DNA of 63,575 bases, the filler included, from Vannella sp. (taxonomy: Eukaryota): NCBI GenBank assembly GCA_023345925.1. It is 6 parts of 6 records of this genome, joined end to end, with 100 filler letters (N's around TTAATTAATTAA, not from the genome) between each part and the next. Parts side by side here need not be neighbours in the genome. Positions count along the whole stretch, not along the records: positions 8,166 to 21,800 come from JAJQQN010001425.1; 5 more parts are not named here. The stretch is one strand, 5' to 3'. Shown here piece after piece: positions 1 to 63,575 of this stretch. How positions within the stretch are numbered: position 1 is the first letter of the stretch; each line of letters opens with the position of its first letter. A program made the position numbers and the translations under genes. The notes under the pieces were generated by a model. It did not search any database. It was not told the origin of the DNA and saw only the letters and a program-made list of their open reading frames with translations.

Positions 1-31
1 CTCGATTTGGGCGTTTATCTTCACATTCGAT

Positions 32-3000
32 TTACATTTGCATTTGGAATAGTTCTCGTTGGGCAGTGAACCCGTTAGTCATCACAATTGGTAACAGGCG
101 AGAGAGGAGGCTTGGACAAAATGGGGAAGCGAAGCGTTCCGTGAGGGTGTTGTACCCGTTGGCAAATGCTTGCTTCACTTTGTACAGCGCAAAAGTGCTT
201 GCAGCTACATTATTAGTGGGACAGAGTGGGTCTATGATAAGAAGTTGGACAGGTCCATAGTCAACAGCACAAGCTTCATCTCTGGCAAAAAAGCCGCTTT
301 TCCCAAAGTAAGTTAATTTACTCAGTTTACAGAGAGCGTTCGGCCACTTACTCAGGTTCACATAGCGAGATACCAACATATTCATAATCTAAAAGCTTCC
401 CGTATAGTTCGAAGAAGCCCAGAAGGAGAGTGCCTAGATTCTGGATGCCTGTTTTGTTGTAGAACTTCAGATAACTCGCTACCATCAGAACTAAACTGTA
501 AGAAGCCAAGCCCCCTGTGTAGGTGGAATTGAGGAGGACGTAGTAAAGGTATTGTTTGAGAATCAAGACGAGAGGTTCCAATGCGGGAAATTCTTTTTTG
601 AGCTCCATAATGTATCTGCATGTGGCGAGGCCAGTGTGTGAGCTTGTATGGTGGTCTAAGTCAGTTTGGGCGTAGGTATTAGACGTATTGGTGTTGCGAA
701 CATCAAAAGTTATGTCCACAGGGAGGTTCTCTGTGACCAACTTGATCACAGGAACCTTGGCAGTGTAGATAGGCTGCATATGCTCTACCCAAGCTTGACC
801 TTTTAACTCTCCAGCAAGCAAATGGACGGCAGAGCCTCCCCCATTGTCAGGAATGTTGACGACAAGGTCGAGGTCGCTTTCAGGGATAGCAAGCCCCGAT
901 GCAATAGAACCATACACTTTGATCTCTGCCGAAGACCAACATCGACCCACAAGGATGCGGATGCGTTGTTGGACCCGTTCTACCTGGCGAGCATGATTAC
1001 TTCGTACAACGGACTTCAAAAAAGAGGCGTAGGAAGATATTTCAGCATCCAATAGCCTTGCACATTCATGCTCTTCCTCGTGAGTATGAAGAGCGTGCAT
1101 TTTGGCCCGCTTTCGAGGCAATCGGTTCAATCGCGACCGTGCTAAGGGAGAAGGGGAGAGCGGTGATGCTTTCTCCACATGTGTGCTTCTTCTCGTATCA
1201 ACACCAGAGGCCATTGAAAGGGGAACGTTCGACTTCTTTCTCAAAGGAGCTCTGGATCTGGCGGAAGCACTTCGACTTCGACGCCCTCCTGAAGCTATTG
1301 TACCCCGCACAGGCTCGGGAGAAGAGAGATTGCGATCACTGACTCTCACATCGTCATAGTTGGCGTCGTTATCTGACATTGCGTGGTCCTCAGTTGAAGA
1401 GGGAAGAACATCTGCAATTGTCACAGGAAGAGGCCAAGGGGCTATGGGTTTGGAAGGCAAAATTTCCTGTTGAAGAGGCTTTTCGGTAATGATTAGGGTG
1501 ATAGGAGAAGAAGATAGCCTCTTCAGGACTGGCGTTGGTACAGAAGTTACTCGTTGAGTCCCTAACGGTGATGAAAGACTCCTTGATCGTAAATCCTTAC
1601 TCTCAACAACTTCTTCACTGTGAGAGCGAGTAATTCTCGTCAGAGGCCAACTCCCGCCCGCAGGAGCATCAAAGTCTGAACTACTTCCTCGAGAATGCAG
1701 AATTTGATTCGGCCGATTGGCAGCTGTGCGAGGTGAAACTGGAGCAGAGTTAGAAGACTGGTTGGTTGGTTTCTTTTTCCTCCTGCGTGGTAAAGGCACT
1801 TCCGACCAGGATAAGTCTCCATCCAGTGATAAATGGGGAAGATCGTCTGCCCGCCGGTCTTCTGGAGCTGACAGTGGTCGCTCACGAGACAACCCGGCAC
1901 TGCTGGGGGGACGGGAGGTGCTGCTCTTAGGCCAAAGTGCGAAAGTGCCACTGGGTTCATCTCCCTCTGAGAGTGGAGCAGGATCCCGCTTCTCTCGCTT
2001 GGTTTCTAGTTGGCGAAGTTCTCCACCGGACAGTGGGACTGAACTGCTCAATAACCTGGGATCTGAAAGGGGCATGTGGGTTGATGACGGCCTCTTTCGC
2101 GGTGCCACTGGCACTTCAATCACTGGTGACGCGGACATATTCCGCTTGACAGTAGCCTTCTTCTTCTTCCCACTGCCCTTCTTCTGTGCCACTGGCCGCT
2201 TCTTCTTCCTCGCTGCGGCCTCACCGAGGATGAGGTCCAGAAAGGTTTGGTCCGTATACGCCTTCTGGATGATGAAGCCCAGCCATCGTAGAACGTAGTT
2301 GATTGGCGTGCCTGCTGTGCGAAGGGGAGAGAAGTAGAGAACCTCAATGAAGGTACGTTCGTCCCAGTCACTCTTTGCGGTAAAGAGGAACTCGATCGAC
2401 TTCTTCTCGATGGAGAAGTTCATGAGCGCAGACAGTAGCCGGATGTCAGTGTGGAATGAGGTGTGCTGGGTTGGGTCTGAGCCTGCTCGCCGCTTCCGGA
2501 TGGGTGTGATCGGCCTTTTGATGGTTTCCGAGGAGCATGTCGCTCCCTCTTCACGCAGGGCTTTGCCAACGAGACTTCCTAGGTTTCCAATGATGCGTAG
2601 GCGTGCTAGAGGCTCCGTTCCCATCCAGAATTGCACTAGATGGGCCTTGGAGAGGAGGAGATGAGTGCTGGACGATGGAAACACGTAACGGCGGGGCCCT
2701 TCAACTCTTGGATCCTTCCTCGTTGCTTGCCAATAGCTCATCCACATGGCCTTCAGGCTAAAGGTCAGGATACACGCGTAGGACTCGATGAGGACCTCAC
2801 CTGTTCTAGTTTGTGGCATATGAAGGTGCCTAGCGAGTAGTAACCCATCCCTTTGAACCATGTTGGGACCTGCCATACCCATTGCTTCGACTTGAGCACG
2901 TACTCCACTGCATTCCCACCGAACACGTGAGGAACACCCCTGAACGGTGGAGTCTGACTCACCTCGACATGGAGTGGCCAAGAAAGAACCGCGAGAGGCT

Positions 3001-3458
3001 TTCTCCATCAGAAAGAGAAACCGTGAAGGGTCCTTGAGGAGCTGAGTGGCTAAACTCATCGTATCCAAGTACTCGCGGGTGTCGCACAAGCGGACCGCCT
3101 TCTCCAGCTCCCCATCGGGCCCTAAGAGGAACTCTGGATATTGGATACCCCTCGTCTCACCCAGTGAGCCGAGCTTGCGGAAGCAGAAGTCGTCCTTGTT
3201 GGTAAAGAGGTAACGGCTCTTGTTCAAGTCCGCTATGCCAGGAAACTGTTGTTCATCGAGGAGCTCTTCAAAGCCATCATCCACTGCGAAGAACAGCCCA
3301 TTGCCCTCACTCTGCGTCCGGTTGTGCATCTTCAGAATGAGCTGCACCGTTGACTTGTCCTCGATACAAAGGACCCGCGCCTTCTCGTCCAAGTCCAACG
3401 TGAGGAACCACTGCCACAAGCGTGATTTGTTGCTTCGATTCACCCTGAGCGCTGACAT
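32..3458 (-). CDS. Non-canonical poly(A) polymerase, TRF4/PAPD5-7 (TENT4)-like, multi-exon, with a long N-terminal extension
   Basis: Nucleotidyltransferase motif VYGSIASGLAIPESDLDLVV, then AKVPVIKL..VDITF and YTGGLASYSLVLMV. The last exon (32..385 frame) carries the PAP-associated motif LLIIDPLCPTNNVAASTF. First ATG after an in-frame stop is at 3458. Confidence 0.85.
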
Positions 3459-3898
3459 GCCAACTGCTGAGGGAGCCCACACACCAACAGCCAGCAGCCC
3501 TCACGAAAAGTGTCCTTTGAAGAGCCTGTCAAATACCGTCTCCCAGATCACCCCATTAGACACGAAATCATCGCTTGTAAGACCATTTGGAATGAAGAAT
3601 CTCGATAATCACTCAAAGTCATGCAATGTTGGGCTTCCACACCCAAAGCATCGCTCTGGAGTCTTTAGAAGCTACACTATCTTCCAAACATCACACAAAG
3701 AGGTTCAACGACTCGGTCAAGGAGCTCACACTCTCTGGTGCGGGCTGGAGGAAGAAAAGTTACGTGGCTTGATCGTGGGTGAACAACAGTGGGTCATGGA
3801 CGCAGCAGACTCTCTCTGACGGGTGGCAAAGCGAATCAAATCCTCTTTAGCGGCCCAAAGCCCTCCAGTCACTCAAAGCAAGTCTCCTTGTGAGGCAT

Positions 3899-4441
3899 TT
3901 AGTTGAAGTTCACCCCGTGGCATTGCATTGCCAAGCGCAACTGACCAAGTCGGTTATCCTCTCGTACTTTGACGAGGATGGTGCCCAACTTGTTCTGTCC
4001 TTGGCCACCCTTCCCAGCGCCCCAGTAGGAGTCTAGAGAGGTGTGACGAAGGTCCTGTTATGATCTGCTTGCCTTACCAGTAGAACTGACGTAGACAACC
4101 TCTGCTTGGTCCGTGGAAAGGAGCACATCCTTGAGGTCGGCATGTTGAGCGAACTTGGCCTCCACTCCCCGCTGCATCACGGCGTCTTTGATCTCCTCCC
4201 AGTTGCCAACCATCTCCTCCACCTTCTCCTCCGCCAGTTTCTTCGCCTGCAAGCCTGAACGAGACTTGCGCACTTGCTCTTGAAGAGCTGGCTTTCCTGC
4301 GAACTTCTGCGCTTGGAAGTAGTGCTCCACTGTCGGGTATGGATACCCCTGGATGAAGGTCTCTCGTACAAAGTAGTTCGAGAGGCAAGACCAAGGCCCT
4401 TTCGTCTTCAAGTCCTTGTTACTGAACTCCACGCGGTCCAT
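3899..4441 (-). CDS. NADAR/YbiA-family protein, 2 exons
   Basis: LSNYF..YPTVEHYFQAQKF..W..IK..VM...V.AKFAQHADLK.VLLST. After a short intron (~4036-4077) it continues DSYWGAGKGGQGQNKLGTILVKVRE, the typical NADAR C-terminus. Confidence 0.9.
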
Positions 4442-4545
4442 CTCCTCCCTCCTGGCCAACCAATGACTCCTTTGGCCTCCAGAATCGCGCAAGAAATACC
4501 CTGAACGCCTCAAACTCCCAACAGCAGCACCAGAGCGCCATTTGC

Positions 4546-7100
4546 ATGTGGAACCGGGTCTGGGCTGGACCTTCGGCAGTGTCCTCGAGCCTCCTGCGCG
4601 CGGTAGCGCCTCTGGGCTCGCGTCATTGGTTCAGCACATCCCGTCAGAATCATGTGAGTGTGTGTTGTGTTCTCGTGGGGGCTGGCTGATAGTGCGGCAG
4701 TTTGAGAAGATTCTTGTCGCCAATCGGGGGGAGATCGCTTGTCGAGTGATGCGCACGTGCAGAGAGATGGGGATCAAGTCCGTTGCTATCTTTTCAGAGG
4801 TTGATCGTCATGCTCTGCACGTCCGCACAGCGGATGAAGCTGTTTGCGTGGTCTGTCCTCTCCATCGCCGTTTGCACCTCTTTTTGACTGATGCTTGTGA
4901 TTAGGGCCGTGCTCCCTCGATAGAGAGCTATCTCTCTATCCCTAACATCATCCAAGCAGCTCAAATCACAGGCGCTGAGGCCATCCACCCCGGCTACGGC
5001 TTCCTTTCGGAGAACAGCAGCTTTGTTGAAGCTCTGCAAGGGGCTGGGATCACCTTTATCGGTCCTCCTCTGGGTGCTATCCAAGGTAGAGTCCAGCATA
5101 GTAGTTGCCTTGCCCTCTAACAGGAACGGGAAGCAATGGGGGACAAGATCCAATCCAAACGGATCGCCCAGGAAGCTAACGTGAACACGATCCCCGGATT
5201 CCACGGAGAGATCGAAGGAGAAGAGCATCTCCTCCAGATCTCTAGCAGCATTGGCTACCCCGTGATGATCAAAGCCTCTGCTGGTGGTGGTGGGAAGGGC
5301 ATGCGAGTGGCTCATAACGAGAAACAAGCTGTAGAGGGGTACTATGCAGCGAAGAGTGAGGCACAGTCCTCATTTGGTGACGACCGCATCCTCGTAGAGA
5401 AGTTCATCGAGAATCCCCGCCACATCGAGATTCAAGTCCTCTGCGATGAGCACGGCAATGCCGTGTATCTCAACGAAAGGGAGTGCTCCATCCAAAGACG
5501 CAACCAAAAGATCGTCGAGGAATCGCCCAGTCCTGCCCTGACTCCGCGACTCCGCCGGGAGATGGGGAAACAGGCCTTAGACCTGGCCAAGGCGGTCCAT
5601 TACACCTCAGCTGGCACAGTTGAGTTCCTTTTGAACGACAGAGTGCAACCAGCAGAGTTCTACTTCCTCGAAATGAACACGAGACTGCAAGTGGAGCATC
5701 CAGTGACGGAGTTGACTACGGATGTCGATCTTGTTCATCAGATGATCCGCATTGCCTCTCATGAGCCTCTTGAGATCACTCAAGATGACATTACTGTGGG
5801 GGTATGCTATTCGTTACTCCGTTAGTCACTCGGACTTATTCTATTTGAAGGGTCGCTGGGCTATCGAGTGCCGAGTCTATGCAGAAGATCCATCTAGGGA
5901 TTACCTACCTTCTGTTAGTAGCCATACTCTTATGCGCCTGTCATCGCTGATTAGAGTAGACAGGAAAGATCTCGTGCTACGAAGAGCCAAGTGTCCTGGA
6001 AGGCAATGTCCGGATTGACACTGGAATCGCTGAAGGCTCTGAGATTAGCATGTATTATGATCCAATGAGTGAGGGGGTTCTGGTTTATGAGCTTCCACTG
6101 ACAATGCTTATCCAGTGCTCAAGTTAATCACAGTAAAGGAGGACCGGCTCCAAGCTATTGATGCCATGAAGAATGCTTTGGACACTTTCCGGATAGAAGG
6201 AGTCAAACACAACATGGGACTACTCCGCTCTATCATGAACAACACGCGCTTTATGACAGGAGATTTGAGCACCAATTTCCTGCCAGAGGAGGTAAGTCCC
6301 CCAAACTCGACCTGGCATTGTCTCACTCGTTGTAGTTCGCAAATGGGTTCAATCCGTTGCTAGAGCAGCAAGATTTAAAGAACATTCTTTGTATTGCGAC
6401 ACTCTTATCCTACGAGGATGCTTCTCGCCGGCATGTAGGAGACCAGGCGCTTGAGACTTTCCCTTTCCAACCAGCCGACCACCTGATTCTCAATTTCCAA
6501 GGGAAAGAGTACAAGGCAAAGCTAAACGCAAGGTACGACTAGACAAGATTGAGCTCAATCAGGTATTCTGACGTACTTAGCGAAAACTTGGTGAATTTGA
6601 GCGGAGAAGACATGGATTTGGTCAATTTAGAAGTGAACTATCGCTGGGCAGCTGGAAGAACTCGAGTAGAGACGATGATTGAACAGGATTCTACAACAGC
6701 ACATATCATTCGGCGGGAGTACGACGGATACACCCTCCAGTTTCTAGGTGGCGAGGTTTGTTACCAGAAGAAGCCTTTGTACCACGAGTTACTCACCTTT
6801 TGCCAGCACAAAGTTGAAGTAAGAACCCCTTTGGAGCACAAACTGCACAAGGTTATGCCACGATTGGTTCCAGAAGAGAATTCGAACCAAATCATCTCGC
6901 CAATGCCTGGTAAACTCACCGCAATCCATATCAAGGAGGGAGACCGAGTGGAGATCGGCCAGCACCTATTCACTTTAGAAGCTATGAAAATGCAGAACAT
7001 GATTTCCGCCCAACGACAGGGAATCGTCAGCTCCATTCACTCCACCACCGGCCAAGAAGTTTCCGTTGACCAACTCGTGCTCACTATGAAGTACGACTGA
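4546..7100 (+). CDS. PCCA: Propionyl-CoA carboxylase alpha subunit (biotin carboxylase plus biotinyl domain), mitochondrial, multi-exon
   Basis: Transit-peptide-like [33 protein letters not shown], then [36 protein letters not shown] (PCCA-like), [16 protein letters not shown] and the biotin motif EAMKM. Several ~45-nt introns. Confidence 0.88.
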
Positions 7101-7247
7101 GAACCCTCACCCATCCCATTAATAATTGTATTAAATCGGTTGCCAGTTTATTGAATGAATCAACAAAACACTCCAAAGCAGAGGACCCTTCCTGTTCCGT
7201 TTGGGACTAAAGCGGAGAGGCGCACCAAGCCTGATCGCAGAGAGAAG

Positions 7248-7290
7248 GGAGAAGAAGGAGGGAGAAGAAGGAGGGAGAAGAAGGAGGGAG
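7248..7290 (+). repeat. 13-bp purine-rich tandem repeat (GGAGAAGAAGGAG) x~3
   Basis: Directly visible just downstream of the stop of the 7296..7799 gene. Confidence 0.8.
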
Positions 7291-7295
7291 ATGGC

Positions 7296-7799
7296 CTATG
7301 AGTTTATCTGTTGGAAAGAGATATAGGGGCCCCAATCGGGGAGGCTCCGGGGAAGAACTGGGGGTGACGGAGGAGCCAACGGAAGAGTAACAGCAAGCGG
7401 GGGCTCTTGTAATGGAAACATTTCCTTGCCTCTAACGCACCACGTAACTGTGTAGGGCTCGAGATTAGAAGGTGAACGTAAGAAGAGGAAGATCCAAAGT
7501 TTGAGACGGGGAATAGCCTCTTTCTGGTGCGGCCGGTTGCGAGAGTGTAGTTTGGTCACCTTGACTTCGCTACCATCATCCAACTGCAAGGTCTTGCAGC
7601 TGTGGCTTTGACACCAGATCCAGGAGGTCCTATCGTCTGGAATCTGAGAGACTCGAAGGGAGCCTGGAAAACCCCAGAACGAATCGTGGCGGTAAACTGG
7701 AAGGTGAGGGAGATCAGCGATAGCTTCAAGAGGAACACCCTGTTCTGATACTGACTTAAGCACCTTCAGCAGCTTCCGGTACTCTGGGCGCAGGGACAT
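7296..7799 (-). CDS. Divergent member of the uncharacterised small protein family (paralogs at 50732, 51629, 54276)
   Basis: Shares RVSQIP...W.WCQ, VTKL..R, PRLKLW..F and TV.WC.RG with the three paralogs. Confidence 0.7.
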   Translation of the reverse strand: MSLRPEYRKLLKVLKSVSEQGVPLEAIADLPHLPVYRHDSFWGFPGSLRVSQIPDDRTSWIWCQSHSCKTLQLDDGSEVKVTKLHSRNRPHQKEAIPRLKLWIFLFLRSPSNLEPYTVTWCVRGKEMFPLQEPPLAVTLPLAPPSPPVLPRSLPDWGPYISFQQINS

Positions 7800-8065
7800 G
7801 GCAAAGAATGGTCCGGCGAATGGCGCAGCTGCAATATGCAATAATCATGAAAAAATTGTCCATCTTCCGATAAAGGTCCTAATATGGAGGCGCCCATTCC
7901 ATTCCGCGTCGGGCTCTTTTGCCTTTTTGACTCAATCAAATAGCTTTCATATTTCATCATTTCGATTTGCTTTATTTGATTGCCATGTTGATTGTCAAAA
8001 GGAACGCTTTCCTGTCATTGACCGGCAAGAGTTGACAAGGCACTTCACTCTTCCTGATGAACACG

Positions 8066-8165
8066 NNNNNNNNNNNNNNNNNNNNNNNNNNNNNNNNNNN
8101 NNNNNNNNNTTAATTAATTAANNNNNNNNNNNNNNNNNNNNNNNNNNNNNNNNNNNNNNNNNNNN
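8066..8165. other. Artificial contig spacer (44 N, TTAATTAATTAA, 44 N)
   Basis: The identical 100-bp spacer with six-frame stops occurs five times. Confidence 0.98.
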
Positions 8166-8198
8166 TTATTTGTCTTACAGAAAATAGGGTTCACTTCA

Positions 8199-9900
8199 AA
8201 GTGCACCCAAAATCACTCAGGGTACTAACAAGTGCACCCAAAATCTAGCACCTGTAAACCCTAACCATGACCAGGCACCAGAACAACCCCGAATTTTTCA
8301 GCGAATGGGGTCAACTTGCAAATATTTATTTCATTATCTGATACCTTATAAGAGCTTTTGATAGAATCTCATGAACCGATCAAGGACAGTGAGAAGGACC
8401 GGTTCCCGAATTCATCAGACAAGACAGAACTGCAATTGATTAGTCACCAGCGCATCTCATGGCGGGATTTATCTTCATGAGTTCAGACTCACTTTTATGT
8501 TAAGAACTTTTAGAAGACTTTTGATTCTGATCTAACGCCGTGGGTGGACCAAACATCGTTAGAGTTCGCAAAAATCAATAAAGGCAGCATCCTCATCCCG
8601 CTGTCGGAACAAACTGCATTATAATTTATTCGCCTGTATTTTTTCTCGCTATTCTAGGCTATTAATGAAATGGCGAAGACTCTGATGGGGAACGGACCTC
8701 GAATTTGGCAGTTTCAGACAGAAATCGATCTGGTGGAACGTCAGCGCATCTAAATTTTTGATGATTCTTTTATTGTTTAGACTCAATTATAAGTGAATTA
8801 AGATTTGATGGATTTTGGTGCCGTTCCAACATCATAGGAAGGACCAGGCACCAAACAAAACTCGGTGAAATTCTCCGGAGTCTCTCACTCTGTTTCCACA
8901 TCTCGCTTTCGAGTCAAATTGCAAAGTTTCTATTTCATAGGTGTGCATTGCATCTTTTGAAGCTATTTATGAACCGGTCCAAGATGCTGGAAAGGAACAG
9001 ACACCGAATTCAGTTTAATCTGGTTTGGAGATCTGATTTGTCTTCAGCGCACCTCGAGGCCGGACATTTTTTTCCGAAATCAGATACACTTATAAGTTGA
9101 GTATAATTTTGATGTATTTTGGTATCGGTCTGAGCTCATATGATGGATCAGACGTCAAATCAAACTCAGGTTTCCTTGCGGATGATTCGCTGGATCACCC
9201 ACAGCATCTGACCATCGGGTTCCTGTGAACATCCCGATAACTTAAACATTTCAAGTCAGCACGTGAAGCTATTTAGTGAATATTCAAAGGCTCTGAGGCC
9301 GATCTGGCCTGAAATTCCTATCAAAAAAGTGATGGTGAGGTCCTAAGCGCATCTCAGGACTTGATCGCTCTTTTTTCTTTATGACTCTTCTGTATGTCAA
9401 GCATTACTTGATGAAGTTTGGTACCGGTCCAAGGTCATTAAGAGGTGCAGGCACCAGACCAAACCCCGCTTACTTATACAACTGTTAGAGAAAGGTCATT
9501 GAAATCATTTCATCGGGTCAAAAAGCCCATTGATTATTCTTTAAATTATCTGATACTCATAATGGAATGGAATTCTAAACATGTGAAAGACCATAAGGTT
9601 GAAATAGTCTAAACATTTGTTGAGACATCAGCGCATCTCGGGGCTGGATGATTCTTTTTACTTTCAGACTCATTATTTGGTTAATTCTCATTTGATGGAT
9701 TTTTAAACCGGCCCGATTTCATTTGGATGACCAGGCACCAAATGAGACTGAGCGGACTTCGCAATAATTCGCAAAGTAAGTCGGCGCATGTAAGGGCTGG
9801 ATATTTCTTTTGATACTCAGCTTCATTCGTATATCAAGCATCACTTGACGAATTACGGGATCTGCCCGAGCTTAGCAGGTGGACCAGGCACCAAAAAAAG
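8199..9900. repeat. Degenerate tandem array, ~295-bp units built from ~150-bp sub-units with internal hairpins
   Basis: GCGCA(T/C)(C/G)T anchors at 8450, 8744, 9047, 9347, 9631 and 9784 (spacings 294, 303, 300, 284, 153). GACCAGGCACCA-type anchors sit ~100 bp downstream of each. No ORF of 60 aa or more in the track. Confidence 0.85.
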
Positions 9901-10237
9901 TCGGTCACATGGCAGAAAATTTGCCTGGTCAGTCTCTGCCTTTCTCAGAGTCTTCCGTGTCAGAAGAGTGCGCTAAACCTTAATTCGTATACAATTGTAT
10001 ACATGGTTATGTTTGAGAGATACTGGTTGTAGTGTAGGTAAAGGTATTCGAACCTGCATGTCCTGACCGGAGGCAGAGCATGAGGCAGAACGTACCAGCA
10101 CTTCTTTCAGTACTCCTACTTTAAAGGCTAAGCCGATAAGAGGAAGGAGCCCTTCTGACCATTCAACCAAACCGCAGAGCCAGACCGCACGGAGAGAGGT
10201 GCGATCCGCGGAAGGCGAAAAGAAAAAAGGATCTCAT

Positions 10238-10475
10238 CTCAAACACCCAAAAGGTGAAAAATCAAATTAGTCCAAAAGCTTATCCTGAAGAGATGGAGGT
10301 CATCAGGGCAAGCTGCGCAAATACGAGTTCTTCCCTGAGAGAAGTCACGAGTGGCGAGGGCATTTCCCCTTGTTTGGGTCCTCAAACACCCAAAAAGTAA
10401 AAAAATGAAATCAGTCCAAAAGCTTATCTTGAAGAGATGGAGGTCATCAGGGCAAGCTACACAAACACGAGTTCT
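10238..10475 (+). repeat. Direct duplication of a ~95-bp block (period ~143 bp) upstream of the GH92 gene
   Basis: CTCAAACACCCAAAA...AGTCCAAAAGCTTATC.TGAAGAGATGGAGGTCATCAGGGCAAGCT...ACGAGTTCT occurs at ~10238 and ~10381. Confidence 0.9.
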
Positions 10476-10624
10476 GCCACCCTGTTCCCCTCCACACGTG
10501 GATTTTCTCCCTGTTCCCCTTCACTCGGGGATTTTCTCTGGTAAGGGGGCATTAAAAAAAAAACTGCTTTGGATAAGCATTAATCTGGACAAGTTTGTTC
10601 ATTCTCTCACCGCACCTGAAGTCC

Positions 10625-13044
10625 ATGAGGTTCTTGCACTCAGTAGCACTCTGTGCCGTTATCATGCTCCTTGGCCGTAGTGAGGCATCTCTGATGGAAA
10701 AGGTGAACTTGTTAGTCGGAACTGCCGGTCATGGATATGGGAGCGGGGGAATACCTGTCGGTTCCCAAGTTCCTTTTGGCATGGTTCGCCTCTCACCAGA
10801 CTCTACGCTGACAGAGGAGATTTTCATTCCATGGACTCATACAGGAGGCTACCACTACAACGACACGCACATCCGCATGTTCTCTCACACTCATTGCGTG
10901 GGAGCAGGCGAGGTGAGTCTCCTCCCTCGCGCTGCAATGCCCTTTTGTTGACTGATTGGTATTAGTTAGACTATGGAACCATTGGTGTGATGCCTGCGAC
11001 AACCAAACCTCGACGTATCGGAACCAAGAACCTGGACCGCTACCCTTTTCTCCAAAGCTTCTCCCATGATGCAGAGACAGCAGAGCCCGGTTACTACTCA
11101 GTGGTGCTTCAAGAATCCTCCATTCTTGTAGAACTAACAAGCACGGCCAACGCTGGGATTCACCGATATACGTTCCCTTCCGGTACACCTGGCCGCTGGA
11201 TTATCTTCGACGTTGGCTACACCATCAAGTATCGAGGAGCAGCCGTGTCTCAAATCAGTATTGACAGCGAGACTCAAGAAGTGAGCGGCTATGTGCTCAA
11301 CATGGGAGAAATGTCTTCTCGCTTTGGGGGGATGACTGTCTACTTCTCTGCTCTGTTCAGTGAAAGCTTCACGCAATATGGCGCCTGGGATGACTCTGGA
11401 ATCTTTAAGGACGGCAAAAGCTTCGCCAATGGGACTGAAGCTGGAGGCTACATTGGCTTTCCTCCATCAGTTGGCTCAGCCGAAATGTATGTTGGTATCT
11501 CCTTTATCAGTGTGGAGCAGGCACGTGAAAATGTGAAGTCTCAACTACCATCTGCAACTCAAAGTTTGTCTTCCTTTGACTTGGTGAAGCAGCAGGCCCA
11601 AGCTCAGTGGGAAGCCCTTCTCGGCACAGTTGAGATTGTAAATGCTGGTCCGCTGGCCCAAGGTGATGATACTCTGACTGTTTTTTACACCGCACTCTAT
11701 CACACTTACCTTGCACCAACAACCTTCTCAGAATCCAACGGGCTTTATCTGGGGTTTGACGAACAAGTCCATACCCTGGCGGGAAGCCAAGAGGCCTATT
11801 ATACCGACCTGTCTTTGTGGGATACATTCCGCACGCAGTTTCCGTGGCTCGCACTATTCCAACCACGGATAATGTCTGATATTGCACAATCTTTAGTCTT
11901 GATGTTCGAACAAGGAGGAGATCTTCCAATGTGGCCGATGGCAAACGGCTATACCAATATCATGTTTGGCACTCCCTCTAACATCGTCCTAGCTGATTGT
12001 GTAGCCCATGGGTTGGATTTTGATTATGAAACGGCGTACAAGGGAATGTACCAAAGCGCCACTCAAAATCAAGCTCATGCAGGAAGGACAGACCTTGAGG
12101 ATTACCTGACTCTAGGCTACGTAGCATTTGAAAAGAGTGAAACCTCTGTCTGTGAGACTCTTTCCTACGCTTATGACGACTGGGGTGTCTCCTTAGTTGC
12201 TAAGCACCTTGGATATGAAGACGACTTTGAAACATTTTACAATCGCTCTTTCAACTACTTAACCCAATGGAGCGATAAGGAGCAGCTTATGTGCCCTCGC
12301 TACTCGAATGGAACATTCAGCTGTCCTCCCCGTCCTCTCAACCCAGCTGATAAACGATACGTGGAAGGAGACTCTTGGCATTACCGTTGGTTTGCACCTC
12401 AGCATGCCGACCTCTTACCCAACACATTCTCTTCGGTTTCTTACTACGTTGATCAATTGGAAGAGTTTTTCGCCATGAGCTTCAACGACACGCTGGCGCC
12501 GTTCAACATCCTGCCAAACCCGTACTATTGGGGGGGCAATGAGCACAACTTTTTTTCCGTCTATCAGTTTGCCTATGCCGGGCGAATTGACAGAACGCAG
12601 TACTGGATCCGAAGGCTGCTGGAGCGCAACTACCAGAATAGACCTGGTGGTTTGTCCGGAAATGACGACTACGGCGCACTCAGTAGCTGGGCCCTTTGGG
12701 GTTTCTTAGGGTTTGTCACCTCCTCCTCTTTGATGTACCCTCACTAACTGCCTGTGAACAGAATCTATCCAAGAGCAGGCGATGGCTCCTATGTGGCTGG
12801 TATACCGTACTTCCAGGAGGTTGTTGTCCATCGTGAGGGTGGGGACATCCGGTTTGTAGCGTACGATCTATCCGAAACAAACATTTACGTGGAGAAGATC
12901 CTTGTCAACGGGAAGACTCTCGTGCAGCCTTTCATTCAAATCAAACAACTTCAACAAGGTGCCACTATTGAGTTTTACCTCACCGCCACCCCTCACCCAA
13001 ACCCCTTCAGTCCACCCTCCCCAAGTTGGGGATCTGGAGTTTAG
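10625..13044 (+). CDS. Secreted GH92 alpha-1,2-mannosidase, 3 exons
   Basis: Signal peptide MRFLHSVALCAVIMLLG, then VPFGMVRLSPD, FSHTHCVGAG, SLWDTFRT, TLSYAYDDW, YVEGDSWHY, GNEH and GNDDYGALSSW. Introns near 10912-10968 and 12711-12761. Confidence 0.92.
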
Positions 13045-13176
13045 ATGGCGGGTCACAATAAACCAACAATGACTTGACATGGCATGGAAGAAAGGGGTGT
13101 TAGGACAAGGATTTCGTTTTAATGTGTTCCTAGGAGTGGATGAATGGGTGGATGGGTGATGTCTGTCCGTAACAAA

Positions 13177-16100
13177 CTAGAACTTATCTGTTGAAGAAGA
13201 CAAAGAGTCCTCTGGTCGATGCCGAGTAATCTCTCCAGAAGGGGGATTCAGTTTCTGTGAATCTTCGAGGCGTTGCTTCCGCTGGTAAGCTTCTGGGAAC
13301 AAGGCACGAACGATTTTGGCCACAACGTTTCGGGGCTTGCCGGTGGAGGGGAATTGATGCATGCGCACTCCTGGGCGCGAGTTGAGTTCAATGATTTTGA
13401 AGGGGTTGCCTTCTTCATTCCAAGGATGCACAATGGAATGGCAACGCACATCAACACCGCACACGTTCATCTGAACGGCTCGACACAGCTTTTCCATGAG
13501 GGCTTTGTTGACTTCTGGTGTGGCATCTGTTAAATCAACAGATACTCCGCCAGTGGAGAGGTTAGCCTTATCTCGGAGTAAAACCATTTGTCCAGCTTTT
13601 GGAACAGAGTTGAGCGTGAGTCCAGTGAAGAGAAGGACCCGAACGACTTCCGTATCAACGGTGATCTTGGTGAGTGGAGATGTGTGGCCCTCTTTTCGGA
13701 GCGGATTATCGTTCTCCAGCTCAATGAGTTCCAGAATGTTATGTCTCCCGTCTCCATAAACGTGTGCGGGAACTCGTTTGGAAACTGCAACCACTTTGTA
13801 GTCGACAACAAGGATTCGGAAGTCATCTCCATCAATGTGCTCTTGTACAATGAGACCAGGACTCTTCACCGCATGGAAGTAAGCCAAACGAGTGGCCTCT
13901 TCAAGCTCCATCGGAGTAGTAATGTTACAAGAAACTCCCCGTCCACTGCTTTCAGCCTCAGGCTTCACCACACAAGGATATCCCACACGGATGGCGGCCT
14001 GTTTAGCGAGCTCGATGAGTTCCTTTTCATACTCCTCGTCCGTTTCTCCCACAGCGGCACTTTCTGAGATCTTCATGGTCTTGCCGAACTCCTTCAGCTC
14101 AAGAGGCGTCTTGCCGTGAAGCTCGGCGTATCGCTCCTGGAGCTTAACAGTGTCAATTCTGTCCGGATTTCCTTTGCGCTCAATAGGAATCATCACAGAC
14201 TTGGGAACAGGATAGCCACAATAGGCCAGAATGTCGTACGAGACACTCTTTTGATCAGAAATCCAAATGGCCACGCCAGATGTCAAAGGAATCATCGATT
14301 GCTTGATGAGATGGAACTTGTTCTTGTAGGAAAGGCGAGTGATGCCAAAGTGAGGAGAAACGTTCTCAACAGTGATTCCCACTTTCTTCGCTTCTTCAGC
14401 AAGCAAATCGCTGGTGATCGTGTAGTCCTTGGTCTTGCCCAGAGAATAGGGTCTCAAGGAGTGGAAGTACGAAGGAGGCTGCTCGTAAGAGGCAAGGTCG
14501 ACCACCTGCTTCTTGATTGATTCTTTGAGTCGAGAACCCTCTGGCACAGTACTTGCTGAAACAGCCTTCTGATGGGCAATGCGGTTTCGCAACTTGTCTC
14601 GTCCGAGATTGCTTCGATGGCCGATGAGATATCGCTCAAGGAAGAGAATCATCACGTGCGCGTGAGCGGTGTTCACCTCTTGACTCTCAAAGACATGCCC
14701 TTCAGAGCCTGCAACAAAGGTCCAGATTCCAGAACTGTCCGTGCTCTCTGTGTCCGACTTACGATCGCGCTGAGTCTTCAACGCGTTCACCATCGACTCA
14801 AACTCAGAGAAGGGAACCCGGGAGTCGTTCACACCGTGAGCGAGGAGAACAGGTTGGTGGATCTTCTCGGCAGAGTTGAGAGGGGAGATGTGGTCAATGA
14901 ACTCCTTCACTTCGGGATCGCGCTCATCTCCGTACTCTCGGCGGCGAAGGTCAGCACGGTAGGGCGCAGTGTGGCTGAGGAAGTTGAAGAAAGAAGTGAT
15001 TCCGCAAGTCTCCATTCCACAAACCAACTGGGGGAAGGCGATCAACGAGGCCAAAGTAAGGAAACCGCCGTACGAGCGCCCCATCACCGCGATGCGTTTG
15101 CTGTCCAGTTCAGGTTGTTCTTCAGCCCAACGGATGACGCTACCTACATCGCTGATACTGTCCTCACGCTTCAATCCGTCATCAGAGGTGATGTACTTGC
15201 GCCCATATCCAGTGGACCCACGGACGTTGGGGGCGAGCACAGCCACTCCCATCTCACAACACAACTGGAAGGAAAGAGCGTGGTTATGAGGAGTGAAGCC
15301 AGGGGTGAACTGCTTGGCGGGTCCTCCGTGTAAGAAGATAACGACTGGGAGCTTCTTCTTCTTGGGTGTCTCTGAGGACGACGCATTGCTGGAGGTTCTC
15401 TTCCTCTTCGGACAGATGGGTGGTAAGGGAGGACGATAGTAGAAGATGGGGATCTTGAAGTTGCTGTCATGGCTCTCCGTGTGGTGAAGAGAAGGAACAA
15501 CGATGTTGCTTCTTTTGACGCCTCCTAGCTCGGAGAAGGTCCACTGTTGTACGATCCGCGTTACCTCATTGTAAGTGTAAACATCAGAAGGGCGAATGGT
15601 GCTCTCGTAAGAGAAACCAAGCATGTGACCGGTGTCGTCATACTGAAGGTGCGAGATGAGGCCAGGCTTGATCAACTCCTCTTTCCGATAGGAGAACTTG
15701 GTCTCTCCGTTGCGAGGGGACTCCGTGATCGAATCATCAAGGTCGTTGTCAAGGCCGAACTGGGCGGACTCGACCTTGAGCATGTAGAGGGCTGAGGCAC
15801 CCTCCAAGCTGGCAACAAAAGCAACAGACTTTCCATTAGGTGAGACAGAGATACAAGTGATGTCGCCATCGATCGCGTCCCCGCGGATAACAGAAGGGCG
15901 CTTAATGCCAGGGGTGGTGATGGCAAAGTCCTGTCCAGACAAGAGATCGTAGTAACGCAAGGAAAGGTATCCACCCTCAACATCAGAAGTGTAGAAGACT
16001 CCCTGTCCACTGGCAGAGAAGCAGGCCTTGCCCACGGCGTACTCGCCAGGTTTCCCCGTCTTGCCAACGGGCAGTAGAGTCAACTCTTCCGTATCCAGAC

Positions 16101-16833
16101 GAAGTAAGAAGATACGAGAATCAACCACAAGCTTGTAGAAGAGCACAAGTAGGTACGCTCCGTCTTGAGAGAACTCCAAAGGAGTCCAAAGTCCGCTTTT
16201 GAACTCTGGCTCTGTGGGGGCCTGGAGGATGGTTTTGAAGAGGGTAGGTTCGTTGACGTTACTCATGATAATGTCATACTCGTGCCCGTTACGGCGAGTG
16301 GTGGAGTAGGCGAAGTGTGAACCATCAACGGTGAAGACAGGAAGCCCGTTACGGCTCTCTCCGTCTGATATCAGCTCGTACTCCTCATCAGTGGAGCGTT
16401 CAAGGTTAACGCGAACGATTTGGAACCGCTCGTTACCTTCCGTGTCCACTTGAAGGTAGAGCATGGGGGATTCGACTCCCTTGGCCTTGGTGCAAGCCAA
16501 GATGGGGTCTTGTAAGAAGGTGAGTTGACGACGGTAGCCTCCGGGATGAGAGACGCGGTGGACTTGGCGGTTAGAGAAGTTCGTGAGAATGATTGCGGAA
16601 GAGCCCTTCCAACACTGCAGAGTGGCCTGACGAGAAGACTTGTACTTCTGATGAGCAGAGACGATGCGAGAGGGGATGGGAGGGACGTTGTCACTGGCTT
16701 TGATCTCTGGCACGTGGGCATCTTCGTCAGAGGAAGAATCTTCTTCGAGATCCAGTAGGGCCTCCAGTACCTCATCATCGTGTGCGAACTTCTTTCGCAT
16801 GCCGTAAGCCGGGCTGTGGTGTGTGTGAGGCAT
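13177..16833 (-). CDS. Fusion: S9 (prolyl oligopeptidase family) peptidase plus a cyanophycin-synthetase/GshF-type ATP-grasp ligase domain
   Basis: Beta-propeller repeats, LHGGP, PNVRGSTGYG, catalytic triad GRSYGG / NDSRV / EGH. Then VVKPEAESSGRGVS, IVQEHIDGDDFRILVV, RVPAHVYGDG, ANLSTGG, GVDV and IIELNSRPGVRMHQFPSTGKPRNV. One uninterrupted ORF. Confidence 0.9.
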   Translation of the reverse strand: MPHTHHSPAYGMRKKFAHDDEVLEALLDLEEDSSSDEDAHVPEIKASDNVPPIPSRIVSAHQKYKSSRQATLQCWKGSSAIILTNFSNRQVHRVSHPGGYRRQLTFLQDPILACTKAKGVESPMLYLQVDTEGNERFQIVRVNLERSTDEEYELISDGESRNGLPVFTVDGSHFAYSTTRRNGHEYDIIMSNVNEPTLFKTILQAPTEPEFKSGLWTPLEFSQDGAYLLVLFYKLVVDSRIFLLRLDTEELTLLPVGKTGKPGEYAVGKACFSASGQGVFYTSDVEGGYLSLRYYDLLSGQDFAITTPGIKRPSVIRGDAIDGDITCISVSPNGKSVAFVASLEGASALYMLKVESAQFGLDNDLDDSITESPRNGETKFSYRKEELIKPGLISHLQYDDTGHMLGFSYESTIRPSDVYTYNEVTRIVQQWTFSELGGVKRSNIVVPSLHHTESHDSNFKIPIFYYRPPLPPICPKRKRTSSNASSSETPKKKKLPVVIFLHGGPAKQFTPGFTPHNHALSFQLCCEMGVAVLAPNVRGSTGYGRKYITSDDGLKREDSISDVGSVIRWAEEQPELDSKRIAVMGRSYGGFLTLASLIAFPQLVCGMETCGITSFFNFLSHTAPYRADLRRREYGDERDPEVKEFIDHISPLNSAEKIHQPVLLAHGVNDSRVPFSEFESMVNALKTQRDRKSDTESTDSSGIWTFVAGSEGHVFESQEVNTAHAHVMILFLERYLIGHRSNLGRDKLRNRIAHQKAVSASTVPEGSRLKESIKKQVVDLASYEQPPSYFHSLRPYSLGKTKDYTITSDLLAEEAKKVGITVENVSPHFGITRLSYKNKFHLIKQSMIPLTSGVAIWISDQKSVSYDILAYCGYPVPKSVMIPIERKGNPDRIDTVKLQERYAELHGKTPLELKEFGKTMKISESAAVGETDEEYEKELIELAKQAAIRVGYPCVVKPEAESSGRGVSCNITTPMELEEATRLAYFHAVKSPGLIVQEHIDGDDFRILVVDYKVVAVSKRVPAHVYGDGRHNILELIELENDNPLRKEGHTSPLTKITVDTEVVRVLLFTGLTLNSVPKAGQMVLLRDKANLSTGGVSVDLTDATPEVNKALMEKLCRAVQMNVCGVDVRCHSIVHPWNEEGNPFKIIELNSRPGVRMHQFPSTGKPRNVVAKIVRALFPEAYQRKQRLEDSQKLNPPSGEITRHRPEDSLSSSTDKF

Positions 16834-17284
16834 GGCACCAGCACGAAAGTGATCGAAGACCAACGAACTGAAGCCAGACTTTGAGCCAATCAAAAGCCAG
16901 CATACTGTCTCTTCAAAGAATCAAGTTTTCGTTATCGTAGCTTAAGCACCCTCGCCAGTGATTCTTATTGTTAAGGTGAATTAAATCGCTAAAATTAAAG
17001 AAAACCCCGATTTCGTCTCCCGAAGGACTTGGTTTGGGAGAAGGGAGATTCACCGCCCACTAAACCCGTCCGCTGGCCTCTGTTGATAAGTGCTTCTGAA
17101 TTCGAGGGGCATCAACGAAGAACTGTCTGGAACCCTACACCTTCGCTCATGGGCGCCCTCTTCTGGTCCCATCTCTCGAAGTTGCAGTTCTCCGATTTGC
17201 TCTTGGAAGAGAGATACAAGTGCAAATGTGAATGTTAGACTCCCTTTCTTCGGTATTGGGCACCAATACAAGCAGAAGGTCAAT

Positions 17285-20039
17285 TTAAATGGGAATGGCG
17301 CCATAAGATAGGGCAGAAGTCTGTTCAGCAGTTTCTTGATTCTGTTTGTCCTGGAGGAACAACACAGCCGAATCCACAGTCAAATGGAAGTGCGAAATAG
17401 GAACATATTTGAGCAGTCGAGCTGTTGCCATACTACGGATGTGTGACTCTCGCAGATGAGCAAAGCAGATTAGAACTTGGTTTCTCTTGAAAGATTCAAA
17501 CATGTCATCAAACGCGGCAAGCGCACTGCATCAGAGTGTTAGTTAATTATTGCAGGAGATACACAACATACTTGGCATCAATTTTAGGGATATTCCGGGC
17601 ATCGATAATGAGTCCCGTGATGGCTTTCGTTTTTCGGGAAGAGCGGCTCAAAGAGACTGACAAGGAGGATGTTTCAATTAGAACAAAGGCACTCTCAGGT
17701 AGTGCATGGAGTTAATCTTACCAATGCGGTTGATCATACGGATAAGTTGTTCAATGTTACCAAAGTAGAGTGATTCGTTGATTCGGATGACGAGAATACC
17801 CTGAGTCCCTTTCAGTGCTCGGTCGCTTGTTGGGGAGAGATGGTGCAAATCATACCGAAAAGGTCTTGGCATCCTTGAATACGCGAACATCTCGCCATTT
17901 GTTGTCCTGAGTCTGTCCAAGAATCTCAACATGAGGGATTGTGGTGTGCTTCACCACAAGAAAGATGGAGATGCTGATGGCAATGATAATTCCCAATTCA
18001 GCGCCCAAAAAGAAGGTGGCCACAAGAGTGATCAATGTCAATGCAATCTCGGTTGCTGCTCCGACTTGAAACAGGAAGCCCAAATGCAGCCCAATCAACT
18101 TGTAGGCCGCAGCGATCACAATTGCGGCAATCGCGCTTTTGGGGAGATAGTGAAGTAAAGGAAGCTGAGAAATGTGAGCAGGCACATAAATGAGTACAGG
18201 TAGTACGTACCAACCACACAGCAAAAATGATAACAACTGTTGAAGTAATCAGACCAAACTACGAGCTTATAAGATAAAGAGAATAATTGCGTTGGAATGG
18301 TCCTACTAGGGGTGTCTTGGATCCAGCAGCGTCAGCGATTGCAGTTCGAGACAAACTGCCATAAGCCGGAAACGACCCAAAGAAGGACTATTGGAGGTGA
18401 GCTCTTAAACGATCCAGGTGGGAATGGACATACTCCAATAACATTGGCTGCACCAAATGCGACAAGTTCGCGATTGGCTGAGATTTCGTATCCATTCTTC
18501 ATGGCACACTTCTTTGAGACTGCGTTGGACTCCACGAAGCCAACCACAGCTATCATGAAAGACTCCAAAATAAGATCTCGAATAACTTCTGCGTTCCAGA
18601 AATTGGGAACAACCGGAATAGGGAATCCTCCTTTCACATCACCCTATCGCTGAGTGAGTGATCCGATTCTAGAGTAAATGGCGATTTGATTACGAACCAA
18701 GATAGCTACTTTTTGGTCTACGCTCCAGCCAGTATAGTAAACGACCAGAGTTGACCCTATGACAATAAACAGGGCCATTGGAACAAACTTGACGATCGGA
18801 ATGTACTTGCCAATCCGGCTTTTGACCTCGTCGTATGCCAGAATGATGGCCAAGCTTACGGCACCGATACCAAAAGAGTAATAATTGGTTTTGCTGATGT
18901 TTTGAAAGACGGCAATGAGCTTTCTCCATTCTGATTGGGGAACTTTGAATCCCAATAACTTGTCCAATTGGCCGATTAAGATAATACACGCAGCGGCAGA
19001 CACATATCCATGAAGAATAGGTCTAGAAAGTAAATTCTCCAGGAATCCTACTTTCACTAGGCCAAGAATCAGGCTGATGAATCCAACTCTGTCCCGTTCC
19101 CGAGTCATTGACAAGCTTAGGTCAAGTCAAAGCAGGACCTACAGGATACAAAGAGTCGCTGCCCGAGGAACGGTGTACTCAAAAAGACTAACAGGACCGC
19201 CTTCTTCATATCCAATGGATAACGCGGTGCCTGTGAGCAGGGCCACAAGACCTCCTGGACCCACAGCGAGTTGGCGAGAAGTTCCCATTAGAAAGTAGAT
19301 GATCATTGGCATCTAATACACCGGAGTTAGGCTGCCCTCTATCGTAAATGAGGCGCTCACCCAAGAAGAGTAAAGGCCATACTGAGGAGGAAGGTGGGCA
19401 ACCGAAGCATACGCTTCAAGAACCATCACTAAGTACGCTTCTGGTATACACAGAGAAACCTACCAATGCATTGAGGGATAGCTATCGCAGCGACGGTGAA
19501 TCCTGCAATGAGGTCATGGACTATCCCTGAAAGTGAGAGGCCAGTCGAGTAAAGAGGATTCAGACGTACACAACCACCTCCATTGATAACGAGGGATCCA
19601 TTGAGTGGCAGGGATGAAATAGGCGGCTTTTCGGATGCCGGTAAGAACTTTGCTGCATCCATTCTCCCGAATGTCTGAAACGTGTGAGGGCTTGCACAGC
19701 AATGGGTCGTTCCCATTCACCTGATAGAGACGGAAGGCATGACCGGGGAGCGCGACGAGGAACGGCTGAGTAGTTCTTATACTTGCGGTTGGGAGAAAGA
19801 TGTTGCTGTTGGCGTTGCTTTTCGAGTCGGTCATCGAGAAGGTCGCCGGCTTCCGATGCATCCTTGGGGGACTCGTCGTCAGACCCTGAATGCCAGCCTT
19901 GGTCATCACCCTCTTCGAGCCAGTCTTCGTTCCCCTCCAGGAGTTCGTCGGGTTCCTCAAAAGAGACCATTTCCGTCTCACTTTCCGCATTCGAGAGGAA
20001 AGGAGAGTACTTCTGCAACCACGCTCGCGAGTTGAACAT
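17285..20039 (-). CDS. SulP/SLC26 anion (sulfate) transporter with STAS domain, multi-exon
   Basis: DLIAGFTVAAIAIPQ, GTSRQLAVGP, LSRPILHGYVSAAA, ANRELVAFGAAN and STAS IRINESLYFGN, spread over many short exons. Confidence 0.9.
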
Positions 20040-20250
20040 GGCCGATCAGCCGCGAAGCAGAAGAGAAATGAACGCCCTCCGAGTGTCCAAGGAGCATTCT
20101 GTCGGAAAGGAGCCGAGATTCTCACGAACCAGAAACTTCCAAAGAAGTTTCGGCATTGATGACGTATTTGTGACGCTTCATTGCTCATTACAAATGGGTG
20201 ACGAATTGAGACAGTTTTAGTTGTTTGTTGCACTTTCAGCGTTTAAAGCT

Positions 20251-20307
20251 CCAAGTGCCCTCAGAGATGAACGCATTTTGTTTCCGTTCACCTCTTCATA
20301 GGGCTGG
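20251..20307 (-). promoter_or_regulatory. Eukaryotic SECIS element in the SelO 3' UTR
   Basis: Minus strand reads CCAGCCCU-AUGAA-GAGGUGAACG-GAAACAAAAUG-CGUUCAUCUC-UGAG-GGCACUUGG. This gives the AUGA..GA quartet, a 10-bp helix II (one G-U pair) and an apical AAA. Confidence 0.9.
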
Positions 20308-20363
20308 AATGTTGGGTGAAAGAGTGTTGCTATTGCGAGACAAAGCTTGTAAAGACCTTGTCT

Positions 20364-21800
20364 CTACGAAGATCAGGTCATGAAAGCTGTACCCCCTAGC
20401 CCAACACCTTCATAGATCTCGAGAGGGGCTTTGCGGAAGAACTTGAGGTGGGTTTCTTGGGAGAGTTCAGCATAAGGCGTCAGGAAGATGTTTTGCAACT
20501 CAAGAAGTGCAGTATAGTCTCCTTTTGCAGCCTCTGAGTAGGCTTGAACCAGCATCCATTCACGAGGCACGTACTTGGGATTGACACTTTGCATGTTTTG
20601 GGCGATTTGTTTTGGAGTTGTTTGCTCCTTGCCTTGGTCTTGCATGCATAGAATCCAGTTTTCCAACCACCTCTTCAAACCTTCTCGAGATGCAGGTGTG
20701 AGTGGCTTATAGAATGAGTCTGCAAGGCTGTCAATCATCTCCTCAGAACAACTCCCACTCTCCAGCAAAGATTCCGAAAGATAGCTCAGGCCCCGGAAGA
20801 AAAGGGTGTAGTCAGCTTGAAGCAGACTCATGATTTCCAAAAGATTTTGAATCAAAGAGTTCGCAGAAGGGCTAGAGAGAGGAGTTTGGAGTCCCAGTTT
20901 CTCGCCCCAAACTCTCATGAGTGCCTCTTGGGCTTTCTCTTCGTGTTGGTCAGCGATCTCAGCTGCTTGAGATTGTCCTGAAAGGTCCAGTAAAGGTTGA
21001 ACTGCTTTGCAAAGACTTGTAAAGTTCTTCGCTCCGGCAGCAGGCTGGTTTAGAAAACCATAGTGTTCCCCACCACCACTCCACATGTTCCAGAGAGGTT
21101 CAAACTTCTCAATGAACCCGAAAGGTCCATAGTCCATAGTGCGCCCAGCAACTAAGCAGTTGTCTGAGTTAAAGTTGCCTTGACAAAAGCCCACTCGAAT
21201 CCATTGGGCTGTTAAGCGGGACATTCGCTCAGAACATTCGCGTAGCATCTGCAAGATTTTTTCTTGAAGAGATGCGCCATCCAGATGAGGAAACTCCCGA
21301 AACAGCGTGTGTTCAACGATTTGTTGGAGCTCTCCAACCCGTTGCGAGTCCTGGCGGGCGCGTCGCTCGAAGAGTTGTAAATGCCCGACTCGAATAAAGG
21401 AAGGAGATACGCGACAAGTCATTGCCGCAGGATTGGTGACCATCTCATTGGGCTGCTGGAGTTGCGCCTTAATCTGAGCCATCAAATACTGTCGATAATC
21501 GGCAGGCATCGCGGCAAGCTGTCGCTCTGCATCTGGGGGTAGACTACGAACGTTCTGAGGGTTATACCAAGGTCGCTTAACAGTTTCAGTGCCGGAAACA
21601 GTGAGGGAGAGTGCGCGGGTGGTGGAAACTCCGAGGTGGAACATCGCTTCAGACACAAGGAACTCGCGAATGCTGGATCTTAAGACAGCTCGCCCATCTG
21701 CACCGCGACAGAAGGGTGTAGGGCCAGCTCCCTTCAGCTGGAACTCCCAGCGATGTCCGGTGGGAAGACTCACCTCTCCAATGGAGATAGCGCGTCCGTC
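20364..21800 (-). CDS. SELENOO: Selenoprotein O (SelO/YdiU protein adenylyltransferase), 5'-truncated by the contig end, Sec codon at 20373-20375
   Basis: DGRAIS.GE, QLKGAGPTPFCRGADGRAVLRSSIREFL, SFIRVG, GFCQGNFNSDN, DYGPFGF and NPKYVPREW. Ends ACC TGA TCT TCG TAG (T-U-S-S-stop), with a SECIS downstream. Confidence 0.93.
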
Positions 21801-21900
21801 NNNNNNNNNNNNNNNNNNNNNNNNNNNNNNNNNNNNNNNNNNNNTTAATTAATTAANNNNNNNNNNNNNNNNNNNNNNNNNNNNNNNNNNNNNNNNNNNN
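21801..21900. other. Artificial contig spacer
   Basis: 44 N, TTAATTAATTAA, 44 N. Confidence 0.98.
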
Positions 21901-22099
21901 AGGTGGTCGTACTCTCGGACACTGCGCCGCAAGGATCCAACGTGCAGCAGAAGCAGAGCTGCGCCGAAACATGGGCGTAAGAAAAAATGACCTGACACGA
22001 GCACTTCTTTTTCTGGACTCTTCCCCACACAAAATTTGCTTCAACTTTTTCACTTTCTTGTAACTGTACAATGAGTATTCACTCGTCTCCTGGCACCAA

Positions 22100-22620
22100 C
22101 ACTTTCTGGGAATTGGTCACGACCATTTCTCCACCTTTTGTGTAACAAACATCTTCTAAGACAAGCAGCTGTGTGCCCCATTCCCCAGATTGTTGGTTGG
22201 AGAGTTCTCGTTCATGCTTCATAATCAACGATCCCAATGACCCCAACAAAGCCAATCAGCATTGCACCAGACATGCACATGCACTTCCTCTGAAGAGCCG
22301 ATCGGGTGCCAGGTGGTAAGCGGACACAACTCAACTCTCCCTTTTCAGCGTATTTATTCATACTCTGTGAGAACGGCAGCGCTTAGACCTGGAGATGGGT
22401 GGGTGTGGGCAATTAGGAGCAGACAACGCTTCTGATCACTTTAAACCCTCCAGTACCTTCGTTAGGAGGTATGGGCGCCCTGGTTGCGGGAGGATTCCAT
22501 TCCTCGGCTTTCGTACAGAAAGGCGGCCTGCTGGTTTTCGGACACAACAAATAAGGGCCACTTAGACTCAACCACATTACCAATCTGATCATTCCAACAA
22601 TGTCTCCTCTCCCTTTTGCG
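22100..22620 (+). pseudogene. Decayed RCC1-repeat gene remnant
   Basis: From 22480 it reads LVAGGFHSSAFVQKGGLLVFGHNK*GPLRLNH..IPT, an RCC1 repeat with TAA (22552-22554) where Tyr is expected. Further fragments GQLG (~22407) and GIGHD (~22109) lie in broken frames. Confidence 0.6.
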
Positions 22621-22936
22621 GCCCCTCGAACTCTTCATTTTTTTTATGACCGAAGGAGGCAGAAGCTGTGAAGAAATGGAGATCGGTCACTCCACTGGAA
22701 CAAGCAGAGCGCACATTAGAAAGTGGCCTAGTTAGCAAAATGGATCCGTTTCTGATTCGCTGAAGCTTTGAATCATACCCAGAAGAGCGCCCCTTAGAGA
22801 TGTCCCATTGGAGACACCCCTTGCGAGTCTATGAGAATCACCTCCTTGGTTGAGGGGTGAATATCGTACTTTTGTGTTGGTGAGAAAAGTCTTCGCGCTA
22901 TTCATACAGAGAGTTTTTAGTAAAGAATTCAGCAAA

Positions 22937-25900
22937 TTACCATCTTGAAATTTCTAAGAAAGCTTGCATAAAGGAAGTTGCGCCATTATGTAGGCGTTTG
23001 GTGACCAGCATCGCAAGAGTTAATGCCCAAGCACACATTGTTGAAGTGACAAGGAAAAAGGTGGCTTCCTCGAGAGGAAGGTAGACATCAAGAATCATGG
23101 GAACAGTTTTTCTTGGATTGATTATCCAAATACCCTGAATGATAGCCCAACGATCAACAACACACAAGTACACAAATGAAAGAGCGATACATGTTGCCCA
23201 TTGGAAAGTATGCTGGCGTAGGGCTCGAGCACCCAAAGACCATTGAAGAAGTAATACAGGAGTTGACCAAGACAGAATCAAACCAAGGTACAAGCCACTG
23301 GGAACATTCAACAAAAGGTGAACACCAAAAGCGCCTAATCCAGCAAGAAGAACACCAACAACCAAGTTAACCAGCGATCCGTAGAGAGGATAAGTTTTCT
23401 TGCTGTTGACTGGTGGATTCTTCAAAGCATCAAAACTGGGGAACAGAGAAAGCCAAACACCTCCGACCATCAAGGTTTCGATAGAAAAGAAGGCGTATTC
23501 CTCAATCGGAACCCAACCAACCTCGAAAAGAACTCGATTAGGACTATAGCCCCAAACGCCAAGATAAACAAGGAGATTGTCCCATGGTGTAGTGTAAACA
23601 CTGGCAATAGCGCACAATGCCAGAATCCAAAAGAATGAAGCGGTGAAGTATCCTGCTGGGGCTCGGCTCCGGCCAACTTCTAACAGGAAAGCCATCGGGG
23701 GAATCGTGAATAAAAGGTGGAAATGAGAGTAGGAGCATTCTGGTTGCTCACCAAGAGCACTCATGACGCAGAGAGTCCACAACAGGGAGACAATTGGTGC
23801 TGCTAACTGCCATAAAGTTCGAACAAAGAGGACGTAAAGTTCCACAGAGACAATGCGAAGGATTTGGGTCATCGGAATCACTTTTGCAGCAATGGAAAGC
23901 TTTCTTGCCGAAGAAACATGCACCCGTCCATCGAAGATTCGGAATTCAGCTTTCGAAATCTCCTTGTGAATGTCGTGGTACATTAGCCTTGCTAATTTGA
24001 TGGCAGGTCGAACATTAAGAGGAAGAAGCTCGATTCCTTTGTCTGCTGATTTGTAGAACTCATCAGTCCGAGTAAACATCTCCTGAATCAGATTGCGGAA
24101 TGCAGGGTCACTGTGGTCTCTCTGGTTCAAGTCAACCTTATGCTTACGACACAGATCTTCTGGGATGTATTGCCGTCCAAGATCAAGATCCTCATCGATG
24201 TCTCGTATCATATTGGTGATCTGGAAAGCATTTCCTAAATCCCTAGCATGTGGCATGGCCGTCTGCTGATCCTTCAGAGGGTGACTTCCCATTAAGATAG
24301 GGATCATGAAATCGCCAATGACAGCTGCACTTCCATCCATGTAAGAAAGAAGATCCTCCCAAGTTTGACAGACATTCACTCCGATATCCTTTTCCATAGC
24401 TCCAAAGAACCTAACAAATAAGTCATCGGGGAAGTTTCTTCGCTTAGCTGCATCGATAATTGCAGGGAGGGTGGGGTGAAGCTCTTCCAATCCTTTTCCA
24501 GATCTTAAGCAAGACCAAAAATCTCTTTGGAAGTTGTCAAGTTGCCGTTTCTTCTCCTCAGAAACTCGACCAGGCATATCAACGCAATCATCAGCAACAC
24601 GGAAGAGGGCATACATAGCTGCAGTGTCCAAAAACTGACGTGGACTCATCAGGGTTCCAGCAGCAAAATATGTCCTTCCGTAGAGATAGTAGAGTTTGAT
24701 GCACAAAAGATAGGATCGAACCATAGGAACTGAGAGAGAAAGCACATACAAGCCGAGGTGAATGATAAGAGCAGATCCAATAAGAATATAAGATGAAGTC
24801 CAAAACAATTGAGTAAGTAGCAATGGCGTTGGTTGGTTCCAAAACTCATTTGCCGAGAGCTTTCGATCAAGAACTCCAGCTGCAACGATACCAGAGACTA
24901 GAGCTGGAGGAACTCCTGGACCAGGGTGGGTAAGATGACCAGCGAAAACAATGTTATCGGCCAAAGAATCGATAGCTGGCTTGAAAACCAGAGTTTGAGT
25001 AAGGACGTTGGCAAGACCAAAAGCATTTCCTCGCAAGGCGTAGAATTCCTTCTCAAAATCGCTTGGGCCATAGTCCTTACGGAAAGAAATGTGATCACCA
25101 AGTTGTCCGGATCCTTTGGTGGGTTTGACTTGCTTACCCATGCGATTTATAACCAATTGGTACATCTCCTCACGGAAGGCAAGGTCATCCGTACCATTTA
25201 AACGATGAGAAAGGGGAATGAGAACAAAAACTGCTTCTCCACCATTCAACGCGACCAATGGATCTGTTTTGGAAGTAGCAGAAACATAAAAAGTGGGTTC
25301 GGGGTTGTTCTCGTGTTCAACAAAAACATCATTCAAATGCTTTTCCAAATCAGAATCAAAGAAGAATGTGTGATGCAAAAGACCATCCAATTGGCAATCG
25401 AAACCAATGTAGAATAGCATACAGGAAGGTGAAAGAATTTGCCGCTCCCAGTAATCACTGTCGTAACGACGGACGTGCTTTGGAAGTAAGACCTGCTCCA
25501 TATGATGATAGTCTCCAGCTGCAACGATCCCGCTCACACTCTCACAATGTTCCTGACCTTGATCATCGGTCAAACAAACAGATCTTGCAGTTTTTGAGGA
25601 GGAAGGAGACACTCGAGGGTCGTCAAAGTGAATTCGTTTGATTTCAGCATTCAACCTGATCTTGACACCGTTCGAACGTGCGACTTGCTCCAAAGCAGCA
25701 GCTGGCGCGGAAAGGCCATCCTTTTGTGGGTACCAAGTGCCATGAGCATGTCCAGAGTAGGCCAACATCGAGTACATTGCTGGGGATTCGGAAGGTGAAG
25801 CTCCGACAAAGATGACGGGCCACTTGAGAATCGTTCTAGCCACTTCGTCCGAAGTGAATTTAGAAAGATGGGACTCAAAGCTTCCGAACATGTCCATCGT

Positions 25901-26446
25901 GACGGCGGCCCAAGCGAGGGCAGGATCCAAAAGCTCGATAAAACTGGCCATCGGGCGCCAGATCCAATCACCCACACCTTTAACATACTTCTCATCAGCC
26001 TCAGCAAAGAATGCATCCAAGGTATTGGATGGGTCACGCTCATACAGCCAAGCTTTCAAACCTTCCACGGTGCCAGGCACATCGATCTGGTTGACTTCCT
26101 GCGTCGTGGAGTTGGCCAAGAACACCCTATAGGCGGGATCAAGGAGGGTGAGGTTGTACAGATCCGTACGGCGAGCACCAAAGCGATCAAACACGCGATC
26201 AAAGACGTCTGGCATCCAATACCACGATGGCCCAGCATCGAAGGTGAACGCTCCATCGGGGGATCTCAAAAGATGAGCGCGGCCACCCACCACATCAGAC
26301 TTCTCGTAGAGGATCACCTCATGACCAAGCTTTCGCAACTCCAACGCAGCCGTTAGACCAGAGAATCCTCCTCCAATCACCGCAATCGGAGACGAGAGGG
26401 AAAGTCCGATCAAGCCCAGCAGCACCAAGATGGCTACGAGCTTCAT
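22937..26446 (-). CDS. crtIBY: Trifunctional carotenoid synthase: phytoene desaturase CrtI, phytoene synthase CrtB and membrane lycopene cyclase CrtYc/d
   Basis: IAVIGGGFSGL Rossmann motif, FDAGPSWYWMPD and HPGPGVPPAL (CrtI). RVADDCVD and QITNMIRDIDEDLDLGRQYIP (CrtB). TTPWDN, PIEEYAFF and LPLEEATFF in hydrophobic helices (CrtYc/d). A possible last intron could extend the CDS to 22732. Confidence 0.92.
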   Translation of the reverse strand: MKLVAILVLLGLIGLSLSSPIAVIGGGFSGLTAALELRKLGHEVILYEKSDVVGGRAHLLRSPDGAFTFDAGPSWYWMPDVFDRVFDRFGARRTDLYNLTLLDPAYRVFLANSTTQEVNQIDVPGTVEGLKAWLYERDPSNTLDAFFAEADEKYVKGVGDWIWRPMASFIELLDPALAWAAVTMDMFGSFESHLSKFTSDEVARTILKWPVIFVGASPSESPAMYSMLAYSGHAHGTWYPQKDGLSAPAAALEQVARSNGVKIRLNAEIKRIHFDDPRVSPSSSKTARSVCLTDDQGQEHCESVSGIVAAGDYHHMEQVLLPKHVRRYDSDYWERQILSPSCMLFYIGFDCQLDGLLHHTFFFDSDLEKHLNDVFVEHENNPEPTFYVSATSKTDPLVALNGGEAVFVLIPLSHRLNGTDDLAFREEMYQLVINRMGKQVKPTKGSGQLGDHISFRKDYGPSDFEKEFYALRGNAFGLANVLTQTLVFKPAIDSLADNIVFAGHLTHPGPGVPPALVSGIVAAGVLDRKLSANEFWNQPTPLLLTQLFWTSSYILIGSALIIHLGLYVLSLSVPMVRSYLLCIKLYYLYGRTYFAAGTLMSPRQFLDTAAMYALFRVADDCVDMPGRVSEEKKRQLDNFQRDFWSCLRSGKGLEELHPTLPAIIDAAKRRNFPDDLFVRFFGAMEKDIGVNVCQTWEDLLSYMDGSAAVIGDFMIPILMGSHPLKDQQTAMPHARDLGNAFQITNMIRDIDEDLDLGRQYIPEDLCRKHKVDLNQRDHSDPAFRNLIQEMFTRTDEFYKSADKGIELLPLNVRPAIKLARLMYHDIHKEISKAEFRIFDGRVHVSSARKLSIAAKVIPMTQILRIVSVELYVLFVRTLWQLAAPIVSLLWTLCVMSALGEQPECSYSHFHLLFTIPPMAFLLEVGRSRAPAGYFTASFFWILALCAIASVYTTPWDNLLVYLGVWGYSPNRVLFEVGWVPIEEYAFFSIETLMVGGVWLSLFPSFDALKNPPVNSKKTYPLYGSLVNLVVGVLLAGLGAFGVHLLLNVPSGLYLGLILSWSTPVLLLQWSLGARALRQHTFQWATCIALSFVYLCVVDRWAIIQGIWIINPRKTVPMILDVYLPLEEATFFLVTSTMCAWALTLAMLVTKRLHNGATSFMQAFLEISRW

Positions 26447-26704
26447 CAGGGACGAGTGACAGGGCTAAGAACAAAGTGAAAGAGAAGCTCCGACAGAGAA
26501 ACAGAGAGACCGAAGGCCAACGAATGGCGGAGTTCTGATCATTCCATTTCAAAGAACTGATCGGAGACCGGACTTGGTCCCGCTCTTGGAGGTTTCTGAA
26601 ATAATAAACTGAAACTATATAAATAGAAGAAAAAGAAAGTGTTGATTGATTTTCGCATTGCATCAAATCATTCCGATTCAATCGCTCGTTCATTTGGAAA
26701 GGCG

Positions 26705-29700
26705 ATGCCTGGTGGTGGGCTGTCCGAACCCTCTCTGGAGACGGAAGGACCTCATTTGGCTCAAGGTTTGGAGAGCAGCACAGAGAAGGGTTCACAAGAC
26801 TCTCTTCCCAGCACTACATCAGATCCCGTTCCTCCCGTCAATCCCTTTCAACGATCCTCCTCCGTTTTGGATGACAGATGGTTGAGAGGAGATCCCTTGA
26901 ACCATTCACCAAGGTCAGCAGTTGCTCAAACCAAGTACGGTTATCTCCTCCTTCTGGAGAACGAAAGAGGAAGGATGAGCTGGAAACGACAGTTTTTCGC
27001 TATCTCCCCCACTTCCTCCAAGTGGGCAAAGAACGTCACCATGAGGGGACGTAAGCTCCTCCACATCTATAAGAATGAGGAAGCATGGAAGGATGGGCGA
27101 CCGCAAAGGCTCCACGGGATCTCCGATCCCCTTCACTGTTTGCTGATTGATCGAACCTTCTTTACCAATCAACCATACAACAATACCTTTGCTCTCGCAA
27201 GTCCAGATGGTACTCTCCATCTCGCTGCCTCTTCTGACGAGGAGCGGCTTTCATGGATTTCATGTCTGAGCCGCTATATCTTCGCGGATCTTGCTCCAAC
27301 GCGTGGCCCCTCCCCAACAGATCTACCCTTGCTCTCAGATGAAGTGATTCTTCAGCTAGTTGAAAGTTGCTCTCTCAGTTACACAGGAGACGCGAGACCT
27401 CTCTTCCAACCTGAACGGAGAAGAAGCAATAAGCGTTTAAATGCTGCTTTCAGCGCCATTGAAGGGTTTGCATCCATTTCAGCTGGTATTGCTCCAAGAT
27501 CAAATCGGAACAGAACCTCAAGAAAAGGAAACTCTGAGAATAGTCATTTAAAGACTCTCTCTCAAAGTGTCAGCTATTCGAGCAAGGCAACTTTCCAATC
27601 ATCTTCTCTCCCTGAAGTTCTCCAAGCTACCCTTTTCGTCACCAACTATAGGCTTCTCATCCATTGCCCAAGACCAGGAACCCGTATTCCAGAAAAGAGT
27701 AACCGAGGCTCAACTAATACTGCCCCTAAGAATCAGCCAGAGTATCTTACTTTCACTCTGGATAGCATTCACAAAGTCTCTTTGCAGGCTGCCAACTTGG
27801 AGAGGAGTGCAACTCAAAGAGATCTCACAAGCGGAATGAGACCCAATGAAGGAATTCATAACACATCGGATTGGTCCAAGCAATCGATCGGGAGAGAGTA
27901 TAAAGCCAACACTAACTCTGGTTCTGGAGCCCAAAGTGTCCCAAATAGACAGAGAATGCAGATACTTTGCCGAGATTTCAGAGAACTGCTCCTCGGATTT
28001 GATCATTTCAAAAACTCCCATCACCTCATATCTGTTAAGCATTTGACAGAACTTCTTACCCACAAAGTTACTTCCAGATGCCACTCCACATCGTTTCATG
28101 CTACGCCGAATCCAACAGCTCATAATGCGACATTTATATTGGACCTCTCAAAAGAGAAAACTCGCCAAGGAGTCTGCCGTAAAGAATGGCGAGATACTCA
28201 TTTGTTATCTTACTCTGAAGGGACAGTATCTCGACCATCAGAGTTACTATTTCTATCTCCTCTAGTTGTACCCTTCAACTCAACCGAACCCCAACTGAGC
28301 GAAACTACAACAATGAGAGAAGGAGGGCTTTTCATACATTTGAATTGGAGATGTTCCGAAAATTCAGGTGCCCTCTTGTTTTCTTGTCTCAGACGCCGAA
28401 CTGTGATACCGCGCGATGTTCACGCCAATACGCAGAAGGCTAGCACTTTACAACCTTCCATCCTTCTCCCTTCTGGAAATGAAAGGATTGAATCATCCCT
28501 GGAATCAGAGCGTCTGTTGCCCTTAATCGAACCGTTTCCTATACATCATCTAGCTCAAGAAGATAGTTCGAGGCTCCATGAGTTGAACTTAATGGAGGCT
28601 ATTGCCGCTGTTTGTTCACCATCCACTATCCAAATTGTAAATTTTGTAATCCGAAACCCGGGAAACGAATCATTACGTTTTGCTGAAGAAATCAATGATC
28701 TCCAAGGTGTCAATTGCTCGCTTAACAACGTAATCCAGCCTTCCCAAGAACAGCTGTCAGCAGCGTTTCATTCTTTGTACAACAGCCTAAGTTCTGCAGA
28801 TGCAAATGTGGCTACCAGAACGACAGAGGAGGCCCTAAAACATGTTGAATCTTCTAATTGGATGCAATTTAATAATCAGATCCTGAGTACTTGTTTTGAT
28901 ATTGCAAGTGACCTCAAGTCTGGCCAGTGTATCATTTTGCAAGGAGAGTCTCAAGAGTATTACACCGTGATTGTTATCCGCTCTGTGGTTGAGCTACTTT
29001 CAGATCCATTTTACCGTACATTAGAAGGCTTTTGTATTCTAATTCAAAGAGAATGGTGCTCTCAGTTGTCACATCCAACCCGATCTGGTACCAAAACACT
29101 GCAGCGCTCCTTAATCGGGAAGGATCCTTTTATAATTCCTTTTCAGCAATTTCTGGACTTAGTTTGGCAACTTCTGGAGCTATTTCCTAATTCTTTTGAG
29201 TTTGCTCCATCTTTCCTGTTCTTTCTGGTCGATTCTCTTAATACTGGGACACTCCTTTTTCGCTTATCTCTTCAATCTCTCCAAGAGGGCGCTTATTTGT
29301 ATCCAAACGCTTCCAAAGGCCTGTGGGATTTTGAGCAGCACTCTTCACCTCACCCGTTTACCCGACAGAGAATTGATGCAGATCCTCGAACTCTTTCTCC
29401 TAACATTTGGTACCTCACGTCCGTTTTTCGGAACCTGTTCACCAATTCTCTCTACGACAAATCAAGTTATCCTGCCCGAGATGAACCCTTTCCTCTTAAT
29501 TGTTGGCTCCCATATTACATGAGATACTGGGGACTTCAACATTCTCGAAAATTTTACGATATCGCCCTAAACATTGTTGAGTCGATAGATTCAGAACGAA
29601 CCTCATTTTCAGTCAAGGGTCTGGGCCTGCCCTTAATTCCTCCATTGAAAGAGCACTGGTTTGCTCAAATACTCGAAATTGATTTATCCTACAACCTCAT

Positions 29701-32405
29701 CACAAGTATACCCTCCACATTTGGAACATTAACAGGACTTAAAGCTCTTTCTTTAGAAGGGAACTACATCTGCTCACTAGACAATGGACTCAAGCTTCCA
29801 GCAACGTTACGTTTGCTTAATTTGTCCCTAAATCGACTCCAGAGAATCGAATCTCCAGCACTGGACGGATTGGAAGAGTTATACTTACGAGGAAATCAAC
29901 TAGGCTCGTTTAGTGAGGCATTTTTCTGCTGCTTATCAAATTTACAGATTCTTGATGTTAGCGGAAATCAACTTGAGAGTCTGCCAGATACTTTTGAGAA
30001 GCTGTCCAATCTACAAACCTTATGCCTCCAGCAAAATCTACTCATTTCACTCCCTCCTAGCATCAAAGCCTTGGAAAAATTAACTCATTTGAATGTTTCA
30101 CGCAATCTCCTGCAAAGTAGTTCGTCCCTTGATCACATCAAAATGGGCTGCAGGAAAGTGGGGAAATTGGACATTTCGTACAATCCTGCCTTTGATATTT
30201 CCTTCTACTTCTACATGGAACAACTATCTCACCTCCGACTGAGAGGTCTGGCACTACATCAGTTGCCTCACCACATTCGCTCTTTACAAAGGCTTCACAT
30301 TCTTGATCTTAGAGATAACAGCCTCTCTATTTTCCCAAACGAGCTACTTCACCTTAAATCATTGAGAGAAATCAACTTTCAACATAACCAACTCCGAGGG
30401 CTCCCTCTGCACATCACAAGGTTGAAAAAACTGTGGAAGATTAATCTACGCAATAATCAATTGAAAGTAATTGAGCTTTTTCCAATTGGCGGAATGAGAT
30501 CGCTTGAGCACTTGGACCTTCGGGATAATGGCCCAGCTATCACGTCCTCAGCTGGTCGCCTTGTCAATCTCAGCCAATGTTCCTCTCTCCGATGTTTGCT
30601 GCTTGGAGAAGGAGCGTCAAGTATGATGCTGCAGGATTCAGATCTGCGTTCATGGCTTGCAAACCAAAGGCAAATGGCACTAGAGAAAGTCAACTTCATA
30701 ACAATACCCCATATTGTTCTGCTCGGCCCTCCCAACACTGGCAAAAGCACTCTCCTCAAATGGCTACAAAGTCGGCTGATTCTTGGCGAACAATCAATCG
30801 TCTTTTATGAATTCGTCGCCCCCACACAAGGAATGGAGATGCACTCTCGCTTCACCCCTATTCCCCCGAAGTCAACACTCTTCGTCAGCTCCTGGGATCT
30901 TGGGGGGAAAATTGAATTCAGGGCAATTCACGAAGCCCTTTTGCGGCCAAATGCTACATTTATTGTAACATTTGATTGGAAGAGGCGATTTGAACAATTA
31001 GAAGAGTTAGATTCCCACCTACAGCTCCTCCGCAGTCGGTTGGTGTCAGACAAGCATCCAATAATGCTTGTCGCAACATACCTAGAGATGAGTCCTCCAG
31101 AAACAGCACACGCCTGCATGGAAGAAGGACCTGAATTTGTTAGGCTACTGCAAGAGCGCACAAAGATCCTCATCAATTTCCATATGGTTAATATATCGAT
31201 CAAGGCACTCCGCAAATCAACCCACGAACCCTTAATTGTCTCTTGGTTAGAGCGATTCAACTCGTCATCAAATCAGGAACCTTATCCCCAACACCGGCTC
31301 CTAACAGGATCGCTGTTGGACCTTGAGACGGAAATTATTGACCGTCTGAAATGTACCAAAGTTCCAGCTGGTCTAATGGATTTCTATCACGTTGTTTCCA
31401 TAGAAATCCAAAAGAGACCCATACCGAAGGTGAGTTATACCATACATGTTTGGGGATTCTCTTACATAAGGTGACAGATTTCTGTAGAGGAGCTCCACCA
31501 TATCCACAGTCTCTGTTGTCAGGTTGGGACAGCATCTACAGTGGAGAAACTGGTGGCAATCCTTTGTACTGCAGGAATTCTCTATGAGCATCCTGCGTTA
31601 ACCAAAGCTCTGCAAAATCTTGTCGTAGAAGGTGATGGCGACCAAGGTGGAGCATGCGTGGATCCTCGTTGGTTAGTAGATCTCTTACTTGCGTTCCATC
31701 CTGGCGAACTAGCGAGCTATCGGATTCCTGCTAGTGGAATTCTTACACAAGAACAATTGTGCCAAGCTTGGAGACCTCCCATGTTCCCAGAAAAGATCCA
31801 TCCTGCATTGTTAGAGATACTCCAAAGCCTTCGCTTTCTATTTACCATTCCTTCTGAAGGAATGTGTGAAAGGTTCCGCGATTGTCTTTTTAACAAAGGC
31901 AGGGGCCGTGTCGAGAGCCTTAGTCAGTCAGAGGCTCGAGTCATTCTACCTCATTTACTCTCTGAACAACAACCAACAGAAATCTTGCAGGGTTTACTTC
32001 CAAAAGAAGCCCTTCATGCAATTTCTGTGATCCTACGCTCCAGACTCCCAGATACATTTGGGCGGTTTATGGTATGTGTGGTTTTTTATTACAACCAGTT
32101 TGCTCATTCTTTTCCAGGTTGCTTGCCTGGAAGTGGCTCACTTTCTACCACGATTTTTGTGGAGAACTGGAATTCTCCTCGAACTTCCCAATCAATCCTA
32201 TTTGCTTTTGGAATCGTGCTTAGGCGATATTGATGAAGGGCCATCTGAAATCAATATTGGGACCGAACCCCACTTATTCATTCCAGTTGTGCGTGTCACA
32301 AGCTATACTCAATCCCAAGATATTGAGATATGTTACCTTGAAGAGTTGAAATCAATCATTCAACAAATCGAGGAAGATTGGGGGATGTCATCAGGCGACC
32401 AGTGA
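26705..32405 (+). CDS. Roco-family protein: PH, GRAM-like, myotubularin-like (inactive), LRR, Roc and COR-like domains, no kinase
   Basis: PH domain KYGYLL...WKRQFF...LHLAASSDEERLSWI. LFVTNYRLLI. Myotubularin LLSDPFYRTLEGFCILIQREW and FLDLVWQLLELFPNSFEF. Many LxxLxLxxN repeats. Roc GPPNTGKST and WDLGG. COR-like VDPRWLVDLL in later exons. Confidence 0.82.
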
Positions 32406-32434
32406 AGATTTCGTGCTTTATTCAATACAAAAAG

Positions 32435-34153
32435 CTAATCCACAAGGTCTTGTGAGAAACAGATTGCAGTATCCCAATAGTGAGTCTGGTTTTTCTCTGT
32501 TAATACTGCACGCGCTTCGACAGAGGTTGCCACTTCGTGGAAGCGAAACTTCTTGAATTGTCGTTTTGGGAGAAGTCCCTCCCAAACAAGATCACAGCGG
32601 TTCCCAGCTGAGGTCTCCTCCCATTTAAGGCGAGTAGTCATCAGGCGACGCAATTTCTTAATCGCGCGTGGTGCTCCTTCTGCAACAAGCAGAGAGCAGG
32701 CACCTTCTCCAGGTGGCGTGATTATCAAAACTCCAGAGAGAGCGCCATCACGAGCAGCATGGTCGATATTCTTGCGGTGAAGTGGAGAAGATAGATCAGA
32801 GATCTTAAAGACAACCACTTCAACTTCACCTGATTCGTTGCGTCTTAACTTTTCCAACTTTTTCTCCCGTCGCTGCTCAGGTGTGAGCTTTCTCTCTTCA
32901 TTGGCTTGAGTGTGCTTATCCAAACGGGCTTTCATCTGTTGTCGCACCATTTGATCCACTTTGGTGGGATCTTCAAAAGCCAAAGAACCATAAACTCGGG
33001 TCATGTTGGTAAGCGTTGCACGAGCTTCTTCTGGCTTCTCGATACCCAGCATAACCTTCACCTGCTTTTCCTTTTGGACCTCTTCCCTGCGAATGCGGCG
33101 CAACTTCTTTCGTTCATCCTTGGTGAGGAAAGAAGCGGCAGAGGCGCCGGTATCTTGACTAGGTTTCTTCTCCGGGACGGGATGTTCCACGTAATGGGTT
33201 ATTCCAGAGAAAGCGATTTTCTCCAAGTCATAAGAGTTTGCAGAAGGAAGAAGAGCTCGATCCCACCATTCCACTGGAGGAACTGGTTCTCCTCTTAAGG
33301 TTGCAAAAAGTCGCTGATGAAGTGGGTCGTTCTCGTCAAAGCCCTTCTGCTTTGTGTATAGCTCAGCTCTCAGTGTTTGGCCCTGCCGCACAAAGCTACC
33401 TGGGGTTACGAAGTTGAACTTGCGTTTTTCACGCTCAGAGCGTCTCTCACTCATCCGAGAATCATAATACTTGCTTCCTTTTTCATCAGGAGGAGGGGCA
33501 TCAAGCTCCAATTGCTTTCTTCCCAAGCGTCGGTTGATGAGAGACTCCTTGATTTGAATTGGCGCCAAATTTCCAGCGATTGTCACCTCAGATCGGACAG
33601 GCATCCCTCGAAAAGCTTGCTCCTCTTTTCGGAGAGCTAGTTTAGCCTCTGCAGATCGCAGGGCTCTCTTTGCTTCCTCAGAAGTCTCCAATTTGAACTC
33701 AGAAACAGAGAGCGTTGGATCGTCTATTTGTAGTGATTTCTTGTGCTCCTCCATCGCTGCTTTCGTGGCTGCAAGCTTTGCTTTGATGGCAGAGATGTCT
33801 AAAGAAGGTTTGGCTCCAGTTGGCTCCCTCTCTTGAAGTGGTGGGGGCTCTACACGCGCGCTAGGTTGACGTTGAGGGCTTCTATCCCTTCCAGGAGATC
33901 GATAGTGCTGAGGACTTCGCTCTCTTCTACTTCTTCTGTGGGAATCTCGAGTAGGGCTCCTATCTCGATGTGGGCTCCTTTCTCGCCGCCTTGAAGAAGA
34001 CTCCTCATCCCGAGAGGACCGGTGAGATCCTTCATAATCGCCATGCTTTCGATAGCGCTTCCGATCTCGCTCTTCCGACTCATCTCTGTAGTCCCTCCGG
34101 CGCTTTGAGCGCCTTTCTTGGGAAGGTGAACGAGACTTTGATCGGCGAGGCAT
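32435..34153 (-). CDS. PRPF3: U4/U6 snRNP protein Prp3 with RS-rich N-terminus
   Basis: PPVEWWD, ITHYVEHPVP, FLTKDERKKLRR, LTNMTRV, DPTKVDQMVRQQM..R...H...NEERKLTPEQRREK and NRCDLVWEG. Confidence 0.93.
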   Translation of the reverse strand: MPRRSKSRSPSQERRSKRRRDYRDESEERDRKRYRKHGDYEGSHRSSRDEESSSRRRERSPHRDRSPTRDSHRRSRRERSPQHYRSPGRDRSPQRQPSARVEPPPLQEREPTGAKPSLDISAIKAKLAATKAAMEEHKKSLQIDDPTLSVSEFKLETSEEAKRALRSAEAKLALRKEEQAFRGMPVRSEVTIAGNLAPIQIKESLINRRLGRKQLELDAPPPDEKGSKYYDSRMSERRSEREKRKFNFVTPGSFVRQGQTLRAELYTKQKGFDENDPLHQRLFATLRGEPVPPVEWWDRALLPSANSYDLEKIAFSGITHYVEHPVPEKKPSQDTGASAASFLTKDERKKLRRIRREEVQKEKQVKVMLGIEKPEEARATLTNMTRVYGSLAFEDPTKVDQMVRQQMKARLDKHTQANEERKLTPEQRREKKLEKLRRNESGEVEVVVFKISDLSSPLHRKNIDHAARDGALSGVLIITPPGEGACSLLVAEGAPRAIKKLRRLMTTRLKWEETSAGNRCDLVWEGLLPKRQFKKFRFHEVATSVEARAVLTEKNQTHYWDTAICFSQDLVD

Positions 34154-34359
34154 GCCAGCGCCTGGTTCCCAACCAGAAGAATAATTACTTTCCGAATAAT
34201 TTCTCTTTGTTTAAAATGTTGTGGCTTCTTGATTGACGATTTCAGGGTTTGCCCGTTGAGCAATTAACTGAACCAACACAACAAAATTTCCTGGAAAATG
34301 TTGAAAGGAGGCTGGTTGTGGTTACTCAGTTTCAGTTTTTCGCTCATTTCGAGACAGCA

Positions 34360-36936
34360 ATGAACTCATGCGGGAAGGACAGCATCTCCCTCCTAAGCTC
34401 CTCTGATGATGACAGTCCACGGACAAAACGGAGCAGGACTGGGGGGCGCGATGATCTCCCTGTGGCAAAGAGGAGGAGGAAAGACCCTGTCCTCACTCGA
34501 AAGGATTCGATAGAAGACTTCGAAACTTCAAGCGAAGAAACAGAGGAGTGGGCACCATCTCCACCCTCAAGCAGTGCGCTCGCTCCCTTGAGCACACCGC
34601 AGCAAAGAGTCTTTCAAACCGTTCCCGCAAACCCACGCTCCCAGGGCTACTTCACTCCCCAATCTCAACCTGTCTCACGGATCCCCACACGCTTTACTCC
34701 CACACAAAGCTCACTTGTAGAGGCAATCTCGGACTCTGACAGCGAGGAGTTAACTCCACTTGAGCTCCGTCCACCGATCCTCTCCATTGCACCACAGGTT
34801 ACCACACCGATGTCCGCAAGAGGAAGAGGACCCATCTCCCCCTCTCCTGCTAGATCTATCTCCTTCCTCGCTGAGGAGATCGTTGAGTCCTCAGATGAAG
34901 AAGACTCCTCGCTATTCCTTTCAACAGACCTTCCTACTCGACGCCAAACCGAAAGGGCTCCATCTCCAGTGGTGCCTGAAGATCTACCAACAACACCAAA
35001 TCTTCGAAAATGGCTCTCCACCATTGCAACCCCCGAAGGAGGAACTCAAGGGGAACGGCCCCGAATTTGGAGACGAAAAGGACCTCAAGTGACTCGACTC
35101 CACGACCTCATACAAACAAGGAAAGCAGAAGAAACGGCTGCAAAGCACATCATCGCAGCGCGGTATTTGAATGAGATCCCAGTTTCATCAAACCTTGTTG
35201 TCATACAAAGCGGAAAGATTGTCGGTAATCTCTACAAAACCATCTCCATGGCAGTTGATGGAGAAGGCTACAGCCGCACAACCCACGTTTTCTTTCCACT
35301 GGAGCAAAAGATACATTTTGGACTTCAACCTAATGTGCAGATTAGCCTCATTCCGCCTTGGCAAGAATTTGAGGCTTCTGAAGGACAACAAACAATTATA
35401 TTGTGCTCCACGTTTGAGTTGTTGGGCAATCAAACGTGCTCAGTAACAAGCTTAACAGACTCGATCCCGCTCCCGAAGCCCCTATTCTGTGAGTCTAATT
35501 GTTTACTCAAAAAGCGCCCATTCCCCCAAAAGAAAACGGAATCTTCCATTCTCGGTGCAATTTTGACAGCCCCCGAAGATTGTGGATTATCAAAAACAGA
35601 ATCTTTGACTGGGGAAGTTCTTCTTTGGAATTGTCGGTATCAAGAAGAAACAATTGGTCAGTTGGAAGCTCTGGAGATTGATTTAGTCTCGTGGTTTGAA
35701 GGCGTTTCCATAACACAAGAAGGTATCAAGGAGCAGAATCGTACTTCCCGACTTTTTACATCAACTCTTCTATTGAAAGTAGCTGTGGATAATTTAGTTC
35801 TAGTGGAGATATCGCCCCAGCAACTTTGGAAATGGTACCCAGTTTTGAAGAACTCCCAAGGATCCAACGCCTGCCTGAAACAATACTCCAAATTTGGAAA
35901 TGTGAACCCTCAGCTCGTTCTCTCGCTCAGCTCTTTGATAACCTGGGGTTTGCCAGATGGTGTTCAACCCAACTTCACAAGAATTGCCCTCACCCAAGAA
36001 ACAGAACTGGATATCCTCAAACCTAGAGAGTTAAACAATCACCGGCCTTCACACCATAACATCTCTTCAGTGATTCGATTGGTCTTTCTTAAGCCCCAAA
36101 GAATTGCCGTCCATGGGAGAGTACAATCTCTTAATGCTGAAAAACAACTTCAACGAGAAGAGCAAATCCAAAAACTGTATATTTATGATACCTCTGATGA
36201 ATGCTGTACAAAGTAAGTTTCCTCTCCTATCACTTAATCAAACGACTGACAAGTATTCAGCGTCTGCATCCACATCACCGATGATTCGCTTGCAAGACAA
36301 ATCTCCCTCTGGATTGAGAATGGACACATCCACTTTACCCTTGATAACCTCCTCTTCAACGAAAGAGATAGTGTGATCTTCCTGGAGGCTGATTGGCTTT
36401 CTTCCGCAAGTCTTGTCCCCAACAATGATGAGTTTGAAAAGAAGCAAACGTACTTACCCTCCACTTGGTTGCAATCCCAATGGGCAGCGCGTCTTCCACT
36501 TCTGAACTCTGTTTTTGAAGTGAGAGGAAGAGTTTCCGGAATAGAAACACCAAGCAACACCCCAACAGAAACCCTTCACTGCCTCAACTGCGAGGGGCAA
36601 ATTTGTAAGACTCAACTTCCCATTGGTCTCCAGCCTATTCAATTTTGCACGGGGTGCTGTCGCATCCGTGCTGGGGCCCGTGTCAGCCCCACGTATCTAC
36701 TCTTGACCGATGTGGAGGAACGGCCCAACCGCATCCTTGTCTTGTCCACCGACCTCATAATGTTGCTTAGAGACACTCCATCTTCCTCTGAATCTCCCCT
36801 TTCAATCTCCCACCGATTGGAAGGCCTGCTCCACCACCAGGTTCAAATCAGTGGTCGATGGGTTGGGCAAATGACAGGAGTCCCTCAATTTGTATCCACA
36901 GGACTTCAGGAAAGAAGAGAAGAGGAAGACTATTAA
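34360..36936 (+). CDS. Putative SPIDR-like (DUF4502/DUF4503) OB-fold DNA-repair scaffold
   Basis: Disordered S/P-rich N-terminus, then ISLIPPWQ...IILCST (SPIDR-like), an OB-like VHGRVQ..LYIYD, and a C-terminal CLNC..CTGC zinc ribbon. Intron near 36213-36260. Confidence 0.5.
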
Positions 36937-36955
36937 AGAGAACCCAAGTTGTACT

Positions 36956-37762
36956 TTAAACGATCCCGCTTTGATGAAGGAACTCGCCGTTAGGATGCGG
37001 AGGAAACAACATCAGACAAGTATTGTTAAAGACATGAGCAGAATGAGGGAAATCAGGAAGAGGGCTCTCTCGTATTCGAGCCAAAGTGGCGAAGACAGGG
37101 CGCAGAGCTCTCCGCTGGCTCCGTTGAAAAGCACTTTCCTCGTAGTGACGGAAACTGTTTCCCAGTATCACAAGCCGTCCGAGGCCCCCCACTTTGTTTG
37201 CTTCCACCAGATTGGCGTACATGAAGCCTTCGCCGTGAGGCATGTAGAAGAAGGCGCGCTCTCCAGCACCAACAACACGTTTGCATTGTTCGTCAGCGGA
37301 TAACACTTGAAAGCCACATTCCTGGAGGAGAGTAGACTCCCCTTCTCCAAGAACGGGGTCAAACACCTGTGCTTTGAGTATACACGAAGAAGGGAGAACA
37401 GACGGAAGCCACTCTTTGATGGAAAGGAGAACAGCAAGTTGCCACTGAGCCACTTGAGCTTGGAAGATGCGACCAATACCATAGCAGATCAAGAAGAAGG
37501 TGGTTTCCTCGGTAGTGGGAGGAAGGAGAGCGAGAATAGAGTCGGAGAGTTCGGTTCGCACTTGTGATAAGAAGGCGGCTCCTGGCTCCAAAAGGAGCTG
37601 CTCTTGCTTGCGAGCGATCACCTTGCGCGCTTGATGAATCAGCAAAGGAGATCTTGCATGATCAATGTCCTCGTTGGAAGGATGTGATGAAGCGCGAACA
37701 CCTTTCCGAATGGGCCGCCCTCCGCCCCCCATCAAAGTCCACTCCCCGTCCTGGCCAGCCAT
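36956..37762 (-). CDS. SRR1-domain protein
   Basis: ICYGIG, QWQLA.LL, FDPVL, FFYMPH, YANLV.AN, ILGNSF and VFNNT. Confidence 0.88.
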   Translation of the reverse strand: MAGQDGEWTLMGGGGRPIRKGVRASSHPSNEDIDHARSPLLIHQARKVIARKQEQLLLEPGAAFLSQVRTELSDSILALLPPTTEETTFFLICYGIGRIFQAQVAQWQLAVLLSIKEWLPSVLPSSCILKAQVFDPVLGEGESTLLQECGFQVLSADEQCKRVVGAGERAFFYMPHGEGFMYANLVEANKVGGLGRLVILGNSFRHYEESAFQRSQRRALRPVFATLARIRESPLPDFPHSAHVFNNTCLMLFPPHPNGEFLHQSGIV

Positions 37763-37820
37763 ATATTATGATGAATTGCTGCTCTTTCAAGTATTCATCC
37801 ATTCATTGGTTGCTCTGCCA

Positions 37821-39519
37821 TCAATTGGTTTGATAGCCGAGAGGGGACAAGGAAGGGCTCTCTCCGTCTGTGTTGATCCTCCGAAGGAGCTCGCTCACGG
37901 GCACTTCTGTGTGATAGCCGTCATGGAAATGAGAAGGAAAGTTGGGAACGGTCTCCATCTTGGCCTGTAAAGCTTCGCGAATCTCGTCCTCCCGGTTCTC
38001 TCCGCCATCGTCCTCAATCAATTCATCCAAATGATCAAAGCGAACGAAAATCGGAGCCATCCACTTGCGGTCGAAAGGATAGAAGACCTCCGTGTACGCC
38101 GAAGACACTTCGGTGTTGTGCATTTTCGGGCCTTCTTCTTTGATCTCCAAGAACTTGAGAAGGGGCGCAGTGGTTCCCCCCAAAAGGAAGACAGTAAAGT
38201 AAATCGTGGCTAAAGTGGTTGCCAGCCAATAGTCCTGTCCAGTTGCTTCACTCTGCATTTCTTGTGCCAGCACATAAGCCACCGCACCTCGCAGACCTGC
38301 GTGGCAAAGAACAAATTGCTGCTTCAAAGGAACAGGGCGGACATCGCGCCGTCGTTTGCGGATGCGATTGGCCAGGAAACAAAAGGCGAAGACCACAATG
38401 TAACGCGATATCAAACACAAGCTGATTGTCAATGCTATGAGAGGTGCACTCCACGTTGTGGTATTCCCTAAAGCGAACGGGGCCAACCCCAAGTTGATGA
38501 AGATGACAGTATCGGCAACCGTTGCGAGACTCTTAACCACATCAATGCTGAGGAGTTTGCCCTTGTCGGAGAGGTTATGATAGGCATAATGGCGCATCAC
38601 AAACCCACAGAAAAGCGTTGAAATAATGCCAGAGAAGCCCGGTGACTCACTTAACATGTAAGAAAGGTACGAAAAGCTCCAAAACATGATTGTTTCCACG
38701 ATGGGGATGTCTCCGAACCTCATATACTTGAAGACCAGAGCGGCTGCCAGTCCCGTGAGGATACCAACAAGTGGAGCAGCAATAGTGGCTTCAAGAAACT
38801 GAAGAAAAGCGTTCCCCATGACCTCTGCCAGCGAGCCGGACTGGGAAATGGAGATTTCCCGGAATGTTCGATAAAACACGATTCCTATGGCGTCGTTGAG
38901 GTTGCTCTCACCGTACACCAGAGTGTACAAGGTTCGGTCGACCCCCAAAGTTGAGTAAACAGCCAAGGCAGCCACCGGGTCCGTCGCTGACAGCAACGAA
39001 CCAAACGACATCGCCTCGGCGCCAGAGATGCCCTGCGGAGACATCCCTGCGTAGTTTGAGAACAAGTAGATGGGGACGCCAATCATAAAGGCACTGACAG
39101 CGGTACCACCAACAGCCAGAAGCATGATGAGCAAGAAGTTGCGGAAGAAGTAGATCTGACCGTGCTTGGAGGTGAGTGTGCATGTCCATAGTAGAGCAGA
39201 GGAGAGGGGTTACCTTCTTCAGGGAGTAGCCACCCTCAAAGATGATGGGAGGGAGGAGGATGAGGATGAAAGTCGACTCGTTCTGCAGCAGAAAGAAGTA
39301 CTCCAAGTCAGTGGCAGGAAGGAAGATGAGAAGGAAGCCTGCAAACAGCATTCCAATCACGAGGAAGATGCACGACTCAGGGATCCAGTGAAGGTGGAAC
39401 GCGTGGAAGCCGTTTGCAACCATCAAGGAGACCATCAGCAGCAGCAGGAAGATGGTTATCACCCACGCTTCGCATTGCTCGCCTGTTGCACTGCTGCACA
39501 AAGAGAGTAGAGCCAACAT
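37821..39519 (-). CDS. Na+/H+ exchanger, CPA1 (NHE8/NHX-like), 2 exons
   Basis: LLPPIIFEGGYSLKK, FGSLLSATDPVA, LVYGESNLNDAIGIV, SGIISTLFCG and AGLRGAVAYVLA. Confidence 0.92.
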
Positions 39520-39635
39520 CGCCCGCGAAGGGCGAACGTGCAGAAGAGAATGAATGCCAAAAGAGACTCTTCCTTGGAATGTTCCGTTTTCCCACCAATC
39601 CGCATTCGCCCATCCGGACCACTGAATAGCCAGCT

Positions 39636-41115
39636 TTATCTGATAGAGGAAGAGGATTTGATGAGCCGGAGGAGTTTAACGCCAGTGCCGCTAAAATCCC
39701 AAGTTAGACTCTTCAACATAACGGACGATGAACTCCTCTCCACTCCCATGTGCGCGTGAACGAGCGACTTACCCATTTGAAAACTGTAAAACGGATTGCC
39801 ACTGAACGTGGTGAGAGCTGGCGATGGCTAAGAAGTGGTCATCGGCCGACCCATCGAGAACGTACACTTCGTCTAGATCGTTCTGGCGCTCCTTTACCAT
39901 CTTGTTGAGTCGATTGTAGATGGAATTCAGATGTTGGGCTAATCTCACGCCATATGGAAGGTTGCTGAATAAGATTGGAGGTTGAGGACATCCCTTGAGC
40001 ACCTGTTCCGCCACTTCATTAAAATCTCCTCGCCAAGACTTCATCTCCTTTCGCCCTCTTGTCAGGGCCTTCCAATTGTGCCTGGCAGCATCAAGTGATG
40101 CTCTGGATATATCGCTACCAATGTAGAGTCCAGTGCTGGGCTCTTGGAGAAAATGAGAAAAAGGAGTCCAAGCATCTGCATTCTCGCCAGCCCATTGAAG
40201 ATATCGTTGCTCAGGGAAGCTCCTCCACTGCTGGAATCCGAAACTACGAGGCTCCTTTCCTAACTGGTTGACAGCCAAAGGCATGCCCGTCCGAAGAACG
40301 CAATTTCTGTTGGCAGCTCGAAGAAGAGCCTCACAAAGAAGAGTGCCTGACCCACAAAAGGGATCCCAAAGAGGCTTCTCACCAGTGTAATCCATAGCGT
40401 CCAAGCAAGCAGCAGCCAAGTTCTCTCGAATGGGAGCTTCCGAAACGTGAGTTCGGTAACCTCTTCGAGACAAAAGGTCGCCTCCTGCATCCACACTGAC
40501 CTGCGCCTTGTCTCCCTGCATGAGAATGTAAACTGAAAGGGGATCCTCCATCGCCATCTTCTGGCCATCAACGGACTCGTGACGAAGAAGGCGAGTCTCT
40601 TGAGCGGAGGACAGAATCAGTCTCTTCCTCTCCAGATAATCGCGGAGCCGTTCCGACAAGGCGTCTGAATGGAAGAGCTTGGATCCATGGCAGGTAGCAC
40701 TGATCTTCACTGCTCCCAATAGGCCGGTCGGGGTGGGCATCAAGGGCCGAAGAGGGAGGAAAGCCTCCCAAGGGAGCGTGCGGACGTGGTGGTTGTAAAC
40801 TGCAAACTTGGTAGCCTCACGGGCTTCTCCCAGACGTATTCTGATGCCGCTGGCGAGTCTAGATGAGGTGCAGATTCGCCACATATCGGACTCCTCCAAG
40901 CCAAGGAGCTTGCAGCCCTCGGAGGTGGGGACAATCGTCGCCCTCCCCGATCCTCCGTCAGGGTTCTGAAGTAAGCGCCGCATCTCCTTTGCTAGAAGAG
41001 TCTCTAGTCCAGGGGCTGCGTAGACGAAAGCCCGAAAGGAACGGAAGCCTGGCGCCAGGAGGCCCGATGGCGGCAACTTTCCCCTTCCCGCCATTAAATG
41101 ACGAAGAAGCCTCAT
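39636..41115 (-). CDS. RlmL-like THUMP-domain rRNA m2G methyltransferase, probably organelle-targeted
   Basis: PGLETLLAKEM, LSRRGYR...EAPIRENLAAA, LWDPFCGSGTLLCEA, GSDIS and SNLPYGVRL. Arg-rich N-terminus. The last exon (GTGVKLL..*) follows an intron. Confidence 0.82.
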
Positions 41116-41154
41116 TTCCCGACTCCCTACTCGTATGTGATAGTCGTCATCGCT

Positions 41155-41954
41155 TTAATAACTCTCAGTATCCTCTTGCTCTTCCTCTTGTTCCTGCTCC
41201 TTTGCCTCTTCCTCCTCCTTTTGTCTCTGTTCCGCATCCTTGGCCATTTGTTCATCCAAACCAGTGGCACCTGGAGGCCAGTAATTGGGTTCTCCAGTCA
41301 GAGTAGCCAAAGCCTCGTTGTAGGGTTGGAAGAGAGCAGATAACTGAGCGCGCATGCGAGGAGGAAGAGGAGGATATTGGCTTGTAAGCTCTCGCGAAGA
41401 TCCACCCACGAACAGTCCCACATTGTTGTTGCTCACAATCTCCTGTCCTTGGGCAGAAGGGGAATGGGGATTGATGATGTTGAAGGCTTTGCCAGTGACG
41501 GATTCCCAATCAAAGGGTTCGAGACCAAGAAACTCTCCCACACGCTCCATCACAGTGGGTGTGTCTCGATAAAACTCTTCGCTGTGGATGAAAAGGATTT
41601 GGTCACGCCCGAAGGTTTCTATCCACTCTGCGTACTGAATGGCGTACATGGAATTCCGGACAGAGTTAACCGTGCAAAACTGAGAAGCATCTGTGGACGG
41701 GCAGAGTTCCGGTCTACCGGTTTGACACCAACCCTCTCGAATGCGCCGATTTACAGCCCCTACACAAACATATAACTCCTCGACTTTCTCCCTGCTGAGG
41801 TCCTGAAGAAGTGCAGACGAGTTACACTCGTTCAGAACAGCCAATTCCGACTCGAGGCACTCTTTGAAGTTTTCAGCGTAGTCTACGTCATCTCGTATGC
41901 TATTTCCAGCTCTCAGGGATTGTCTGCTCTAAAGTTAGTACAATGGTGAAGAAG
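41155..41954 (-). CDS. Sulfotransferase (heparan-sulfate 3-O/NST-like fold), 3' part only
   Basis: SMYAIQYAEWIETFGRDQILFIHSEEFYRDTPTVMERVGEFLGL and LSALFQPYNEAL..L.G are typical of this family's C-terminal half. Cut by the contig end. Confidence 0.78.
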
Positions 41955-42054
41955 NNNNNNNNNNNNNNNNNNNNNNNNNNNNNNNNNNNNNNNNNNNNTT
42001 AATTAATTAANNNNNNNNNNNNNNNNNNNNNNNNNNNNNNNNNNNNNNNNNNNN
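41955..42054. other. Artificial contig spacer
   Basis: 44 N, TTAATTAATTAA, 44 N. Confidence 0.98.
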
Positions 42055-42055
42055 T

Positions 42056-42220
42056 ACTTTTCAACCATGGCCAGGGGACGTGGTTGATCTGGGCCGTGAA
42101 CTTTCTCTGCCCTCTTAAAAACATATAAAATCATCTTCCGCATCGGTCCCAGTTGAATTTAGAGGCACTTTTCAACGGAGGCCAGCGGACGTGGTTGAGT
42201 GGAGCCGTGAATTCTCTCAT
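42056..42220 (+). repeat. Two copies of a ~50-bp repeat (period ~111 bp) at the contig start
   Basis: ACTTTTCAAC...GGCCAG.GGACGTGGTTGA..GG.GCCGTGAA.T.TCTC occurs at ~42056 and ~42167. Confidence 0.75.
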
Positions 42221-42343
42221 CCTCACGGCTTTCATTAAAAACTTAGCCATAACCATCCCTGGTCAGAAGGTTCTCCCTTATGCTGCTTTGGCTTCTTAAG
42301 ACTATTGCTCTCTCTAATCTTCGACCATTCAGTTCTGTGAGGA

Positions 42344-43151
42344 ATGACTGGGAGCGCATTTCTCTTCCTTCTGGTCGGCGTGGTGATGGCTGGCACGTTA
42401 GTGGATCATCCTAAAGGCGAGCACAAGGGTACTCTGATCTTCTTGCATGGTCTGGGAGACACAGGCGACGGCTGGTTCCACGAACTCGTCGATATTCGTC
42501 GCGAGAATCCTTCCATTCGCGTAGTCTGTCCCACCGCGCCAGTGAGCCGTGTTACAGTCAACGGAGGGATGCGAATGACCTCTTGGCATGATCTGAGTGA
42601 CTTGGGCGACATCTCATCCCAAGAGTTCGCCGGTATAGAGCTCACCACCTCCATCAGTACGTCCCCTCCTTGCCTTCTCCCTCCACTCACACCGTAACGC
42701 TTGCAGTCCGAGAACTCATCACAGAGGAGGCTAAGCTGGTCGGAGGAGCAGACAAGATCGTGTTAGGAGGCTTCTCTCAAGGTGCGGCCATGTCCATGTA
42801 CGTTGGCCTTCAGTATAGAGAGTCTCTGGCGGGTATTGTGGCACTTAGTGGGTACCTTCCTTTCTACAACATCTATGAAGAGAAGGTACGAGGCCTCTAG
42901 CCCCTCACAGACCACAAACTAATCAAGAGTAGATCATGAACGCTGCCAACCGCCACACTCCTCTGTTCCAAGGCCATGGAGACCGTGATGCAGTCGTCCA
43001 GCTTAAAGAAGGAACGCTTGCCCACGATACAATCTCCAAGTTCAACGAAAAGGCCACGTTGGAAGTGTTCCCCGGCATGGCGCACTCTTCCTCCCCTGCA
43101 GAGATGCGCCAGGTCTTCGCCTTTGTCCAAAAGCAACTCCAGCTTTCATGA
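42344..43151 (+). CDS. Acyl-protein thioesterase/lysophospholipase (APT1/LYPLA-like), 3 exons
   Basis: IFLHGLGDTG, CPTAP..VTVNGGMRMTSWHD, GGFSQGAA, LSGYLP, HGDRDAVV and GMAHSS. Confidence 0.92.
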
Positions 43152-43208
43152 AACTAAGAGTTGATGCCTAAACACGGCCTGGAAGCCTCATTTGCTCGTC
43201 CTCTCTGC

Positions 43209-43760
43209 ATGGTGGATGTCTCTTGGACGATAACGGGTTCGTTCGTGCTTAGGCAGAGGATGTAGTCTAAGGGGAGATGGAGGGGTTACTGATGTAGCTG
43301 TTTGTGGGTACGCTCTTGCCCTAGTCATAGGAAGCCACGCATACTTCAAGAAAGAAGGGGACCGCGCGGGTTTACTCGCTGGTGTTGCATGCGCAGGTCT
43401 TCTGGTCTCTTTGGTCATTCTCTCCTTGTTAACACCGTACTTTGCCTACCCTGCAATGCTGGGTACAATCAGTAAGTCCATTGAATCAGCCCAAACCAAT
43501 GTTGACTCGGCACTCCCAGTGGGAATGGTCTCGTTCTTCTGTTCACGGGCTGGTAGAACAAGAGACTTTACGAAGTACTTGCCCGCAGCGGTAGGAGGCC
43601 TCCTCATCGGTGCTCTGTGCATGGTAAGACCGCAAGGACGAGACTAATGGATCCTTACCTCCACTTGCAGACTTCCCTCCTTTACGGTAACCATGAGAAC
43701 TTGTGGACTCCTGACCAATTCACGTCGGATGAGGAAGTGCCGTACGCGTTTGTGTACTGA
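43209..43760 (+). CDS. Small TMEM14-like membrane protein, multi-exon
   Basis: Spliced reading GYALALVIGSHAYFKKEGDRAGLLAGVACAGLL...SRAGRTRDFTKYLPAAVGGLL fits the TMEM14 pattern. Exon boundaries are approximate. Confidence 0.55.
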
Positions 43761-43909
43761 CTTGGAAGTATTGACTTTCATTCTTTCGACTGTTTGTTCC
43801 ATTAAACATGGCAGCGGCCATCCCCACCACCACTATCTGTACGGAGGTGCTTGGGGGGTCGTAGGGAGTCGCTGATATCGGTTTATTTACAAGCCCAAGT
43901 GGCAAGAGG

Positions 43910-45274
43910 CTATTCAGGGACAGGGCGGATGAAGATCTCATCAAAGTGCTCAAGCAAGTGTTGCACTGTGGGAACAGAGCACTGAAGTGTCGGTCCAAAG
44001 ATCAAAGCCACGTTCTCCACGCCCATAAAGTTGGTCTGCTTGTAAGAGACAATGTTGAGGAGCAGCACGAACATCCAATTCAGGAGCGCGTAATTGATAT
44101 CTGGAAGCTTCTCCATGAGACTGGCTGTGTAAGCCGCCCGCACTTTGACGTCCCCAACGGACTTGGCGGCCTCAAAGTTGGGAAGTAACTTGTTCGTGAG
44201 AATGCTCTCCGGGAGCTCACGTAGATACTGTTTAAGCAGTCCAGAGATAACATGAGGGTCATCCTCTTCACTGACGTCCGGGAAATCACCCAAATCGAAG
44301 CGTTTCTTCCAATACTGAATTCGTGAGTGACTTCCGCTCAGGCGGAAGATCCCTTCATCTGCCATGTGTTCCCGTACTTTGAAGGAAGCTAAGACTACTA
44401 CTAAGGGTAAGTGGAAGGGCTTGCTCATGTCGTTTCCTCTTGACACTGCGACGTCCAATGGCACTCCAAAGATCCGCGTGGCGGGGTTGTCTGGCTGTGA
44501 CATCCAGCGTTTCTCATCTGCCTCTTGTTGTGAAGGGTCAGGAGGGTTGGTAGAGGAGCGCCCAATCTTAGGGCGAGGAAGGAGCGCCAGTTTCCTTGCG
44601 AATGCGGTTACTTTGGGCCCTCTGTACTCTGGATTGGTTCGTGAACGGTTGCTCTTCTCTTTCACCCTGACTAGACTATCTTTGGAACCTGAGCAAGGAG
44701 TGCTGGGGCTCTGAATACCGCGTAACAGGCGTGATGGAACCTCCGGGGCGCATTCTACCTCCTTGACTACAGGTGGGTCACTGGAAGCACGAGGTCGAGA
44801 GAGAACTGGTTCCTCCACTAAAGGAGAACGATGGAGGGAGACTGGAAGAGGTGGCGCATCTGAATCCTTCGAACGGGGCCTTCCAACGAGGTAATCAGGA
44901 GCCACAGTACTGGACCGACGACGACTCACTGGTGAAGGTGACCGTGCCCTCGTTGTTATGTTACGTCCTCTACCCCGGTTACCACGGGGAGGAAGAGCCT
45001 TTCTGGGAGGATTCGGGGAGGTAACCTGCTCCTGAATAGCTGGAATTGTTCTAGCAGGGAGCCTCTCTCCAGGAGGTGCTGGAGGAGCTTTCACAGGAGG
45101 TCGCGATGGCAGGGAATCAGAGGGTAACCAAGGAGAACCCCTTCCTCCCGCCCCTCCGCGAACCCCTCTCTGCATCCTCTCTACCGGAACACCTCTACCA
45201 CGCGCAGCAGGCATCTTTGCACCTCGAACTACTGGTTTCCCACGTGGAAGAGAGTCAGGAACAGAAGCGCTCAT
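43910..45274 (-). CDS. RhoGAP-domain protein with Pro/Arg-rich N-terminus
   Basis: IFGVPL, EGIFRLSG (arginine finger), DPHVISGLLKQYLRELPE and NFMGVENVALIFGPTL. Confidence 0.92.
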   Translation of the reverse strand: MSASVPDSLPRGKPVVRGAKMPAARGRGVPVERMQRGVRGGAGGRGSPWLPSDSLPSRPPVKAPPAPPGERLPARTIPAIQEQVTSPNPPRKALPPRGNRGRGRNITTRARSPSPVSRRRSSTVAPDYLVGRPRSKDSDAPPLPVSLHRSPLVEEPVLSRPRASSDPPVVKEVECAPEVPSRLLRGIQSPSTPCSGSKDSLVRVKEKSNRSRTNPEYRGPKVTAFARKLALLPRPKIGRSSTNPPDPSQQEADEKRWMSQPDNPATRIFGVPLDVAVSRGNDMSKPFHLPLVVVLASFKVREHMADEGIFRLSGSHSRIQYWKKRFDLGDFPDVSEEDDPHVISGLLKQYLRELPESILTNKLLPNFEAAKSVGDVKVRAAYTASLMEKLPDINYALLNWMFVLLLNIVSYKQTNFMGVENVALIFGPTLQCSVPTVQHLLEHFDEIFIRPVPE

Positions 45275-45428
45275 CGTAAACGGGTGCGGAAGCCTCCGAC
45301 CAAGCCCGCGACTCAACAAATGAAGCCCTCGGACCTCAGGCGATGCCCTTCCTTTGCACTGGTCCAGGATTGAGTCGAGAATGAGGTTTGAGAGCAGAGA
45401 AAGGCCTCCTTTTGGCTTCATTGGTTGG

Positions 45429-47585
45429 ATGCTCCGGTGTTGGGGCGGGCGTCTGCCTTTGCGACTTCCCTTGCGGCTGTTTGGGACGACGGTTGCTGTG
45501 AGATGTGTATTGAGTGGTGGTATAGAAGGTGGAGTAGGAGATGGAGCACCAGGTGGTACGGCTGGAGTGTATACCTCTCGAATGGGGTTTGCGGTGAGAG
45601 AAAAGCGTTACGGAGACGCTGAAGCGATCATTGCGGAGGTCAAGAGCTTAGGTCTTAAGCCTGGTTACGACTATTACGACTTGTGGTTCCTTCTCCCGTC
45701 CTGTGCTGAGGCGTACGCCGAGTTTCGAGAGAGGAAAGTCTTCATCCCTTCCTCCGTGAAGGAGGACCGTCTACTAGAGCGCCTCTTTAACATCTGTGAG
45801 AGGTACCAACAATACGCAATGGTACCTGAGCTCTTGCGCCATGCAGAGGAGCTGGACTATCCAGATTTCCTCTACTTTGACTTGCAAGTGCCCGTTATCA
45901 TCGCCTCGGGAGCGCAAGAAGGTCAAATGAAGGACTACTGCTGGAGTCTTGCTGAAGAAGGCAATCTGACGGCGGAACAGGCGATCAGGATGCTGGCAAG
46001 GATGATCGTGCACAATCCCTCCGCTCTCTCTTCCACATCTCAGATCCTGCAGATAGGAGGCTCCCGCAACGGTATAGAACTGGGTGAGTTCTTGAACTAC
46101 ACTCTCCATCGCTGCCGTTCGGGCCCTGAAGTAGAGTCCGCGCTTCTGGTTGCTGCTCAGATCATTTCCTCGTTCCAGTGTCCTCAGCGTGTGGCTGAAT
46201 CAGCGTTCCAAGAGTGCTACGAGAGTCTGTTACGCAGGGGGCTCAAGTTCGTTGCCCACCAGCTCCATTTCCAACTGGAGCAAATCGGAATCAACCTTAA
46301 CGCACCTCCGGCTGGCGGGTTGGTTGACTTGGAGATGTCCAAAGTGGTCTCTAAGGAGGACCTTCTTCGTCTTCACTTAGAATCAGGCAATTATGAGGAG
46401 ATTGGAAAGTGTTTGCCATCTTTCAAGGACAAGAAGAGGAATACTGTTGATTTCTTCATGGAGATCGTTCCCGAATCGTGTGACAGTCTGACACTTTTAA
46501 ATGGGCTCAAAGAAGCTCAAGTGAGATTGCCAGTACCTTTAATCAAGGCGCTGATGAAGAGAGATCCTTGGGAGACCGTTTTACAGCTCGTCCCGTTCCT
46601 GGAGGAGATTCCCCGCGGAGTCGATGCAGAGGCCTTCGAATTTTTGATGCGAAAGTGCGCCTCAGAGGGAAAGCTGGCCTCGCTTCCTCAATTGGCTGAA
46701 GATGCCCTTTCTCTCGGTTTGTTGAACAATACTACCCGGGACCTGGTAGTGGACTCTCTTTACCAGTCGGACCGTTTCCCTGACGTGCTTAACTTTGTGA
46801 AACTGATGCAAAATGCCACTGAATCAGGCCAAGATCGCGCTGAATCATTTACTCTTGATGCAGAGTTCTTAGATTCTCTATTTCATCGTTTGAATGGACA
46901 GAACACCCTCTCTTTGATGGAAACTCTTTCGGACCCTCCAGTTCATCAATTTGAGCGTTTAGTGAATCTCTTTCATATTGCACCAGCTCTGGACCTTCAG
47001 ACAGCAAGTAGAATGACTGCACTCTTGCGGAAAGCTCCAAAAGGTTCAGAAACTGGCCCCTTACCGTATTCGAGCGGGAAAGTTGCCCAAATCCTATCCC
47101 GTGTGGAGCAAGGAACAGTTTTGTTGAAAGAGGGACCCATGGGGGCAAAGGATCTTCGCTACTACAACAGTTTGCTGGCATCCCATATTGCAAATCACCA
47201 ATATGAAGCTGCCAAAGCCATTCTTGAAGAGATCTCAAATGACTCGTCTCTGAAGCCAGATTATTTCACGAGAAAGCACCAAAAAGTGGTGGAGACGGCG
47301 CTCATGGGGGCACGTCCTCCTTCTTCAGACAGTAAGAACCAAAAAGCAGATGAAAGAGGATCAAAGCGCACATCATCTAATCCTTCAAACCGGAAACACC
47401 AAAAAGTGGCTGAAGAGGCATCAAAGAAGTCTATTCCCAACCTTAACCACCAAAATCCGATTGAAGGAGCACCAAAGCCCTCCAATCCCCGTCCTTCAGA
47501 CAAAAATGAGTCTCTCAAACCTGTTACAGGCCATAGCGGATTGCGAGAAATCCTGCAGAAGATTGACCCCAAAATCACTTCTTAG
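45429..47585 (+). CDS. PPR-like helical-repeat protein, probably mitochondrial
   Basis: Transit-like MLRCWGGRLPLRLPLRLF. PPR-like motifs YGDAEAIIAEVKSLGLKPG and YYNSLLASHIANHQYEAAKAILEEISNDSSLKPDYFT. Confidence 0.6.
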   Translation: MLRCWGGRLPLRLPLRLFGTTVAVRCVLSGGIEGGVGDGAPGGTAGVYTSRMGFAVREKRYGDAEAIIAEVKSLGLKPGYDYYDLWFLLPSCAEAYAEFRERKVFIPSSVKEDRLLERLFNICERYQQYAMVPELLRHAEELDYPDFLYFDLQVPVIIASGAQEGQMKDYCWSLAEEGNLTAEQAIRMLARMIVHNPSALSSTSQILQIGGSRNGIELGEFLNYTLHRCRSGPEVESALLVAAQIISSFQCPQRVAESAFQECYESLLRRGLKFVAHQLHFQLEQIGINLNAPPAGGLVDLEMSKVVSKEDLLRLHLESGNYEEIGKCLPSFKDKKRNTVDFFMEIVPESCDSLTLLNGLKEAQVRLPVPLIKALMKRDPWETVLQLVPFLEEIPRGVDAEAFEFLMRKCASEGKLASLPQLAEDALSLGLLNNTTRDLVVDSLYQSDRFPDVLNFVKLMQNATESGQDRAESFTLDAEFLDSLFHRLNGQNTLSLMETLSDPPVHQFERLVNLFHIAPALDLQTASRMTALLRKAPKGSETGPLPYSSGKVAQILSRVEQGTVLLKEGPMGAKDLRYYNSLLASHIANHQYEAAKAILEEISNDSSLKPDYFTRKHQKVVETALMGARPPSSDSKNQKADERGSKRTSSNPSNRKHQKVAEEASKKSIPNLNHQNPIEGAPKPSNPRPSDKNESLKPVTGHSGLREILQKIDPKITS

Positions 47586-47931
47586 GAAAGCGGGTGACTC
47601 TGAACCACTTACTAGTCATCAAAGATTGATTGATCACAACCAAACAGAGCTTATAAACGTCTGCACCCTTTCACAACGCCAGTTCTTTCTTTTCAGAAGA
47701 TCAGGGGGATGTCGCAAACTACTCGCATTCCTTTTTGCGGGCTTCGCCCTTCGAAGATTCAATGAAGTAACAGATCATCGTCAAGGCCCATAAGGACACG
47801 AACAGAGCAGATCATTAGGGTTGTATCACCAGCCAATCAAGATCGACATCCCAGTTTCCGGAGGATTCCTTGAATTGAGCAAGAAGAGGAAAGTTTCTGG
47901 TTCTTCATCTTTCTTCTTCTTCTGGTGGTCT

Positions 47932-50504
47932 ATGCGACCCCTTGTCTTCTTCCTCTTTCTACTTGTGGCGCTTTCGGTTTGTCATGAGCGACTGCAAGCT
48001 CCCCACGCGTGCGGGAATGATCTGCTGAAACAGACTCCTTGGTTCCTCGAGCATTCTGCTTCTTTTGAAGGCCTTTCTGAAGAGGTACGGTTGAACAGAC
48101 ACCTATTTGAGAGAGCCAACACTGTCCTTCGCATTCCTGTGGTCTGGCATGTCCTCACCAACAGCCCCACCAACCGCGTGAGCCGAGAAACGATTCTTGC
48201 GGAGATGGGCTGGCTCAACGACTGGTTCTCTGCCAAGAACAAGTACTACAACACCTCAGACATGTTCGCTGCAGTTGTCGCAGGCTCGGATGACCTCAAA
48301 ATCCGCTTCGAGCTCGCCACCAAGGACCCTCTTGGCAATACCTTCGACGGTGTGCGTTACATCACCAGTACTCAGGCAGAGTCCTGCTCATCTTCAAGTA
48401 CTGCTAACTTCTACACCTCGCAAGGAGGAGCGGACATCTGGGATTCGAGTCTTTACTTTAACGTGTACACTTGCAAGATCACCAATGGGTTTTCAGGGTT
48501 TGCGTTCTATCCCAGTTACAGCCCCTATGCTACTGATGGCTGTGTGATGGACTACTCAAAGCTGGGTAGTTCCTACTCTTCTGGCGCCACATTAGCGCAC
48601 GAGGCTGGACATTGGCTCGGACTTTATCACACTTTTGAGGGAGATTCGTGCAGTTTGGATGACAAGGTTGCTGACACTCCCAATACGGATACGAATGGCT
48701 TAAACTGGCTTCTTGCGACGGACCCATGCAACATCCAGGACAGCACCACGGCCTTTGTTCGATGTGGCAACACTGTAATGGTCCGCAATGTGATGGAGTA
48801 TAATTACGCGCCTTGCAATCAGTACTTTACGAAGCAGCAAGCCTCGCGCATGCGGGGGTACTTGTTGAATCCCAGCAGTCCTCGATCTTATCTCACAACA
48901 AGTCCGGCATTGGCACCTTCTTGTCCCACTTATGACTGCTTTGGAAAGAGCTGCGGCCCAGATGGATGCGGTGGGATCTGCGGAACGTGTTCATCTCTCT
49001 CTGCTTGTGGTGGTAATGGCAATTGCTACTCTTCCATCCCTAAGAACATCGACTGCCCAACGGCCGAGGGTCTAACGCAATCGACGACAGGCTACTCAGT
49101 CACCAAGGTCAATACTGGTGTGGTCAATGATCCATTCTCTTGTGGTAAGTGAGTTCATTGCATATCCAATGGAACTGATGAAGGGCGAAGACTTTTCCAC
49201 ATTTCAGAATGCGCCTGGTGGACTTTGGTACTATTTCAAGGCGAGTGCCTCTGGTGTCGCTTCGGTCACTACAGCAGGAAGCTCTGTCGATACCATTGTA
49301 AGCGTTTTTAATTCTACCAAATGTACTGGCCTTGGATATGACTGTGCCGGTTTCAACGACGATGTCTCAGCCACGGTTAAGACTTCTTCTATTACTTTCG
49401 ACGTCACCATTGGAACCACCTACACTCTAATTGTCAGCGGAAAGTCCGACCTCCGAGGCACTCTTGTAACTAATCTGGAAATGATTGGTTCCTTTACATG
49501 CACCCCTGCTTGCGGTCTTCGTAAGTGCGGTACGAATGGTTGCGGTGGGCAGTGTGGAACTTGTGGAAGTGGAGAAGAATGCAACGTTCATTCCCAGTGT
49601 GTTCCTGGAGCTGTGGCTCCTTTTGTCCCGTCATCAACCAGCACACCCGCAAACAGTCCCTCTGCTCCTGTATCCGGCTCAACAGCTGCTTCACCTTCAA
49701 AGTCTCCCTTAGGACTGTCCCCTTCAAAGTCTCCCGTTGGGCCTTCACCATCAAGCCAATGTAACGCTCAGCAGCAATGCACCGCCAATGGATTTGAGTG
49801 TGGAGTCGCTTCTGTTTGCGGAATCACGTTTAACTGCGGTTCATGTAGTGCTGGCAAAGTCTGCTCCTCTAACAAGTGCTCGTGCCCACTTGGTACCGTC
49901 AGTACCAATGGATTGTGCGTTTCCAACGCCCCAACTGGGATTCCCAACTATGCCTTGGACTTCAGCCAGCTCTCTCCCCCGTTTCCTGTTGGCTACATTG
50001 TCAGTGGGCAGTCCCTGGTGATCAATCAAAATGGCGACTATCTCATCCGCTGGGATAAGTCCGCCAACGTTGTAGACAAGTACACAACTTCTCAGACCTT
50101 CAATATCACAGCTTCCTCTGGAAGTTTGGCTTTTGCCCTCCGGACTGGCCAGTCTGGTTCTTCACGCGCCAACGACCGAATAGAATGGCGCTTGACTAAT
50201 GTTGACGGATCAAACGCAGATCTGAATATTTGCTTAGTCTATCAAGGAGAAGACGCTGGTTGTACGCCCTTTGGCTCCATCCCATTCCTTTCCGGAGCTG
50301 GATTGAATGTCACGAACACAATGGGATTTGACGACGCTGCGGGGAAAATCCTGTTTAGTCTTCAGTTTACTGTCAATGGTGTGAGCTATCTTTACACTGG
50401 AAACACCCAGGGAAGTTACTATCCAGCCCTGGGAAGTATGTCCTTCTTCTTCTCTTCGACAACCAGCCCACGCCCAATCATCACCAATCTGAAGTTGGCC
50501 ACTT
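47932..50504 (+). CDS. Secreted M43 (pappalysin/ulilysin) metalloprotease with Cys-rich repeats, 3'-truncated
   Basis: Signal peptide, IPVVWHVL, zinc motif HEAGHWLGLYHTF, DDKVADTP, Met-turn NVMEY and CGxxGCGGxCGTC repeats. Intron near 49145-49190. Confidence 0.9.
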
Positions 50505-50604
50505 NNNNNNNNNNNNNNNNNNNNNNNNNNNNNNNNNNNNNNNNNNNNTTAATTAATTAANNNNNNNNNNNNNNNNNNNNNNNNNNNNNNNNNNNNNNNN
50601 NNNN
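50505..50604. other. Artificial contig spacer
   Basis: 44 N, TTAATTAATTAA, 44 N. Confidence 0.98.
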
Positions 50605-50731
50605 TTTTCGAAACTGATTCATTGAATAGTCCCGATTTCAAGCCGATGTATTCTCTGAAGTCCAACTGAATTCTCCAGGTCGCTTATCGATCACCGATCG
50701 ATTCGCAGGCATTTATTCTCCAACCCGTGGT

Positions 50732-51241
50732 ATGAGCCTTGATAGCCCCATCCACTCTCTGGTAAGGGAAGAGCTGAACGTTCTGCAACACGTTCGGTCT
50801 TGGATGGCAAATCGACCCAGCCCAAGCCCTTCCATGTCTCATTCCGTGTACTGCAAGGGATCCATCTCCCTGCATGCTGGAATCATCAAGATACAAGACA
50901 TTCCTAAGGGAGCCGGATGGAAATGGAACCAGACGAGGAGGAAGAGTGAGCACCACACGAGAACTTCCAATCCTGCAGTGATCACCAAACTCATTCCTCG
51001 GAGGAGCAAGCTGGCAGAAGAGGATGCTCCCCGATACAAACTTTGGCACCTCACTTTCAACAACGGGCAGGTTCCATTAACCGTCCTCTACTGTGAGAAA
51101 GGAGTGGAACCACTGTTGACAACTCCTCACTCTTCCCTCTATGGAAGTAACATCGCCTTGGAAGGCCATTGGGGCACTCCTCAAACAACTCCACAAACTA
51201 ATGTAAACAAGATGTCGATTAACTACCTCTGTTCAAACTGA
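50732..51241 (+). CDS. Uncharacterised small protein family, copy 1 (candidate transcription factor)
   Basis: Intronless 169 aa, highly similar to the ORFs at 51629 and 54276. Ends KMSINYLCSN. Confidence 0.85.
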   Translation: MSLDSPIHSLVREELNVLQHVRSWMANRPSPSPSMSHSVYCKGSISLHAGIIKIQDIPKGAGWKWNQTRRKSEHHTRTSNPAVITKLIPRRSKLAEEDAPRYKLWHLTFNNGQVPLTVLYCEKGVEPLLTTPHSSLYGSNIALEGHWGTPQTTPQTNVNKMSINYLCSN

Positions 51242-51349
51242 AAATACACTCTGTCGCCTCTTATGTTGTTAAAATCGAGGGGGAAGGCTCCTCATCACTT
51301 TCTCTCAGCATTCTATGAAGGATTTTCTCATCCTTTGCCAGGAGAAAGG

Positions 51350-51421
51350 AGAAGAGAGAATGCAGAAGCACTTTTGAACGGAGGCCAGCAGAGAAGAGAG
51401 AATGTAGAAGCACTTTTGAAC
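51350..51421 (+). repeat. Tandem duplication (~41-bp period) AGAAGAGAGAATG(C/T)AGAAGCACTTTTGAAC
   Basis: Directly visible between family copies 1 and 2. Confidence 0.8.
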
Positions 51422-51628
51422 TTACAATGCGACAAGTGATTATCACTGGACCATCCTCAGCACCCAGTGCTGAGGATCATGTCTCATTGATTGATGTGAT
51501 TATTTGAATCTTATCTCCCAGAAAAGGCGTTCGATCGACATTGGTCCGATTCAGCGAGCGTCCGAAGGTGGCTCTTTGTGGGTCTGGAAAACGCCCGTCA
51601 TGAGGCCATATTCTGCTGCCCTTGCGTA

Positions 51629-52135
51629 ATGAGTGTCAGAAGCCCTGTTCACTCTCTTGCAAGGGAGGAGCTTCGTGTGATCCAACATGTGCGTTCGTGG
51701 ATGACGAGGAAGCCCCATCCTAGCGTGGGTTTGTTTCCGTCTGTCTACTACAAAGGAGCGATTTCCTTGCACCATACTCTGATCAAGATTCAAGAGATTC
51801 CGACTGGCTACGGGTGGAAGTGGAACCAAACTCGGAAGAAAAAGGAGAACGTCTCTGGCAGCTCAGAGACCATGGTGATTACCAAGCTCATTCCACGGGG
51901 AGGAGTGTTAAATCAAGAGCCTGTCCCACGTTACAAGCTTTGGCACGTTACTTTCTCAAATGAGGCCACCATTTCCACTGTTCTCTTTTGCGAGAAAGGA
52001 GTGGACAGGAATCCGACATGCCATGTCTCTCCTCTTTACGGAAGCAACATCGCTTTGGATGGTCAGTGGCAATCAGAATTGGAAGAACTTGGTGCAGTTC
52101 CCAACAAAATGTCCTTCGAGTTCCTCTGTTCGTGA
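51629..52135 (+). CDS. Uncharacterised small protein family, copy 2
   Basis: MSVRSPVHSLAREEL...GYGWKWNQTRKKK...YKLWHV...LFCEKG...KMSFEFLCS. Confidence 0.85.
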   Translation: MSVRSPVHSLAREELRVIQHVRSWMTRKPHPSVGLFPSVYYKGAISLHHTLIKIQEIPTGYGWKWNQTRKKKENVSGSSETMVITKLIPRGGVLNQEPVPRYKLWHVTFSNEATISTVLFCEKGVDRNPTCHVSPLYGSNIALDGQWQSELEELGAVPNKMSFEFLCS

Positions 52136-52236
52136 TTTGAAAGGATAAAAGGCCCTTACCAGGCTTGGTAGCCTTCACTCAACCGCAGGCATTCAAGTTT
52201 GGCTTGCAGGTCGCTACTGTGACCTTATAGAAAGCT

Positions 52237-53584
52237 CTATTCGATTTCTTTCTTGCGGCGCTTGACCGGAGGTTCATCCTCTTCGTCAGCAGTGTCCTCG
52301 TCGTCCGATTGTGGCTCTGGTTCTTGCTTGGCATGTCTTGGCTGCTTTGCAGCGACCCTTGGCTTCTTCTCTTTCTTCTCCTCTTTCTGCCTTTCGATCT
52401 CCTCTTGAGCTTGTTCGAGAAGTCGAACTTCCCGCTGAGCAACGACCTCTAAACGTTCTGCCTTTTGGTACACGTACGAGCCTGTCTGGTTGTAGGTTTT
52501 AGCGTTCTGTAGCATCAACAAAATGTCGTCCAGAAACTCTGTTGTTGAAGAATATCCCTTTCCCGTCCAAGTCAGTATCTTGTTATTGAGAGAGGGGCTC
52601 TTTACCGGGCGGACGAGCTTCTTCTTGATAGTAGAGAGATCCATGGGTCTCTTAATAATGGCAGAGTAGCCTGGTGCAATAGCATCAGTCACAGGATGGC
52701 GGAACATATCTCCGTCCTCATGCGACCAACAGTGGCGCCACACGCTCATTAATCCAGCATCTAAATCCTTCCCAAGGTACTTCTTCATCTCTCTTGTTGT
52801 CGCTCGCCTTGAAAGGGGTCACTTCCAGGAGCTTGGGACCTTAAAAATCTTACCTTGCTGGTCTCTTCGTCAAAGTGGGTACAGTGGACGCTTCTGTCTC
52901 ATCAGAAGAAGCTTCTGTATCCTCAGAGTCCGATGAAACAGTGGCAAGAGACACCGTGCTGGCATTCAAAGAGCTGGAACGGAAGGAATCCCCATCTGAA
53001 GCGTCTGTATCCTCTGAATTCTCAGTCTGTAGGTCCACTTCTGCTTGCATCTTCTCTAGAACTCCTTGCAAGTCCTCATCTGAAGCCTTCTTGATGGCAG
53101 AGATGACGTCATCCATCACACTGAGCGCCAGAGTCAGTTTCTGGCTGTGTGGGGACGGGAGGGAGCGGTACATTAGCTTCGTGTTAGACTGTGCGATTAA
53201 GCTCTCAAGTTCAGTTATCCTCCGCTGGCGAAGCTCGCCTTCTATCGCCTGAACTGTGCCCAAGTCGGCTGATCGAGGGCGGCTAGAAAGATGCTCTCCA
53301 ACGATCTCTGCCGCCAAGTTCATGTACTCAGAGGCACAGCTCTATGATGTGTAAGTTCAACAGACAAAGGAGGAGCCTGGAAAGCACCTTGGGAGTGAAG
53401 AAACTCCGCTTGTTCGTCAGAATCACGGAAAGCGAGGGCTCTTGCTTCATAGTGCGAGCTACATGGACAAAAGACTTCTGCTCTCGTAGAACGCAATGAG
53501 TGAGCACTAGCTTCTCCACAGTGGTCCATTCTACAAGTGTCAACCCCGATTCCCCGCCGACCCTGACCCCTCCTCACCCTCCAT
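52237..53584 (-). CDS. BRD8-like bromodomain protein (NuA4/TIP60-associated), multi-exon
   Basis: N-terminal EWTTVEKLVLTHCV..VARTMK and LRQRRITELE resemble the BRD8 N-terminus. Bromodomain FRHPVT..APGYSAIIKRPMDLSTIKKK..LMLQNAKTYN. Confidence 0.78.
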
Positions 53585-54275
53585 CGCGCCCTTTATCCCA
53601 AAGAATGGCATTCTCCTTGGCTTGGGTTGGAGACTTGGATACGTTAGAAGGCAACAGCTCTATGAATGATCTCAATAGCTCGGCCAAACCGCAAGAACGT
53701 GACTATTCGCAGCCAGGAAGGTTGCTAGAGTCATCAGATTGATTCCAATTGACTTGTTCAAGTCATCCATTCAAGGGACAGTGCGCTCAATCTGGTATTC
53801 TCATTTATGGGCAACTCGAAGTCACTTCTGCCTCTTGGAACGATCATTTAGCAGCAAGCTGATACCACTTATCGATGATCTACATCGATAGCCAAAGTCT
53901 TCCATGCCACTCTCGCCAACTCCTTCACTTCTTTGGAAATGCTGCTTTGAAAAGGGTGAAAACTGGAGGAGCAGTCAAATGCCTACGCGCGATTATTCGC
54001 AGAACGAAGCGCTTCGTGTTTGCCAGTTCACGGAGAATCGGGAAGTGGTGGCGCCATTCTGATCCTGTCGGACCGTTTATCAGACGACAGCTGTTCTTCC
54101 TGAATTTACGGGTGCCCCAAATATTATAAAAAATTGTTCTGAGCGGATCAAATGGGTGGTTCTCACACTCGGTTTCCAGCAGATCAACGGATTGGCGGGC
54201 GTGAAGTTGATTGGGTCTACGTGGGCGTTCTGTTCGGAAAACGCCCACAAAGTCATACTTTCTGCCACCTGCTTA

Positions 54276-54779
54276 ATGAGCGCTGATAGCCCGGCACGTT
54301 CTTTGTCAAGAGAGGAACTTCATGTCATCCAACATGTGCGGTCCTGGATGGCCAGCAAGCCTAATCCCAGTGTGGCATTGCTGTCGTCCGTCTTTGACAA
54401 AGGAGCCATTTCCATTTACCATCGCCTAGTCAAGGTACAACAGATTCCAACCGGCTACGGGTGGAATTGGAACCAAAACCGAAAAAAGAAGGAACACATC
54501 CTCGGTACTGAAGAGACCATGGTGATGACCAAGCTCATTCCGCGCCGGAGTGTCAGGAACAAAGACCCCCGACCTCTGTACAAGCTCTGGCATGTCGTCT
54601 TTACGAATGCTGGCACCGTCTCCACTGTTCTCTATTGCGAGAAAGGTGTGGACAAGAGTCCTACATGCCACATCTGCCCTCTCTACGGGAGCAACATTGC
54701 CTTGGTCAGTCAGAACACCGAATCGGAAGACCTTTGTGTGGTTCCAAACAGAATGTCCGTCAAGTTCCTCTGTTCGTGA
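54276..54779 (+). CDS. Uncharacterised small protein family, copy 3
   Basis: MSADSPARSLSREEL...GYGWNWNQNRKKK...YKLWHV...LYCEKG...RMSVKFLCS. Confidence 0.85.
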   Translation: MSADSPARSLSREELHVIQHVRSWMASKPNPSVALLSSVFDKGAISIYHRLVKVQQIPTGYGWNWNQNRKKKEHILGTEETMVMTKLIPRRSVRNKDPRPLYKLWHVVFTNAGTVSTVLYCEKGVDKSPTCHICPLYGSNIALVSQNTESEDLCVVPNRMSVKFLCS

Positions 54780-55067
54780 CTCCATTGGATAAACCCGGTT
54801 TTCCAGCCTGGTTGCCCTCTTCGCCGCCTTACACTCAAGAGCAATGTCGTCAGAAGACCAAACTTACCTTGAAAGTCAACAAATCATGATTTGAATGGCC
54901 AAGGGACGGGAAGAAGACTCCGAATCATCTCAGCCCTCGGTCGAAAATTGTCTAAATTCGACCGGGATCATTACAGATCAGCTTTTTATATGTTTTGAAG
55001 AAGGTCATTTTTCGCTCACTTGCATCATTGCCTGGTTGGTGATCCCAGTTGGAGAGAACAAGGTGGA

Positions 55068-56699
55068 ATGGTCAATTGTTCACCTGTTGTGCTCAGTGGG
55101 AGAGTTGTGAATGAATTCTTGCCAGTTTGGTGGATGCTTCGAGGGCTGGGGGTGGTGGAGCTTTCAGGGGCTGTTATCTGTTTAGGAAGCCTTGTGGTGG
55201 TGTTCTTTACGTTGGCTAATGCTCCTTTGCTTTCTCCTTTGGCTCTGTTTGGAGTGCCTGCGGCATTCCTGCTGTGGGAGGGTTGGTGGCTGATTGGGAA
55301 CGTTTTGGCGATCGTTGGGATGTTCCTCCTTGGCGGCTTGCTCCATCAGATCAACGAGTGTACTCGTTATAACCGTGAGAGAGTAGAGAACGATCCAAGG
55401 CTTCGCAGGTCCTCTCGTATCTCCCAGCGCAGGAAGCTGGAGAACTCTCCCAGTGTCCGTCGGGACCCTGACTCTCTGTTTGCCAGGGATCAGGCCTCTC
55501 CAGCTTTACATCAGAGCCCTTCTGTTGCCCCAACAACGCCTCTCTTTGCATCTCCATTCCAAGCTACTATAACCAACATGAGAAGAGAACCAAGCAGTAT
55601 CCGGATGGGATCTCCTCTTGCACCATTGCGGCAGAGAGATACCTGGGGTGAAGCGAAGGAAGCTGAAGAATACATTGTGGCGCAGATGCAACTGCAATCG
55701 AGAACTCCAACACGTAGGCGGAAGGAGGCACTCTTTCGCTCTGGCTCACATTTAATGCAGGATTGACCTTCACCTCAGCTATCAGAGAGTACTCGCCCTC
55801 ATTTGTAGAAGAGACAAGATCCAAGAAGCCCGAAACAGGGTCTCCTCTTCCTATGGAGGCACCAGCGGTGCTGCAAAATCTCGGAATCGAGGAAGAGATG
55901 TACGAATGGCGTGTCAACGCACAGGAATGGATAGATCAAAGAATCTCCAAGGCATCCATCTTTGCTCGTCAGATGCACACGTATCAACAAACTGGATCAG
56001 GAGCAACAGAGGAAGCCGCAATATTCATCCGCAGCTTTCAAGCCAGATTCCCTGAAAGTTGCCGGGATTATATTCTGGAGCGCCTTCAAGGTTCGTTGCT
56101 CTGTCTAGTGATTAAGTCTTACCTTTTTAGTGCTTGGAGAGAGTGGGTGCAGTGGATATCAGTACAAATGGGACGGTGGCGGCAGCTTTCACCAGAAGAC
56201 TTGGACATCAGAGTTTCCTGCTGATTCGGAAGTGAGTCTCTTTGTGCTTTTATTTGCTCTCTTCTGATTCTTGAATAGCTTCTGATGCAACTATTCTGTA
56301 TTGAGTTGGACCAGAAGCTGAACAACATTAACGCAGCCGTTTTCACCCGCAAGTATTATGTTGACGGCCGCTTCGACCCAAGTCAGTTCTTGTGACTGCC
56401 CTTCATTTTCTGACATGGAACAGAGTTGAGTCGACCTGTCCAGGTAGCGATTAATCACCGAAAAAGCTCCCAAGGAGCACCACAATTTGACGTCATTCAC
56501 GCTGACAAGGTTCTCAAAGTACAAGAGGTAATACCCTTCTCCCTTGCATTCAATTAGTGCTAATGCGAAACAGGGGAAATTCAATCTGCCTCATGCAATC
56601 GCTTTGTTTGTCTTTTTAGTCAAACGGGATATGAGTGGCTGCCTTGAGCAAATTAGTCTGAGTAACAATGATATTCGGCTGATTCAGGTTGTGTGCTGA
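55068..56699 (+). CDS. TMEM209-like nuclear envelope protein, multi-exon
   Basis: N-terminal TM helices and an S/P/T-rich linker, then EWRVNAQEWI, DYILERL, YKWDGGG...W...FPADS, LLMQLFC..LD and GKFNLPHAIALFVFLVK. The start is uncertain. Confidence 0.72.
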
Positions 56700-56724
56700 A
56701 CAAGAACACCCAAAAGAAGGTGCC

Positions 56725-58022
56725 TTAGACGAGAATGTGAGGAATAGGAGGATTATTCAGCTCTGATTGAAGATTATTAGGTGCAAAGCAGAGGTCTATA
56801 AAATCCTCATCCACTTCTGAAAGGCTTTTGGGCGTCCAGCTTGGTTGAAAGTCCTTTCTTATCAATACTGCAGCAACACCTTCTTGCAGATCAGGGCGAC
56901 CTTCTAAATGCAATCCAACTCGGTATTCCATCTTCATGCATTCTTCAATTGGTTGCCCTTTGCCTCTCCGAACGCATTCGAATGCGATCTTCAACGCTGT
57001 GGGACATTTGGACAGAATGGAGGAAAGTGTTTTCTTGGCCCACTGAGACTCATCTTTAGCCAATGAATCAACAACAGCTTGAGTAGTGGATTGGCCGAAG
57101 TGGTGCGTTATCTGATTCCGAAAGGGAAGAAGAATGGAATCACTTTCACGAGTTCTCAGCAATCCCGTTTGCTCCATTGAATAGCTCGAAAGCAAGTCAG
57201 ACACTGCCTTAAATGAACATTCCTTCACAGGAATGTACGAACGTTGAAGATGCGCAAGTAATGAAGCGACTCTCCCGGAATCCGGCACGAAATGTGTCCC
57301 GATGTTGATAACAGCAAGGTCAAATGCACCTAGGCGGAGGGCTGTCATCACAATGTACTCACCCACAAAAGGAATACTCAGATTCGATGCAGCCACTCCA
57401 TTCTGTTCATCCACTCGTGGGGAAGACAAAAAGAACGAAGCGCCGCAATCCGTATTCCAGCCAATGTTCGTCTGTTCCTCCTCGCTGAGCATCCTGAGGT
57501 ACCTGTGTAAAGATAGATACCTACCTCAGGCATAGAAAAGAGTGTGTTTGGTGTTACAACGCGGAATGCAGCTAAACAAGCCAGTCCTGCGCCCCCGCCC
57601 ATTGCTATTCCATCGATGAGGGTTGTGATGGGCTTTGGGTACTTCTGAATGAGGCAGTCTAGCCGATACTCTCGGTACGTGAACTCTCTTCGGTCTGTGG
57701 AGATGAACTCTTTGAGATCTCCTCCGCAGCAGAAAGCCGGCCTGTTTGGTCGAGACGAGGGCTCTTGATCAAAGAGAGGATGGATCACAACATGTCGTAC
57801 GTTGTCACAAGACATCCACTGTATCAGACGCTCGTACAGGAAGACGATGTTCTTCAAGGACAGAGAATTCATGGCTTTGGGGCGGTTCAGTTGCACAGAG
57901 GCGCATCCACTCTTCCAGATGATGTAACTCATCCCATCCACCTCCTCTGAAGCTTCTACAACCTCCCCCCTTCCTTCCGTGTTGTCTTCCACTTGGCGGA
58001 GCACCGAGCACGCCCGTTCCAT
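56725..58022 (-). CDS. HIBCH: 3-hydroxyisobutyryl-CoA hydrolase (crotonase family), 2 exons
   Basis: LNRPKAMNSL, AFCCGGDLK, EYRLD, DGIAMGGGAGL, FSMPE, CPTALKI, MEYR and DLQEGVAAVLIRKD..P.W. Confidence 0.88.
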
Positions 58023-58064
58023 CCCTGAGAAGAGCGAATGAGTGAAGGTGAGTGTATGAGCTTG

Positions 58065-58895
58065 TTACATGTACAAGGAAGAGTTCATCGATGAGCCAGC
58101 GGTATGGATCCCGAGGAGCTCTGTTGCTTTGTCCTCCAACTTCTTTGCGTTGCGTTCAAGGCACGCTGTGTCCGCTTCAAAGGCAAGCACACTACTGATA
58201 GTCTGGATGATGAGTACAGAGGCCCAGATGTCCGGGTAGAACGAGCAAGTGGGAGCAAGGAGGATGCAAATGTCGAATTCGTGTGCCGGGAGACTAGTAG
58301 AGCACTCTACAAGTAGTCCTCCACTGATTCCAGCGATCACAGCCTCTTGCAACGGTTTGTGAGCAAGGTCGAGGAGCTTGTTAGCGATGATCTCGTCGGT
58401 GGAGAGGAATTGCAGCTCCTTTCGCTCCATTCGCTCTGTAGTCTCCGTTGGAGTGCCTTCAGCACAGAAGATCATCTTACTCTCCACAAGGGGAAGAGTC
58501 TTGACCACTGCATCCACCAAGTCGCGGCTGCGCTGGTCGTCTTTGATCTTTCCATCCGCCAAGATGACAATGATTCGGTGGTCCCCAAAGATACGGATGG
58601 AGTGCATGGCTCGCCCCTCACTTATCACACAAGCAGGAGCAGCATGGAGGTCAAGCAGAGCACCGATGTAGGGTAAAGACAATTGCTCCACGAGAGAGTT
58701 AGCGGTGATGATAGGAGTGATCCCAATGTCCCCAAAGCCAACCAACACAGGAGCACCCTTCGCTGCACTCGCAGATGAGAATAGAATCAACTCGAACGCG
58801 TCATTCAGCTTCTCCCTCTTCGCAACAGACTGCTTCGACACCACCGAGCAAACAGCCTTCTTACAAATGATTTTGGTTTCGTCCTGGCCTTTCAT
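58065..58895 (-). CDS. Proteasome assembly chaperone of the PAC2/Pba family with a C-terminal HbYX motif
   Basis: VLVGFGDIGITPIITANSLVEQL...P...I.EG...H.IRIF, IAGISGGLL and YPDIWAS..II. The C-terminus is L-Y-M-stop. Confidence 0.8.
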   Translation of the reverse strand: MKGQDETKIICKKAVCSVVSKQSVAKREKLNDAFELILFSSASAAKGAPVLVGFGDIGITPIITANSLVEQLSLPYIGALLDLHAAPACVISEGRAMHSIRIFGDHRIIVILADGKIKDDQRSRDLVDAVVKTLPLVESKMIFCAEGTPTETTERMERKELQFLSTDEIIANKLLDLAHKPLQEAVIAGISGGLLVECSTSLPAHEFDICILLAPTCSFYPDIWASVLIIQTISSVLAFEADTACLERNAKKLEDKATELLGIHTAGSSMNSSLYM

Positions 58896-59031
58896 TCCAC
58901 AAAGCGGATAATAATTGATGCCAAACCTTTCCGTTGCTTCATTTTATCACCCTGCCAAAAGGCGAAAATTATTTCCAGGAAATTATTTTCGGCTTCTCTG
59001 CCTGCTTCGGGGAGCTTCCTTGCTGAGGACG

Positions 59032-60066
59032 ATGACGGAGTATTGGGTGTCGCAGAAGCGCCACTATTGCAAGTACTGTAATGTGTGGTTGAGTGGGGAC
59101 AAGGGGGTATGTGTTGGGTGAGTGGGGAGGGAGAGGGAGCTGATGGGGAGGGTGTAGAGTATCAACCATCATGACACTGGATGGGGCCACAAGAACCGCG
59201 TTCGCGACTACATCAGGAACGCACAACAGGGGAAAGAGAAAGAGCATAGGGAAGAGAGTAGCCTCCAGAGGGAGCTGTTGGAGATGCAGACGGCAGGGGA
59301 GAAGAGTTATCGGAAGGACTTGGCAAACGCGGAGAAACAGTACAAGACTGGCGTTGCCCCTCCATCAAGAGCACATCCCACCTCAGAAAGTAAACCAATA
59401 AGTCACCCAGTTGCTACACCAAGACCAAGAGCGCCACAGACTCTCTCCAAGAAGGCCGACCCCATCCCCCAGCCTATTGCCCCTCTGGCAGTGCCAGGGC
59501 TCCCTACAGCAGCAATACCTCTCTCTTCAACTACGAAAGGAAGCGAACCGATCACTGAAACGTCCATTGTTGAGGATCTAACGGACTTCAAGGCGTTCTA
59601 CAAACAGTACTTTGAAGAGTTCAAGAAGGACCCTACTGCAAACCCTACGCAGATCGCTCTAGCTGTGGCGTTACCTGAACCAAAGGAGGACAAAAAGGAG
59701 GAGCCAGTGGAAGATACGGGGGGCAATCCTTACGGGGATTGGGAGGAAATTGATGAGGAAGAGGAGGCTCTGATTAGAGCGCCTGTCACATTGGTGGAAG
59801 ACGATTTTACACAATCTGATCCTTATCTTCTCCGCAGGAAAGCCAGGGCACTGACAGGGGACGAGGACTCCGAAGAAGAACAAGAAGATAAGAGTCTAGT
59901 GACATTAGAGAGCTTGGATTCGAGTGTCCAATCTATTTATGAGGATAGCGAGGAGGAGAATGAGACTTTAAGACCAGCTGTTTTCAAAAAGCGGAAACGA
60001 TCGAATCACTCTGGCCCAGTTCGCAAGCGCAAAGCTGTTTCTGCAGTCAACGAAGATGGCGAATAG
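59032..60066 (+). CDS. U1C/matrin-type zinc-finger splicing protein (WBP4/ZOP1-like), 2 exons
   Basis: MTEYWVSQKRHYCKYCNVWL, intron, then SINHHDTGWGHK. Also NPYGDWEEI and a C-terminal VFKKRK. Confidence 0.8.
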
Positions 60067-60365
60067 AAGTCTCTTTCGATGAAAAGTGCATATTCAAGGA
60101 CGTTAGATAACCTGCATTATCACATAGGAAACTGTCGGTACGATAACCGGAACCCCATGCGGAGGCCCGACTTGGAAAAGCAGCCAAAAGGGCCCTTCGT
60201 TCTCCATGAGCTTGGAGTGGTGGGAACTTACGATGTGTTGTGGCAAGGATGCGGCCAAGGTAAGATAGCAACTTGTGCAGATGGTGTCGTTTTGGAAGGA
60301 GTTGGGTGAACTCCTTCAATATAAGGTCGCAAAAGAAGTAGAGTTCTCCTTCTACATGGGTTTGG

Positions 60366-60465
60366 NNNNNNNNNNNNNNNNNNNNNNNNNNNNNNNNNNN
60401 NNNNNNNNNTTAATTAATTAANNNNNNNNNNNNNNNNNNNNNNNNNNNNNNNNNNNNNNNNNNNN
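60366..60465. other. Artificial contig spacer
   Basis: 44 N, TTAATTAATTAA, 44 N. Confidence 0.98.
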
Positions 60466-62299
60466 GATAGTGTATTGGGTTCTGATACTGCTCTAGGGAG
60501 GGTTCTGTCGAATTGATCACGTACAGCGCAGATGGACAGCTCGCTGCGTTCTACGTGGGTGATCAAATGACTGTTTATCGTACAGCCGATGGATCAGTTG
60601 CCTGCCGCTTCCAGCACGCCAAGATCAAGATGGTGAGCTTTTCTCCAAAGAACACTCTCCTTCAGACCTGGCAGTACCACGAGAAGACTCAGCCAGACGT
60701 CGTTCCTCCTGATACTCTCATCCTGTGGAACCTGGAGACTGGGGAGCGCGGCCAGAGCTGGTTGAGAAAGTCTGCTGGAGCCTGGTGAGCTTCACTCGGA
60801 GCCTCCTAGTGTTTCTAATGAGGAAGGGAAGGCCTCTTGTCCGGTGGACTGAAGACGAGTCTGTTGCCGCTCTGATGGGAGCGGATCGCGTTGACTTCTT
60901 TGCAGGACGTCACTGCTCTTCTATCACTCGCAGTGTGAAGGTCAGGCAACACCCCCGTACTTCTAAAGCAGGGAAAGTGACGAGGGCGAGCAGATTCCAG
61001 GGATCACGCACTTCTCATGGGCTCCTGGAGCCACTCTTCCCCACAAGTATGCAGTGTTCGTACCTGAGAAGAAGGGACAGCCTGGACGAGTGCAGTTGTG
61101 CAGTTATCCAGACACTGGGTCGGTCATTGTGCAGAAGAGCATCTTCAAAGCGCAGGAAGGCCAGATCTTATGGAACCAACAAGGAAGCGCCGCTCTCTTG
61201 GTCGCAAACACAGACTTAGATACGAGCGGCAAGTCCTATTATGGCGAAACTGGCGTTCACCTGTTGAACGCTCTCGATGGCACTTGCATCAACGTGCGCC
61301 CTTCCTTGGACAAGCCAGGACCCATCTACGAGACAGTGTGGAGCCCTGTAGGGGACAAGTTTGTGGTAGTGTACGGTTCGATGCCTTCGAAAACGACTTT
61401 GTTCAATTTGAAGCTTGAGCGCTTGATGGACTTTCCTATTCTCCACAGGAACACAGCTGTCTTCTGCCCTCATGGCCATACGCTCATTATTGCTGGCTTT
61501 GGCAACTTGCAAGGAACAATGGATGTTTGGGATGTCAAGCGAGGGAGGAAGATTAGTTCCATTGAGGCTCGGGCTACCTCAGAATGCACTTGGTCTCCGT
61601 GTAGCAATTACATTTTGACTGCTACTGTGACACCCCGCCTCCGAGTGGACAATGGTTGGAAGGTTTGGAAGCCTTGCGGCGAATTAGTCAAGGAGCAGCC
61701 CATCGGGGAGCTTTATCGGTCTATTTGGAAGCCAGTCAGTGCTTCCCTGTATCCTAACATTCCCCCGAGAAGCTCAGCTAGCATTGTCGCTCCAGAGGCT
61801 GCTAAGCCAGCTGCGCCTGTTGCCTATCGTCCACCCCATGCTCGTGGTCGAGCTGCTGAACCAGTGGCCGCCACTCCTGTGGTTGTAGTAGCAACAAAAT
61901 TCATTCCCGAGTCTCAAAAGCCAAAGCAGACAAGTGTACCGGGTCAGCCACCTTCAAAGGCTGCTTTGAAGAACAAGAAGCGACAAGAGAAGAAGAAGAA
62001 GGTTAAGGAAGGGCAAGAAGAAGAAGCAGAGAAGCCAGCTGGAACTCCAGAACCCGAGTCTGAGCCAGCCCAAGTCATTGATGGTAAGTCCATCCCAAGA
62101 AAAGGGCCTCTTCCCATTCTAACTCCCTAAAGACAAGGGAGAAGCCAAGAAGAAAGCCAAGGCAATCCAAAAGAAGCTGAGGCAAATCGAACAGCTCAAA
62201 GAGAAGTTGGCCGCAGGAACCGCTCTCAACGCGCAGGAACAGGAAAAGGTCCAATCAGAAGCTTCCCTTCGAAAGGAGATTGCCAGCCTCGAGATTTGA
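60466..62299 (+). CDS. EIF2A: Eukaryotic translation initiation factor 2A (WD-propeller), 5'-truncated, multi-exon
   Basis: FSPKNTLLQTW, DTSGKSYYGET, VYGSMPSK, AGFGNLQG and TPRLRVDNG. The last exon reads KKLRQIEQLKEK..G..LN..EQEKV. Confidence 0.93.
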
Positions 62300-62356
62300 A
62301 GTGGGAGAGGTTGAATAAAGAGAGCGAAGACGCATTTCCTTCATTTCCTTCATTTG

Positions 62357-63575
62357 ATGGAGTCTTCGGGGGAGTGGAGCCTCGACGACCTTCAGGGGGA
62401 GTTGGAGGGGTTTATGGTTCATCAGGGGCTTGTGAAGGCGAGATGCTTAGCGTTGGAGTCTACGTTTGAGTTGGAGCAGCCCTGGCCGTACGACTTTGAT
62501 AGCCCAGACTCGGTGGAAGGTGGAACGGTGGCTCCGGCTTTGGAGGCGGATGGGGGGACTCTGTTCTACTTTCCTCTCTCTCTTGACATCCCCAATGTCT
62601 TTCAATCTATCGACTCTGTCCCCCAAGAAGTGCTTCTGCGAGTCCATGAGCCGATGAAGATATTAACATCTTCGGGATGGCGGTTTACGATAACTCCTCA
62701 CGATACCCCAGGTTGGAAGCATCTGAAGCCATGCCCTGAACACATCCTATATCATTCCTACGCATTCCAATGTGTCTATGCGCAGAAGCGCGGTGAACAA
62801 GCTGCATTTCTGAGAGGGTCGGTCAACTTGAAGCCTGCGTACGACGTATCAAAGGATCTGATCCTGTCAGAGGGGCTTCCAAACTATCAGGAGCGTAGTG
62901 TACAGAAGTGCTTCACAGGTCCCGTCGTTATTTTGCGATGTCACTGCCCCCTCGGAAAAGCGGCTTTGAGGTGTTTAGCCAAACAACTCCCCGCCCGATC
63001 AGTGTCCTGGATCCCTCACGAAGAGAAAACTACATTCTCAGAGGATGGAACCTTACAGGTGACCTATCTGACTGGCTGTGGACCGATTTCTTCGAAAGCA
63101 TATTGTGGGAAGACATTCCTTCATCGTGACCTTTCCACTCTCTTTACTCTCCGTCAAGTCTCTGAGATAGGGGAGGGAATAGTGGCAAAAGGATTGCTCA
63201 CTTACTATTGTGCAAACTTTGATGAGCAAGGACCCACTATTGAGATGATTAGCACGGAAAAAAGCCACCGCGGGCGAGGATTTTTGGTCACTTTATACTA
63301 TTTTATTGAGCAGTTCTGTTCATACCATTGGAGATCCTCTGGAATACACCCAGAAAGTGGAAAGGAATGTTGGAGGATAATGGTGACGAGTCTACCGGGA
63401 AGCTGTGTGGAAATGAGCTTCTCTAAAGGAGACTTCATTCCGATAACAGATAGAAAGTTCTTCTCCCAATACCTAGGTTATGACGAGCACCTTACTCCAT
63501 TCATCAGACAGCCAATCCCCAGCCAAGATCTGATTGGCTATTTCCAGTCGCCCAGCTCTTCAGAAGCCAAATTGA
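62357..63575 (+). CDS. Open ORF of more than 400 aa running off the window, with a C-terminal GNAT-like segment
   Basis: Read by eye as open from ATG 62357 to the window end. It is missing from the ORF track because it has no stop. AKGLLTY...GPTIEMISTEKSHRGRGFLVTLYYFIE resembles GNAT motif A. Confidence 0.6.
   Translation, partial: MESSGEWSLDDLQGELEGFMVHQGLVKARCLALESTFELEQPWPYDFDSPDSVEGGTVAPALEADGGTLFYFPLSLDIPNVFQSIDSVPQEVLLRVHEPMKILTSSGWRFTITPHDTPGWKHLKPCPEHILYHSYAFQCVYAQKRGEQAAFLRGSVNLKPAYDVSKDLILSEGLPNYQERSVQKCFTGPVVILRCHCPLGKAALRCLAKQLPARSVSWIPHEEKTTFSEDGTLQVTYLTGCGPISSKAYCGKTFLHRDLSTLFTLRQVSEIGEGIVAKGLLTYYCANFDEQGPTIEMISTEKSHRGRGFLVTLYYFIEQFCSYHWRSSGIHPESGKECWRIMVTSLPGSCVEMSFSKGDFIPITDRKFFSQYLGYDEHLTPFIRQPIPSQDLIGYFQSPSSSEAKL

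Follow-up and report, generated by a model that had tools for sequence, protein, structure and literature searches.

A gene of the amoeba Vannella sp. encodes, in one chain, an S9 peptidase followed by an ATP-grasp ligase of the CphA/GshF type; three further sequence clusters carry this fusion as well. We tentatively read it as a coupled cytosolic pair in which the ligase may add an amino acid, possibly an acidic one, to an acceptor other than cyanophycin.

The fusion gene and its occurrence

The window, i.e., the whole 63,575-nt stretch analysed, is made up of several contigs with runs of N between them, and the contig carrying the fusion gene spans positions 8166-21800. Translation of 13177..16833 (minus strand) gave a single uninterrupted frame of 1218 aa plus stop with zero internal stops. 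A single ORF of about 1,200 aa had been predicted for this region, and all of the S9 and ATP-grasp motifs quoted at that time were found in the translation. M1 and M12 are the candidate starts. The N-terminal ∼50 aa (16684..16833, minus strand) are acidic and weakly conserved and contain no signal-peptide-like hydrophobic stretch; we infer that the protein is cytosolic. At the other end, comparison with the Vannella robusta protein P0002 delimited a variable C-terminal tail, which with the stop codon occupies 13177..13272 (minus strand). The gene had been described as intronless among intron-rich neighbours. On the same contig, a GH92 gene gave a clean 771-aa frame after removal of two GT..AG introns (53 and 51 nt) and a sulfate-transporter gene is split into short frames, in keeping with that description; but the lack of introns is not unusual here, since the bin contains four ORFs of >1000 codons. 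Rfam (positions 8000-22000) and ARAGORN searches gave no matches.

The V. robusta fusion (P0002; EukProt, MMETSP0166 transcriptome) is 73-74% identical to the protein described here, and the two are colinear except for short indels. Two further sequence clusters, P0003 and P0489, carry the same fusion, which sequence searches did not find beyond these three and the window. The fusion-carrying lineages are 72-79% identical and retain the fusion throughout, with higher conservation in the ligase (81%) than in the peptidase (71-72%). The predicted acceptor-binding subdomain of the ligase is identical to P0002 at 75 of 82 positions, and likewise to P0003. The linker (residues 741-801; 14431..14613, minus strand) is ∼50% identical to P0002/P0003 overall, and residues 782-808, which run from the linker into the ATP-grasp start, are conserved (23/27, 24/27, and 26/27 identical). 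None of the 16 other long or multi-stretch matches that we checked carries both an S9 and an ATP-grasp domain. Scanning metagenome contigs with an alignment of the fusions produced 125 pattern matches, none confirmed as a locus, and an ESM Atlas search with P0002 (the Atlas being limited to clusters of 50 or more) returned S9 clusters only, at 0.83. The literature search turned up no described protein of this architecture, as the original prediction had supposed, and no native amoebal CphA-type amide ligase. The gene comes from a low-depth metagenome bin and is not covered in full by any one public contig, but misassembly or read-through of two adjacent genes has a negligible chance of being correct and is refuted by the V. 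robusta transcriptome record. The other two clusters agree with that record, and contigs from runs X1, X2, and X3 cross the linker without differences or joints.

The S9 peptidase half

An N-terminal helix and beta-propeller take up about residues 51-435 (15529..16683, minus strand; placed from AlphaFold2 strands), followed by an alpha/beta hydrolase domain at about residues 436-740 (14614..15528, minus strand; placed from Pfam, the triad, and motif comparison). Pfam S9 (PF00326) matched residues 521-734 above its cut-off (101 vs. 22.6 bits), the Ser-Asp-His order and the G-x-S-x-G-G motif are both present, and the AlphaFold2 model shows the propeller and hydrolase folds of an S9 enzyme. The predicted full catalytic triad was located at S587 (15073-15075), D670 (14824-14826), and H713 (14695-14697), all on the minus strand, and none of the 17 rows in the vannellid-fungal clade has lost it.

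The best sequence and fold matches of this half are S9C enzymes, with acylaminoacyl peptidase 5L8S as the top Foldseek match (TM 0.88 by target). The propeller, the hydrolase, and the Ser-Asp-His order are common to 5L8S, A. pernix AAP (1VE6), and mammalian APEH (7PX8), and the NDSR motif is shared with A. pernix AAP. Identity to the best-matching solved structures is, however, 17-18%, and the fusion has GRSYGG instead of GGSYGG, the S9C motif given in the available part of PMC13181208. The S9 macrocyclases PCY1 and OphP ranked below the acylaminoacyl peptidases in the structure matches, and the lasso isopeptidase model reached 23.8 bits vs. a cut-off of 400. A link to the fosfazinomycin cluster was rejected; the S9 gene there is described as not conserved.

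In the tree of this domain, the S9 half groups with S9s of chytrids and Umbelopsis (support 100/97). The original prediction had placed it in a bacterial-looking subfamily. The surrounding subfamily is indeed mostly bacterial, but the nearest group is fungal, which argues against a recent bacterial import of the S9 half and led us to reject recent transfer of the whole gene. The chytrid and Umbelopsis relatives stand alone, unfused, so the S9 domain has a function without a ligase.

The ATP-grasp half and its bacterial relatives

The ligase domain covers about residues 802-1187 (13273..14430, minus strand) and comprises pre-grasp, lid, omega, and core subdomains. Its model has a pLDDT of 84.9 and a pTM of 0.81, with the omega subdomain present, and its key residues are K862, K957, R1006, R1020, N1091, S1093, D1128, E1149, N1151, G1155, and R1157. 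A helical insertion of ∼50 aa (residues 884-935; 14029..14184, minus strand) lies inside the domain. It is found in all fusion-type rows (35/52, 34/50, and 40/52 identical) and not at this length in the aligned bacterial relatives.

Fold searches matched the domain to CphA1, CphA2, and GshF at Z 22.8-25.7. The GshF/GshAB module (3LN7, 3LN6) came first in a near tie (3LN7: Z 25.7, rmsd 4.4, 292 aligned), with CphA2 7TA5 at Z 25.0; the CphA1 G domain (7WAC, 7LG5, 7LGM), the same ATP-grasp subtype with omega, gave Z 22.8, rmsd 3.6, and 328 aligned. Family models separated the fusion from each known system. The NCBIfam CphA model matched residues 941-1183 only, at 281 bits vs. a cut-off of 850, and the CphA N-domain and Mur-ligase families had no match in the fusion protein; canonical CphA1 was thus rejected, in line with the prediction that this is not a canonical cyanophycin synthetase. 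GshF was rejected at 201 bits vs. a cut-off of 425, the N-terminal glutamate-cysteine ligase domain being absent in the family-model search. NAGGN synthetase (TIGR03103, GNAT/ATP-grasp), a related ATP-grasp compared by family model alone, was rejected at 140 bits vs. a cut-off of 569 (E 1e-40, model positions 334-543 only), with no GNAT domain in the fusion. The NAGGN synthetase cluster also has a peptidase neighbour and so a ligase-plus-peptidase logic.

The active site had been judged intact-looking. The residues that serve ATP, Mg, and the acyl-phosphate (K220, K261, R309, D431, E450, and N452, CphA1 numbering) are kept in all six fusion-type rows, but the position of His267, important in TeCphA1, is Ser; only 21 of the 44 CphA1 rows have His there, and GshF has Phe. 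On the amino-acid side, R323, N394, S396, G456, and R458 of CphA1 are also kept in the fusion ligase. The first three are likewise kept in 6/6 GshF rows, leaving R458 and G456 as the sole pointers to an acidic substrate, and the alpha-carboxylate bound by R458 is present on any amino acid. In CphA1, R458 has been assigned to the alpha-carboxylate of aspartate (PMC9427784). This pair is kept in 6/6 fusion, 10/10 sister, and 43/44 CphA1 rows and in 0/6 GshF rows, all six of which have H and A instead. That the incoming substrate is an acidic amino acid is a tentative assignment, which we hold with somewhat less than even confidence. The cyanophycin side of the CphA1 site has changed, both in the acidic residue for the polymer's Arg (E215 to W857) and in the G-P-S-T crevice (P165 to I806, T167 to S808); position 215 is W in 6/6 fusion-type rows and acidic in 36/44 CphA1 rows. 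A454 of CphA1 is Arg in the fusion.

In ligase trees that did not include CphA2, the ligase half was sister to a standalone bacterial family of ∼325 aa (98/94), in a clade separate from CphA1. The AU test rejected its grouping with CphA1 (p-AU 0.037) but not with GshF (p-AU 0.18). By these trees the ligase half probably derives from the standalone family rather than from CphA. Horizontal origin, predicted for the whole enzyme, does not apply to the gene in its entirety; it is likely for the ligase half. With halves of different ancestry and a ligase from standalone bacterial enzymes, the fusion was most likely built within the eukaryote lineage.

The standalone family (P0357 and P0398-P0404; loci L004-L008 and L017) is unfused and lacks the 50-aa insertion. 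Seven of its eight rows are 34-39% identical to the fusion ligase over ∼95% of the domain, and the family shares with it an aromatic residue at 215, D218, E263, and Y225. A PepT-like M20 metallopeptidase gene follows the ligase within about 30 nt in three of the four distinct organisms with flanking DNA, a link that comes from three organisms and short contigs; the fourth has no M20 gene within 909 nt of flanking sequence. The PepT-like gene was seen at 0/78 other loci (84 loci in all), and an S9 gene at 0/84. A genome-contig scan with P0357 found three Bacillota CphA1 loci only. M20 and S9 enzymes differ in their chemistry. The nearest relatives of the ligase are paired with a different peptidase, and the ligase-peptidase pairing therefore appears to have arisen twice. 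This pairing lends independent support to the make-and-trim logic of the original prediction. The macrocyclase or transpeptidase activity, the osmolyte, and the nitrogen-storage polymer that it had also offered gained no support from these analyses, and the polymer does not fit the altered cyanophycin-binding residues.

Possible function and its alternatives

Judged from the conserved residues, both domains are very probably active, and we lean slightly towards their being functionally coupled. Following the ATP-grasp chemistry in PMC9427784, ATP and two Mg ions would be held by K862, K957, D1128, and E1149, and R1006 and G1155 would stabilise the acyl-phosphate formed from the acceptor carboxylate. 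An amino acid held by R1157, R1020, N1091, and S1093 would then attack this intermediate through its amino group. In this way the ligase would link an amino acid, likely an acidic one such as aspartate, to a small acceptor other than cyanophycin. The S9 domain would either provide this acceptor or trim and recycle what the ligase makes. According to the available part of PMC9262961, the N domain of CphA1 offers a precedent for a peptidase site that lies N-terminal to this ligase fold in one chain and feeds it, although that site is a metallo site and the peptidase of the fusion is a serine enzyme.

An unlikely alternative is that the ligase works in the manner of GshF: its acceptor would be a free amino acid or a gamma-glutamyl compound, its product glutathione-like or some other small di- or tripeptide, and the S9 domain would serve only to turn this product over. 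Acceptor positions 215, 218, and 219 resemble those of GshF (hydrophobic W vs. L, acidic D vs. E, amide Q vs. N), 3LN7 gives the best fold match by less than 1 Z over CphA2, and a GshF grouping survives the AU test. Against this, the R458 and G456 positions are CphA-like, the glutamate-cysteine ligase domain is missing, and the unconstrained tree places the ligase with the standalone family.

We consider it quite improbable that the fusion is incidental, i.e., that two working enzymes with unrelated substrates share one chain. The different origins of the halves would fit such a history, as would the other partners fused within this S9 subfamily, e.g., TPRs or a second hydrolase. The AlphaFold2 model (mean pLDDT 87.8) runs from propeller and hydrolase to the ATP-grasp domain through a low-confidence linker (763-802) and has a whole-chain pTM of 0.69, also compatible with independent halves. 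However, the fusion has been retained across the lineages with its conserved linker motif, and the bacterial relatives of the ligase are likewise paired with a peptidase.

RimK and LysX add residues to protein tails, and the next fold matches of the ligase were ArgX (Z 22.0), LysX (Z 20.1), and RimK (Z 18.6). The fusion could similarly add acidic residues to a protein C-terminus, with the peptidase removing them, but we regard this as doubtful. The M20 partner of the bacterial ligases weakly matches LysW-lysine hydrolase models, and the lineage-specific insertion 884-935 could conceivably bind a protein. Titles in the reference list of PMC13181208 name carboxypeptidases among S9C enzymes, but the paper also states that S9 propellers prefer peptides of <30 residues, and no target protein is known.

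Least probable of the functional readings, and very much so, is a CphA2-like polymerase that would link beta-Asp-Arg or similar dipeptides into a nitrogen store, with S9 as primer-maker in place of the N domain. Such dipeptides could come, e.g., from eaten bacteria. Like the fusion, CphA2 (7TA5, 8FXH) has a single active ATP-grasp site, and it is a close fold match. The putative incoming-dipeptide residues of StCphA2 (D362, R389, N393, and S395; PMC10273328) correspond to D1060, R1087, N1091, and S1093 and are kept in 6/6 fusion-type rows, but these four are largely kept across the wider family too. The polymer-binding residues are changed, including the Arg-binding E215, and the N and vestigial M domains of CphA2 are absent.

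Returning to the coupled pair, an ancestor of Vannella-like amoebae would have acquired the ligase from the standalone bacterial family, where it usually sits beside a PepT-like M20 gene, and joined it to an S9 peptidase already present, which then assumed the role of the M20 partner. A bolder version, possible but rather less likely, is that these amoebae make an aspartate-containing non-ribosomal peptide or polymer with a self-priming enzyme assembled from a Patescibacteria-type ligase and the resident peptidase. If true, cyanophycin-type synthesis would have a counterpart native to eukaryotes, and the role of an unstudied bacterial ligase-plus-M20 operon would become clear. CphA-type amide ligases have so far been studied in bacteria; a solved function for the amoebal enzyme would also assign one to the bacterial operons and put on record a transfer from bacterium to amoeba with later fusion. 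The enzyme is conserved and soluble-looking, comes from a single gene, and has two intact-looking opposing sites, and its study could reveal a new amoebal peptide metabolite or modification.

The fusion gene, its contig and its occurrence

The fusion gene is a single open frame of 1218 aa at 13177-16833 (- strand), in which each motif quoted in the original prediction is present. The Pfam S9 match (residues 521-734) is above the cut-off. The NCBIfam cyanophycin synthetase model matched only residues 941-1183, at 281 bits vs. a cut-off of 850, in keeping with the earlier view that this is not a canonical cyanophycin synthetase; the GshF and NAGGN synthetase models matched the same part below their cut-offs. 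The protein belongs to family S9 and to the CphA/GshF-type ATP-grasp ligases; CphA1, GshF and NAGGN synthetase were tried as identities and rejected. The AlphaFold2 model of residues 51-1190 (84-row input alignment) gave a mean pLDDT of 87.8 and pTM of 0.69, with low confidence in the linker (763-802). The best structural match of the S9 half was acylaminoacyl peptidase 5L8S. The ATP-grasp half, modeled separately (pLDDT 84.9), matched GshF and CphA2 equally (Z 25.7 and 25.0, a tie), and CphA1 at Z 22.8. The hydrophobic N-terminal stretch present in three of four bacterial-type S9 relatives checked is missing in the fusion, from which we infer a cytosolic protein.

The window consists of several contigs joined by N runs. 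The contig of the fusion gene (8166-21800) is eukaryotic, since the neighboring GH92 gene yields a 771-aa reading frame after removal of two GT..AG introns and the sulfate-transporter gene on the other flank is split into short frames. The gene had been described as intronless among intron-rich neighbors; the neighbors bear this out, but the lack of introns is unremarkable because four ORFs of >1000 codons occur in the bin. Its codon use is in line with that of other genes (r 0.64 vs. 0.44-0.73). DNA of the window occurs in biofilm and freshwater metagenomes. The linker is spanned by contigs of three sequencing runs (one contig covers 14113-14655) with no differences or joints, which is not independent support because the window's source may be among these runs. 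At 18200, within the sulfate-transporter gene, four extra bases are present in contigs of runs X1 and X3; this may be an assembly error or an allele. Upstream of the fusion gene, 17048-17105 is probably a repeated element (contig depth 35-40x vs. about 2-7x around it, many loose ends), with no match in Rfam and tRNA searches. The stretch 8166-10550 is AT-richer, lacks long ORFs and contains short words that recur; these include a block duplicated near 10230-10470 and a tandem pair of 29 bp (10480-10538).

Another contig of the bin carries a single 1169-aa ORF (22937-26446, - strand) with phytoene desaturase, phytoene synthase and CarR-type lycopene cyclase domains, by its domains a CrtIBY-type carotenoid fusion; such fusions are known from thraustochytrids. 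A Roco gene at 26639-32233 (+), presumably of the amoebozoan Pats1 type, encodes PH, myotubularin, LRR, Roc and COR domains.

Protein searches recovered the same fusion elsewhere. Among 120 listed matches (147 in all) of a large protein search, two covered the whole query: P0002 (74% identity), from EukProt Vannella robusta (MMETSP0166, which we take to be a transcriptome), and P0003 (73%). P0489, in a further cluster, covers hydrolase and ligase at 79%; P0397 is a ligase-only fragment and carries no information on fusion. In a HMMER search of 1.84 billion representatives, one of the best 150 of 24,669 matches covered the whole query. Both halves were matched by 5 of 395 proteins collected (the query, P0003 and three members of the V. 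robusta cluster), and none of 16 long or multi-stretch matches checked had both domains. The best 120 of 1142 ligase-region matches comprised two fusions followed almost entirely by CphA1-type proteins. The fusion is real; among the best-scoring matches listed its range is narrow, and distant fusions may exist because the number of candidates scored is limited. Judged by these identities alone, the host would be a Vannella-like amoeba. Other CphA-like ATP-grasp fusions were tandem ATP-grasp with a CapA/PGA_cap domain (P0156 from Halomonas, P0392) and tandem ATP-grasp domains with acylphosphatase (P0350, P0355).

Histories of the two halves

Separate trees were built for each domain, as had been suggested. 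The S9 domain clusters with proteins of chytrids and Umbelopsis, plus two unnamed rows (support 99 in a 261-row FastTree; 100/97 in a 51-row subset run in IQ-TREE under LG+G4, with bootstrap values not fully converged). The ETCG-motif cysteine occurs in 17/17 rows of this clade, and together with the R of GRSYGG in only 1 of 244 S9 rows outside it. By clade support and shared cysteine, the peptidase belongs to a branch shared among eukaryotes, within a subfamily that is mostly bacterial; the predicted bacterial affinity holds for the subfamily but not for the branch.

The fusion ligases are sister to the standalone ~325-aa bacterial family (93 in a 97-row quick tree; 98/94 in a careful 42-row tree, LG+G4, long branches left out) and separate from CphA1 (100/99); forcing them with CphA1 was narrowly rejected (p-AU 0.037). 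As the trees were midpoint-rooted and built without CphA2 and NAGGN synthetases, we infer the direction of transfer from the restricted distribution among eukaryotes. Three observations hint at a patescibacterial donor: a more distant standalone branch includes a Ca. Pacebacteria member, Trp replaces conserved Gly at 5 and 9 columns in two standalone proteins, and bacterial locus L004 carries a pilin-like gene. Trp at Gly columns fits lineages with recoded TGA. Atlas clusters closest to P0398, a standalone-family ligase, name mixed phyla.

The standalone family was present in 6 of 84 loci searched, and these six come from four different organisms. Three of the four (L004/L017, L005/L006, L007) have a PepT-like M20 gene that starts within about 30 nt downstream of the ligase; the two-gene units lie at L004:4162-6257 (overlapping stop and start codons), L006:803-2895 and L007:166-1966. 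No M20 gene was found within the 909 nt of L008, nor a PepT-like one in the other 78 loci; none of the 84 loci carried an S9 gene. Identities among the three organisms are 49-55% for the ligases and 48-53% for the peptidases, which would fit joint inheritance in this small sample. In graspetide branches 7 and 8, too, ATP-grasp genes have been noted next to peptidases that belong to unrelated families (PMC8939145).

An IMG/VR giant-virus-bin contig of 381 kb carries a putatively viral 839-aa ORF (L084:4587-7103, +) with a hydrophobic stretch at its N-terminus, Mur-ligase domains, and a CphA1-type G domain in which every catalytic residue checked is kept. It scored 686 bits to TIGR02068 (cut-off 850), had no N-domain match in Pfam and appears cyanophycin-synthetase-like; seven adjoining ORFs had no NCBIfam match.

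Ligase residues and possible function

Residue roles were taken from the T. erythraeum CphA1 (PMC9427784, in part) and mapped by alignment. K220, K261, R309, D431, E450 and N452 are kept in 6/6 fusion rows (two of them one 90% cluster); the ATP-grasp motifs look intact, as first judged. The aspartate-site residues R323, N394, S396, G456 and R458 are all kept; three are also kept in 6/6 GshF rows, and only G456 and R458 thus lean towards CphA. On the acceptor side (positions 165-220 were placed by aligning CphA1 homologues and numbering backwards from K220), W replaces E215, a position that is aromatic in 9/10 sister rows and acidic in 36/44 CphA1 rows; 218 is D, and P165, T167 and A454 are I, S and R. 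His267 is Ser, at a position variable across the family. Conservation is highest in the acceptor-side subdomain (75/82 to P0002), suggesting selection for one specific acceptor.

Within full-text literature, most subscription papers being outside its scope, we found this architecture nowhere described, in agreement with the original prediction, and the same holds for the ligase-M20 pair of the standalone family and for CphA-type ligases of amoebae. The sole full-text match for "S9 peptidase" with "ATP-grasp" (PMC13622209) is unrelated in the portion available. The parts are of known kinds and their combination appears undescribed.

We tentatively favor a coupled cytosolic ligase-peptidase. A GshF-style small peptide made by the ligase is unlikely: although forcing the ligase with GshF was not rejected (p-AU 0.18), G456 and R458 lean towards CphA. 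Slightly less likely, the fusion would be incidental; against this, the sister ligases of three organisms also lie beside a peptidase gene, the M20 one. Less likely still is a writer-eraser of protein tails. A CphA2-like polymer is improbable: the residues proposed to hold the incoming dipeptide in CphA2 (PMC10273328) are kept, but E215 is replaced. Misassembly is negligible, the fusion recurring in V. robusta.

For the coupled enzyme, fusion, conservation and residues are observed, the chemistry is that of the family, and substrates and coupling are our reading. There is a precedent in CphA1, where one chain combines this ligase fold with a peptidase site that serves it (PMC9262961). The ligase would likely attach an acidic amino acid (aspartate or another) to a small acceptor other than cyanophycin, and the S9 domain would supply the acceptor, or trim and recycle the product, and may thereby replace the role of the M20 partner.
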